Assembly (NCBI GenBank): GCA_013265495.1
Contig: MU057584.1
Coordinates: 474,608-538,607 of the forward strand
Reading direction: 5' to 3'
Source of the DNA: Vicugna vicugna
Taxonomy: Eukaryota
DNA: 64,000 nucleotides
Shown here: piece after piece, positions 1 through 64,000 of the stretch
How the letters are laid out: each line of letters begins with the position of its first letter
How positions within the stretch are numbered: position 1 is the stretch's first letter
The notes under the pieces: model-generated
Databases searched by the model: none
The model's input: only the letters and a program-made list of their open reading frames with translations
What the model was told of the DNA's origin: nothing
Position numbers and translations under genes: made by a program

Positions 1-3000
1 GAGGATTTTGAGAGGAGCAGGGTCTGACTTAGCTTCTAATGGGACCCCTTGTGCCAACACATGGAGACTGGACCACAAGGGGTTCCAGCCTGGGGACAGT
101 GGAGGCGGGGAGAAGTGATGTACTTTGAAGCTGGAGCAGTGGGGATTGCTGATGGATTGGGTGTTGGGGATAAGAGAGAGGTCAGAAATAAGAGATCAGT
201 CCCCTTCTTTTTGGCTTGGACCACTGGAAGGGTGGCGTTGGTTCCCACCTTGTGGCTGGGCCCTAGGCTCTTGGGCAGTGAGCGCTGAGTGAATGCATGT
301 GTGAGGTGGGAAGCCAGGATATCTGGGAGTCCCCAGGGAGAGCCCTCACTTCTGCCTTCTGGAGGCTCAGGAGCCTTTGCAGAGGTGTCACCTTTGAGCT
401 TCCAGAAGAAGGGGAGGAGAGGAGCCGTGAAGGTGAGGAGAGAGGGACGGGCTGGGAGATGGGAGGCTTGGCATGAGAGGCCTCCTAGGTGGGCTGCATC
501 CAGGGGCCCCAGAGCGGGGGTCCTGTCCCCTCCACCCTCCTCTTCCACCTGCTCACATGCTCACTGCAGCTGGACCACAAGAGCTCTTCTGGAATCGCTG
601 TGTTGTTTCTTCCCCGGGCCCCTCTCTTTCATCTGCCATCCCCACTGCTTGGAATTCTTTCTGATCTTGACATGGCTGAATGAACGCCTCTCAGGACACA
701 CACCACCCTCGCTGAGAGACCTTCCTTGGCTAAAGTGATGTTCGCGTCTCCGTGGTAGCCCTTCCCTCTGAAGTGGTCTCGCTCTTCCTCACCTGCCTCC
801 CACGCTAGGACATCAGCTCTCTGCAGGCAGGGAGTCGTCTGCTTACTCACTACTGTCTGCGCAGCACCTGGAACCATGCTGGGAACAGAGTAGGTGCTCA
901 GAAAATGCTGAGTGATGGTTATAGCGCAAGCTGGTTTCCACCTCCTGCCCTTTATCAGGCCCAAAGCTTATCGTGCGCACTTTGTCTCTCATTCGAGGCA
1001 CTAGGGGTAGAGTGATGAAGAAACAAGTGGTCCTGTAGAAGCTCACAGAATCCTCAGCAGCCCTGTGGGGTTGGTGCTGCCATCACCCCCAACTCATCGA
1101 GGCCCACAGGGACAGGTGCTTCCCCAAGGACATCAGCGAGTCCACCTCCAGAGTTCCGGCTCCTCTAGCACTGGCCCGCGCCCTGCGAACACTCACCAGC
1201 GTCGTCCTTCCATCTTCCCAGCGCTGGCCTCTCCTTCCCTCTTCCCTGGAGCCCAAGGCCACTGGTGACACTCTCGTCTCTCAGTTCTTAACAGGTGTCC
1301 CTTCGTCCCCCCGAGACACTGATCAAAACTACTGGGCCCGGGTCAGTGCTGACCACCTGTAGTCGGTGGCTCCGCCCCCTCTGAGCCTCAGTTTCCTTGT
1401 CTGTCTCTCGGGCACAGTAGCAGTGAGCACATCTTCCTGAGGGAGCAGTGGGAGAGCCCAGCTTCAGCCCCGAGTACGGGGCGAGCTATGCCTAGTTAGG
1501 GTGCACTCCCACCACGGGTCAGGGCTCAGTGTTCCCACAGATGAGGGCAGGGCTCAGGGGTGAAACGGACACAGCTAGGAAGCAGAGGAGCTGAGATTTG
1601 AATCGCAGCCTCTGCCTCACTGAGGAGCCCGTCGTTTCACTTCAGTTCCTTCCCATGGCCTCAGTTCCTCCCCTGGAGCCTCTGCTTCATTCTGAGCACC
1701 TCGCGCACCTGTGCCTGTTCTGGGCTGGGTGGTGCTGGGACCCAAAGCCAGAGAGCCCCTGCCTGCCCTGTAGGTTTCCGGAGACCAGGCTCCTTTTCCA
1801 GGCCAGCTGCACTCTGCCCCTTGCCCGCGGCCTCCTCTTTGCCCACAGATCCCTGACTCACTTCCTGTCCTTCTTGCGGGGTCTTGAGCTCCGTGGTTTC
1901 TCCCTCGCTGCTCCAGACGTTGCAGAATGGCCCCTGGTTGAGAACCACTGGTCTTGACAAAGCTCCTTCCTTGGGGAGCTCCCGGGTCATGGGGGAGCTG
2001 GGTCTGGACGCAAGCAGGAGGGAAAACCAGAGCAGCTTGAGGAGACAGATGCAGGAAGGGCTGGAATGCTCAGGTCTGTGAGGAGCTAAGTGCTGGGCAG
2101 CGAGCTGTAAAGCCCTCGGAGGAAAAACATCCCGGCGCAGAGCAACCATGAGCCAGAGGCCCGGGGAACGTGCTTGGGGCGCAGAGAGAGCGACTCCATA
2201 GGGCACGGGGCAACCAGGAGAGGCTCGGGCCGACTGCAGGAGGCCAGGGCTATGCGGCCGCAGTGGTCCTGTGGTGATGGTAGCTTCAATCCCACGGGGA
2301 GAAAGCAGGCAAATCCAGGAAATGGCTTCAGTGCAAGCATTTACTTTCCCAGACGAAGCAGAGGGACGGGTACACCCAGCCGAAGGGATGGTGTGTGCAT
2401 GGGCTTGAAAGCAGAAGAGAGCTCCACGTGTTCCTGCAGCGTGGCCAGCTGTGTTATGGGATGAGACGATGGCTCTCTCAAAGCTGGGGACCAGCCATAT
2501 GGGGCCTTGCACCTGTTCCGTGAGGAGCCAGGGTCTCCTTGGCAGTGGGGAGCCTGAGCAGGGGGAGAGCGGGGTCAGGTCTGTGCTTGAGCAAGATCCC
2601 TCTGTCTGCTGCGTGCAGGGTTGTTTGGAGAGGGTGAGAGTGGGATCCAGGGAGCAGAGGACGAGGCAGTCCCAGGAGATGGAGGGCGAGTGGGAGAGAA
2701 GTTTGGGGGTCTCTCAGTCCCAGTAGTGACCAGAGACTCTTAAGTTGAAGTCCCTGTGTGAACTCGAGATAGTCAGTTTTCTCTCTCTGGGTCTCGGGTT
2801 CCCTTTTATTGAAGGAGAGGGCGCTCCGGGCCAGAGGTGTGCTGGTGATGGTTTAACAGGCAGCTCCAGGGGTAGGAGTTAGGAGGCAGATCTGTATCAT
2901 CTACTTGTGGGGTGAAGAAACGGACACAGTCACTCGAGCCCTTAGGGATCCGCTCCAGCCCACTCTGACCCCAGCTGCCCCAGAAGACACCACCAGGTCC

Positions 3001-4235
3001 CTGGCCGGGAACCCTCAGCCTCCCTCAGTTCTGCTGGTGGCCGCCCCTTCCCAGGTGTGCCTGCACATGTGAGCGGCCCCTGATGCTGTCTACCCTTCCC
3101 TGTCCTGCTGCCTCCAGCCTGTCCCCAGGCTGTGCCTCTGATCTCTGGGAAGCATATTTACATCTCCTGCTTCCTGTCTCTAGGTTGACACCTCGTGCTC
3201 CTGTCCCCCAGGCTTTGTACCACCCCCCAACTCTGGGCCTGTCCTGTCCCTGCCTGTCCCCACCTTCCTTTCTGCCCTGTATTCCTTCTCACTGAGTGTC
3301 TATCTCTAAGCTTATCTCCAAGCTTATCTCCACTGAGCTCACCTGCTCCATCTTTTCAGGTTAGGAATCTGCATTCCTCCATCCCTCTCCCTTTCTGATC
3401 ATTTTCCTGTCACTACAGAGTTGTCTTTTGTTTTCCTTTTCTCTCTCACTCCCTCTGCATACCCCCTCTCTTCCTCCCTGGTTCTTCCCCTCTGCAGAGG
3501 TCACTCTGTGGTGTCTAGTCTCTGGGGCTTCAGAGACAGACACGAGTGAGTCTCCGTCCTCGGGCTCAAGGAATTAGCGCAGTGATGAAGTCATTTGTTA
3601 GCATACACTCAGGGGGCCTCAGAGCCATCCCTGGCTGCCGAGGAACAGAGGAAGTAGACCTCAGCAGGGCCCATCCTCGTGATTGCTGGGTGCTGGCTGT
3701 GTAGATACTGCTCCTGCTTCCAGCCCTGAGCTCTTCCTCACAACCTTGCCAGGTGGTCCTTGCCAGGAGTGATGCCAGAGGCCTGAGGTACCTCCACCAG
3801 CACGTGGTGGGGCTGGGATCTGAACGCAGGCTTTCTGGCCCCCCGAGGTGTGCTCTTACCAACCGTACCCTCTTACTTCTCCTGGCGGGAGAGCAGTTCA
3901 GAGCCTGGGCTTGGGAGGTGGAGAGGCCTGGAGTCTGCCCCTGACCCATTTTGTGACCTTGTGGGAGTGACTTAAATCTTTCAGCGTCTGTAGCCTCCTC
4001 CGTAAACGGAGGCAAATGAATGCAGAGTAGTTGAGGTCCCATGGGGCCTGGGAGGCTGACCTCAGAGTCCTGTGAACCACTTGAGCAAGGAGCCTGCTTG
4101 GGAGGCCTGAGGCAGCCCTGAGCCTCCGGCAGGGGCAAGCCTAGAAGGCTGCCTGGAGCAGGAGTCTAGCCTGGCACTGTGACAAGGCGGAAACTAACCA
4201 ACAAACCAAGTGTTAACTTAATGTCTTCCCTGCAG

Positions 4236-5969
4236 GAATCCTCGTGGCCCACTACCTCCAGAGCATCACGCCATGTCTGGCCCTGGGCGGAGAGCTGGTC
4301 TACCACCGGCGGCCCGGGGAGGAGGGCACTGTTATGTCACTAGCTGGGAAATATACATGTGAGCCTGGGGGCCCTGGTCACCTGGGTCTGAAGGAGGAGG
4401 GGGCTAGGGGCCTGGACTCCTGGGTCTGAGGGAGGTGGGGGAGAACCTAGGTTCCCAGATGCCCAAGCCCCCTTGGTAACCTGCCCCACCCCCCGCCTTG
4501 CTCTCTTACAGTGAACAACTGGGTGGCAACAGTAACGTTGGGTCAGGCGGGCATGCACGCCACGTACTACCACAAAGCCAGCGACCAGGTGAGCTAGTCC
4601 GGGGACTGGCTATCGGGGTATGCTTGCCAGGCACGGGGTGCTGGGGGCTCCTGTGCCTGAGACCCACCCAGGAGGCTGACTCGCCCGTGTTGTCCTGGCC
4701 TCTCCAGCTACAGGTGGGTGTGGAGTTCGAAGCCAGCACAAGGATGCAGGACACAAGTGTCTCCTTCGGGTACCAGTTGGACCTGCCCAAGGCCAACCTC
4801 CTCTTCAAAGGTACAGGCCCCCATTTCCTTACTTGGGAAACAACAGGTGACTCAGCTCTGAGGGGGTGTCTAGACCAGGGGAGATGGTAAAGGGCATCAT
4901 GCCGGGCCCCCAAATTACCCAGGGAGGGTAGGTGCCTGGGCCCCGAGCTTTGTATCTACCACCCTCCCTCCTCACCCTGCCAGTGGCCCTCTCCCAGTCT
5001 GCACACCGGGCCCCTTCTCTCTTTTTATCATGAGTGGAAGGCAACTTGGAGCACAGCCAGCCCACCCCGTATCTCCCATTTGGGAGGCTGCACAGCCTCA
5101 GCTAGATCCAGAACCTTCCCCCAGGCTCACCGACTCTAGTCTCGTTTCTTCTTGGACCTCAGTGCTTCTCAGGCTTGGGGTGTGTGGAGATTGCCCCAGT
5201 AAGGCAGCTTCAGTCGGCCTGGGCCAGGGCTTCTCAAGGCAGCGAGGAGGCCCAGTGAAGGGTTTGGGGTTTTTTTTGTTTTTGCCTCTGAAGCCTGCCT
5301 CCCCTGCTTGCCCCTCGAGCCCTCGCTCTGCAGGCAGTAGCCCGCTGTCAGAGGCTGGGTTTGGGTTGCGGCTCTGCTCTCCTCAACTCCTGGTCAGTGA
5401 GTCCTCCCTCCCCACCGTGCGGGAATGGCACCAGGTTCTTGCACACCTGTCAGGTTCTGGCACACAAGCCCTAGAGGAGAGTTCAGTCTTTCATTCAGCA
5501 GATACTCAGCCTTGTGTACCCAGTCCTGTGTCGAGGGGGCTGGGGACACAGCAGTCACCAGGCCCTGTCCCCCCCCCATCCCCGAGAGCTAACAGTGGGA
5601 GGGACAGACCCATCCCCAGAGAGCCGCAGCAACCTGGTATGAACAGCACTAGAGTGGATGCTGGGGGGGCTCTCCAGAGGTGGGGTGTCACTAAGCTCAG
5701 AGCTGAAATTCTTGGGGTGCATTGAGGGGCTTCAGGATGATGGGGACCACATGGACAGCAGTCTGGGGCAGCTCCTGGGGACAGAGCAAGAAGCCAGCAC
5801 GTGGCTCTTACACAGCTATCTGCCGGCAGGCTCCGTGGACAGCAACTGGATCGTGGGTGCCACGCTGGAGAAGAAGCTCCCACCCCTGCCCCTGACATTG
5901 GCCCTCGGGGCCTTCCTGAATCACCGAAAGAACAAGTTCCAGTGCGGCTTCGGCCTCACCATTGGCTGA
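4236..5969 (+). CDS. TOMM40: Mitochondrial outer membrane translocase TOM40, 3' part. Last four coding exons: 4236-4358, 4512-4588, 4708-4810, 5830-5969. The 5' exons lie upstream of the window.
   Basis: Spliced translation [147 protein letters not shown]. All introns are GT-AG with consistent phases (123/77/103 nt exons). Lies directly upstream of APOE. Confidence 0.97.
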
Positions 5970-7861
5970 GCCCCTCCTGGCCCCCGCCTTCCACGCCCTT
6001 TCTCCTTCAGATCCCACCTCCCCCTCCCCCTGCCATGGAGGGGAGACCTGAGTTCCCCTCCCCCTCCCTTCCCTCCCTCCTCGGGGGTCAGGGGGACAGC
6101 GGAAAGGAGGGGACCCATCACCCCAGCAGCTAAGGGGGGATTCTGGAACCACGGGCGCTTCAGGGTTCAGAGTACCAGGGGCAGCATGCCCCGCAGGCCT
6201 GGAGGTCCAGGAAGGGATTCTGGAATCGAGGGGCACACGGGATTCTGAGCACCATGGGGCAGAGGCAGCCAGACAACCTCAGGGAGGTGTTGGGGTGTTC
6301 CCATCCCCCAAAGGGCCCTGGGCCCAGCCCCAAGGGGGCAGCAAGCAGAGGAGCTTCCCACCCCCAGTTAGCCTGCCCTGCCCACTTTCCCGCCCACCCT
6401 GCATATAAATCATGTTTATAAGTTATGGAAGAACTGGGACATTTTACAGAAAAAAAAAAAACAACAAAAAATATACATGAAAAAAACCCAAGTGAAATGG
6501 GAGGCCTCTGTTTTCCTATGCGTGATGTGTCTGTGGCCCCGTTTGGCCTATTCCATCTACCTGACCTCCCCACAGTGGCCGGCAGGGGGGCACAGACCGC
6601 AAGGGAGTCAAGTCTGGTCATTGGCCAGAGCCCAGCCCAGCACGGGGAAGGGCCTGGCCCAGGGTCACACAGCCTCCTTGTGACTTTCCCAGCCGCCGGG
6701 GACATCACAGGCTTCCCTTCCCAGGAGGGCGTTGTCCTGTGGTCACTCACCTCAGCTTGGCCTGGCCAGCGTGGCTGCAGAGGACTTTGTCCCTAAGAAC
6801 TAAAGCAACAGGGATGAGGCTGTCTCTGGGTGCAGGGGTGGGGGCAGAGGGCTGGGACTCCAAGATTTTTCCAGGTTCCAAAGAAGGCAAAGGATGAAGG
6901 TGTGTGAAGACTAACAGGAAGATCAGAGCTTTTGAAAAGGTTCATGAAGTATTCAAGCACCTGGAAGGGCTTCAGAATCAGTTACTACCCTTGGGAAAAG
7001 GGCGTGGGCTTCTAGCCCCTGGTGGGGAGGGAGGGGGCTGGAGTCTGATTCACTGGTGGGGACAGGGGGTGCTGGAAGCAAGGGAGGCAAGCTGACACCC
7101 CTGACCCCACTCCAGACAGAGGAACTGAAACCCTGGCATGCACTGTCTGGGGAGGGAGGCCACTGACCAGTGATGACCCCTCACGGCTCAGAGAAGCCAC
7201 CCAACCCATTCCCTGCCAGGGCCTTCCGAGGCCAAAGCAAACAGGCCCTGGCCTGTCTGGCACGGGGGCTCCCTTCCTGAGACCAGCCTCAGACGCCACA
7301 GTATCCAATGTCCCCACACCCTCAGAAGCAAGCTCCTCCATTTCTTACTGGCTTCACTATCCACCTCAATTCCAAATCAGGGGTTTCTCATCTGTGAAAC
7401 AGCTGGGGTGCATGTAACGGCTGCTGGGGAGCGGACAGTGACACTGTGGCCCACCACAGCAGTGACGGTTCTCAGTACTTGACATATACCAAATGATTCA
7501 CCAAACAATAAGGCAACTATCCGTTTTCTGGACCAAGAAACTGGACGTTCAGAGAGGCTGTCATTTGCTCATGGTCACACAGCTGGCGACCAGCAGAGTC
7601 GCCTGGATTCAGGCCAGGACATTTTGGTTCCAGAGTCAACATGAATGCTCCAAGCCCTGGGGGATGGCACAATATGCAGGTGGCTCCTGGAATCCACAAA
7701 GCCTCTGTTAAAATGCTAGATTTTCATTTCACAAATGGGGAAAAGGGCTCAGAGAGGTACTTACGTGTGCCCAAAGTCACAGAGAGTGAGGGTTAAAAAC
7801 CGGGTTTCACTCAAAGCCTAGGCTTTTAGCAGATGCTACACTGTCCCCACACCTCCCATCC

Positions 7862-8012
7862 CTTTTCTCTTTTTTCTTTTTTTTTTTGGAGGAGGTAATT
7901 AGGCTTATCTGTTTTGTTTTGTTTTGTTTTTTGGAGGCGGTACTGGGGATTGAACCCAGGACCCTGTGCATGCTATGCATGCACTCTACCACTTGCGCTA
8001 TAAGCACCCCCC
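7862..8012 (-). mobile_element. tRNA(Ala)-derived SINE (camelid Vic-1 type)
   Basis: Reverse complement has a TAGCGCAAGTGGTAGAGTGCATGCATAGCATGCACAGGGTCCTGGGTTCAATCCCCAGTACC head with A and B boxes, plus an A-rich tail. Confidence 0.8.
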
Positions 8013-8384
8013 CACCTCGACCTCCCATCCCATTTCTGCCTGGGCCTCCATCTCCCTTCTGCCTCAACCCAGAAATCCAAGACCCCAGCCGCCTGCTTCC
8101 AATGACCCAGGATCTCACGCCCCCAGCCCTTCCCCCAAATTCTATTCAACCAACTGCTGGAAAAGAGAGGAGTGGGGAATGGGTGTTCCGGGCAGCTGCC
8201 TAAGCCTTTCCCTTCCACATCCCCCCCTAACATCCCCCCCAACCCACCCACCAGAATGGAGGAAGGCGCCTGAGTTTCTGGGTGAGAGGTCACCTCCATT
8301 CATGGGGCTGGGAGTGGGGGGGATGATAGGGCTTCCAAGCCCCACCTCTCTCCTCCTCCCTGCCTTGTTTGAAGGGGGAGGACA

Positions 8385-8535
8385 GCCCACCTCGTGACCT
8401 GACGGGGGCTGGCCCAGCTCGCCCCAGCTCTGGAAGAGTGGGCGGGGCAGGAGGAGCCTTATAATTGGATGAATCTGGGATCCCTGAGTCCTGCTCAGCC
8501 CAGGAGGCGCGAAGGACACCGTTCCCCGGGAGCTG
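8385..8535 (+). promoter_or_regulatory. APOE: APOE proximal promoter and non-coding exon 1
   Basis: GC box GGGCGGGG at ~8440 and TATAAT at 8460-8465. The following sequence resembles human APOE exon 1 (recalled) and ends at donor GTGAGA at 8536. Confidence 0.85.
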
Positions 8536-9347
8536 GTGAGAAGCAGAGTTGGGGACACAGAGCCCAGTTCAGGGCTTCTGTGAGAGTTGGGCTGCGGGGG
8601 AGGAGGTGACCGTCCAACGTCCTACGCCTGGGCCAGGACAGAAGCAGGATGAGGCCAGAGACGGGACTGGACCTAGAAGAAGGGTGGGCAGCAGGGGCAT
8701 CCTGAATTGCCTGGAAGGTGTGGTTGGGGGAGCAGCTGGACCTGTAGGAAAAACTAAGTGAGCCGTTGCAAGAGCCACGAATTGTCATTGTCATTTATTG
8801 AGCACCTCCTGGGTGCCCCCATCGTCCTAATATCTCTTGTTAATGGGAGGCACGGGGTGAGGATAGGGAGTAACAGGATGGCCACCAGGATGGTGGCCGG
8901 GTTACTAGAGCATCGGTTGAAGGGCTTTTAAATGAGGATTAAATTAGCGAATATGTGGAAGGCAGTGTATAGATGTGAAGTTGGAGGTTAGAATGTGAAG
9001 GCACAACGAGGAATGCGAGGTTGGAACGCCCAGGTGGAGCTCCCATGGAACTCCGGGATGGAGGGGAGGGCGGGGTGAGTGGAATTTGAACTTTGGGAGA
9101 GGGCCTGGAATTTTGGCGGCGGCAGACCTGGGGATGAGGAGATAGGACAAGACAATTAGGGAATTAAATAGACAATGAAGGCGCCGCTTGGTAAACATTT
9201 GTGATAGGATTAGGCTGATGCAGATGCTGGGGTCCAAGGCTTTGAAGGCCGTGACCGGATGGGGCGGGGCTCTAGGTGGGAGGAGCCCGCACTGCCGTTG
9301 AGTGACAATTTCTCCCTCCCCTAGGTTGGCCAATCTCAAGCCAGAAG

Positions 9348-11073
9348 ATGAAGGCTCTGTGGGTTGCGTTGGTGGTCACGCTCCTGGCCGGTATGAGGGC
9401 GGAGCTTGCTCTGGTTCCCTGCCCCCGCCCCCTTCCATCCTCCGCTGCACCCCTTGCCCTCCTTCCATCCCTGGGTCCCCTCTTCTGCTGGTCTATCTTC
9501 TCAGGTCTGAGGCCTCTCTGACATTCACTGGCTCTGAGCAGCTGTTTTACTAACTCTGAGCCACAGTTTCCCAATCCTTAAAATGGGAGTTATAACAGTT
9601 TCTAATGCATCGTTGTCAGTCAGGTAGTGAGCACTAGGTAAGTGTCAGCTGTGATTAGTTTTATTCTCCGTCACCCCAGCATGGCCCTGCATGGAGAACA
9701 GGACAATCAATGCTGGTCAAGTGATTAAATGTGCTGGATGTCCCTCCACCCCCGTCTCTGCTCACCAGCTCTCTAAAGAAGCCCACCAGCACTGGTTGAG
9801 CACCTACTCTGTACCAGGTACTGTGTGCCTGCAGTGGGCAGAGGACCCTGACAGCCATGAACTTGCTCCCGTGCAGGATGCCGGGCGGAGGTGGAGCCGG
9901 AGCCAGACGTGCAGCTGGGGCAGGAGCAGCCCGAATGGCAGGGCAGCCAGCCCTGGGAGCTGGCTCTGGGTCGTCTCTGGGATTACCTGCGCTGGGTGCA
10001 GACGCTGTCTGACCAGGTGCAGGAGGAGCTGCTCAGCACCCAGATCACCCAGGAACTGACGTGAGTGTCCCTGTCCTGGCCCCTGATCCTCCTGGCAGGC
10101 AGTGCCTTCTGGACCTTCAGCCTCTACTGGTCTGGGTTTCTTTTTGTCCCCCGGCGCCGATTCCTGGGGGTCTGGGTCTCTGTTCATTTCTTGCTTTCTT
10201 TCCATTTTGAGCTCCTGGCTTCACCTCTCTCCGATTCTGTTTCTCGGCGCTTCCTGTCTCTGGAATATTACTCTCCTGGTCCTCCATCCTTCTAGCCCAA
10301 GATCCCTATTTCTCTCTCTCCATGCCCACGCTCCCGCCCTCTCGGCCCCCAGGGCGCTGATGGAGGAGACCATGAAGGAGGTGAAAGCCTACAAGGCGGA
10401 GCTGGAGGAGCAGCTGAGCCCTGTGGCCCAGTAAACCCGGGCCCGCCTGTCCAAGGAGCTGCAGGCGGCGCAGGCCCGGCTGGGCACAGACATGGAGGAC
10501 TTGCGCAGCCGCCTGGCGCATTACCGCAACGAGGTGCAGGCCATGCTGGGCCAGACCACCGACGAGCTGCGGAACCGCCTGGCCTCCCACCTGCGGAAGC
10601 TGCGGAAGCGGCTGCTCCGCGACGCCGAGGACCTGCAGAAACGCCTGGCCGTGTACCGGGCCGGGGCCGTCGAGGGCGCCGAGCACAGCGTGAGCGCCCT
10701 CCGCGAGCGCCTCGTGCCCCTGGTGGAGCAGGGCCGACTGGGGACCGCCACCACGAGCACCCTTGGCAGCCAGCCACTGCGGGAGCGCGCTGAGGCCTGG
10801 GGCCAGAAGCTGCGCGGGCGGCTGGAGGCGGTGGGCACCCGGGCCCAGGACCGCCTGGACAAGATGCGCGAGCAGTTGGAGGAGGTGCGCGCGAAGGTGG
10901 AGGAGCAGGCCAGCCAGATGCGCCTGCAGGCCGAGACCTTCCAGGCCCGCCTCAAGGGCTGGTTCCAGCCCCTGGTGGAAGACCTGCAGCGCCAGTGGGC
11001 CGGGCTGGTGGAGAAGGTGCAACAGTTGGCTGTGGGCACCACCCCCACACCTGCAGCCAGCAAGAATCAATGA
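9348..11073 (+). CDS. APOE: Apolipoprotein E, coding exons 9348-9390, 9877-10060, 10353-11073. Reading frame of 315 codons interrupted by an in-frame TAA at 10432-10434 (codon 103).
   Basis: Signal peptide [18 protein letters not shown]; exon 3 has [27 protein letters not shown]; exon 4 has [50 protein letters not shown]...[23 protein letters not shown]...[26 protein letters not shown]. Canonical splice sites; AATAAA at 11188-11193. Confidence 0.97.
10340..11010. other. CpG-rich island over APOE exon 4
   Basis: CpG density is visibly high compared with the flanking introns; human APOE exon 4 is known to carry a 3' CpG island. Confidence 0.7.
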
Positions 11074-12689
11074 GTGCCCGGGCATCCGCCTGGGGCGCCC
11101 CACTACTGCCCAGGTGCCCCCTGCCTCCCTCCAGCCTGCGGGAGGCCCTGTCCCTGACCCAGCTGTCCTCCTGGTGGGCCCTAGCTTAATAAAGAGTTCA
11201 TCAAGCTTCACCGCAGCTGCTGGGTGTTCCTGTGTGATTTCTCACAGCTCACGCCTGTTTCTCTTTCCTTCCCTACTCTGGCCACACAGCTGTCCTGTTC
11301 CCTCGGCCTGTGTGTGTCTGTTTGTCTCTTTCTAACTGTCTTGACTTCCTTCTGTCCCTTTCTGAGTCTTTCCCTTTTTTCTCCATCTCCACTCGTTCTC
11401 CTCCCGGCCTCTCTGGCCATTCTGCCTCCAAAACAGGACTCTGGAAGAATTCCACCCGTGGGTTAAATCCCGCGGTTGCCCCTGACTACTGTGGGCCAAA
11501 AAAGCAAGCTCTGTGAGCCTCCGTTTGCCCAGCTTCACCATACCGGCTTCATTGCCTCATGACTCAAAAGACCTGAGACCACCACCATTATCATTAAACT
11601 GTTTTTATTGCCGCTTCCCCACCCCCTTTCTCCCTCTCTTATCTGATTCTTGGTCTCCTTCCCTCTCCTGGCCTTGGTCTCAGTCCTGCTCTCCCCGAGA
11701 GGCTTCATTTTCTGGCTTCCTCTTTTCTTCCATCTCTGTCTTTTATCTCTCCCTCCACTGGTTTCTCTTGCCCCTGGCCATGCTTGGTGGTTTTGTTTGT
11801 TTCTTTTTCCCTTCTTTGTCTGGGTTTGCCCTCAGCCACCATCTTGTGGCATGTGGGCCCTGGGCCTGTCTCCCTCCCTCTGGATTAGTGAGTCCCTTCA
11901 CTCTGAGCTCTGCTTTCTAGTCCCCCACCCTCATTCTCATTCCTCTGCTCCTCGAGCTGGGTCATTGGCCTCTGGTCGACACTGACAAGCCTGCTGGGTG
12001 CTGGGAGCAGGCCAGGGAGGGAGGCATGCCCTGTGAGGGTCTGCAGCTGGGCCGTTGGTGTTCAGGGCGGGGCCATGTGGTAGGGAGTTGACATTCAGAG
12101 AAGCCTGGCTGGAGCCTGGAGATACCTGTGCTCTCCCCTCCCATGCCCTCCCCCTTGGTTCTCAGAGGAGGGGAGCGGGGTTCCCTCCACCAGGGACAGG
12201 CCGGAACTTGTGTCTGCAGGGCTGCCTCTGCCTGCTTTGGTTCCAGCACTCTGCCCTTCCAGCTTTCCCTGGCACTGCTTTGCTTGCCCTTGTGGAATCA
12301 GACTCCCTCCCCCTGCTCCACCAGATGAGTCACCCTTGGGGCTGAGTGAGGAGGGGAAGTATCTGTGGGCTCAGAGGCAGGGGCCTAGTCCCACCTGGGC
12401 TTCTGCTGACTCACTGTGTGCCCAGGAGCGAGGGCTGAGCCCTCTGAGCCTGCTTCCCCAGATGTCCATGGGGGCGGAGACGTCCACCATCTCTCCCACT
12501 GGAAGAGCTGAATCTTGAATTCTGTATGAACAGAGGCTGGCAGAGGGTGCTGTGGGGTGAAGGCTGACTCCAAAGGGATTCAGAGAGACAGCCTAAAGTC
12601 TAAGAAAGGGAGGGAGAAGATGAGGGAGAAGGAAGGAGAGGACACTTAACCTCTCACTGAGCCATCGAATGTTCTAATCTGCACCTCTG

Positions 12690-13260
12690 TTGCCCCATCT
12701 GTAAACAGAAACTCCTGTAGCTGAGTGGAGGACCAGATCAGCAAAGCAAAGTTGTCATTCTGTTCTGAGGGTGGAGAGGGGGAAAGCAGACATCTAGGGG
12801 GTTGTGTGGGAAGCACTGGGCTCACGGAGGAGGAAGCCGGTGTCTGGGAAGGCTGCTGGGGGCTGACGAGCTGGAAGCACTGAGCTGGCCAAAAGGCTGT
12901 TGCAATCCTGCCAAGGTAGTGTCTGTGCTTCCTTCTCACAACCACCCCCCTCAGCCCAAGACAGACACGTGGTTGTTGGGGCACTAGGCCAGCCAACCTA
13001 GAGTCTGGGGCCAGGGCCACCCTCTCCCAGCTGCCAGGGATCACTAGCAGTCAAAGGCAGCTGAGAGGATGGGAGCAGGCATTGGATGGCAGCCCTGGGG
13101 GCTTGATCTGGTGGAAGGGAAAAGGGGCGGGTGCATGGTGTTAGGAGGGGCCCAGTGGGTGAATGAAAGCAGATGGAGTGTTTCCAGGGAACCTGGAGGC
13201 TTGGAGAGTTGGGGAGCAGAGAGAAAGGGGCTGCTGGTGGAATGGACAGAAGGGTGCACA
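12690..13260 (+). promoter_or_regulatory. Probable orthologue of the APOE multienhancer (ME), with a DR4-like LXR element at 13038-13053
   Basis: CAGCTGCCAG-GGATCA-CTAG-CAGTCA-AAGGCAGCTG resembles the human ME LXRE context (GGGTCA-CTGG-CGGTCA, recalled). Position between APOE and APOC1 fits. Boundaries approximate. Confidence 0.6.
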
Positions 13261-13289
13261 TTGTGAACCTTGCACCTGAGGTTTTGTAC

Positions 13290-13426
13290 TTTTAGGGGGG
13301 AGGGGGTGGTAATTAGATTTACTTGTTTGTTTGTTTGTTAATTATTTTAATGGAGGTACTGGGGATTGAACCCAGGACCTCATGCATGCTAAACATGCGC
13401 TCTGTCACTGAGCTCTACCCTCCCTC
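13290..13426 (-). mobile_element. tRNA(Ala)-derived SINE (Vic-1 type)
   Basis: Same tRNA-like head on the minus strand with an (AAAC)n / A-rich tail. Confidence 0.8.
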
Positions 13427-13650
13427 CATGCACTTTTGACAAGTTGAAGAGACCCTCTCCAAAAGGGAGATTGGGGGCTGTGAAATTAAGACCCCAGAGA
13501 GCATCCAGGGAGGCCTAAGAGTCTTCCAGATGCAGAAAGATGGGGGAATAGAACGGCTAGTCTGAAAGTGACTGGAGGTGGCCGTGAGATAGGTAAATGT
13601 GTGGAGGCAGACTGTATGACCCCAGAGTCCTGGAGTATGAGTTATTTGAG

Positions 13651-13737
13651 GCAGGCAGGTAATAGCTCAGTGGTAGAGCACATGCTTAGCATGCACAAGG
13701 TCCTGGGTTTTATCCTCAGTAGCTCCATTAAAAAAAA
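13651..13737 (+). mobile_element. tRNA(Ala)-derived SINE with 11-bp target-site duplication
   Basis: TAGCTCAGTGGTAGAGCACATGCTTAGCATGCACAAGGTCCTGGGTT plus poly(A), flanked by AGTTATTTGAG at 13640 and 13738. Confidence 0.85.
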
Positions 13738-14246
13738 AGTTATTTGAGCTGAAGGGGCCTGTTAAGAAGGGGGAGGGGATGATAGAGGTGGCCTGGGGAC
13801 ACAGTGTGAATTAGTTACTCAGTTACTGAGAGACTTACTGAGAGACCCCCTGAGGCTGGAGAAGGGTCTTAAGCAGGAGAGCCCTCTAAGGGATCATGGC
13901 CACAGGGAGAGGGAGAAGGCTGTCCCCTGAATGGGGAAGACACCATGGCAGCCTGAGGTCCCCAACAGTCAGGGAAATTTGGAGGTGCAGGTGCTGTACA
14001 TCAAGATGCTTTTGGCCTAAGTCTTCAGGCCTATGTCCCACCTGATCCCCACAGCCACCAGGGAGGGGTGGGGAGGAGGAGGTAGGTGGGTACAGGGAGG
14101 CAGGTGAGGCTTAAGGGGAGGAAGACTGACCTTACCTGACTCCCCCCGCCATCAAAAAGGCCCCGGGCCAGGCTAGGTCCTGTCACCTGTGCTGTCCTCA
14201 GAGCCCAGAAGGAAATCGGAGAGTGCTGCTCTGGCCCCATCCCAAC

Positions 14247-16276
14247 CTAAGGCTAATTCTGTCACTCCCGGTCCTGCTGGTGGCTCTCTGCATGGTTTTG
14301 AAAGGTGAAAATGGGATGGGAGACTGAGAGTTTGAGATTTGGGAAGGTGAGGCTACCTTGGGCCTGAGATGCAGGCTTAGAGGACCCTTGAGAACTCTGG
14401 GGTCCCTTCTGTACCCTGGTTCCCACAAAGTCCACCAGTCGCCCTCACTTCCACCCTCCCAGTCATGTCTCAGAGTTCTCTAAAGCCAGGTCCAGTGTGT
14501 GTCAGTCTGCCCAGGGGAGCCCTAGTAACCAATGACGTGTCCATTCTAGCCCTCTGGGATTGGCTGTCTTGCTTTTACCTCCTGGAAAGGGCTGGGGAAC
14601 TGGTCCAGTGCTGAGTAAGGCAATTCTCAGCATCTTTCAAGCCCCATCTGGTGCCTCCAGTACCGTCTCCTGCATTCTAACACCATGACCCCCAAGAATC
14701 ACATTCAAAGGTCTCCTTTCCCATCCCCAGAATCTCATCCCAAGGGCTCCCAATACTGAAGGTTTTGTACCCGTGTCCCTTTTCTGGGCAGGCCTAGCCC
14801 CTGCCCAGGCCTCATCAGCTTTTTGGACCACATCCCGATCCTCAGAAAGTTGGCAAAGTTTGGAAAACCCCACGAGATGACTCAGGGTGTCGTTGGCACC
14901 ATCAAAAATAGCAAAGTTCCTCTGAAGGCTACATAAGGACCCTCTCCAGGGTAAGGGAAGGCTGGGGTGTATGGACTTACACATTGGGATAACTAAAGTC
15001 AGGAGAGGCTGACAAAGTCCCTGAGGTCACACGGCTGGTCCTTAGATCTCAGGGTGCTCAGACATGGGGGACAGGTTCCCTGACTCCCATTCAGACACAG
15101 TGTAGAGATGGTCCTGGGTGGTGGTGAAAAACCCAAGCATGGGAGTCACGGTCCACAGGCAGACCTGTGTCCTCAGGCTGGCAAAGACCCACTGCTCCCT
15201 GTGTGATCATGTGCCTCAGTTTTCTCATCTGCAAAATAGGTGCTCTGAGGGGAAATAAACTAGAGGAACTTCGTAGTGCCTGACATCTGGTAAATACTCA
15301 ATACATTCAACTGGAAGTTAGCTGTTGAGTTAGAGGATCATTCATGACTGAATATTATGGAGCATCCACTAACTGCCAGGAACTGTTCCAAGGTGGGGAA
15401 TGACAGAAATGAACAGGATAAAGTCCCAGCTCATGGGGAGCTGACATTCTGCAGGGGAGAGAGGAAGGAGGAGAGAACACACTATAAACCCGTATATTTT
15501 CAAGAAATTAGTCCAGCTAGATCCAAATACTGAGAGGACAATAAACAGGGCAGGTGTAAACAAGGCAGGATGGAGTAGGGGCTTTTGCAGACTTGGTGAC
15601 TGGATCTTGGAAAAGGAGACACTTTCAATCCAGATCTTAATGATTAGGAAAATCCAGCCAGGCCAAGGGCAGCTTGTTTCCTGGGAGGGTGAGTGCAAAG
15701 GCCCTGAGGCAGGAGTACATAAAGTACCTAAAGGAGAGGGAGGCATTCCAGGCAAGGAAACAACCCAGTCAAGGACTGGGAGACTGGAAATTGCCCTTGA
15801 GGAAGTAGGGGACAGCTAGGGTGAGAGCAGGCTTGGTAGCAAGAGATGGCAAGCCTTGAAAGCCAGGCCAGGGTGAGGTGTTGTGACTTCAAGGTGCTCA
15901 TCTGGGAAATAGGCACAGAAGTTGGGGGCACCCAGCCTAGGGCTCCTCCTAATCCCACAGACAGGGTCCACCCTGCTGTTTTCTTGGGGGAAGGGGATAA
16001 TCAGGCAGTCAGGTATAGGGGAGGATTTGGGCATCCTGCAAAGAGGCAAAACACAGTCATCCCTGCTCCACTTCTCTCTATAGAAACTGGTTTTTGAAAA
16101 CCATCTTCCAAGTCTAGCAGGTATTTCAGAAAAAAAGAACCTCCTGAGCACCAGGAGGTCCACCTCTCTCCTCTGGGTCTGTGCTCTGGGAGGGCTCTCT
16201 AAAGTTTCGCACACCATGGACTCTGGATGGATGACTCCATGAAGTGCCATATCACCCCCGCCCACCAAACAATAAA
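14247..16276 (+). pseudogene. APOC1: Apolipoprotein C-I unitary pseudogene (exon remnants 14247-14304, 14792-~14932, 16084-16276)
   Basis: First remnant reads (CTA)RLILSLPVLLVALCMVLK-G, 58 nt to the GT donor, with ATG replaced by CTA. Second reads GLAPAQA, then frameshifts (other frame ...LDHIP..RKLAKFGK...TIKNSKVPLK), with TGA at 14878 and no GT at the expected donor. Third reads NWFLKTIFQV*; AATAAA at 16271. Confidence 0.9.
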
Positions 16277-16451
16277 AATTGTAGAGAGAATTCTGAGTGC
16301 TTCTTTGCTGCGTGGCCAGGGCTATCTGACAGGGTGGGGGCTGTGCCTTTGGGGAAGGGCAGCAAGGACACAATGGATTGAGTATTGTCTACTTGCTCTG
16401 TGTTGAGGACTTTGAACTTCATCATCTTAAAAGAATCCTCATAAGAAACTT

Positions 16452-16580
16452 GGGGGAGGACATAGCTCAGCGGTAGAGTGCATGCTCAGTGTGCATGAGG
16501 TCCTGGGTTCAATCCCCAGTGCCTCCATTAAATAAATAAATAAATAAGCCTAATTACCCCACCAAAAAAACTAAAAAAAA
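16452..16580 (+). mobile_element. tRNA(Ala)-derived SINE (Vic-1 type)
   Basis: tRNA-like head, (TAAA)n, CCTAATTACC motif and A tail. Confidence 0.8.
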
Positions 16581-16589
16581 AGTGGAAGA

Positions 16590-17040
16590 TAGCCCCCTCA
16601 AAATACCCATCAATTGATGAATGGATAGATAAATCCATAGTGTATGTGTGACCATGTATATATACACACACACACAGTGGAATATTTTTCAGCCATAAAA
16701 AGGAACAGAGCACAGACACATGCTACAGCATAGATGAACCATAAAAATGAAGTGAAAGAAGCCAGTCACAAATGACCGTATATTATACGATTCTATTCAC
16801 AAGCAATGTCCAGAACTGGGAGACAGAAAGCAGATTAGTGGTTGTCTTGCTGTGGAGAAGGGGCTGGGAGTAAGTGCCAGGGGGTGTGGGGTTTCCTTTT
16901 GGGATGATGAAATGTTCTGGAATTAGATAATGGTGATGGCTAAAAACTTAGCAAATAGATCAAAAATCATTGAATTGTGCATCTTAAAAGGGTGACTATT
17001 ATGGTATGTGCAAATCTCAATATAAAAAAAATGAATGAAT
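16590..17040 (+). mobile_element. Old L1 3'-end fragment
   Basis: CCCATCAATTGATGAATGGATAGATAAA...GGAATATTTTTCAGCCATAAAAAGGAA...GATGATGAAATGTTCTGGAATTAGATA, typical of L1M 3' UTRs. Confidence 0.65.
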
Positions 17041-17299
17041 GGAAATCTTACAGACAAAGGCAGAAAGAAGAGATGAAGAAGGGGACATTCCAACCTCTCT
17101 TCCACCCCAGACTTCCCTGACAACCCAAAGCAGCCAGGGAGGGGAGTGGTGAGGGATGCCAGAAGGGAGGTGGGTACAGGGACTCAGGGGAGAGGGGATG
17201 GGGTCTGGACTGGGACAGGGACCCTGGTGTGAAAAGAAAGATTGATTTGGGAGTCTGATGATCTTGCAGACACAGATATGTGGGCTCAGAGATGCTCTC

Positions 17300-17645
17300 T
17301 GGCTCCAGACACACACGCTAGGGTCTCAGACCCCACTGCTCCCACCCCCAACCCCCTCCTTGTGACCTCTCTGCCCCCACCCACCACCTGGAGTTGTTTT
17401 TGAGCTGCCTCTGAGGTCCATCCTGAACGACCTTCAGCCTGTTCCTGCCCTGGATAACAGAGATGAGCAAACATTGCAAACAGCAAACAGCTCATGCTGA
17501 CCTTGGAGCTGGGGCAGGGTCAGTGACCTTCCCTCCTCTTCCCCCCACCTCCTCCAACCCCGGCCCTGCTTCAGCCTCTCTCTTACCCTGTAGGATCCAG
17601 TCGGGAGGTGAGGGCGGTTGTCCTGGCTTGGCTGTAGTGTGAAAA
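17300..17645 (+). promoter_or_regulatory. Hepatic control region (HCR) of the APOE/C1/C4/C2 cluster, single copy
   Basis: GCTGCCTCTGAGGTCCA..CTGAAC..CTTCAGCCT, clustered FOXA-type GCAAACA motifs (17467-17489) and GCTGACCTTGGAGCTGGGGCAGGGTCAG closely match the human HCR-1 core as recalled. Confidence 0.85.
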
Positions 17646-18139
17646 AGCTGGATTCAAATTCACCACTTGCTGGCTGGGAAGCCCCACCGCCTACAGCCTC
17701 AGTTTCTTCATCTGTAAAATGAGAATGAAAAAGATGCCCACTTCATAGGGCTGGAGCAAGTTAATTCAATGAGTTAATGCACTAAGGCCCTGCCAGGGAG
17801 CCTGATGCATGGTGAGAGCTCAGGGAACACAGGCTTTATAAACAGCAGCTGGGGTTGACAGAGGGGCTTCGCACCGTGTCTGGTGTGGCTCACTGCGTGC
17901 TTTACATACGATCTGCTTTACTCTCCTGGGTAGGTACCTAGTCCATGTCTCTGGTTCCTGGATGGAGAAACAGGCCCAGAGACATTAAGCAAGGGGTACC
18001 AGGTCACACAGTAGGAAGGAGGTAGAGCCAGACTCTGAACCCAACACCACGCTGCTTCTCATAACACCATGCAAGGTGGGGTTTTTTCTTTTTTCTTTTT
18101 TATTATGGTAAAATACATAACATAAAGTTTACCATTTTT

Positions 18140-18304
18140 TAATTTTTAAAATTTATTTATTTATTTATTTATTTATTTTTTGGTGGTGAGGAAGGTAATT
18201 AGGTTTATTTATTTATTTAAATTTGGAGGAGGTACTGGGGATGGAATCTAGGACCTTGTGTATGCTAAACACGCACTCTACCAATGAACTATACCCTCCC
18301 CCCT
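18140..18304 (-). mobile_element. tRNA(Ala)-derived SINE nested in an old L1 fragment
   Basis: Minus-strand head plus (TTTA)n, flanked by ACCATTTTT on both sides within L1-like sequence. Confidence 0.75.
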
Positions 18305-18582
18305 CATTTTAACCATTTTTAGGTGTAAGGTTCACTGGCATTAAGTACATTCACAATCTCGTGCAACCATCATCACTACCCATTTCTGGAACGTTTTCAT
18401 CATTCCAAACAGAAACTCCTGGAGGTTTTATTTTGCTGATTATTGTCGGTGAGGAACTCCAGGAAACATTCATTGAGCACCTACTGTATGCCAGAGCCCA
18501 CGCTGGGGCCACTAGAATGGACAGCATTCTGCTGGAAGCCTCTGGGTCCATTCTGTACGGTCGCCCAGGTTGTGGCCAAGGA

Positions 18583-18754
18583 GGGGTTGTCAGATTCACC
18601 ACCTGAAAAGACAGGATGCCTGGCGGGATTTCAGATACACAAGAAATAATTTTTAGTGTAATTCCCAAATATTGCATGGGACATATTTATACTAAAAAAT
18701 ACTCATTACTTAGAAATTCAAATGTCACTGCGTGTGTTTTATCTTGTAACCTGA
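18583..18754. mobile_element. MER53-like palindromic hAT MITE
   Basis: GGGTTGTCAGAT...ATCTTGTAACC termini, with an internal inverted repeat around TTTTTAGT...CCCAAATATTGCATGGGAC...ACTAAAAA. Confidence 0.65.
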
Positions 18755-19922
18755 GACCAAGGAATCTGGCCCATGGTCCCCTGGCTAAACTGTGCACCCT
18801 GGCTTATGGCTGGGTCCTCTAGGAGAAAAAGACTCATTTTTATTCTGTCTGGTAGTTGGCCTGACCCTGATGTTGGCAACCTCCTACTATGTGGGCCTGG
18901 AGCTTTCCTTCACAGGGTGTCACCCAGCCTTCACGTGAACTCCATTACGCTTGTTACCAGCCCCATTTTACAAATGAAAACATTGAGCCCAGATAAAAGA
19001 GTCTTTTTGCCCAGGTCACGTGGTGAAGACATGTGTGGACCTGTAGCCCAGTGGCCAAGGGATCTTAGAGACAGAAGAAACAATAACAAAAAGCTGCGAT
19101 CTTCGAGCACCTAAATTACCTGGGTCCACGTTGAGAACTTCCTTTGTAATCACATCATTCAATTAACGTCCTAAAAAAAAAAAATATGGATTGTGGGCCC
19201 ATTTTACAGAGGAGGAAGCTGAGGCCTAAAAGCAAGGCTGTCACATGAAGTGGGATCAGGATTTGAATCCAGCTCAGCCCAGAAGGCCAAAGAGCCTCCT
19301 GCCTTCCCCAGTCAGGTTAGGGTGCTGGGAGAGTAGGAAGGAGGAAGGAAGGAGACCAGCAGGGGAGAGCATGGCCTCTGACTGTCACTGTCACCTGGGC
19401 CCCCCTCTCTTTGATGTCCCTGCCAAGGGGCAGGCGGAGGTGGCCAGGGGAGGGCTCTGCTCAGTGCAGCTGCCCCCTCCCCCAACCTGGAGTGCTGAGC
19501 ACAGAGGGACAGAGGGACAGAGCCCCCAGAAATGTCGTTCTCTGGGCCCAGCACCCCCTCTGCTTCTGCATTCTGGTCCTGGCCTGTGTTGTGGGTGAGG
19601 AGCCAGTCAGCGGGTGTGGGGACCGCATAGCAACAGATGCGTCTGGGAGTGGGTGTCATGGGAGACAGTGTGTGAAAATGGTACACTTGCAGGGTCAGTT
19701 CAGATGCTGGGGGTCATGAACATGCACTTGTGCGTGTGAGCGGAAGAGAATGCAGTTATGGGAAACGTGTGTGTCCATGAACATGCATGTGTATCCGTGT
19801 GTGCACATGTGAGTCTTTATGGGGTATTTATGCAAAAGATTTTAGGGTCTGGAAACATGGAAGGGTGTCTGTGTGTATTGGGATGTGAGCATGTCTGGGT
19901 TCTGCACATAAGTTTAAAATGT

Positions 19923-20018
19923 AGGGTACAGCTCAGGGGTAGAGTGCATGCTTAGCAGGCACGAGGTCCTGGGTTCAATCCCCAGTACCTCCACTTAAAA
20001 AAATTAAATAAAAATAAA
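19923..20018 (+). mobile_element. tRNA(Ala)-derived SINE in APOC4 intron 1
   Basis: tRNA-like head with A tail, flanked by TAAAATGT. Confidence 0.75.
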
Positions 20019-20906
20019 ATGTTAACACTTATATAGTGCCTATGACATGCATGAAACCAGCCCAAGTGCCTTATAATTGGTAACTCTGAACACTCACAAT
20101 AACTCTATGAGGTAGGTCCTATCAACCCATCGTATAGAAGGGGAAACTGAGTCTTGAAGAGGTTAAGTCATTAGGTTAGGGTACACCAGAGATCACATGG
20201 ATGCCTCTGTACATGTGTGTACACATGCACCCCTGTGATGGCTGGTCTCTGTGGGTGAGGCTTTGCCCGGGTGCTTGAGTGCTGGACAGACAGGTGTGTG
20301 CGATTCCTGGCAGAACCCCTGGCCCAGCAGCCCGGCACATGGCCTTGTTCACATCCATCCCTGCGGGCAGGAAGTCCTCCTGTGCTCTCCCTCACTGCCT
20401 GCAGCGGTAGCTCAGACCACGTAGGGGTCACAGGAGAGCTGAGCGGGCAGCAAGATCAGGCAGTGAGGGAGGCATCAGGAGGGGGCGAAGGGGCAGAGAG
20501 GCGATGGTACAGACTCAGAACATCACAGGCAGACAAGGAGGGGACGGGGCCAGGGTCTCGGGCACAGAGGCTGAAAGGTGATGACCGATAGCAGAAGCGG
20601 GGCTAGTGGTCAGAGGGACATATAAAGCGGTGAGAGGACTGGCAAGGGACCACAGGAGTGTCAGTGACAGTGAGCATAGAGGGAAAGGCAGGTGGGAGGG
20701 TGCTGGGGCCCAGCTGTCCCACACTGCCCTCTGGTCCCATCCAGTAGGCCAGCAAGAAGCGACTGGGGCATCCCCAAGCCCCCCACCAGAGACCTCGAGT
20801 AGTTCCTGGAGCCTGGTTCCCGGCAAGGTGAAGGAGTGGATGGAGCTGCTGGTGACCAGACCCAGAGAGAGGTGGCCGTGGTTCTGGTGAGTGTGTGCAA
20901 AAGGAG

Positions 20907-21012
20907 GCTTGGGGGCTGGACTCCTGGGTCTGACAGAGGAGGGGCTGGGGATCTGGGTCTGAGGGAGGAGGAGGGGCTGGGGGCCTGGGCTCCAGGGTCT
21001 GAGGGAGGAGGA
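20907..21012 (+). repeat. MSR1-like ~36-bp minisatellite (about 3 units) in APOC4 intron 2
   Basis: Repeated GGGGGC(C)TGGACTCCTGGGTCTGAGGGAGGAG units. Related degenerate copies occur at ~4366-4440, and on the opposite strand at ~23280-23545 and ~25545-25670. Confidence 0.65.
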
Positions 21013-21764
21013 GCAGACGAACTCCAGGGAGCAGGAGGGGGTGGGGTTGGGGAGGGCTAGAGGGTAAGGGCTGAGAGCAGGGACTCCTGAATCAGAGGGA
21101 GGAAGACGTGAATGGGGCAGAAGTCTTGGGGAGGTGGCTGGAGGTCTCAACTGTGATGTCCCCTCCCTGACAGGGGCCTCGGGGCCTTCCAGGGCTTTGT
21201 GCAGACTTACTTTGAAGACCACCTGAAAGACTTGGCTTCCCGCACCCAGGCCTGGCTCCACAGCTCCAAGGACAGCCTCCTGAACAAGGCTCACAACCTG
21301 TGTCCCCAGCTGTTCTGCGAGAAAGGCAACCAAGATTAAAGTGTTCACAGCCTCAGCAATAAAGAAATTCTCTGTGTCCCTGTCCCAGTCCCTCCCCAAC
21401 TTGGCCAGAGATAATTTCACCCCATCCACCCTCAAAGATTAAGGAATAGAGGAAGTAACATGTGGCAGGGAACCACAGTAGGGGTTGGGGGATTGGGGGA
21501 AGGAGTCGGGGTTGCGGGGGATGACCCCTCAGGCTTGTTTGGGGGGCAGGGACTTCAGGCTTCTCAGTTTGGGATGGAGGGTGAAGAACTGGAGAGCAGG
21601 CAGCTCCCCACAGCAGCTCCTCCTTCAGAGCTCTGCCCTCACTTCCCACAGGATGGAGACACCCAGACCTCATTCCTGGTGGGCACCCAGTACCCCAATC
21701 TCGCCACAGCTCCCTACTCAGCCTGTCTCCCTCAGCGGTGAATTTTCCAAGTAGGGGCTCCCTG

Positions 21765-21957
21765 TGGCTTGACCTCAGGAATGTCACTGTCCTCTGCCCC
21801 CATGCCACCCCCCCAGCCGTTCTGTTGGCCAGGACTTTGGCCAAGGCCTCGAGGTTGTGGGGGGGTGGCTCTGGAGGACAGAGCTATAAAGAGCTCAAGA
21901 GCTATAAAGGCTTTCTCTGTCCGTGTGGAGCTGGTGCAGACAGCCTGCCAGAGTCCG
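21765..21957 (+). promoter_or_regulatory. APOC2: APOC2 promoter and non-coding exon 1
   Basis: TGACCT nuclear-receptor half-site at ~21770, HNF4-type GGACTTTG at ~21832, TATAAA at 21885 and 21903, exon 1 donor GTAAGA at 21958. Confidence 0.8.
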
Positions 21958-22476
21958 GTAAGAGAGGGATGGAAATGTGGGGCGGGGGGCAGCAGGGAGG
22001 GGGCCAAGACTGTTAAATCAGAAACCACGAGAGTCAAGATGTTAGATTCCAGTATTGGAATCATGGGATGTAGAATCGTAGAATGTTTACCTGTGCCAAT
22101 CCCCCTCCTGGGTCAGATCTCAACCTCCTTGCTACAGTCTCCTTATCTCCAAAATGTGGATGGTAATATGGTGATCTGAGCACTGTTGTCACTGACAGCG
22201 CCTCCCTTATGCGGTTGGGATCACGACAAAGTGATCGAACGCGTTAAAACAGGGCCCAGCACAGAGGAAATACTGTCATTCAAGTGGCGGCTCTTAATCA
22301 AGTCCGTGGCATGTGCCCCTGTACCGATTGGATTGGGTCTTAGCATCACTGTTACCCCCTGCTGAGGCTTTTTCAAGATACAAAACACACCCTCCTCCCT
22401 CCAGAGGGGTGTGACAGGCTCTTTACTTCACTCACTTAATACTTGTTAATTGCATTTCTCTCTTATGTCGGTGTCT

Positions 22477-22566
22477 TCTTTTTTTTTTTTAATGGAGATG
22501 ATGTAGATTGAACCCAGGACTTCAGGCATGCTAAGCACACGCTCTACCACTGAGCTATACCCTTCC
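22477..22566 (-). mobile_element. tRNA(Ala)-derived SINE in APOC2 intron 1
   Basis: Poly(T) followed by the reverse complement of the head; ATGTCGG flanks. Confidence 0.75.
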
Positions 22567-22871
22567 CTTCGCATGTCGGCTTCTTAAGGGGAGGGCCAAT
22601 GCTGTGTTCATGGCTGGGCCCAGAACTGTGCTTGGTGCATAGTAGGTGCTGAAGAAATTCTTGAATGAATGAGTGTTAGAATTAAGATGTTAAAATCAGG
22701 AGTAGCATCATAGAATGTTAGGAAGTGAGGCCCAAGTTAAGTCATAAGGAACTTGATTCAGGTGGAGAGAGGGGGTTCCCAGGCCTGGATCCCTGAGTGC
22801 ATGTTCCCTGGAATACATGTTCCAGCGGCCCTGCCTCATGCCTGCTTTAATGTTCCAGGTCTCCTGACGCC

Positions 22872-23655
22872 ATGGGTACCCGATACTTCCTAGCCCTGTT
22901 TCTCATCCTCCTGGTGTTGGGATTCAGTGAGTATGGTCAGGAGGGGAGGAGAGGATGTGAGGAGGAGGATGAGCCCCAATCATCTTCCCAGCCCAGTCTT
23001 GTCTGGCCCTGTGCCTGCCCATTCCTTTTCTTCTCCACCTCGTTCTCCCATTGCTGGAGACCCGTCAGCACCCTAAACACACTTTCCTCTTGCAGAGGTC
23101 CAGGGGGTCGCTATGGCCCAGGAAGATGAGGCTGACAGCCCTGGCCTGCTCACCCGGATGCAGGAATCACTCTTCAGTTACTGGGATACGGCCAAGGCAG
23201 CTGCCCAGGACCTGTACCAGAAGACATACCTGCCCACCATGGATGAGAAAATCAGGTATCACCTGCCTCCCACTCTCACCCCAGGAACCCGGAGTCCCAG
23301 CCCCCGGCCCCTTCTCCCTCAGACTCAGAAGTTCAGGTTCACATCTATACTCTCTCAAGGACCAGGTATCTCAGCTCCTAGCCCCTGGCCCCACTGGAAC
23401 ATGGGGTTCTGAGATCCCAGCCTAGGGATACAGGAATTTGGGTTCCAGCTGCTTTTCCCCACAGGACACATGATTCTGGTTCCCAGGCCCCTCCTCCTCC
23501 CTCAGGCCTAGGAGTCCACACCCCCAGCCCCTCCTCCCTCAGCATCTCTGTCCTTTCTCCTCAGGGACATGTACAACAAAAGCACGGCAGCTGTGACCAC
23601 CTACGCAGGGATTTTTACTGACCAGCTCTTTTCTCTGCTGAAGGGAGACCAGTAA
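22872..23655 (+). CDS. APOC2: Apolipoprotein C-II, 101 aa (coding exons 22872-22926, 23096-23255, 23565-23655), intact
   Basis: [101 protein letters not shown]. The LPL-activating C-terminal helix (Y..IFTDQ) is present; AATAAA at 23784. Confidence 0.97.
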
Positions 23656-24389
23656 CAGCTGGGCCCCCAATAGTGGGGCAGGGCAAATCCAGACCCCTGC
23701 CACCCCTGGGCTCCCCTGATCTACCCTCATACTTCCTAGAAGCTCTGAGCATCCTGCTCCCAACTCTAGCTTGACTTCTTATCAATAAAAAGAAAAAAAA
23801 AGCTAAGTTTATTCTTTTCCACGTGCTTGCTTTTCTGAGACCTCAGGAGCTAAGATGGAGGGACTGATTCCATTCAGCCAACATTTATTGAATCCCTGTT
23901 CTATGTATATATATGTATATGGTCAGTGGGAATAAAGAGGTGACTAAAAATAATGAATAATCGTAACAACAATAATTAGAGACTTTGCTTCACTAAGGTC
24001 TAGCTTTCTCATTTGTAAAATGACAAATAGACACAGCTAATCTGCAGTGGCCTCTGGCAGTGTCTGGGTCCTGGGCTGACATTTTAAATATGCCATCGTA
24101 GAGAGGTGTCCAATGGTCCTGTGGCTGAGGGGAGACCGGTGCCCACGAGTCATTGCTGAGGATAGGAATGCAGTGCCCAGGTTGGCTGGGACCCAAGAGG
24201 ACAGACCTATAACAGGTGTGCTCTGTGACAATTCCCATACATTTGTCCCACATGGATTTACAGGGAAAAGACAGACAGTCCTGCCTTCAGGTGGCCCCTC
24301 AAAAAGATAGTGTTTTGGTCCTAACCCCAATTACATACTGCTTTATTGATTACAGCTCTATGGTGTGTTTTTTTTTAGCTGTTCTCTTA

Positions 24390-24620
24390 TTTTTTTAAAT
24401 ATTTAAAAAATTTATTTTCTATTAAAGTATAGTTGACTTACAATGTTGTGTTAGTTTCTGGTGTACAGCATAGTGATTCAGTTATACAGATACATTCTTT
24501 TTCATATCCTTTATCATTATAGATTATTACAAGATATTGAATAATCCCTGTGCTATACAGTAGAATCTTGTTGTTTATCTATTTTAAATGTAGTAGTTAG
24601 TATCTGCAAATCCCAATAGC
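24390..24620 (-). mobile_element. L1 3'-end fragment
   Basis: TTATTTTCTATTAAAGTATAGTTGACTTACAATGTTGTGTTAGTTTCTGGTGTACAGCATAGTGATTCAG, a laurasiatherian L1 tail in antisense. Confidence 0.7.
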
Positions 24621-26999
24621 GTTCTCTTCTTACTAGCAATAAAAATAACATTTCCTGAGCTCCTATTCAGGCCAGGAGCTCTGGTCCATCCTGAGGCCAC
24701 AGAGAGGCTGTGGCGGAAGGGAGGCGGAGGATGCCCAAGACGACCCCTGGAGAAGATAACTTCCGACAACAAGGCAGGCAGTGAAGAAAAGGAGAGGAAG
24801 TGAGGCGTTCAAGACCTGGGTGAGGCTACTTCAGATAGGTAGTGGATTCAGGCACAGGGAGGGCCCTCTAGGGGACCGGGCTGGGCTGATCACAGGGGAT
24901 GCATCACCATGCAGTTGTGGATGGAGAGTAAGGGGAGGGGTGGGGAGCACTCACTTGGCTCCCCCTTCCCTGGTCTGAGTGGTTGGAAGAGGGTATCTGG
25001 GCAGTGGGAAACAGCAGGCTAAAAGCATAGGATGTACAAAGGTAAGCAGAGGATCTCCAGTTTGAGAGAGGATAGTGCTGTGGCCCATAGGTAGAGGGGC
25101 TGAGTACCGACTTCTAGATCTGAAGGGAGTAGAGGGTGGTCCTGGGCCCCCAAGTCTTATGGGTGGGGCTATTGGCCTCTGAGGATTCAGGGCCTGCATT
25201 TATACTAATCAGCTTGGCATTAAATTCCGGTCAGCCTGTCAGCACTCTTGGGGCAGTTTTTCCAGGTCCTGAGACTGGGCAGCTGTGAGTCTAATAGAAA
25301 ACAGGGGCCTTGGGGAGGGGCTGTGGGAAATGCCCCCAAGTCCCCAGGGCCTGGGAAGAGCTGAGGCTGCCAAGCCCAGGGGGGGATAACAAGGGGGGGA
25401 TCCTGGAGGAACAATCCCTGCTCTGTCCACTTGTTTCCCACAGACTCTAGCCAAACTAAACCACTGCCCAGGCCAGTTCTGCTTCCAACCAATCCTGGTG
25501 TCCTTCCCCGACTCCTCCTTCCCATCTCAGGCCCCCACCCCAGTCCCACTCCCTTCAGGACTCCAGGAGTCCAGGCCCCAGACTCTTCCAATCCCAGAAT
25601 TCAGGACCCCCAATCCATTGTCCTCAGGACCCGAAAGTTCAGGTCCCCAGCCTCCTACTCCCTTAGAACCTGAAATCGCAGCCTCTGGTTAGTATTGGGC
25701 GTCCCCTAGTGGAGCGCAAACTGGGCCTGGCCTGTGATTCGCTTATCAATAGGAATGGAAGAATTTATTTGGTCATTCAACAGACTTGGGGGAGGGCTTT
25801 ATAAGGGCCTAGTCTGAGGTCACAGTCTAAGAGCCTCTCATGCTCCAACAGATCAGGACTCTGAAGTATATGAGGGAGGACACTGGGGCATTTTGTACCT
25901 AGAGCTGAGAGCAGAGATGGGGTAACAGTCAAACTGGAGATTAAGTTTCAAAGCCTCTCACTTGCCTGGGCTTTCTGTGGTTCTCTATTTAAATCTGTAC
26001 ATGTAATTTTGTACTTTTTAAAAAGAGGCCCACAAAATCTCAATCTGCCCGTCTTCTGGGAGATTTAATCAGTATGTTCATTTCATCTCTAGACTTGAAG
26101 ACTGGGCCTACAACTTCACAGAATTGTTATTACTATCACTGTTGTCTGTAAGTGAAGGGGATCTGGCAAGAAGTTTTCTAAGATTCCTTCTTGTCCTTGT
26201 GTCGGTCCTCAGGGGAAAGGTCATTCATCTTCTCCACTCAGAGTTTCATCCTTTCACTCAGCAATCACGCCCTGAGACAAAGCAGTGCCCATAACCAAGA
26301 CACACCCATCTGGGTCAGTAATGACACAAAGTGGGCAGGGATGGGGTGGGGAAGTTCAAGGATCCAGAAGGACTGCGATATGGTGCCCCGCCCAGCCTGG
26401 AGACCCGGGAGGGCTTCCTGGAAAAGGCGATAATACTATTGAGCTGAGACCTCAAGGAAAGTAAAGGATGTAGATAGCAAATGATAAATAAATAATGAGA
26501 CTATCCCAATGCAAAGCCTGCTCTCCTTTCCAGGTAATATGTAAAGCTCATGAAAACAGCACATGATGTTGATCACTTACTAAGCAGGAGGCCCAGGGCC
26601 AGGTGCTTTACATTCCTATCTCACTGGGTCTTCTCAAGAACACGGCAGGGCAAAGAGGGAGGACAGCGGGTACCACTGTAATGTCTAGTTTATACAAGAG
26701 GAAGAAAATGAGGGCCAAAGAAATGAAGATCCTTTGTCCGTGATCATTTCGCCGATGAGTAGCACAACCAGGATTTAAACCCAGTTCAGACTTTCACTCA
26801 ATTCATTGGTGAAGGTTTAACAGCCGCTGAGTCTTCTCTCTGGGCCTCTTTCACTTCCTCCCCGGGCCAAGGATCCCTCAACACGTGTCCAGGCTAGAGC
26901 TGTAGGAAAATAGCTAATGAAAAAGACTGGAGCTTCTTTCTAGAGCCCTTGAAGCTGAGCCCACAGCTGCGAAGCTATCTAGAAAGCAAAAGACCACTA

Positions 27000-28120
27000 A
27001 GGCAACGCGCATGCGCATTAAACTAAGCCCTGAAGGCTTAGGGAGGGGCTGACAGGGTCCAATTTGGAAGTGTGGTGGCGTGAGGACGCTGAAAGAGTAA
27101 CTAAACGCACAGGATTATAACCTAGGGACACCTGTCGGAGAAAACGGCTGAGGTAAGAAGAGGGGTCAGAAAACGAGGCCCTTGACCGAGGGCCCTGCTC
27201 TCCGAGCTTGCGTACGGAAGCCAGGAAGGTTCCTTTAACGCAGGTGGGGAGTGGTTCCAGCGGAGCATCTTGAAGCGCTACAGTGGCCGGGAAGACTCAA
27301 GCAACTTGGAACAGAAAGGACTCAGAATCGGCGGGGCGAAGAGGACAGGATGACCCAGAATGCTCATATAACTGGAAGCAGCGGGTTTATTGAGAGGGCA
27401 GAAAGAATAGAGACTGTGGGAAGCGCGTTGGCCAAGAAAGCTCCGGGAGTCCGGGGCACGCAGCGTGTCTACTAGGTGTAAACAAGGGCCAGCAAAGAGA
27501 GGAGGACTACGGTGGCCTGGTTGGTCCTTTCTTGGCCGGAAGCGGCTCCCGAGAGGCGTGGCTAAGGCGTTCTTGCCGGATATGGTAGCCGGCTGGTTGG
27601 GCCTATTGTGAAATCTCGCGCGATCGCGCTGGTGCCGTCGGGGACGGGGCGGGGTTGGCGGCGGGGGCGGGGACCCGGAGCGGGAAGATGGCGGCGGCGC
27701 AGGAGGCGGACGGGGCCGGCAGCGCCGTAGTGGCGGCCGGGGGAGGCGGCTCCGGTCAGGTACGGAGGCCGAGAGGGGCCTGAGGGGTTCTTCCCCACCC
27801 GGGGGGCCTCCCACGGGGCGTGTCCTGCTTTTTCTTAGGGAATCTGGTGCACTGGGGGCTCCTTGCCCAGAGGGACCTTGAATACCGGGCCCAGGCGGGG
27901 CCAGGCGGCCCGGGAAGCCGGACAGTTCGGGGAACGGGGCCCTGTTGCGCGCTGGGTCCCCTGCACGCTCGCGCCGGGCGGCCACCAGGCTTGTTGTTCG
28001 AACCGAGGAGACAGTGGTGCGGAGGAGCGCAGACTGGTACCCAGGCACCCTGGGTTCTCGACTCCTCGATTCCAGGTTCCAAGACTGTTCCTAGAGTGGG
28101 CTGGCGTTCACGGCGTCTTT
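27000..28120. promoter_or_regulatory. CLPTM1: CpG-island promoter of CLPTM1
   Basis: High CpG density. NRF1-type GCGCATGCGC at 27007, ETS CCGGAAG at ~27536, BANP/ZBTB33-like TCTCGCGCGA at 27614, GC boxes, and YY1-like AAGATGGCGG overlapping the ATG. Confidence 0.8.
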
Positions 28121-31100
28121 TTCTCAGTGCCCAACATATGGGTAATGATTGATTAATGGGGAGTTTTCTAACTCTGTGAAGTCAGATAATCATTGTGGGT
28201 AAGGGCACGCGCTGTAGAGGCTGACAGACCCATTTTACGGACAAGAGTCCAAAGAACAGACTGAGGCGCTTGTAGAAGGTCACCCAGGTTAGGTTTGGGA
28301 CCCAGTTCCTGTAGAACTTACCAGACATAGCTAAAGCAGGGTGGCTGGAACTGAGATGGGTGTGCTTTCAGCATAAATTAGTTCCGCAGGGGAATTAATC
28401 CTGGTTCTGAAGACTTCTGACCCATTGCCACCTCAGCTAAACTGAGGCTGTAGAACATATTAGTTCAGGCAGCCACCCTTCAGACGTTTAGGGAATCGAT
28501 GAAGTGACAGACAGCGAGGTTTTGCCGACCCACCCACTGGGATGTCACTGACATGTAGGAGGCAGCACAGGGAAAAGAAGTGTAGGTTTGTGGGGAGAGC
28601 GAAACTGACTCTCTCTGTGACCTTGGGCGAGTTCCTGTCCCACTTTGGGCCTTCATTTTTCCGGGGTGAATGAAGGGGTTGGACCACAGAGATGGCTCCA
28701 GCCGTGTCCCTTCCTTCATCAGTGGAGTGGAAGAGAAGACTGGTGTGTAAAGAGAGAATTATAATCCTGGATGACAATGGTGGTGACAAAAAATCTGTCC
28801 GGGACTGGGGGAGACCAGAGGAGAGGCGAATTATAGCACCTGGGGAGGACACCAGTATATTTGTGTCACAGAGCCAACATTCCTGGTCTGGATCTTTTCA
28901 GCATCTTCAAGCAGGGCCTGGCCTGGGGGCAACCTGAGGAAATGTTTGTTGAGTTAGGGCCAGAATGAAGACCAAGTCCCTGTCTCCAGGGGCTTCCCAG
29001 TCTTGCTGAAAGTTCTTTCCCCCTCTGAATTTCTCTTGACTACTGGGTAGGGGGTGATTAGAGAGACTAAGGCTCCCACTGCCCTGGCTGCTCTGAGCTT
29101 ACAGAGACCCACCCCTCTAAATCCCCTCTGGTCCCACTCCTGCTTAAAACCTTTCAAGACTTACTCCTTTGCTTTCAGGATTAAGTACAAATTCTTTGGC
29201 AGATCAAGGCTTTGCATGACCTGCCTTTTTTCTTCAGACTTGACTAGGATTTTTCAACCTCAGCACCATTCACATTTGGGGTTGGATAATGCTTCATTGC
29301 GGGGGGCTGACCTGTGTGTTGTGGGATGTTTAGCAGCATTCTTGACGTTTACACACTAGATAGCATAGCAGTAGCCCCTCCCCAGTTGTGACACCTAAAA
29401 ATGGCTCCAGACATTGCTGAGGTCCCCCTGGGGAAGGCAAAATTGTCCCTGTTTGAGAACCACTAGACAAGAGGCGCATCAGCTACTGTGAAGCTGTTAC
29501 TTCCAGGAGTGTGCCTCAGTCTCTCTCCTCGTAGCCTCTGCACATGTTTCTCCCCTCTTTACCTGGCCAATCCTGTACGTCTCAGATGCTCTCTCCCCTG
29601 GGAAGCCTCTCAGATGTGGTCAGAGCCCCAGCAGTCCCTGGGCACCCCTGTGCCAGCCCTGCCCCCCTGGGTTTTCACTCTGTCTCCTCCAGTGGACTGT
29701 GAGTCTCTGGAGGACATAGCCGGAACTGGCTTGGTCACCACTGTGTCCCCAGCACTGCCCAGCTCAGGACCAGACCCAGAGCAGATGCTCAGCATTTGTG
29801 GAATGAGCAGTCTTGAGGCAGAGGCTGTGCTGAGGTGGATGCCCGTGGTGGATCCAGGCAGGCAGTGAGGATGCCCCGACTTTCTCCCAGCTCCCGCCCA
29901 GCCTCATGATCTCAGCTGCTTCCTGGGCCCCTTAGTGGGTGTTCCTGGGGATTGTGTGTGAGACTGGGCATGCGGGTCCAAGAACAGGAACTATGTCTTA
30001 GTCACTACTGTGTCCACAGCCACCACCACCCTCCCCTGGCCCGTGGGGCCTGGCCCAGAGCAAGTGGACTCTCAGCAGTCTTCTGCTCCGGCCAGCCGGC
30101 CCCTCGCTCGGCCAGAGGCTCAAACACAGGGCCCACAGCTCTACTCATTGTTCCTTCAGCTAACGTTAAGTCCCCACTCCGTGCTAGGCCCCGTGCAGAT
30201 GTTGGGGATGCAGCTGCGACCCAGACGGAGACCCTGCCCTCTTGGATCTCCTGTATTTGTTGAGCGCTGGGTGTTGGGCAGGGGTGCCTGGGACAGGGAC
30301 AGTGAACACAGTAAATAAAGAAAACATACTGGGTCAGGTGGTGATAAGTGCCCTGGACAGGACTAAAGCTGGGGAGGAGCATAGGAAGGGAGGTCTGGGT
30401 CGTAGGGTTGCAGTTTAAATTGGGTAGTTTGGGAAGGGCTCTTTGAAGAGATGACATTTGAACAAAGACCTGAAGGAGATGAGGAGGGTAGCACACAGAT
30501 ACATTGGGAGAACGCCTTTCAGGAAAAGAGAACGAGTGCAAAGGCCCTGAGGTGGGAGGTGCCTGGTGTGATGCGGGAACAGTGAGGAGGCTGGTGCGGC
30601 TGGAGCCGGTGTCTGCAGGGAGAGGGGTGAGAACAAACAGCCATGGAAGGGGCTTGAAAGTGCCAGGCCCTGGGGGTCATGGTGACAACTTTGCCATTAC
30701 TCTGAGGAAACTGGGAACCACGGGAGAGTTGCCATTTTATTGAGGTCTAGTTTAGATGCTGTCACATTCACCTGTGGTCAGTGTAGAGTTAGTTCAGTGG
30801 CTTTCAGTACATGTCTGCAGTTGTTCAGTGGAACCAGCAGCTCAGTCTGGTCTGAGAACATTTCCATCCCCTTAAAACGTTCCCTTGTCCCCTTTTGCAG
30901 TTACTCTGCCCCCAGCAGTGTTCCTTTTTGTTGCTAACTAGTATTCCATTGCACAGATACATCACAGGTCATTCATCAGAAGACCTTTGGGTTGTTTCTG
31001 GGCTTAGGAAAATCACTGCTGTGAATAGTTGCGTATAAGCTTCTGTGTCGATGCGTGTTCTCATTTCTCTCCGGTAGAGACCTAGGAGTGCGGTTGCTAG

Positions 31101-34100
31101 TTTGAATGGCAGGTGCACGCTTAGCTTTTTACGCAGCTGCCATATTTTTCAAAGCAGCAGCTCCCTTTTCCCCACCAGCAGTGTACTGCTGTGCTAACTT
31201 TGCACGTCCTCGGCGGCACTTGTGACCGTCCCTCTTTTTGATTACGGCCATCCCTGTGAAGTGGCACCTCATTGTGGTTTTCCTTTGCATTTCCCTGGGA
31301 GGGTTTCCAGCCAGCTTGTCCACCATTGTGGGTAAGAAAACAGACCTGGGAGCCAACCAGACATGGGTTCAAATCCTGGCCTGGCCTCAAGCTTCCTTTT
31401 TTTTGACTCAGAATCAACTCAGATTTGCTAGAAACCCTCACTTGGCTCCTTGGTGCTCCCAGGAGCAAGGTCAGCTGAGCTAGAGGACCCGGTGCCTATT
31501 TGCCCTCTCACCCCCGCTGAGCCAACCCCTTACCCACACCTTTTCTCTCCCTCAGACACCCTTCACCCGGACACCAGAGGCGGCTCCTCCGGAGGCCCCC
31601 GTAACCACGTGACCCGAGGCGGGTCCCTTGCCATCACCACTCCTGCCTGTTTCCTCCGGAGCGCTTTCCCGTTTACCATTATTCACTGTCCTGTTCACTG
31701 TTCTGCCGGTGTGTTTCCCTCTAGACCCGGAGCTCTGAGGGAAGAGGGCCCTGAGCTGTGTGGCCACCACCGATCCTACCGCCCAACACTGGGCCTGGCC
31801 TACAGTGGGTGCTCAGGAATACTTTTTTTTGACACACGAAGGAAATCTTTTCTGCCCTAAACGTACCAATATTATCACAGCCTGGCCCTTGGGTCAAAGA
31901 GGTGAAGGATCAGAGAGGGGAAGGGACACGCCCGAGACCTCACAGCCAGACCTATGGAACCAGCCCGCAGCCTAGGTCTGTCAAGCTCCAGAGCCCCCGC
32001 CTTGCACCACAGGGCTGTCCTGAACTTTGGGAGACGAAAGAGCTCTTGCTAGTGAAGGGGACAGGAAGTGACAAGTGATGTTTAACAAATGCTGGCCTCA
32101 GCTTCGTGGCAGCCTCATCTGGCCAGGGGTGCCTCTGTCCCTGCTCTTGGGGGCATTCGAAGCTGACAGGAAGACGCTGCAGAGGAGTGGGCCTGGAGTG
32201 GGACTTGGGGGACCATGGGAGGCCCAGGAGTGGGTAGATTTGGGTGGCCTGGGTGTTCAGGGCAGGCTGTTCAGGAAACATTTGTTGATTTATCGAGCCC
32301 CTACTCTGCCAGCCCTGTGCTGGGCAGTGCTCCCACCTAACAGCGATCATGACAGTTCTGGTCCTGCCTCTTAAAAGCTGAGGGCTGATGGGCCAGCCGG
32401 TAGGAGGGAAGAGGGCAGGACAGGACTGGCCAGCCAGCAGGTGCAGAGAGAGGGGCCCCATCTTGGGCCCTTTCAGCCTGACCTCATGAAATTCTCTGCC
32501 TCTGAGCTTCTGTTTCTGAGTGAAGGTTCTTTCCCTTGGAGTCCCTGCCTGACTCCCTGGCTGCTCACCCCTTATCTAGCTGCTGTCGTCCTTCCTGAGT
32601 GACCCAGACAAGTGCCTGAGGCTCCCTGAGCCTCCCTTTGCCCGGCTGCCAAATGGAGCTGAGCGTGGTTCTGACCTCACTGGGTGGTGTGTGCCGCATG
32701 CATGTCGCTCTCCTCCGGCATGGCTCACGGTGGCGTGGCTCACTGTCTGGTTGTGTTTTTCTGTGTCTGTCTCACCTGCTGGATCCAGAGCCTCTGGAGG
32801 GATGGGCCCCACACAGAACCGGCCACAGAGGAGGCCTCAACAACTGTTTGCCTGGGGAAGGACCTTTCAGATAAACCCAAGCCTTGAAGACTCTGACACC
32901 CGCCATGCGACCGCTTCTGCATTACCCCAGTAGCCACCTCCTTGTATCCTGGGCTCCAGCCCCAAGGAGCACTGGACGGTTCTCAGAGTCAGGCTGTGTC
33001 TCTCTGCACCGGCCAGCTTGTTATGATTTAGGCCTCAGCTCTCCTCCTCCAGGATCCCTGCCTGACCCCCAGGCAGGGCCAGGCGTCCCCTCTGTGCTCT
33101 GCCCCGTGTGGGGGCCCTGGTGCCTCAGGTTGCCTCCTCACCTGACCTCTGTCCCTGCAGGTGACCAGCAATGGCAGCATTGGGAGGGACACGCCGGCAG
33201 AGACCCAGCCCCAGAACCCACCACCCCAGCCGGCACCCAACGCCTGGCAGGTCATCAAAGGCGTGCTGTTCAGGTAAGCAGATGCGGCTTTGGTTTTGCT
33301 CGTTGAAAAAAGTTCAAAAAGAAAAGCATAAAGAGGAAAACAGAGAATCACTGAGGATGACCATCATTACTATATTGATGCAAATCCTTTTTATCTTCTC
33401 ACAGTTCTGGAGGCTAGAAGTCTGATTTGAAGGTGTCAGCGTGTCTGGTTTCCTCTGAGGCTTCTCTCCTTGGCTTGTAGATAACCGTCTTCCTGAGTCT
33501 TCACGTGGTCTTTCCTCTGTGTGTGTCTGTGTTCTAATCTCTCCCTGTATGAGCAGTCATATTGGATGAGGGCCCACCCTAAGTAATGACCTCACTTAGT
33601 CTTAATTACCTCCTTAAAGGCCCTGTCCTGTCTGCAAAGAGTCACTAAGATACTGAGGGTTGGGGCTTCCTCACATGAATTTGGGGGAGGTGGGGGAAAC
33701 AAGCTAGCCATAATACATACTCTACATAAAATTCACCATTTTAACTATTCTTAAGTGTACTATTCGGTGGCATTAAATATATTGACATTATTGTGCAACG
33801 TCACACCATCCGTCACCAGAACTTTTTCATCTTCCCCAAACTGAAACTCTGTCCCTATTCAACACTAACTCCCATTTCGCCCTCCCTCAGCCCTGGCAGC
33901 CACCATTATACCTCTGTTTCTCTGAACTTGGCTGCTTTCAGTGCCTTGTGTAAGTGGAGTCATATTGTCTGTCCTTTTAAGACTGACTGGGGATGATCCC
34001 TTTACCTGTGGATTCATGTGACCATTCCTGGGCAGTGGGAGCACAGGGCTGGCCTTCTGGAAGCCTGGCCTCTGACTGAGAGGCCCTGGGGACCTGTTGG

Positions 34101-37100
34101 GTGGGGACCGGGGGTACACTTGGGACTGGGTTCAGTCTCTGCCTGCCTAGACTTGGTGCTGGTCCCCTCCCTGCTCTGGGACTTTGTTTACCCATCTACA
34201 AAATGGACATTTCTTCTTCTCTCTGGAGAGGTGTTTTAGCTAAATGGTCAAGAGACTAGGCCATGCACTGGGCAGTCACTTCTCCCCTTGTCAGCTATAG
34301 GGGATTACACAGCAGAGTTGTTTCAGACAGTGATCGCCTTGGCTAGGACGTTCCCACACGGCCATGGCCATATGCAAGGGGGCCTGGGGATTGTCTTTAT
34401 TCTGGAAAACAGCACCCTGCTGAGAAGCAGGGTGTCTATTGCTACAGAAGAAGGGGAGAGTGATTTGGGGGAAGCAACTACGTGTCTCTTCCATCCTATT
34501 TTATTAGTTTTTTTCCCCTCAATTTATAAATAATAGGGGCTTATTGTACAAAATAAAACACTTCACACAATACAGACGAGTATAAAGAAGAAAATAACAA
34601 AAAAGTGTAACGTATTGGCCATTCTGTAAACATACACCTGTAACTGCCCTTACATGGGATTAAATAAGGATTCTCGCAGACAAAGTTGTGCAAAATGGAG
34701 AAAAGCTGGAAACAGCCTGCTTGTCCAACATAGGAGATCAGCTACTAAGATTTGGGTCGCATGGCAGGTGTCAGAGTCTGCAATATCAGTGTGTGAAAGC
34801 ACAGGCCTGCCTTGACACCTCAGCTCCCCGACCTCTGAGCTGTGTGACCCTGTCAGGTGATCGCCCCTCTTGTGCCTAAGTTTCCACCCCAGAGCAGAGT
34901 GCTGACAGTTAGCTCACAGGTCATCGAAGAATTCCAGTAGAATCTATGTCAACTGGGGGACACAGGGGCTGGCACGTGCTTAGAGTTGAAAGAGAAACAG
35001 CTGAAAAATAGCCCACCATCCCTGCTGCAGTCACCAATCACGTTCTGGTGGGGATAGACCCACTTGCCTGGAGTCCTCCGGGAGTGGCACGTGGGACATG
35101 GAGGAAGTCACCACCATTGAGCCTGGACACTTGGGTGTTGTTCCTGACATGCACCCCCAAGTTTGTTCATCCGTGGAGCCCTGTCCCTCCTCTTCTCTTT
35201 GCCAGCTTCTCCCCTCCCATCGCTCCCGTGTCCAGTAAGGACTTAGAGTCTTCTTATATATCAGCTTCTTTTTTTCATGCAGGCAGCTGTGAATAAAGAT
35301 TATTTTTATCTTTCCCCTCATTTTTACATAAGAGGTAGCCTATTTTACACTGTTCTGCACTTTGATTTTTTTCATTAACAACATATCTTAGAAATCTTTC
35401 CACAGCAGTATGTAAGGGAGCTTCCTTCAGATGGATGCTTTCCATACAGCCACAGCGTAGGCTCATTTCCTTCCTTAGAACCAGGCAGCACCAAGTATCA
35501 GTCTGGGTGGTTTCCCAGAGACCCATCTCATTTGGAGTTCTTAAAGGGGGTTCAGGGTGTGTTTTCAGGGGCCTATGAAATCTCAGAAGTGTCAAGCAGA
35601 TTGCGTGAGAATGGCCTTTTTAGGGGGGTAGAGGGTGGAGTCCATAGTTTTCAGCACATCCTCAGACTGTACCGGTGGTTACCTGAAGTAGGGGGTGGGC
35701 TGGGAGGGAGAGTTTTCATTGTTAAGTCTTTTCATTTAAAATGTAAAATTTTTTTTTTGATAAAGTCTTTTTATTTTATTTTATTTTATTTTTAACATTT
35801 TTTATTGATTTATAATCATTTTACAATGTTGTGTCAAATTCCAGTGTTCAGCACAATTTTTCAGTCATTCATGGACATATACACACTCATTGTCACATAT
35901 TTTTTCTCTGTGAGTTATCATAACATTTTGTGTATATTTCCCTGTGCTATACAGTGTAATCTTGTTTATCTGTTCTACAATTTTGAAATCCCAGTCTATC
36001 CCTTCCCACCCTCCACCCCCCTAAAATGTAAAATTTTTCTGTGAATGTAGAATGCTTATTTGGGATAGGAAGGAGGATTTAAAGTCTCTTTCATTTACTT
36101 ACTGCAGTAAGTTGAAAAGCATTAGGTAAGGGCCAGTCCCCTGGAGGCCTGGCGTCCTAGGCAAGGGCTTCCTGGTCTGGGATGTGGGGATGGAGGGCAG
36201 CGCCCGTGAGCACTGTGAGAGGGTCCATGAAACTGTGAGTATACGGCTGCACACAGGTGTTCTTCAGGGGACTGGGGATCTGGAATCCCAAACAAGTCTG
36301 ACTCAGCCTGCCTTGTTTTATACACGGGGACCCAGAAGCCCAGAGCGGGTGGGACTCATGTAGGCCACACACCGAGCCAGGGCAGAGCTGCCTGTGGGTG
36401 TCCTTGCTCCCACACTCTCCCTTGGCATGTTCACTCCAATGACTAAAATAGGAGCCTCCCTTGTAAGTGGAGGGGTCCCCAGAGATGGTTCCAGACCTTC
36501 CCCAGCCATGTGTGTTGGGGATTCTTGGGGAAACAGCAGGTGGCTCAGCTGGGCCGGGGCCCCTGAGACCCTGGACCCCAGGGCCCCATGGCTTCTGCAG
36601 GCAGAGGCAAGCCCCTGTGCTCAGTCTTGCCCTTTGACGTGGTTTGGGGCTCAGCAGGGAGGCATCCACACACTAGAATTCCCTTGTAGTGTTTTTCCAT
36701 TCCAAACGTTTTTGTGTGCCTTTTTCCTGTGATGAAAATAGCAGTAATAGCTAACATATCTAAGGCACTTACTGAATACGTAGCAGGCTCCATTCTGGAT
36801 GATGTATACAGCGTGAGTGTGTGTGTGTCCATTTAATTCTTGTAAACAGCCCTGCAAGGTAGGTAGTGTTGTTGCCCCCATTTTAACTGTCAAGGAAACG
36901 GATGCCTAGAGAGGGTAAGTCTTGCCTGAGGTCACACAGTCAGGAAGTAGCAGAGCTGGGCTTTAAGCCCAGATGTTATAGCTCAGAGGCTGAGTGCTTA
37001 ACCTCTCTGCTATACAGTTGACCCTTGAACAACGTGGAGATCAGGGGTGCTGACCCTCCGTACCCACATGTAACTTAATGTTGGCCTGGTGATTCCTTTC

Positions 37101-40100
37101 TGTTTGCGGTTCTGCATCCATGGATTCAGCCAGCCACAGATCTTGTAGAACTGTAGTATTTACTATTGAAAAAAATTTGTGTATAACTGGATCCTCATAG
37201 TGCAAAACTTTGTTGTTCAGGGTCAACTGTGTTGCTTTTCATACTTGTAATCAATAAGTATGTGTCTAATTTAATACTTACAGAGCTACATGAATCTGTG
37301 AGGCCTGAATTAACAGAGTAGGAGTTTATTTCTCTCTCTCTCATGTACCATTCTGAACTTAGACCAGGATCATGTGGTCTTCTGCAATCCAGATTCCTTT
37401 CTACTTTTTATTCCCCACTGCTAGGTTTTGCCCCCTTCTCATGGCCTAAGATGCCTACTGAGGATCCAGCCATCACATTCACATTCCAGGAGGGAAGAAG
37501 AAATCAAGGAGGATTGCTCTTTCTCTTTAGGACACTTCCTAGAAGTCCAACTTAACACACTATTTTTATATTTTACTGGTCAGGACTTTACCATGTGTCC
37601 ATACCTAGCTGTAAGCAAAGATGGAATTATAGTCTTTATTCTCAGTAGCCAAGGAGTCCACTTAAAATTTAAGAATTTTTTTTCTGAGGAAGGGGAAGAT
37701 GAATATTGGGAAATAACTAGCAGTCTGCTACAATTCTGTTGTGGGGCTTTTATTTTGTTCATTAAAAAACACTCAAAAAGAAAAACCTAAACAAGAAAGT
37801 AAAAATCACCTACAGATAACGTCATTCATCATTACTGTTTTGGCGGTGATCCTTTTACATGTTAATTCATACACATCCTGATTATATTGTGCAGAATTCT
37901 TTAAGGCAGTATTGTGTTTTGAGGCATTTTGTTTTGTTTTTGTTTACCCTCACACCTTCCCTATCCCCCCAAACCAAAGGAATCCATTTTAAAGTCTGAT
38001 GGGTATCAATTTATACCTTTCTCTGCTTTTATGTCGGTATAAAGGTGCATTACAGATCATTGGTTTTTTGTTTTTCTTTTTATTGTGGCAAAATATGCAT
38101 AACATAAAATGTACTATTTTAACCATTTTGAAGTATACAGTTCTGTGGCATTAAGTACATGCACATTATTATGCAGTCATCACTGCCATCCATCTCCAAA
38201 ATTTTTTCATCTTCCCCAACTGAAACTGACCCCATTAAACACTTAGTTCCCATTTCTCCTTCCTCCAGGCCAGGTTTGTTTGTTTGTTTGTTTGTTTTTT
38301 AAACAAAAATGGAATGATACTCTACACACTTTCCTTCATCTTGCCTTTATCTTTTAACAGTGTATCCTGGAAATACCTCTACGTCAGTTACAACTCTAAG
38401 ACTGTAATATTATGTTTCCTCAATTTTGTGAATTGAGAAAATGACTCAAATATTTTTGGGGGGAGGAAGGTAATTAAGTTTATTTATTTTTAAATGGAGG
38501 TACTGGGGATTGAACCCAGGGCTTTGTGCATGCTAAGCAGGTACTCTTAACAGTGAGCTGTACCCTCCCCCCTCAAATATTTGTTTTAACTAAGATAGTG
38601 TCATTTTGTTTCTCTTTCAATTTTTCCTATGGTGATATTCAGAGTGTGGATACTTCTGAAGCTCTCTCTCACTATACATTTTGAGAGTTTCAGAGTTCAT
38701 TGGCTCTGAGCTTCTCAAATTTTGGTTTGGTTTCTGCTAGTTCTCACTTATAATGTCTTGTCTCCTTGTGTTTGGCTTGTCTTTGGCTGTGTGTTGATCA
38801 TCATACTTGGAAAATTATTTACAGGAATCATTTCAGGCCTAGGGTAAACATACTTTCCTCCGGAGAGGACTTGCTTTGCTTCTGGTGGTAGCCTGTTGCG
38901 TTATCAGTGGTGGAGGATGGGGGGGTGGTTCCTTGCACCAGGTTCAAGGATCTATCTGTGTCCACCTGGTGTGACTCCAGGGAGGGCTGGGCCACACCTG
39001 CTTTCCGTCATCCTGGGCATGGAACCCTGTGGGGTCTTAGCTTCTTGTAAGGTAGTTCTCTGGTTGCCTCCTGTGGGCCTTGGCTAGCATTTCTGTCACT
39101 CATCAAAACACCTAGCTAATGTCCTCAGATATTAAAAAAAAAAAGAAGCTCCCAGCGCTCCTTTGCTTCTTTGGTTCCCATCTTCCCTTCAGTTTTTGCC
39201 TGCTGAATGTACAGTCTTGTCTGTTCTTCAGTGCTGTTCATTTAAGAATGTGTGTTTACATGCATTTTGTATGTAAACTTGATAAAAAGTATATATGAGA
39301 AAATATATGAAGAACATATAGAATATATTATTGCTCTATCAAGATACATAATTATACATATAAAACTAGTGTTGGTGTGCTCTTAATCATATTAATTTTA
39401 CCAAGCTTTTCCAAATTGTTTCCAACAGGGGTATTGGTCTGAATTACCTAGCCCAGTGTTACCAAAAATAAGGACTAATCCATTACTTACTGTCTGCTTC
39501 TCCAGTTTTTGGTTGACTTGAAGTTCTAAAATGTTGCTCTAAGGTCTGAGCCTCTAAAATGCTGGGATTCCAGACTCTAGGGTTCTCACACTTTGGGATT
39601 CCAGGGGAGTGGGGCATTAGGTTTCCTAGTTCTGAGGTTTTGAGGGTCCAAGCCCCTGTGGCCACCAGATCCCAGGGGAGGAGTCTGTGTGGAGACCAGG
39701 GCAGCACCAGATCCCCCACACAGGTGAACAGGGACATCTGGGGTCTCTCCCCAGACATGGCCTTTAGGGGCATCTTGTCTTCTCAGCAGCCCTGCAGCTG
39801 CCTTCTCAGGGGCCCTCCCTACTTGGCCACCAACCCCTGGGTCAGGACCCAGCATGTGCCAAAGTCAGAAGGAGGTCAGGCCGAGCCACGTTAGAAAAGG
39901 TGTGGAGACTCACTGTCTGCCCTGCTTCCCTCCTCAGGATCTTCATCATCTGGGCCATCAGCAGCTGGTTCCGCCGAGGGCCGGCCCCTCAGGACCAGGC
40001 GGGCCCCGGAGGAGCCCCACGCGTCGCCAGCCGCAACCTGTTCCCCAAAGACACTTTAATGGTAACCATGGGCTGGGAGGCCAGACATGGGAGATGAGAG

Positions 40101-43100
40101 TGTAGGGGAGGGACATGGGCAGTCGGGACAGACTCGGGCCCTGGTCACTGTCAGGTCTGTGAATGAGTCCAGGGTTGAGAAACTCTGAGTCCATCCTCAG
40201 CCCGTGAAACCTGTGTTACTCAAGGGACACTTCTAAGGAACAAGTAAATCTTTTTGGGTTTGTGGTGGTGCTCTCTCTGGGAGAGAGGGACAGTAGAGGT
40301 GTCACTCAGATGAAAGCTGTCTTAACAGAGTCCTTACATATTTTAGTTCAAAAGTTATGTTCAGGCTTTAAATGTTGCAAAGGGAGGTGTGCAAGGAAGA
40401 GGAAAGGGGTTGGAGGGAGAGAACGAGAGGCCAGAGGGCAGAGTGGGCACGGGGAGAAGTGCACTATTGCCGCACGTGGGCAGCGGCCGGGCTTCAGGAG
40501 CATCAGCAGCGAGGCTCAGACCCCAGTAATCTCGGCGTCTTCCACCTTGCGGTTCTCTGCAGCTCTGAGATTCCTGATTTCACAGAATTCTGGCCAGCAG
40601 GGTGACCACTGCTCAGCTGTTCTTTATCAGTGGGCTTCCAGGGCTCTGGACAGAGACAGCCTCGGGGACTTGAGAGAGGAGGGAGCTCTGAGACCAGCTT
40701 CCCCAGCCACCGGGTTCTCAGTAGCCAGCCGCCATGCCTGCACATCTTGACTGTGCTTTGTCCATAAGCCTGCGGAGCTCTGACCAAGGAGCCCACGAGA
40801 GGCTGAGAGGGGAGAAAATAATTCAGGGCAGTCTGGATCCTTTCTGACCCCAAATTCTAATTGGCAGTTTGGCCATTCTTTAATTGTTTTTTGCTCTTTG
40901 ACGTCAGTCACAGACTCAGACCAGGACAGACGCGGTGGGTGCAAGGAAAGAAAAAATGTATTCTGCCAGCTGCTACTCTTCTCCCCACTAGCCCCCACCC
41001 CCGGGTTGTTCATATCAGTGCGCTGACCACCGCCACAGCTCTTAAACTGTTGACCTTCCGATGCTTTTATGAGCAGCCCTAAGCTCCCCCTTTTGCTTCC
41101 CAACAGAACCTGCACGTGTACATCTCAGAGCACGAGCACTTTACAGACTTCAATGCCACTTCAGCACTCTTCTGGGAGCAGCATGACCTCGTGTATGGCG
41201 ACTGGACTAGTGGCGAGAACTCAGACGGCTGCTATGAGCACTTCGCCGAGCTGGACATTCCGCAGGTGGGGACAGCGCCTGGTTTCTGGCCTCAAGGCTG
41301 CTCGGCCAGCACTCAGGGCCTTTCCTTGAACCAACTCCCAGTCCTTTTGGGAGTCCAGGTTCCAAGCCTGGCTCTACTCTCAGTTCACATGCTGTGTGAC
41401 TGGAGGCAAGTCCCTGAGGCCCCTGGGCCTTGTCCTCCCCACATCTCCATGTGGATGGAGTTGAAATTGGCCTAGGATCCTCCCAGCTACTTTAAGGGTT
41501 ATGTAAATCTGTGGTTTAAACCAGTGAAAGATTAGCAATCGTCCGTGAAAGTGTCGAGTCGTCACTAATTTGTCAGGTAGCCTGGTTTGAAAATAATGGT
41601 TAATGTTGATTGAGTACTTACTGTGTACAGGGCACCAGGCTAGGCCGACTGGTGGAAAGCACCCAACAATCCTATGAAGTGGGAACTATTATTTCCATTT
41701 GACTGATGAGGAGACTGAGATACAGAGAGGTCACACCCAAGGTCATGCTACTAGTGAGAGATCTGAACTCAGGCTGTCTGGCTCTGGACTCTGGTAGCCC
41801 CAAGTTCCAATCCTGCCTCCAGGAAGCTCTCCCTGACACTCAGGCTCAGGCAGTGCCCTCTCTGGGCTCCCCTACCTAAGCTCTGCCAACTCTAGGGGGT
41901 TGTCACTACCTGGATATGGGCCTGTCTTCCCCACGGGACTGTGAACCCTGTCAGGATAAGGCTAGGACCTTCTTGGTCACCACTGTATCCCCAGCTCTGC
42001 CCAGCAGGGGGCTGGGTACAGAATGAGTGTTGAATAATCAATGAATTTTATGAATCTGTGAATGTTGATATCTCTTTGGAGCTACACTCTCATTCATTTC
42101 TCCCCATCAAGTCTTCTCCTTGGCCTCCTAGGGAGGAGGGGGCATGTGTGCTGTGTCTGTCTCTGTCTTGGTCTATTTGGGTAGCTGGACTCAGGGCAGC
42201 TGAGTCTTTCTCAGGCAGATAGGATAACCCATGCTGAGGGGTGGCTCCCACTGAGACCTCATGTCCAGCCCCCAGACCCCTCCCCAGGATCCCAGTAAGG
42301 CTGAGTGGCAGGAAGCCAGGCAGGGAGAGCTGCTCCCAAGGACTTGGATGTAACCTTCCTCCCCAGATTGGCGGTGCAAGGGTGTCTCAGCTGTACCTGA
42401 CCTTAATTTACAGAGGTGAGTGAGCAGCGACACAGAGAGGCCAATGCCACTGAAAGAAGAATTTACTACTTACATTTCCCAGGAGGAGGGGGCCCCCCCA
42501 CCATGCCACGCAGGGCCATAAGGGAAGCCCCAGGTTTGGTCAGGAGCAGAAGGAGCAAGGAGGGCCTAAGCTAAAGCCTTTTTTTGGGGTTTCCACAGGA
42601 AAGGCCAGGGAGGTGGGGGAACGGCTTTGGACTGACCAGCTCGGGTGTTGTGGTGGGCTCTGGGCTAGAGGGTTGGTCTCTAGTTGTCTGGTACCTGCCC
42701 TGGGAGCTCCAGTGCAGCCTGGTGTGTGAATCAGATAAAGGGAGTGGTTGGGATTGTGGACTTGGAGTTGGTTGTTTTGTATATGAAAGATGTGTTCGAA
42801 GGCAGGTGAGTTTGTTATCTCTAGGAATCATCTAGCCCTGGGAGGGGCAGTCTCTCCCTGGCCACATGTTGAAACAGCATAAAGTATAACAAACATGGTT
42901 TATTAACACAGAGGTGGACTTAAAAGGCACAGCATGGCCAAGTGAATCCAGGCTCACCTCGAAGGTCAGAGAGGCTCCAGTTTGGCCTTGGCCATCGCCG
43001 CTTCAGTCTCCTCACCTCTCTCCCCTTACTGCACACTACGTAGCCTCTCCGCGTGAGCCCCGTCACTGCAGCTGGAACACAGGATAACACGACCCACTGC

Positions 43101-46100
43101 TTAAGGTTTATGTGCGTTATGCAGATGTGAACTCACTGGATGGGGCAGTTACCATGTGAGGTGCCAGAAGCGGGATCTAGCCTTCACGGTTTTACTGTTG
43201 AATGAATTGAGGTCGCTAATGTTTATTGCGCTTTCCCTCTGTTCAGCGATCTCACATCATCCTGCAGCCCTGCTGGCCCACAGCACTGATTACCTGCGCC
43301 CTGCAGGTGGGCACTGAGGCCACACAGCCCTTGTGCGCTAGAGCCGGGTTTGAATCAGAGTCCATCTGACTACAGTGTCCTGCTCTTAACCGCTCAGCTA
43401 CACTGATGCCCCACTGAGCACTCAGTGAACGGGGTGGGGAAGCCATGGGGGGCGGGCGTCCTGAGGGCCTTCACTGTTTCCTTCTCCTGTCCACCCACCT
43501 CGCAGAGCGTCCAGCAGAACGGCTCCATCTACATCCACGTCTACTTCACCAAGAGTGGCTTCCACCCAGACCCCCGGCAGAAGGCGCTGTACCGCCGGCT
43601 CGCCACAGTCCACATGTCTCGGAGTAAGTTCCTCCCTGTCCTAGGGGCCCGGCTGGTGCTTTGGGCCTCAACTCCCAGTCCACGAGGGCAGGCGGGGACC
43701 TTGTGCTCAGGGAGGTCGATGTTGGTGGCTGAGTTCAAACTGCGCATATGCTGTGTGCCTCTGTGGGCAGGTGGGAGAGGAGTCGGCTTAGAAAGAGCAG
43801 GTGGAGAAAGGGACTTCTGAGGGAGAAGACAGTGTTCACAGGAGGGGAAAGGCAGGGCCGGCTTGTGCACGGTACCTGGCCTGGTAGAGCAGACGCTTGA
43901 GAATAGTTTGTGACATGTTGCGTCCACTTGTGTTCTCTGTGACTGCACGTGCATCGGCCACTCCTGGAATGCATGTGCACAGTGCTGCCCTAGGGGGGCC
44001 CGAGGTGCAGTGTGCAGCTGCCACACACAGGTTGAATGTGTTGTGTGTGACTCTCCATCCCCATACACACACCTCTGAGCAGAGCCTGTTGATGAAGCAA
44101 GCTGGTGACGGCCATGTCACTGGACAGGCCCCATTCTTGTCCCCGCTGGCCACCCAACTGGTTCTGGGGGCCCCCCTGAGAATCCCGATCCGATGAGCAA
44201 ACCCCAGGACTGCCAGTGACCCCTAGAAGCCTCGAGTCAGAGCTGGCCATCGGCAACTCTGACACGCCCTCTTGTTGAAACTGAGATTCTTTCTGCCTGG
44301 TCCGTCTTCTTAAAAAATTTTTTTTTTTGTTTTAAATCTCTTGTTACAAGTATATGGTTTAAAATTCAAGTAATTCAACCAGACAGTGAAACTCATCAGT
44401 CCCCTGCTCACCCCCTCCCGCCCTCCCCAGTTTCCACTCCCCACAGGCAACTGCTTTAGCTGTTTCTGCTGCCTAATCTCCAAGGCTTCCAATAACAAGT
44501 TGATACTTGGATTTTTCGGTTTTTCAGTTTTAGACATTATCTCTTGACTTCCTACTCTGGAAGGGGAAATCTCAATTCAGGAACAGAATTTTGGTTAGAT
44601 TAATATTCAGTATTCAAATGCTTTTGAGTATGTGACTCTTATTCACATCTGAACGACGCACAGGGCACAGAGTTTATTTTTAATTTCCTGTCCAGCTTCT
44701 TTTCCATGAGGTTAATAATTGTTGGCATTTTTTAGCTTGCTTTTTGTCTTTTGTCCTTGAGTCCACTGTCTCCTGATTGGCAGTCATGAGAATCTCTCAC
44801 CATACTTGAGTTTCAGCAGATCTGGAGAACAGGACCTCCCCCAACCCCCGCCCCAAAGCCCCCATTCCCTTTGTGTGAATTTTATGTGCCCCACCTCGCT
44901 CTGATTTTGCTGCGCCTGTGGACTTGGTTAAGATCTCTCTGACTGTTTCGTATGGCGCAGTGACACAGGTACTTTAATTTGTGGTGGTTAGATCTTTTCT
45001 TACTTCTTTTCATATAAAAATATCCCAAAGGATGAGAATTTTTTTGTTATCATCTACACTGGATGAAACAAAAAGTTGGTGACCCCATGTCAGTCCCCAA
45101 AACTGATTTGGAAAAGTCCCCCAGGTATGCTGAGTACTGTTCTCAGTGAGTGTGTCTAGGGCCTCTGCTCTGTGGGATGTTCCGCCCGGCTGGCTGGCTG
45201 GTGGAGCGAGTCTGCGAAGATGTGGGCAAAGGAGAGCTGAGGGGGTGTGGCCTGCAGTCCCCACAGAAGTGTCCCTGAAAGTGCAATTCATCAGGGGTCT
45301 GGGTTAGGTGTGCCTGATTCCTCAGAGGTTGCCTTGAATGTGACCTAGGTGAGTGGCTGCTCACCTGCATCCCAGTTACCCTGATCAACCTGAATCGATG
45401 CCAGCATCTTCTGTGGTTTTGTCTTTGGTGAACAAGATCCATGTCACTGTGCTGAGGTCGTGTTCATGGTCGATGTGACAGATACTGGCATGGTCTGCAA
45501 AATAGAATCTGCAGCCTTATGGACCACCAGGGTCACCCAGGTTTGCCTCACAGCTGGGCCAGCTTGGAGCAGGGACTTGGAGGGATGTAAAGCTGGCCAC
45601 TGGCCAACTCCAGGGCATAGAATGTGACTGTGGGATCAGAAAAGATCCCTTCCTCCCCAGAGGGCCAGTGATCAGTACTCTGGAGCAGCTGTCCCATAGA
45701 GATATAGTGCCCGCCTTAGAAGTCATTTTAAGTTTTCTAGTGGCCACAGTAGAAAAAAAGACCATAAAATTTATGTTAGTTATAATTTTATGAAGGTCAA
45801 CATGTTGTCATTTCCAGATATGATCAGTATTAAAAATTAATGAAATATCTTACACTCTATTTTTTTCCTGCACTAAGTTTCAAAATCCAGCATGTGTTTT
45901 GCGCTCGTAGCATATCTCAGTTTCAACTGGCTGTATTGCTGGTGCTTAGTGACCTCATGTGGCCTCACATGGCCACAATCCTGGCTGGTGCAGTTCTAGA
46001 AACTCTGAACTTCAAGAAAAGGGAGCTTTTTCCTCCCTACGGAAGCCAGGTCCATCTCACATTATAATTCCATCTGTATGCTGCCAAGTAGCAGAATGTT

Positions 46101-49100
46101 CTCCACCTGAGCCAAAGCTTCTCTCCTGCGCCTCCCACTCCAGGCCTTCTGGGGCCGGCCAGGCATGGCTCCTCCCTTCCCTGGACAGCCTTTCCCAGAT
46201 GTGGAAAACAGCAGGATGCCCACCCTTGGGTGTTTATTGCTCTTCCCGGACGTGGGGCCAGGTCTCAGGTGCATTAATGATAGAAGTGATGGGACAATAC
46301 TCACAGTGACAGCAGCAGGGCCCGGGCTGAAACCCACAGTCAGTTCCCAGAAGCATGGAACATAGGGAACGGGAGCTCATCCCTGGAATCTAGAAGCCCC
46401 TGGTTCTGAGTGGGTGTGGGAGGGATCTGGGCCCTGTGGTTTGTGTAAACGTGATAGGCAGGGATGCTCTGTCCGGCTGGGCTCTGTAGAGCAGAGAGCC
46501 ACTTCCCAGTGATCCTGCCAGGAAGAGGTGGGACTTTGATCCTCATTTTCCAGTGGAGGAGTGAGACCCAGGGAAGTGGCTAGCTCACCAGTGTCCTTCA
46601 GCTCTTGGGAGACAGAGCCAGGATGTGACCCCAGGGTCCCCACTCATGGCCAGCTTCCTCTCCCATTTCCCCATCTCTCCCTAGCCCCTGGGGGCAGGAT
46701 GGAGAAGTCATAGGAGGGGCAGGCCGTATGTTGTCCCAGGGTGGAGGTGGGGAGACCGAGCATAAACAAGCACCAGCCCCTCCTGCTGGCATGTCTTGGC
46801 AAGTTCTGGGCAGGGTGGCAGGGAGCCCGTGGCTGACCTGGCCTCTGCAAGAGGAAGTGAGGTCCACTCCTGGCCAGGGATTCACAGCCCCAAAGTGTTC
46901 TCACGTCGGCGGCTCTAGGCCTGCTTTCGAACTGTTGCTGCCCTCCTGTTTCTGTTCGTCTCTTCTACTGTTCGTCCCTGTGGGCTTAGCCCAGGGCCAG
47001 GGCTACACTAGTGTCCAAAATGGGCCCAGCCCCACCTGGGATTCACAGACTGGTTGAGGGGACAGATAGCAAACAAGTAAACCAATGGGCAGGTGAATTT
47101 GCAGTAGTGGACTGTTGTGAAGGAAACAGGGATGGCGAGGAGCAGGCCTGGGGATCCTCCTTCAGGGGAATGGGCAGGGAAGCCCTGTGGAAGGAGGGGC
47201 CTTTAACCAGGGGCTGGAAGAGTGAGAGGAGCCAAACAGGAAGATCCCAGCCATGCTGGGTCTGTGCCAGGGAGATACAGCAGCACATCCGAAGGCCCAA
47301 GTTTGGCATATTTGAAGAGAAAGGAGAAGGGGTGGGCGGGGGGCGGGAGGTGGCGAGTGCTTAGAGTTCAGTATGGCTGCGGTGAGCCTCTCAGGGGCCC
47401 TGCTCGGGGCTGCGGGAGCCACCTGGGGTTCTGAGGCAGCGGGATGATCAGATACTTGGTTTAAAAGACTCACTGGCTGCCCTGGGCAGAGGGGATCTTA
47501 GTGGGGCAGGAGTGTCCTCCAGGAGACCAGTGAGGTGATGATGGTCATCCAGGAGGGGACACTGTGGCTGGCCCAGGTTGGGTCCCTAGAGGTGGGAGGG
47601 GTGGTCAGATGTGAGGTGTGTGCCAAAGGGGACACCCCCAGGACGGGCTGATGGAATGGATGCAGCAAATTCTGGAGAAGGAAGACTCCAGCTTTCTGCC
47701 TGGGGCGATTTGATGGCTGTTGGTGTCACTGTAAAGACGGGGAACTGGGGGCTGGCTGAGATTTGAGAAGGCAGTTCAGGCTTTCTGGTGACCGTTACTG
47801 TCGGCTGGCAGGTGGAAGAGTGGCAGCCAGGAACCCAGGGAGCAGCTGTTGGTGGTCAGAGGTCTGGGGCCTGGGGCCTGCAAGTGCCAGTTGGTCTCAT
47901 GTGCACACCTTTCCCTGCCTTCCCTCCCACAGTGATCAACAAATACAAGCGCCGGCGGTTTCAGAAAACCAAGAACCTGCTGACAGGGGAGACAGAAGCT
48001 GACCCAGAAATGATCAAGGTAAACACAAGCAGAGCCAAGGTCCAGGGCCTGTTCCCAGCCCAGCAGCTGCCCATCTGGGTTGACCTCAGGGACCACCACT
48101 GAGCCGTCATGGGGGCTTTTAGCTCTCTGAGCCTCAGTTTCCCTCTCTGGAACGGGGTAGGAGGCAGCGCTCCCTCTCAGGGAGTAGGGAGACTTCTCAC
48201 TGACACTCAGCACTAACAGAGCAGGTGCTCTGCGCATTGTACACACACTCGGCAGCCTCTCGCCAGCCCTGTTGCATGGATCCCCTCACAGGAGACTTCC
48301 CCAAGGTGTCATGGCGGGAAGTGGCAGGGCTGGGATTCGCACCCAAGCAGCCAGGGCCCAGGCTTGGCCGGGCACAGAGTAGGTACCTGATGATGTGACT
48401 CTTGAAGGAATACTCTGGGGCAGCTGGGGCACTGGGGTATTGACCTGTGGTGGGTACCAAGAGTCCCCTGTTTCCCCGAGGTGGTTCCGGGCAGGCGGGT
48501 GGTCCCTGAGTTGGAGACTGCACATGGGTCCTTCACCTGTTCTGTCTCGAGGCTGCACTTTGCCTCCTGGTGAACATCCCACCCAAATCCATGGGTCTGA
48601 GTTTTCTGTGCTGTCAGGTGGCCAGGGGATCCAGGGCAGCGGGCTCTGTAAAGGCTGCGTGCAGACTTACCAGGGTGAGCCCTTGGCCAGCGGTCGCAGT
48701 GGCAGTTGCTCTTTTGCTTTCGCGATTATCACGGGGGTCCTTGGGAGGAAGCGAGTGGATACCTCTGAGGCTCATCAACCCCTTCACCCCTCAGAGGGCC
48801 GAGGACTATGGGCCCGTGGAAGTGATCTCCCACTGGCACCCCAACATCACCATCAACATCGTGGACGACCACACGCCGTGGGTGAAGGGCAGCGTGCCTC
48901 CTCCCCTAGACCAGTGTGAGTCCCCGCCACCCCCACCCCCAGGTCCTGACCCAACCCTTGCCCCCAAGATCCCTAGGTCTCCCCACTCCCAAGCTCCCCG
49001 CCCTGCTCTGCCCCTCTAGACCCTCCCCTTCCTCCCACACCGTGGGTGAGCCCAGCACTGACCACCGTGTGCCATGTCCAGCCTCATCCAGCCCGTGAGC

Positions 49101-52100
49101 TTTTTTCAGAAAATGTGCCTTAGTTGCCAACCTTGGAAATTCAAAGCATCACTTTAAAACCCAGATTTCTGACTTTTTGTTTTTATAAAACCTTGATCCG
49201 TGGTGGCCCTGGGGGCAGCTGTAGTCTGGAGCTGAGCTGCAGCTGTCCCCTCCAGCCGGGGCCTGCCCAGCCCTTCCTACCCTGTCCTCTCCGCTAAAGT
49301 CAAGCAGCCCTTCAGCTCCTTGGCACAGCCAAGAAATGTTCCCTGTCCTCCAGTCTCTGTCAGAGGGGCCCCATCAGGTCCCTGCACCTTTGTCCCCAGA
49401 GGCTGAGTGATCGCCGCTGCCCTGGCCCCCAGGGGTACCTGTGGCCTCCGGCCTGGGCTGATGGTGCCCCTGCTCCGCACGCCTGCAGATGTGAAGTTCG
49501 ACGCCGTGAGCGGTGACTACTACCCCATCATCTATTTCAATGACTACTGGAACCTGCAGAAGGACTACTACCCCATCAACGAGAGCCTGGCCAGCCTGCC
49601 GCTCCGTGTCTCCTTCTGCCCGCTCTCTCTCTGGCGCTGGCAGCTCTACGCCGCCCAGAGCACCAAGTCGCCCTGGAACTTCCTCGGTGATGAGCTGTAT
49701 GAGCAGTCAGATGAGGAGCAGGACTCAGTGAAGGTGAGGCAGGGACATGGGGGCTTCCCAGCACCTTCCTGGGCTGCAGGAGGGGAAGGGGAAGTGGGTC
49801 AGGTTGGCGGCCTGGGGACCTCTGGCCAATGCTCCCCTGCCCACAGTTTTACAACCTCCCAAGCCCCATCCCTGCAGTGGGCAGGAAATAGGACCTGGCT
49901 GACTCTGGGAGTCCTGTCTCTGCAGCTTCCATGGTGCTGCTGGTCATGGCTTTTCTGTCTGCTTGGCCAGGCCCTAAGGGTCTGGACCTGCTCTGCCTGC
50001 TTCCATCCAAAGCCGCCTCCCCGACTTTGGGCTTGGACTCGATGTCTCTGCCCCCTCTCCCAGTGTCCTGGAGTATCATCCTTCTCTCTGCCTGCGTCTG
50101 TGATGTTGAGACTTGGCTGTGCTTGCTTGGGGTTGTTTTTGGTGTTGGGTTTCTGTTCCTCACTCCAACTGTCCCTTCTTCTCTGTTACTCTGCCTCCCC
50201 CCATTGCTGTCTCCCCACCTCTTCTCTGTCTCTCTCCATCTTTCCTCCACCCTCTCTGCATCCCTCACCCACCTCTCTGTGCCCATTTGCCCATCTCTGA
50301 CCTGCTCTCCTCCCAGCCAGCACTCTCTCCTCCCTCTGAGAAGCCCCAGGGGTTAGGTCTGTGGGGAAGGTCAGCAGGTTCTTCGGGTCCAGAAGGAAGA
50401 GACGGGCCGGCTAATGGAGGTGCTGCATTGGTCGGGCCCCAGCACAGTAGTGCTCACAGCCATCTCCCCCACCCCCGCCCCAGGTTGCCCTCCTAGAGAC
50501 CAACCCCTACCTGCTGGCGCTCACCATCATCGTGTCCATCGTCCACAGTGTCTTTGAGTTCCTGGCCTTCAAGAACGGTAGGTAGGGGTGGGACCCTGGG
50601 TTCTATGAGAGGTCATGGGGGACTGGGGACAAGGGGGTACATGGTGGGAGGATAGGGCCTGCCCCCTCCCTCTTCCTCTCAGGCCTTCCCCATACCTGGG
50701 CTCCGTTACCCCCATCTCAAGAGGCCTAGTGAGCAGTCGAGGGCAATGGCCGCAAACTCCCAGTCCAGAAACTCCCATCCACCGGGTGTGGTGCTGGGGG
50801 AGGGGCTGAGCCTGCTCTTTTGGCAAAGGCCAGGATGGCACCACCAGGAAGCCGGGCCGGGGAACTCCAAGGCCGGGAGCAGGGAAGCCCCAGGGCTGCT
50901 CCTGCCACCCTGCTTGGCAGGCTGCCTGTTGGGGAAGACCCCTCAGGGTTGAGTGTATGGGGCCCTGAATGGGAAGGTGACAGCCGTGTCCCCAGAAGGC
51001 CGCTAGATTCCAAAGGCCAACACTGGTGATAGCCAGCATTTGAGGGGGACTGGCCACATGCAAGGCACTGTTCCAAGCACCCTCACCAGGGAGCTCATGG
51101 AGCCCCTGCAGCCACAGCTCCGTGAGGCAGCATCGTCACCCCCGTGTTTATGGTGAGGACACAGAGGCTCAGGGAGATTAGTTACTCAGCCCACAGTTAC
51201 ACAGCTCCCAAGAGTGTGGATTTAGATCTAGGCAGCCTGCTTTGGCTCCAGGCCCTCGTTCCTTCCCTGGAGAACCCCAGTCTGAAGGAGGACTGCTGTT
51301 CTGCAGCTTCTGGGAGTGACAGTAGTGATGATGATTATTATTATTATTACTGTCTTCCTCCTCATCACCAGTAAGAGGACATTTGCCGTGACTGAGTTAC
51401 CTTCTGGAAAATTAAAAATCGAACAGTAGGTGGTGTCAGCCCGTCAGGGTGGAGTCTGATAGCAGTGGTGCGTGCTGTGCCTGGGCATGCGCCGGCTTGC
51501 AGATGCTCCTGCTGACCGTGAGCTGGGTCCCCTGGGGTCCATCTTTTCCTAATGAGAAATGCAGGCACAGAAGAGGTGGTTCCTTGCTCAACGTCATGCA
51601 GCAGGGGTGTGGGCCCTAGGCGAGCCCAGCTTTGTGGCCTCTGGTCTGAGGCAGAACTAGGATTCACCCTCCCCCACCAGAACCATGTCTTCAGACTCAT
51701 TCTTCCCAGTTAGATTGGGGGGAGTCCTGTGAGTGTCCCCTTCAGATCTCAGGGTCTGAGGGTGCTGGAGCACTGGAATCAGAATCAGAGCCAGGTGGGC
51801 GGCCAGCACCCGGGACATGGCCCCATGTGACCACGGGCTTGGCTTCTCTGTAACACAAGCATGTACTGGGTTGGCGTCCTGTGGCAGTAGGTGTCAGATG
51901 CTCAGCCTAGGCAGGGTCAAACAGTGCTGTGACCCTCATTTGGCTGATGGGGAGACCAGGGCTCAGAGAGGGGCTGACCTGGGCCCTGGAGGGTCGGGGG
52001 TGGGGGATGGTGTCCCAGGACAGTAGTACTGGAAGGAGCTTCAGTTGGAGAGCAGAGCACACAGACCTGTGTGTGCCCTGAGTGTCTGTGGGCCAGTTCC

Positions 52101-54666
52101 TTCATGGTTTCAGGGTGGTGGGCTGGGAGAGGGGGTCCTGAAGCCTGTGGCCCAGATCTTCTCACCCAGGGAAGGCCCCATAGCATAAGGGTGGACAGCT
52201 CAGGTCTAGTGTCAAGCAGACCCGGCTTCTATGCAGATTCTTCTAGGTCTGGCTGTGTGGCCTTAGGAGTGTGGCTTCTCTGAGTAGCCCTTAGCACTTA
52301 GCGAGTGGTGAGCACCCAGAACATGTAAGAGATCACTGTCACCATCACTGCCAGCCTAGGGACTGCGCCCTGGGGGCTGGGATGTCCCAATGTGAAGACT
52401 GCAGATATCCTGCTTGCCTGGTGCTCGACATGGCACCCATAAAGCAGAGACTACCCCTTCACAGGCAGGGAGATTGTGTGCACCCTCCGCCTTGGCAGAC
52501 CCCGTGCAGCCCCGAGGGTCTGAAGGGTATGGGGCTTGAGGGAGCTGCAGGAGGGACTCGGAGGCTTCTCAGACTCCTGGCTTTCCCCCATCTCCCACGC
52601 ACAGATATCCAGTTCTGGAACAGTCGGCAGTCCCTGGAGGGCCTGTCTGTGCGCTCCGTCTTCTTTGGCGTCTTCCAGTCTTTCGTAGTGCTCCTCTATA
52701 TCCTGGACAACGAGACCAACTTCGTGGTCCAGGTCAGCGTCTTCATCGGGGTCCTTATCGACCTCTGGAAGATCACCAAGGTCATGGATGTCCGGGTAAG
52801 GCCGGGCTGCCGGGCTGTTTCGGGAGCCACCAGGGGTTGGGAACCAGACCCTGGAGCTGGCCCCTGGGGGATTCCCAAGACCAAGGGGATTTTTGCACCA
52901 GGGGATTTTTTGGGTCACACGTGGGGCAGGGGAACTGGGAACGGTGGGGAAGGGCAGGGGCTGGAACTGGTGTGGGGGGTGGGAGCCAGTGCAGCAGCTG
53001 ACCACGGCCTCCCTCCCTATGTGCAGCTGGACCGGGAGCACAAGGTGGCAGGACTCTTCCCCCGCCCAACCTTCAAAGACAAGTCCACATACGTGGAGTC
53101 CTCGACCAAAGTGTATGATGATGTGAGTGTCCCCAACAGTGGGTCCCAGAGAGGGTCTCCAAGTATCTGCACACTCCTGAGGTACCAGGGGATGGGCCGT
53201 GAGTGCTGACAAGCCCATGCTTTATGGCTTGTGCCCTACCCTCCAGTGTCCCCCGCCTGCCATGTATACTTCCTGGCCAAGTCCAGAGTTCCCAGGGCCA
53301 CCTGGAAATCCCCCGGCTGGCCTGCCAGACCAGGTGTGCATGGGTGAGGGTTGGGAGCAGGGGTGCCAGGCGAGGCCCAAGAGCCGGATCCCAGCCCTGC
53401 CCTGTGCCCCACAGATGGCGTTCCGGTACCTGTCTTGGATCCTCTTCCCGCTCCTGGGCTGCTACGCTGTCTACAGCCTCCTGTACCTGGAGCACAAGGG
53501 CTGGTACTCCTGGGTGCTCAGCATGCTCTACGGCTTCCTGCTGACCTTCGGTGAGCAGGCTCTCACCACCCTCAGCTCCCCCGGTTAGGGCAGTTGTCCA
53601 GCAGCCCTCAGCCCCATGGTGGGCTGTGCTGGGGCCTCAGCAGTCATTAAGTCAGCCGGCCCCCACCCTCCTGGCGCTCAAGGTCCAGTGGTCAGGATGG
53701 CACGTGGGGAGCCTCCCAGGGGTGCCTGGTCCAGTCTAGGGGTCAGGGAGGGCTCCTGGGAAGCCCCAAACTGTACATTTCAGTCCTCATCCTCGGGCGA
53801 ACCCATGGAGTAAACAAGCAGACGAATGAGTTACAGCATGTAACTGAGGTAGGATGTGCCTGGATGGTTGGAAGGCAGCAAGGAGGCCAGTGAGACTGGA
53901 GCCAAGTGAATGAGGGGAGAGAGGCCAGAAATGCAGTCAAAGAAGCCAAGGTTCAGGACGCATGCCCCTTCCTCTGCTCACGAGTGTCTCTTCACCACTA
54001 CCACAGGCTTCATCACCATGACACCCCAGCTCTTCATTAACTACAAGCTCAAGTCTGTGGCCCACCTGCCCTGGCGCATGCTCACCTACAAGGCCCTCAA
54101 TACCTTCATCGATGACCTGTTTGCCTTTGTCATCAAGATGCCTGTTATGTACCGGATCGGCTGCCTGCGGGACGGTGAGGCTGTGTGGGCAGGTGGGTGG
54201 GCTGGCCAGCAGGCTCGCACCAGAGCTGGACACAGGCAGAGCCCTGGTCTGAGTGGGAGGCCCTGGCCTGGGGGTTCAGTCCCAGGGGGCTCAACCCACT
54301 CTTTACAGGACCACTCCACCCACCCCTGCTGGCAGTGAGCCTGGCGGGCCCCTCCCCCTCACACTGCCCCTCCCACCCCCAGATGTGGTCTTCTTCATCT
54401 ACCTCTACCAACGGTGGATCTACCGCGTCGACCCCACGCGGGTGAACGAGTTCGGCATGAGTGGCGAGGCCTCGACGGCAGCTGCCCCTGGGGCCCAGGT
54501 CCCGACAGCAGCAGGGGCCCTCCCACCTGCCCCCACCACCACCACTGCTGCCGCCAGCGAGGAGGCCTCCACGCCCCTGCCTGCCAAGCCCACCCAGGGG
54601 GCCAGTTCTGCCAGTGAGCCCCAGGAAGCCCCTCCAAAGCCAGCAGAGGACAAAAAAAGGGATTAG
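27688..54666 (+). CDS. CLPTM1: CLPTM1 multi-pass ER membrane protein, 668 aa. 14 coding exons: 27688-27759, 33161-33273, 39938-40061, 41107-41265, 43506-43623, 47933-48018, 48795-48915, 49489-49733, 50484-50577, 52605-52795, 53027-53122, 53415-53550, 54007-54174, 54383-54666.
   Basis: Starts MAAAQEADGAGSAVVAAGGGGSGQ. Contains YYPIIYFNDYWNLQKDYYPINESL, FEFLAFKNDIQFWNSRQSLEGLSVRSV and GFITMTPQLFINYKLKSVAHLPWRMLTYKALNTFIDDLFAFVIKMP. Ends EDKKRD* (KKXX-type). Exon lengths sum to 2007 nt, all GT-AG; AATAAA at 55083. Confidence 0.97.
29243..29465. mobile_element. MER20-like hAT DNA transposon
   Basis: TTTTCAACCTCAGCACCATTCACATTTGGGGTTGGATAAT...GGATGTTTAGCAGCAT...GTTTGAGAACCACT matches the MER20 layout. 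Confidence 0.7.
33385..33715. mobile_element. MLT1-type MaLR LTR fragment
   Basis: TCTCACAGTTCTGGAGGCTAGAAGTC...AAGGTGTCAGC...TAATGACCTCA...CACATGAATTTGGGG motifs. Confidence 0.65.
35754..36021 (-). mobile_element. 5'-truncated L1 insertion with 17-bp target-site duplication
   Basis: Poly(T)/(TTTTA)n followed by L1 3' UTR in antisense; TAAAATGTAAAATTTTT at 35737 and 36022. Confidence 0.75.
37015..37229. mobile_element. Tigger2/MER8-like TcMar MITE
   Basis: Terminal inverted repeats CAGTTGACCCTTGAACAAC and GTTGTTCAGGGTCAACTG, with TA at the left junction. Confidence 0.8.
38458..38572 (-). mobile_element. tRNA(Ala)-derived SINE
   Basis: Minus-strand head; CTCAAATATTT flanking repeats. Confidence 0.75.
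42390..42910 (-). mobile_element. ERVL-type solo LTR (MER54/MER74-like)
   Basis: Reverse complement contains GACTGCCCCTCCCAGGGCTAG..TTCCTAGAGATAACAAAC..TTTCATATACAAAACAACCAA. Family assignment from memory. Confidence 0.5.
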
Positions 54667-57600
54667 CCGCTCCTGGTCCTCCTCGTCAGCTCCAGCTCCT
54701 GGTGACCACCGCCCCCGCCACCCCGGCCCCCTCGCCTCCCCTCCCTGTTGCCCTTCCCTGGACAGATTGGGCCAGGGCTGTGGGAGGCCCCCATCGAGCC
54801 AGGGCCTAGCGTGTGCTGTGGGGGCTGGGGCAGGCCAGGGCACGTCATTTGCGGAGGCGCCGTCTGTTTGTCTGTCCCTGTGTGTTTCTAGCCATCTTGC
54901 CCTGCCAGCCCCGCAACATTGGGAATCATGGTGAAGCCGACGTGGAGCTGTTGAGGGGGTGGGCCAGGCGGGGGAGGGGCCAGGGCCCCTCTGTGGGACA
55001 GCCACGGCCATCCATCATCTTGTCCCTCGATCCCCCACCACCCCTCCTCCCAGACCGCCGCCCTTTAACACAGTCTGGATTTAATAAATTCATATGGGTG
55101 TTTAACTTAAAGTCAACAATCCCCCACTTTGTGCCTTCCTCTGTCCCCTTGGAGAGAGGTGTGGGTGGCTTTCTTGAATCTGGCAGGGTGACCTGCAGGA
55201 TGCAGGACACGGGCAAGTGGGGACAGTGACCCTCTGGGCCAGGCCATTCTCACCCTTCTTCCCCTCCCAGGAGCCCTCTGAGGGGGCTTCCTTAACTGTC
55301 CCTACATCACAGATGGAGAAACTGCTTGCCACGACCTCACTGTACCTGTGCTCACCCACAAGGCTGCATCTGGCCCGCCAATGCGCTCTTACCTCCCGGC
55401 ACTCTTCCGTCACTTGAGACACGCCTCCAGGCACACAACTCTTCACTTCACCATCTGCTTCCTCCAGGATGTAGCTCTGTGGCTCCTCCTCCAGGAAGCC
55501 CTTCCTGACCACCTCCTCTGGGACCTCCCTCCCACCCCCAGCTCCCTGGGCTCCCACATTCCAGAACTGCCCACTGTGGGTCATCACTGTCTGGGGACAG
55601 GTCATTCTCCACTGGACTGAGCCCTGTGAGGACAGAGCCAGAGCTGTCTCAGCCTCTGCTGTGTCCTGGGCAGAGGGGTCGCTCTGGGAATGTTTGCCGA
55701 GTGGACATTTGCACAGTCCTGACTTACACAGACACGTGCACACATCTGAAGTGTGCACCTTGATGGGGCTGCGATAAGACACTGGCAGAGAGACTGACAT
55801 ACAGTCAGTCGACAAATGTTCCCTGAGCCTTGCCCTTGGACATTACTCCAAGCTGGGGGGCTCTGTGTCCACAGCAGGGATCAAGATAGCCCCAGGCCTG
55901 CCCTCATGGGGCTCAGAGCCTCGCAGAAATCCTGAGTGCTGAGGGTTTCTGACAGGTCCTTTCAGTCATTCACCCAACAGACAGTTGTGAAGCCTGACCT
56001 TTCAAGGGGCAGAGGGGAATCAGTTGGGCTCCTGGTCCTATACATAGGAGCCACTATTCAACACTTCTTATTGTGAGCCAAGCTCTAAGTGCCGTATGTG
56101 GTTTGCTTCATTAAATTGAATACTGCCTAGTGGCCCCATCCCCCTACAGACCATCATTTTAGCTTTATCTCCACTTCTTCCCATCAGTCACCACTCCAGC
56201 CTCCTTGCTGTTCCCTGAACATGCTGTGCGTGTTCCCACCTTGGGGCCTTTGCACGTGCTCTTCCCTGTGCTTTGAACATTCTTTCCTAGAAGTCCACAT
56301 GGATCCTTCACTGTTTCAGCTGTCTGCTCATATGTCACCTTCAACCCTCCCTGAACTTCCTAACCCAAATAGTATCCTCCAAATTCAAGCCATATATCCT
56401 GCTTTAGTCTTCTGTAATACTGCCATCACCACCAGACAGACATGTGTCAATTTTCCATCTGTCTCCCCAACTTGGATTTCAGTTCCATGATAGCAGGGGC
56501 TTTTGTCTGTTGTGTTCCTTGCTGTGTCCCCAGCTCTGGAACAATGCCTGGTACTGTTACACTGTGTGCAGTAACTGTAAGTCAAGTATTCACAAGAACA
56601 GGTGAGAAAACAAACCCAGACAAATTAAGTAATTTGTCTAAAGTCTCATAAAGTAATGTGACACATATTTAAAGTGTAAAGTGCTTGGAATAGTGCTGAG
56701 TACATGTGAGAGCTCTATTCAAGTGTCAACTATTACCAGTATTTAATCCTCCCAACCATTATCAGACCCATTGCACAGATGAAGAAACTGAGGCTCAAGA
56801 AAGATGAAGTCAATTGTCTGAGGTCTTCTCATAAGTGAGAGACCTAGGATTTGAACCCAGGCAATCTGATTCTAGAACCTCAAATCAGCCTCTCTGGCAA
56901 TGCCTTTGCCATATGCAGATGACAGACTGCAGACCAAGAACAGCTTTTTCCTGTTTTTATGCAATCTTTACACGTTTTAAGTGGTTGGGAAAAAATCTTA
57001 AGAATGGTTTGTTTCAGATTTTAGTATCTATAGAATGATTTTTATTGGAGCACAATGGTGCTCATTGTTTCTGTATGGTCTCTGGTGGTTTTTGAGCTAT
57101 GGCAGAGTTGAGTGTTGAGACTGCTGGCCCTCAAAGCTTAAAGTGTCATGTATCTGCTATCCAGCTCTTTGCAGAAAAAGTTTGTTCCATGTTTTGCTTT
57201 TCAACAGTAGCTCTCCAACTTGAGCTTACATTGTATCACCTGCAGGGCTGGGGGCCACACTTTGAGAACTGCTTTACACGATTCTGCCTCCCATGGGCAG
57301 GTACCAGGCCTGGCTTGGTAAGTGCTGCGCCTTAGTACCTAGGCAGGCTCTAGCACAAAGCAGGTGTTCAATAAATGTTAAATGAATCAATGAGTCTGCG
57401 TGGGCCATGAAGCAAAGGGGTGGAACACTCAAAGTTTTCACAAGCAGACGTAGGAAGTCAAACCCTGGCTCTGGTGTCTGAGGGTGCCCAGCATCCAAGT
57501 TGGGACCCAACAGTCATCCAGTCATTCTTAGGGATAGGCTTAGAAATACGATCTAAGTGGCTGCCCCTCTTTGAACCTCAGTCTCCTCCTCTCTGCAATA

Positions 57601-58169
57601 ATCCTAGCACCTTCCTCTGATGCTGATGCAAGGTGTGAGGCATCTGTGAGGCCCCCAGGTAAGCCCAGGGGTCAGGCACACAGCTCAGTATGTACACTGG
57701 GGGCTATGCTGTTACTATTCCCAGACTGAGTTACTGAGCCTTCAGGCTGAAACTGCTGTGGGCTATTAGGAAACTTGAAGGCGCTGTGGGAAGGAATAAA
57801 ATATCCATCCATTTATTCAATAAACATTTGTCACCTACTGTGTTCTGGGCGCTGTTCTAGGTGCTGGGGATACAGCAGGGAACAAAACAGACAAATCCCA
57901 GAGCTGACATTCTAGCTTTAAACGTTTAAGTATCTTCACTGCCAATTTACAGTTTAAGGAACTGAGGTGTAGAGAGATCATGGAAGTTTCAAAAAGATTA
58001 TCAACGTCAGCTATGGAGCCCTGGCAACCTCCTGATCCCGAAGCTTCCCTTCCACCCAGAGAAACAGGTCAAGTCCCGTAGGCAGACGTTGGGGGCAGGC
58101 CTCAGTTTCCTTACTTGCTCCATGGATAGGTTGTAAGGGGCCACAAGCGAGACTCAGTTGTCTCGGCCA

Positions 58170-58558
58170 GAGCAATGGGCAGCGTCGCCGGCCAGGCCCC
58201 TCCCGTGCGCCCGGCCTCCTCTTCCCGGCCGGCCCCGCCCCCGCGACCACGTGACGCGTGGGGGTTTTCCCGTTCCCCTTGCGTTACGTCACGGCGGGGT
58301 ACGGGCCAATGAGCGCGCAGGCCGGCAGCGCCGGGGAATTCCGCCGCCCCGCCCCCGCCCGCCGCCCTCCCGGCCCGGCCCCGCGCCCCCCGCAACCCCG
58401 GGCGCCGCGCGTCCAGCCCGGCCTGCGGCCCCAGCCCCTGCGCCGCTCTTCCGACCCGCAGTCGTCCGCTGGACCGTGCCGCCTGGCCACACGGCCTACC
58501 CGCGTGTGTGTTTTGGTCTGAGCTGGCCTCCGTGCCGTCAGTCCCCACTGGTCGGGCC
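58170..58558 (+). promoter_or_regulatory. RELB: RELB CpG-island, TATA-less promoter with two kB sites
   Basis: GGGGTTTTCC at 58261-58270 and GGGGAATTCC at 58333-58342; E-box CACGTG at 58248, CRE-like TTACGTCA at 58284, CCAAT at 58306, GC boxes. Confidence 0.85.
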
Positions 58559-61500
58559 ATGCCGAGTCGCCGCGTCGCCAGATCGTCCGCTGCGCCGGAG
58601 CTGGGGGCTTTGGGTAAGCGGGGCCGAGGTTCAGGAGAGGAATCTGGGGAGGGACTGGAGATGCGAGAGTTGAGGGTCCCGATGTAGTCTGAGGGTTCCT
58701 ACAGGAGTCTAGGGGTTTGAGGGGAGTGTGTAAGGGTTCTGGGGACACTATATTAAAAGGAAGGAAGGAGGCAGGGGATGGTGACCGAGTCCGGCCCACG
58801 GTAAGAGAGAGGTGTCCCACTATAGAGTGAGAAGGGGGCGGGGCCTGACCCTGAGGCAAAGAAGGGGGCGGGGCCCGTCGCGAAGAGGAGGGGGCGGGGC
58901 CTGACTTGGAGAAGGAGGAGCGGGGAGATGCTCCTGAGGGATGAGGCGTGGCCAGACTTTGAGAGTGGGGAAAAAGGAGGGGCTTGACTCACAGAAAGGG
59001 GCGGAGCCTGATCGTGAGAGCAAGAAGGGGCGTGGCCTAATTCAAAGAAGGAAGCAAGGTCCTTCCTACTCAGTAAGGAGGCGGTGTCTAAGGGAGAGAA
59101 GGGGCGCGGCCGCACTCGGAGAGGGAGAAGGGGCGGGGCCTGACTCTGGCAGAGAGAGGAGAGAGGGCCTGTTCCGAAAAAAAGGAGGGCGGGGCCTGAC
59201 TCTGAGAAGAAAGAGGGGGTGGGACTTGCCTCAAGAGAGAAGTGGCAGGGTCTGAGAGGGAGAAGGGGACCTGCTTGACACTGGAAAAGTGAAGGGGTAG
59301 GGTCTGACCCTGAAATAAGGAAAGGAGTGGGGGGTTTCCTAACTGAGGTTGAGAAGAGCTCCTCCAGGGCCTCCTCAACCTTCTTAAGGTAGAGAAGGAG
59401 CAGGGCTTGCGTGTGATGGAGAGCGAGGTGAATGACAAAAACTAGGGAACCTGTTAAGAAAGGAACTAAGGCTGGACCGTGCGGGCGATAAGGGTGAGGG
59501 GCCTGGTCCAAAGGGGCGGGGCCAGGAGAGGAACAAGGTGGGGCTTGGGAGATTCCCTGGGCTTCTCGCCATATCTCCGTCACCTCCTGAGACATGCCTC
59601 CCTCCCTGCAGGGTCCGCTGACCTCTCCTCGCTCTCGCTCGCCGTTTCCAGGACCACAGGTGAACAGCCCTCCACAGTTCCTGCCCATCTGCACGCTCAG
59701 GACAGGGCACAGGGGAATCCTGTGGAGGTGGCATTGTGCACGCCTCTGTGTGGGGGTTTTGTGGAGGTCCACCTCAGCTTTCCTCTGACAGCCTGTGTCC
59801 CTCCCTGACTGTTGAGATGGGGTCCCCAGATGTCCCTACCTCCTAGGTGATGATGAGCTGAGCAAGGAAAGCTAACCACCTGTTCACTCTGTAAGAGCAG
59901 TCCTCTTTACAGATTCACCATGGTAGTGCAGAGGGTAATAATTACATACTGGTGCCACCACCCCCTCACTGTGTGAATGTTTGCTAGTCACTTCCACTCT
60001 CTGGGACTCAGTTTTCCTCATCTGTAAGATGGGTGTAATATCAATACCTCCCTTGTAAGGAGACTGAGAGGATTCAATGAGCTGATACAGTTAAACTTTT
60101 AAAGCAGTGTCTGGCACCCAGTAAAGGCTCAGTAAGTGTTACCTGTTAGTGGTATAATAATAATTACTATTATTAGTCTATAAGAGTGGTTCTCAAACCT
60201 TTGTGTTTATCAAGGTCACCCTGAGAGCTGTTAAAACAGATTTTTGGGCCTCATCCCCCAAATTTCTGATTTAATAGGTTTGGGATGGGCTTTGAGAGTT
60301 TGCATTTCTTGCAAGTTCCCAAGAGATGTTGAGTCTTTAAGGCCCCTCCTACTGTGCCATCCAAAATTCAGTGTTGCCCAGGGAAATGCAGAATCATGCC
60401 CCAAGGCTGACATCCTCTCTCATAAATTTGCTGGGATTTGGAGGGAGGAATTGAGTCTTGTTGCCATGAAAACCCAGTGGCCCCAGTGGGCTGGCTCTGA
60501 ACCTGTCTCTGGAAGTAGACTCTTGGGATGGACCCCGGAAGTACTGGCTTGGCTGTGGAGGAGGCTCTGTGGGTTCTCTAACAAGTCTACATGTTTGGGA
60601 GATAGTGAAAGGTGGGAGATGGCTTTGGGAACAGGTACTGCCAATCACTGGTTCTGGGCAGGAACAAGGCTGAGACTTTTCTGACCCAAGACCTAGATCT
60701 TTGGTTTCAATTGAGAGTAATTTCTGATGTTATCCATTCAAGAAATATTCAAGAGTGCCTATTCCGTACCTGGCTTTGTGCTGGGCAGTGCTGAGGACTC
60801 AGCGGTGACTGAGATAGCCCTGGCTCTGCGCTCATGGAGCTCCCTACCTAGATGTGGAGGCAGATATGTACACAATGAATAAAATGTAAGATTATAAAAT
60901 ATGATGAATAAATCTTGGGGTGAGTGACATCTAACAACATGGTGGGGATAGGAGAACTACTGAGATAGAATGGGAGGGAAAATTTCCCTCGTTCTGATAG
61001 GCCAGACACATACTGGGCCCTGGGTATACAGTGGGGGTGGGGCAAACATGTTTCTTACTCTCTGGTGCTCATAGTCTACAGGAGACAGATGTGAATCACT
61101 GTAATGTAAGGTCATGTCAAATCCTAATCCGAGTTGGGGTATAGCTCAGTGGTAGAGTGTGTGCTTAGCATGCATGGGGTCCTGGGTTCAATCCCCAGTA
61201 ATACCATTAAAAAAATAAACTCAAAAAATAAATTAAAAAATTTAAAAATCCTAATCAGTGCCATGAAAATGATAAAACTAAGGCACCTAACTGCGAGTGA
61301 CTAGAGTAGGGGTTCTGGGGGTTATCTTGGATAAAATAGTCAGGGAAGACCTATGTAGGAGGTGACATTTGAGCAGGGACCTGAAAGAGGAGGAGGAAGC
61401 TATGCAAAGAACTGAAGGAAGAGTATGCAGCAGAGACCAGTCTATACAAAGGCCCTGAGACAGGAAAGACATAGCTGCTTCAGGGTGGCCCATCCTGACT

Positions 61501-63275
61501 GCCCTTGAATGATGGCATGTCTGTGTGAAAGGTTGGGGAGGGCAGGTTGTTATTTAAGCTAAGCCTTGAATAAAGAGAAGTCCCTAACACTTCCTGGTGG
61601 AAAGAGGATTTTAGATAATAATAATGTTAGCTAAGCTTAATGAAGGGCCTGAAGTGGTCAGACCCTGTGCTAAGCAATTTCCCAGAGTGATCCTAAATCT
61701 TTATGTTAATGCCTAAGATATATTAGACCTCATTTTCTACAAAAGGAGGCTCAGAGAGGTTAGGCGACTTGCCCAAGGCCTCACAGACAGGGAGTGACAC
61801 CTGAGATTCAAACCAACATCTGTGTGACTCCACATTCCACACTGTGAAACCATGTCTTCCAACCTCCCCGTTTTATAGACAGATAAACTGAGGCCTAGAG
61901 AGGGGAAGCAGTTTCCCCAAGTCCATAAAATAATGTCTCTCAACTCCTTACCCAGTAGTAGCCAGCGTTTATTTGTCACCCACTATCATGGCGGTTCTTA
62001 TGTTAGCTCATTTAATTTTCACGACAGCCCAACGAGGCAGACATTATTATTGCGTCCATTTTATAGATGAAGAAACCAAGGCACAAAAAGAGGTTAAGTA
62101 ATGGGCTGAAGGCCACACAGTTAGCAAGGAACAGAACCAGGATTTGAACTGGGGCAGTGCAAAGCTTCAGCCACGCCTGCCTCAGTTTCCCCCAACAGCC
62201 TGGGAGCCCCTTGAGGGTTCAGACAAAGTCGAACTCGTCTTTAGGTCCACAGGTCATCCAGCATGGATGCCTGAGGTTTTTCCAAGTTGAAGTGACTTGA
62301 AGTTGGCCCTGCTGGAGATCTATAGCATGTCCCTTCCTCTCTCCTAGCTTCAGTGTCCCCATCTGCCAAAAGGGGATGTCCTCCCCCACCTCCTCTGACT
62401 TCACAGATTGCATGAGATAAGGGGTGCAGGAAAAGTGCTTTTCAAGGAGCAAAGGTCTGGCTGCCAGGAGCCACTCCCTGAGAGCAGAGGAGGAGGACAG
62501 GCCTGGCAGCAGGGCAGGTCGGCGATCACTCCGCGGCCAGTGACCAGCACAGGCAAGCCTGGGTGGGACATCTGGCCCTGGCCTGCCCTCTCTTGCTGTG
62601 TGACCCAAAGGCTTACTTGCTTGCTCTGGGCTCATCCATGCTTTGTCTGTGGAATGACAGGAGGTTGGTTTCAGTTCCTCCTCAGCCCCTTCCAGGACTG
62701 AGCTTTCCTGAGGAGGTGATAAGGGGCTTCCCCAGCATTGTCATTACTCCCCACTCAGGAAGTAGGGACGAATCTTGGATACCAGGTGGGCACTGCTGGG
62801 GGACGGACACAGGATGCAGAGCACACGGTTGTTTGGAGGTGGAGGACCAGCCTCCTTGGATCTTCAGACACCAGCCAGTGACCTCCCGGGTCTAGGATGG
62901 GCTTTAGGGAGTGGTACACCCCCACGTTTTGTTTAGAATCCTGGGAATCCATTTTTCTCCCTGGTGATAAGACCATTGGCTTTTCCTTAGATTCTCCACA
63001 GTGCTTCATAATCCCCATATTTTTAGGAAGGACTTTGGGGGTAGCCTGAGCCTGGGACCCCAATATTGGGAGCTGAAGGGAGGGGAGACCAGGAGGGGGA
63101 GATGGGGGTTGGGGTTTGACACCCTAGGAGTCGGAGCCCTGGATTTCCCAGGATGGAGGAAGGGGGACGGGTTCCAGGAGGGGATGGGATTGGGGAATCT
63201 GTCTTAAAAGACAAAAGTCTTGACCACTTTCTGGAGCTCATCTTTTTCTTTCTCTTTCTTCCACAGATGAATTGG
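58559..63275 (+). CDS. RELB: NF-kB subunit RelB, 5' part (exons 58559-58613, 59612-59659 and 9-nt microexon 63267-63275). Continues beyond the window.
   Basis: Spliced translation [38 protein letters not shown] matches the RelB N-terminus. GT-AG boundaries, all phase 1; syntenic position after CLPTM1. Confidence 0.92.
61136..61245 (+). mobile_element. tRNA(Ala)-derived SINE in RELB intron 2
   Basis: GGGGTATAGCTCAGTGGTAGAGTGTGTGCTTAGCATGCATGGGGTCCTGGGTTCAATCCCCAGTA plus A-rich tail; AAATCCTAATC duplicated on both sides. Confidence 0.85.
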
Positions 63276-64000
63276 GTGAGTATCACAGGGCCGTTTTGTG
63301 GGGAGGGTGAGGAATCCAAGTGCTCACGTGGGGATCTTGGCCTTCCTTGTTGGGGAGGAGGTCACAGTGTAATTTCTGGGACTGTTGGGCTGTTAACAAA
63401 GTCACGTGCTCACAAGGTACTTAGCAGCACTTAACACTTAGCAAAGACTCAGTATATGTCAGCTGTCTTCAGTGTTACTGTTACTATGACTATTGTTCAT
63501 TCCTTCAGTGAATTATATTGAGCACCTGCTGCATGCCAGGCACTGTTCTAGGCACCGGGGATTCAGCCATGAATCAAAGTCCCTGCCCTATGGAAGCTGA
63601 TATTCTAGTGGGGGAGACAGTCGGAAAAGGAATAAAGTACAAGCTAATGTTAGATTGGGCTGAGGGCTGTGAAGGAAATAAACGGAAAGAAGGAGAGATG
63701 GCCTGGGGAAGACACGGTAGATCAGACCTTGACTTTGACTCTAAGGGAGATGGGAGTCACAGGAGGCTTCTGAGTGGATGGGGACAGCGTCTGACATCAG
63801 CTCCCTCTGGCTGTGTTTGGGAGACAGACTGGAAGAGGCGAGTTGGGAAATGGAAGCAGTGGTTCAGAGGGGGAATGATGGAGGGTGGACCTGGGTAGAA
63901 TTAGTGAGGGTGGGGAGAAGCAGAATGTGCATATATATTTGAGGTAGATGCAGAAGTTCACGGATCGGGGTCATGAGTAACTGGCAAAGATATGCATCCT

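Follow-up and report, generated by a model that had tools for sequence, protein, structure and literature searches.

An in-frame stop codon shared by the syntenic APOE and a processed pseudogene of a New World camelid may mark an inherited natural knockout

APOE is central to remnant lipoprotein clearance, to models of atherosclerosis and to the risk of Alzheimer's disease, and ApoE deficiency in humans and mice leads to impaired remnant clearance and hyperlipidaemia. In the alleles of human familial ApoE deficiency and in Apoe-knockout mice, just as is predicted for the locus described here, a premature stop removes the receptor- and lipid-binding parts of the protein. The unitary pseudogenes of mammals offer a second likeness, since there, too, a conserved gene has a sole copy, in its syntenic place, and that copy bears one inactivating lesion. 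Another precedent lies in gene/pseudogene pairs such as VWF/VWFP1 and GBA/GBAP1, in which disease alleles are generated by gene conversion from the pseudogene, and which resemble the present case in that a stop of the pseudogene turns up in its functional parent, the tract around it being free of other markers.

The gene concerned lies in a stretch of 64,000 nucleotides (hereafter the window, C452:474608-538607 of the assembly to which it belongs). Its coding frame is interrupted by a TAA that recurs, in the same codon, in a processed copy of the gene elsewhere in the same genome. As argued below, the stop may be no chance error, and the locus may be a natural knockout of APOE that is inherited.

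The APOE gene of the window and its in-frame TAA

The window contains an APOE gene with a four-exon structure and canonical splice sites (Table 1). Joining exons 2, 3 and 4 at their canonical AG/GT borders gives a 948-nt frame in which codon 103 is the sole internal stop, and direct reading of nucleotides 10420-10446 gives CCT GTG GCC CAG TAA ACC CGG GCC CGC. Window sequence and spliced frame therefore agree in placing the TAA at 10432-10434, where a preliminary description of this DNA had reported it. What that description said of the rest of the gene also stands: the frame is otherwise open for 212 codons up to the TGA, the splice sites and the AATAAA are intact, the stop falls within the last exon, and the product predicted from the spliced frame is 102 residues long, with neither the C-terminal domain nor the basic helix that binds the receptor. 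A TATA-like box and an exon 1 donor (border at 8535/8536) are present as well. The basic receptor-binding stretch [10 protein letters not shown] follows the TAA in frame. The cleavage site at ~11215 is placed by the processed copy, whose A-tail starts right after the base matching 11215.

Table 1. Features of the APOE locus and its neighbours, in window coordinates unless a contig is named.
Feature	Position	Strand	Remarks
TOMM40, last exons	4217..5966	+	Upstream neighbour; 4 of 56 ORFs match PF01459 (Porin_3), profile positions 128-271 in order
TATA-like box (8460-8468) and presumed non-coding exon 1, up to GT donor	8460..8535	+	Role assigned from position alone
APOE exon 2	9325..9390	+	ATG at 9348; most of the signal peptide; AG acceptor, GT donor; exon 2/3 join exact in retrocopy
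APOE exon 3	9877..10060	+	Canonical AG/GT; exon 3/4 join exact in retrocopy
APOE exon 4	10353..11215	+	CDS ends with TGA 11071-11073; AATAAA 11188-11193; cleavage site ~11215
In-frame TAA, APOE codon 103	10432..10434	+	80 nt into exon 4; roughly one third into the gene
212 open codons 3' of the TAA	10435..11070	+	Basic stretch and C-terminal lipid-binding region
APOC4 exons	20585-20887, 21157-21336	+	Downstream neighbour; Pfam PF15119/PF05355 search
APOC2 exons	23077-23409, 23512-23652	+	Downstream neighbour; Pfam PF15119/PF05355 search
CLPTM1 exons	49491..53486	+	4 matches at G000:C452:524098-528093, none with an internal stop

The identity of the gene is clear from its last exon, which, translated with X in place of the stop, reaches 181.6 bits over residues 2-209 with Pfam PF01442, whose cut-off is 90. 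Its best relatives are mammalian ApoE proteins, with full-length identities of 70-78%, and nearly all the named entries among the 79 related proteins found at E <= 1e-20 are apolipoprotein E. The surroundings are equally telling. TOMM40, APOE, APOC4, APOC2 and CLPTM1 keep their order on one strand, and the APOE of the window is therefore the parental, syntenic copy. In the region that holds APOC4 and APOC2 (20585-23652), 4 of 148 ORFs match PF15119 or PF05355; APOC1, which was also looked for at the APOE locus, was not detected.

The residue replaced by the stop was expected to be Glu, and at the aligned column 46 of the 53 ApoE proteins from other mammals indeed have Glu, the remainder having Asp (4/53), Gln (2/53) or Ala (1/53). 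The Glu codons of the APOE coding sequence are, again as anticipated, nearly all GAG (32 GAG, 3 GAA), in a gene whose GC3 is 0.905. On these counts, Glu is ancestral at codon 103, and TAA probably lies two steps from the ancestral codon.

A processed pseudogene with the same stop

When the assembly of the window (G000; 2.03 Gb in 12,405 contigs) was searched with exon 4, two places were found, the window itself and C8955:51930-52649, which is 99% identical; a Pfam scan of the whole assembly likewise detected two APOE-like loci only. The second locus (L002, hereafter the retrocopy) is identical to the spliced parental mRNA at 1074 of 1088 positions, with no gaps. It is intronless, exons 2, 3 and 4 being joined exactly, and its 5' end is truncated, the G of the initiation codon (L002 1275) being its first base, so that it has no ATG. 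Its 3' end coincides with the parental cleavage site, ...CACCGCA being followed by a run of 12 A (L002 2362-2373), and it is embedded in DNA with a GC content of 0.40-0.42. By these hallmarks it is an L1-type processed pseudogene of APOE and a dead copy. The 59 nt before it and the 65 nt after it were compared for a target-site duplication, and no common word of 7-16 nt was found; the duplication may be short or decayed.

The retrocopy has the identical TAA at codon 103, together with a private TAG at codon 261. Thus, the parental APOE has one in-frame stop (TAA) and the retrocopy two (one TAA and one TAG), while three APOA-type loci have none. Since both APOE-like loci carry stops, there is no intact APOE in this assembly, and, judged by its sequence, the parental lesion sits in the only APOE copy that could be functional, the other being dead on three counts (TAA, TAG and no ATG).

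This second TAA changes how the first one has to be read. The preliminary description had left a choice between a very recent allele and a sequence or assembly error, a choice that cannot be kept in this form because the presence of the identical TAA in a processed pseudogene of the same genome excludes a random base error. Moreover, the TAAs of the two copies have a common origin, since TAA and GAG are probably two steps apart; that each copy acquired its TAA independently, by what is probably a two-step change, was considered and is not credible. To go by the two sequences, either the stop dates back at least as far as the retrocopy does, or the retrocopy was its source, through gene conversion or through cross-talk during polishing.

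The retrocopy is also represented among alpaca protein models. The 138-residue alpaca model XP_072813579.1 (Vicugna pacos) is, residue for residue, its frame between the TAA and the TAG, while XP_072813477.1 (146 residues, same species) corresponds to an exon in its upstream flank (L002 1076-1210) spliced to 1276-1578 and ends at the TAA. An older Vicugna pacos model, XP_015107714.1, is one residue off the translation of the retrocopy. On this correspondence, the alpaca RefSeq models named 'apolipoprotein E-like' are translations of the retrocopy, and because they match it, the genome of the window is that of a New World camelid, and the annotation of alpaca reproduces both the retrocopy and its TAA.

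The parental gene has left fewer traces. A collection of 5.8 billion proteins, in which the retrocopy models are present, yielded no clean full-length camelid ApoE among the proteins of 30-419 residues searched with exon 4 and those of 55-177 residues searched with the N-terminal part. A search of representative proteins gave no long camelid fusion protein either, XP_072813579.1 being the only one with more than 90% identity among the 50 matches listed. In Data S1 of a published study, the APOE group (N0.HOG0001204) comprises two alpaca entries, XM_015243093.2 and XM_015252228.2, and one mRNA model for each of three Camelus species; Liftoff transfer in the same source places XM_015243093.2 also in llama, guanaco and vicuna, and XM_015252228.2 in guanaco and vicuna (PMC12127551). 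We infer that XM_015243093.2 is the parental model because its accession number is close to that of CLPTM1 (XM_015242978.2), and that XM_015252228.2 therefore represents the retrocopy. The proteins of the three Camelus models and of the alpaca parental model are all missing from the 5.8-billion-protein collection, and since the Camelus models are equally absent, the lack of a clean camelid ApoE is ambiguous evidence. None of the 119 proteins fetched from this collection contains an X residue, which suggests that parental camelid models may have been stop-corrected and hence dropped from it.

Other sources bear less directly on the question. In the text and six supplements of that study, the APOE symbol is not mentioned apart from one reference (PMC12127551), and the literature searched contained no report of a stop in, a loss of or a retrocopy of camelid APOE. 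The flanks of the codon, with NNN in its place, had no match in metagenome, prokaryote-genome or viral contigs (0 in each), and a search of metagenomes for APOE-related loci brought up one irrelevant locus at 38% identity, so that no outgroup DNA was gained. Sequencing runs were compared with the gene by shares of sampled words alone: 14 DNA runs from 4 organisms contain 0.80-0.84 of these words, and 5 RNA runs (plus one guessed to be RNA) contain 0.35-0.48, the exonic share of the stretch being 0.57. The RNA shares are compatible with an abundant transcript and have no bearing on the codon or on the copy from which the transcript came.

Origin of the stop

Our favoured reading, to which we give about an even chance of being right, is that the TAA was a germ-line nonsense codon in APOE mRNA before retroposition, and that it is an established null allele of New World camelids rather than an error or a private mutation. 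The stop would have arisen among New World camelids (the alpaca/llama group), in their one APOE gene, which is the syntenic one. Translation would end after residue 102 and release an 84-residue secreted fragment which, having neither the LDL-receptor-binding helix nor the lipid-binding C-terminus, is predicted to be null for full-length ApoE. A stop in the last exon would let the mRNA escape exon-junction-dependent decay and stay abundant, hence available for retroposition, and the TAA-bearing message would then have been reverse-transcribed by the L1 machinery to give a processed pseudogene on another contig. In such a sequence of events the stop is older than the retrocopy, which would be why the TAA is identical in both, and the absence of further decay would be explained by youth, in line with the near absence of CpG decay between the two copies.

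Another explanation is that the parental gene in truth has GAG or GAA at this codon and that short reads of the retrocopy were used in polishing the parental contig there. The source of exactly this variant is present in the same genome, the parental gene otherwise looks fully functional, a conserved gene with a premature stop is often an error when the assembly is a draft, and the parental TAA rests on one assembly. Nevertheless, we find this explanation quite improbable in view of the quality of that assembly, which consists of gapless contigs of long-read type that tie the parental exon 4 to its introns. Samples of C452, C8955 and the window, 304 kb in all, do not contain a single N, the two contigs measure 946,723 and 101,197 bp, and match coordinates on other contigs extend to ~14 Mb. 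Contigs so long and gapless make a short-read-style collapse unlikely, which leaves cross-talk during polishing. However, the retrocopy was itself assembled and would have been a better home for its own reads, and the 13 other differing bases have been kept separate between the copies, none of them mixed, every polarised difference that is derived in the retrocopy being found on the retrocopy. Base quality also looks good, as the APOA-type genes and the CLPTM1 exons are free of stops.

Which copy had the TAA first is a question on which the other differences between the two have something to say. With 53 outgroup mammalian ApoE proteins used for polarisation, two changes are derived in the parent, E25D and V71I, both of which are conservative and lie in exon 3, upstream of the stop. 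Those derived in the retrocopy are R149H (two bases, CGG to CAT), L156M, D242G, E253K, V254M, V258L and Q261stop. Four more differences, two synonymous and two in the UTR, are left unpolarised because there is no outgroup DNA. In the 776 nt after the stop, retrocopy and parent thus differ at 12 positions, of which all eight that are polarised are derived in the retrocopy and four are unpolarised. This asymmetry (0 versus 8-12) has a one-sided p of 0.004, for the eight polarised differences, to 0.0002; p becomes 0.19 when all four unpolarised sites are counted as parental, and 0.23 when clustered events are compared (2 versus 5). As a proof of selection on the parent, the relative-rate test was therefore set aside, its p ranging from 0.0002 to 0.4 and hinging on polarisation and clustering.

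Nor do these differences keep time. The 12 private changes of the retrocopy are clustered (P ~0.01), and only one of the 14 differences between the copies is a CpG transition, despite 76 CpGs; with such clustering and almost no CpG transitions, the changes are not clock-like, and many of them may date from retroposition itself. An age of 2-11 My calculated from the 12 private changes was rejected as unreliable for the same reasons.

The parental gene itself shows no sign of relaxed constraint after the lesion. Among the 108 columns with a conservation of 90% or more, it departs at 2, where the median of the 53 other mammals is 4; both departures are common to the retrocopy, and none of the changes assigned to the parent falls after the stop. 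With so few conserved columns affected, an ancient loss and a long period of relaxed constraint can be set aside, which bears out the earlier view that this is not an old gene loss. APOE has been retained in all 53 other mammals aligned, and the prior for its loss is low for that reason.

Several of these observations sit uneasily with a stop that came first in the parent. The two-base change of the retrocopy, CGG to CAT, is made up of the same types of substitution (G to A and G to T) as GAG to TAA, and the TAA could consequently be an error of the retrocopy's own that reached the parent secondarily. That eight out of eight polarised changes downstream of the stop are derived in the retrocopy is the pattern of a gene still under selection, albeit one that is not robust to clustering. 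In addition, the sole APOE retrocopy would have to arise in the short time elapsed since the stop. The alternative suggested by these points is that the TAA arose on the retrocopy, at retroposition or later, and that a short non-allelic gene conversion moved it into the parental exon 4. It lies in a 218-bp stretch of exon 4, from the boundary with intron 3 to the next differing base, in which the copies show no other difference, and a short conversion tract, of at most 218 bp, would have left no other trace there. The changes of the retrocopy are clustered and multi-base, of the same kinds as GAG to TAA, and a parent with no change of its own after the stop and two departures among its conserved columns looks like a gene that was functional until recently. 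The parental null could, if so, be recent, segregating in the population or even heterozygous in the animal sequenced. However, this scenario requires two events where the retroposition of a mutant mRNA requires one, and conversion between unlinked loci that share ~1.1 kb is rare. A private allele would also not lead one to expect that a clean alpaca ApoE is absent from the protein collection across two annotation generations, ambiguous as this absence is. We therefore regard a transfer from retrocopy to parent as unlikely.

There remains the possibility, which seems to us very remote, that the stop is real, old and conserved in camelids, and that readthrough, recoding or editing gives full-length ApoE, with the downstream frame under selection. 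It would account for the intact conserved residues and for the fact that the parent has none of the eight polarised changes after the stop (four more being unpolarised) while the retrocopy differs at 12 sites, although this asymmetry is not robust. It would also fit the want of a clean ApoE of any camelid in the collection in spite of the RefSeq mRNA models of Camelus, if these were flagged for an internal stop. The sequence around the codon, on the other hand, speaks for termination, as had been supposed from the start. In mammals, the strongest context for termination is a TAA with A as the next base, leakiness being associated with motifs of the UGA-CUAG type; the context here, CAG TAA ACC, is of the former kind and has no such motif. 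Rescue by structure-driven readthrough was rejected, there being no signal of a stimulatory structure in the 100 nt from the stop, whose minimum free energy (-40.1, where shuffles average -41.3; z = +0.35) is equalled or bettered by 127 of 200 shuffles. Rescue by splicing fared no better, since none of the cryptic acceptors in frame is preceded by a pyrimidine tract: downstream there are three in-frame AG candidates, all of them with poor tracts (pyrimidine 0.35-0.45), and their use would delete 52-114 codons. Finally, no mammalian nuclear gene is known to have an internal TAA that is read as sense.

Significance and comparison with known systems

If the favoured reading is right and the TAA is an established null allele, alpacas and llamas would be natural APOE nulls, and as such the first natural knockout in a large animal. 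This would point to a possible genetic background of hepatic lipidosis and hyperlipidaemia in llamas and alpacas, reports of which, taken here as context and not as evidence, are cited in a study on dromedaries that saw no lipidosis in its own animals (PMC10728728), and it would bear on why llamas and alpacas make strong antibodies to ApoE. There is a practical side as well, as the retrocopy annotated as 'apolipoprotein E-like' will capture RNA-seq reads from spliced APOE and confound the genotyping of exon 4.

How far the precedents carry can now be stated more precisely. In comparison with VWF/VWFP1 and GBA/GBAP1, the donor here would be an unlinked processed copy, and transfer in that direction is only a candidate. 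The retrocopy resembles other L1-mediated processed pseudogenes in being intronless, exactly joined and truncated at its 5' end, with a poly(A) at the parental cleavage site and an unlinked, AT-richer location. As a record of its parent, however, it differs from them in that it has no target-site duplication that could be found and in that its changes, clustered and almost free of CpG transitions, make a poor clock. In contrast to unitary pseudogenes, the parental gene has no second lesion and no excess of change at conserved sites (2/108), which would make it at most a very young loss. Compared with human ApoE deficiency and Apoe-knockout mice, lastly, the present case is possibly the state of a whole species or lineage, in healthy livestock, and one that has been fossilised in a retrocopy.

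Mutation pattern of the APOE retrocopy

The private changes (n = 12) of the intronless APOE retrocopy that lies on another contig of the same assembly are clustered, with four of them in 21 nt and five in 57 nt (P ~0.01), and only one of the 14 differences from the spliced parental mRNA is a CpG transition, despite 76 CpGs. This clustering, together with the near-absence of CpG transitions, points away from steady decay and towards a complex mutation event or retroposition that was itself error-prone. Elsewhere in the assembly, contigs C11847, C5810, C6350, C7314 and C11058 contain several matches to Porin_3 (VDAC/TOMM40-type) that are interrupted by stop codons and probably represent additional processed pseudogenes.

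Parental APOE upstream region and the search for APOC1

Upstream of parental APOE, a T-rich and TTTTG-repeat tract precedes a tRNA-like SINE located ~450 nt upstream of the TATA-like box, the 9-mer of which occurs twice in the window.

APOC1 was not detected with the Pfam ApoC-I profile (PF04691), either at window 11300-20600 or anywhere in the assembly, where there were no matches at E <= 0.001 and only three in all, each of them off-locus (E 4-8). Between APOE and APOC4, the profile matched none of the + strand ORFs of at least 45 aa and none of the 89 of 22-44 aa, a scan of the window's + strand in which short exons may escape ORF-based search. APOC4 and APOC2 were both recovered by the same profile/ORF approach that gave no APOC1.

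Alpaca RefSeq models built on the retrocopy

In alpaca RefSeq models, an exon from the flank is spliced onto the retrocopy through an AG acceptor formed at the insertion junction, and the resulting reading frame terminates at the retrocopy's TAA. The dead retrocopy is thus the source of two annotated 'apolipoprotein E-like' proteins.

Features of the retrocopy locus (L002) and of the parental upstream region
Feature	Position	Remark
APOE processed pseudogene	L002 1275-2373 (G000:C8955, the window's own assembly; outside window)	12 private changes
Alpaca RefSeq gene-model span	L002 1076-1581	flank exon joined to retrocopy
Flank exon	L002 1076-1210	
AG acceptor	L002 1274-1275	
T-rich and TTTTG-repeat tract	window 7870-7930	
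tRNA-like SINE	window 7925-8010	
APOE TATA-like box	window 8460-8468
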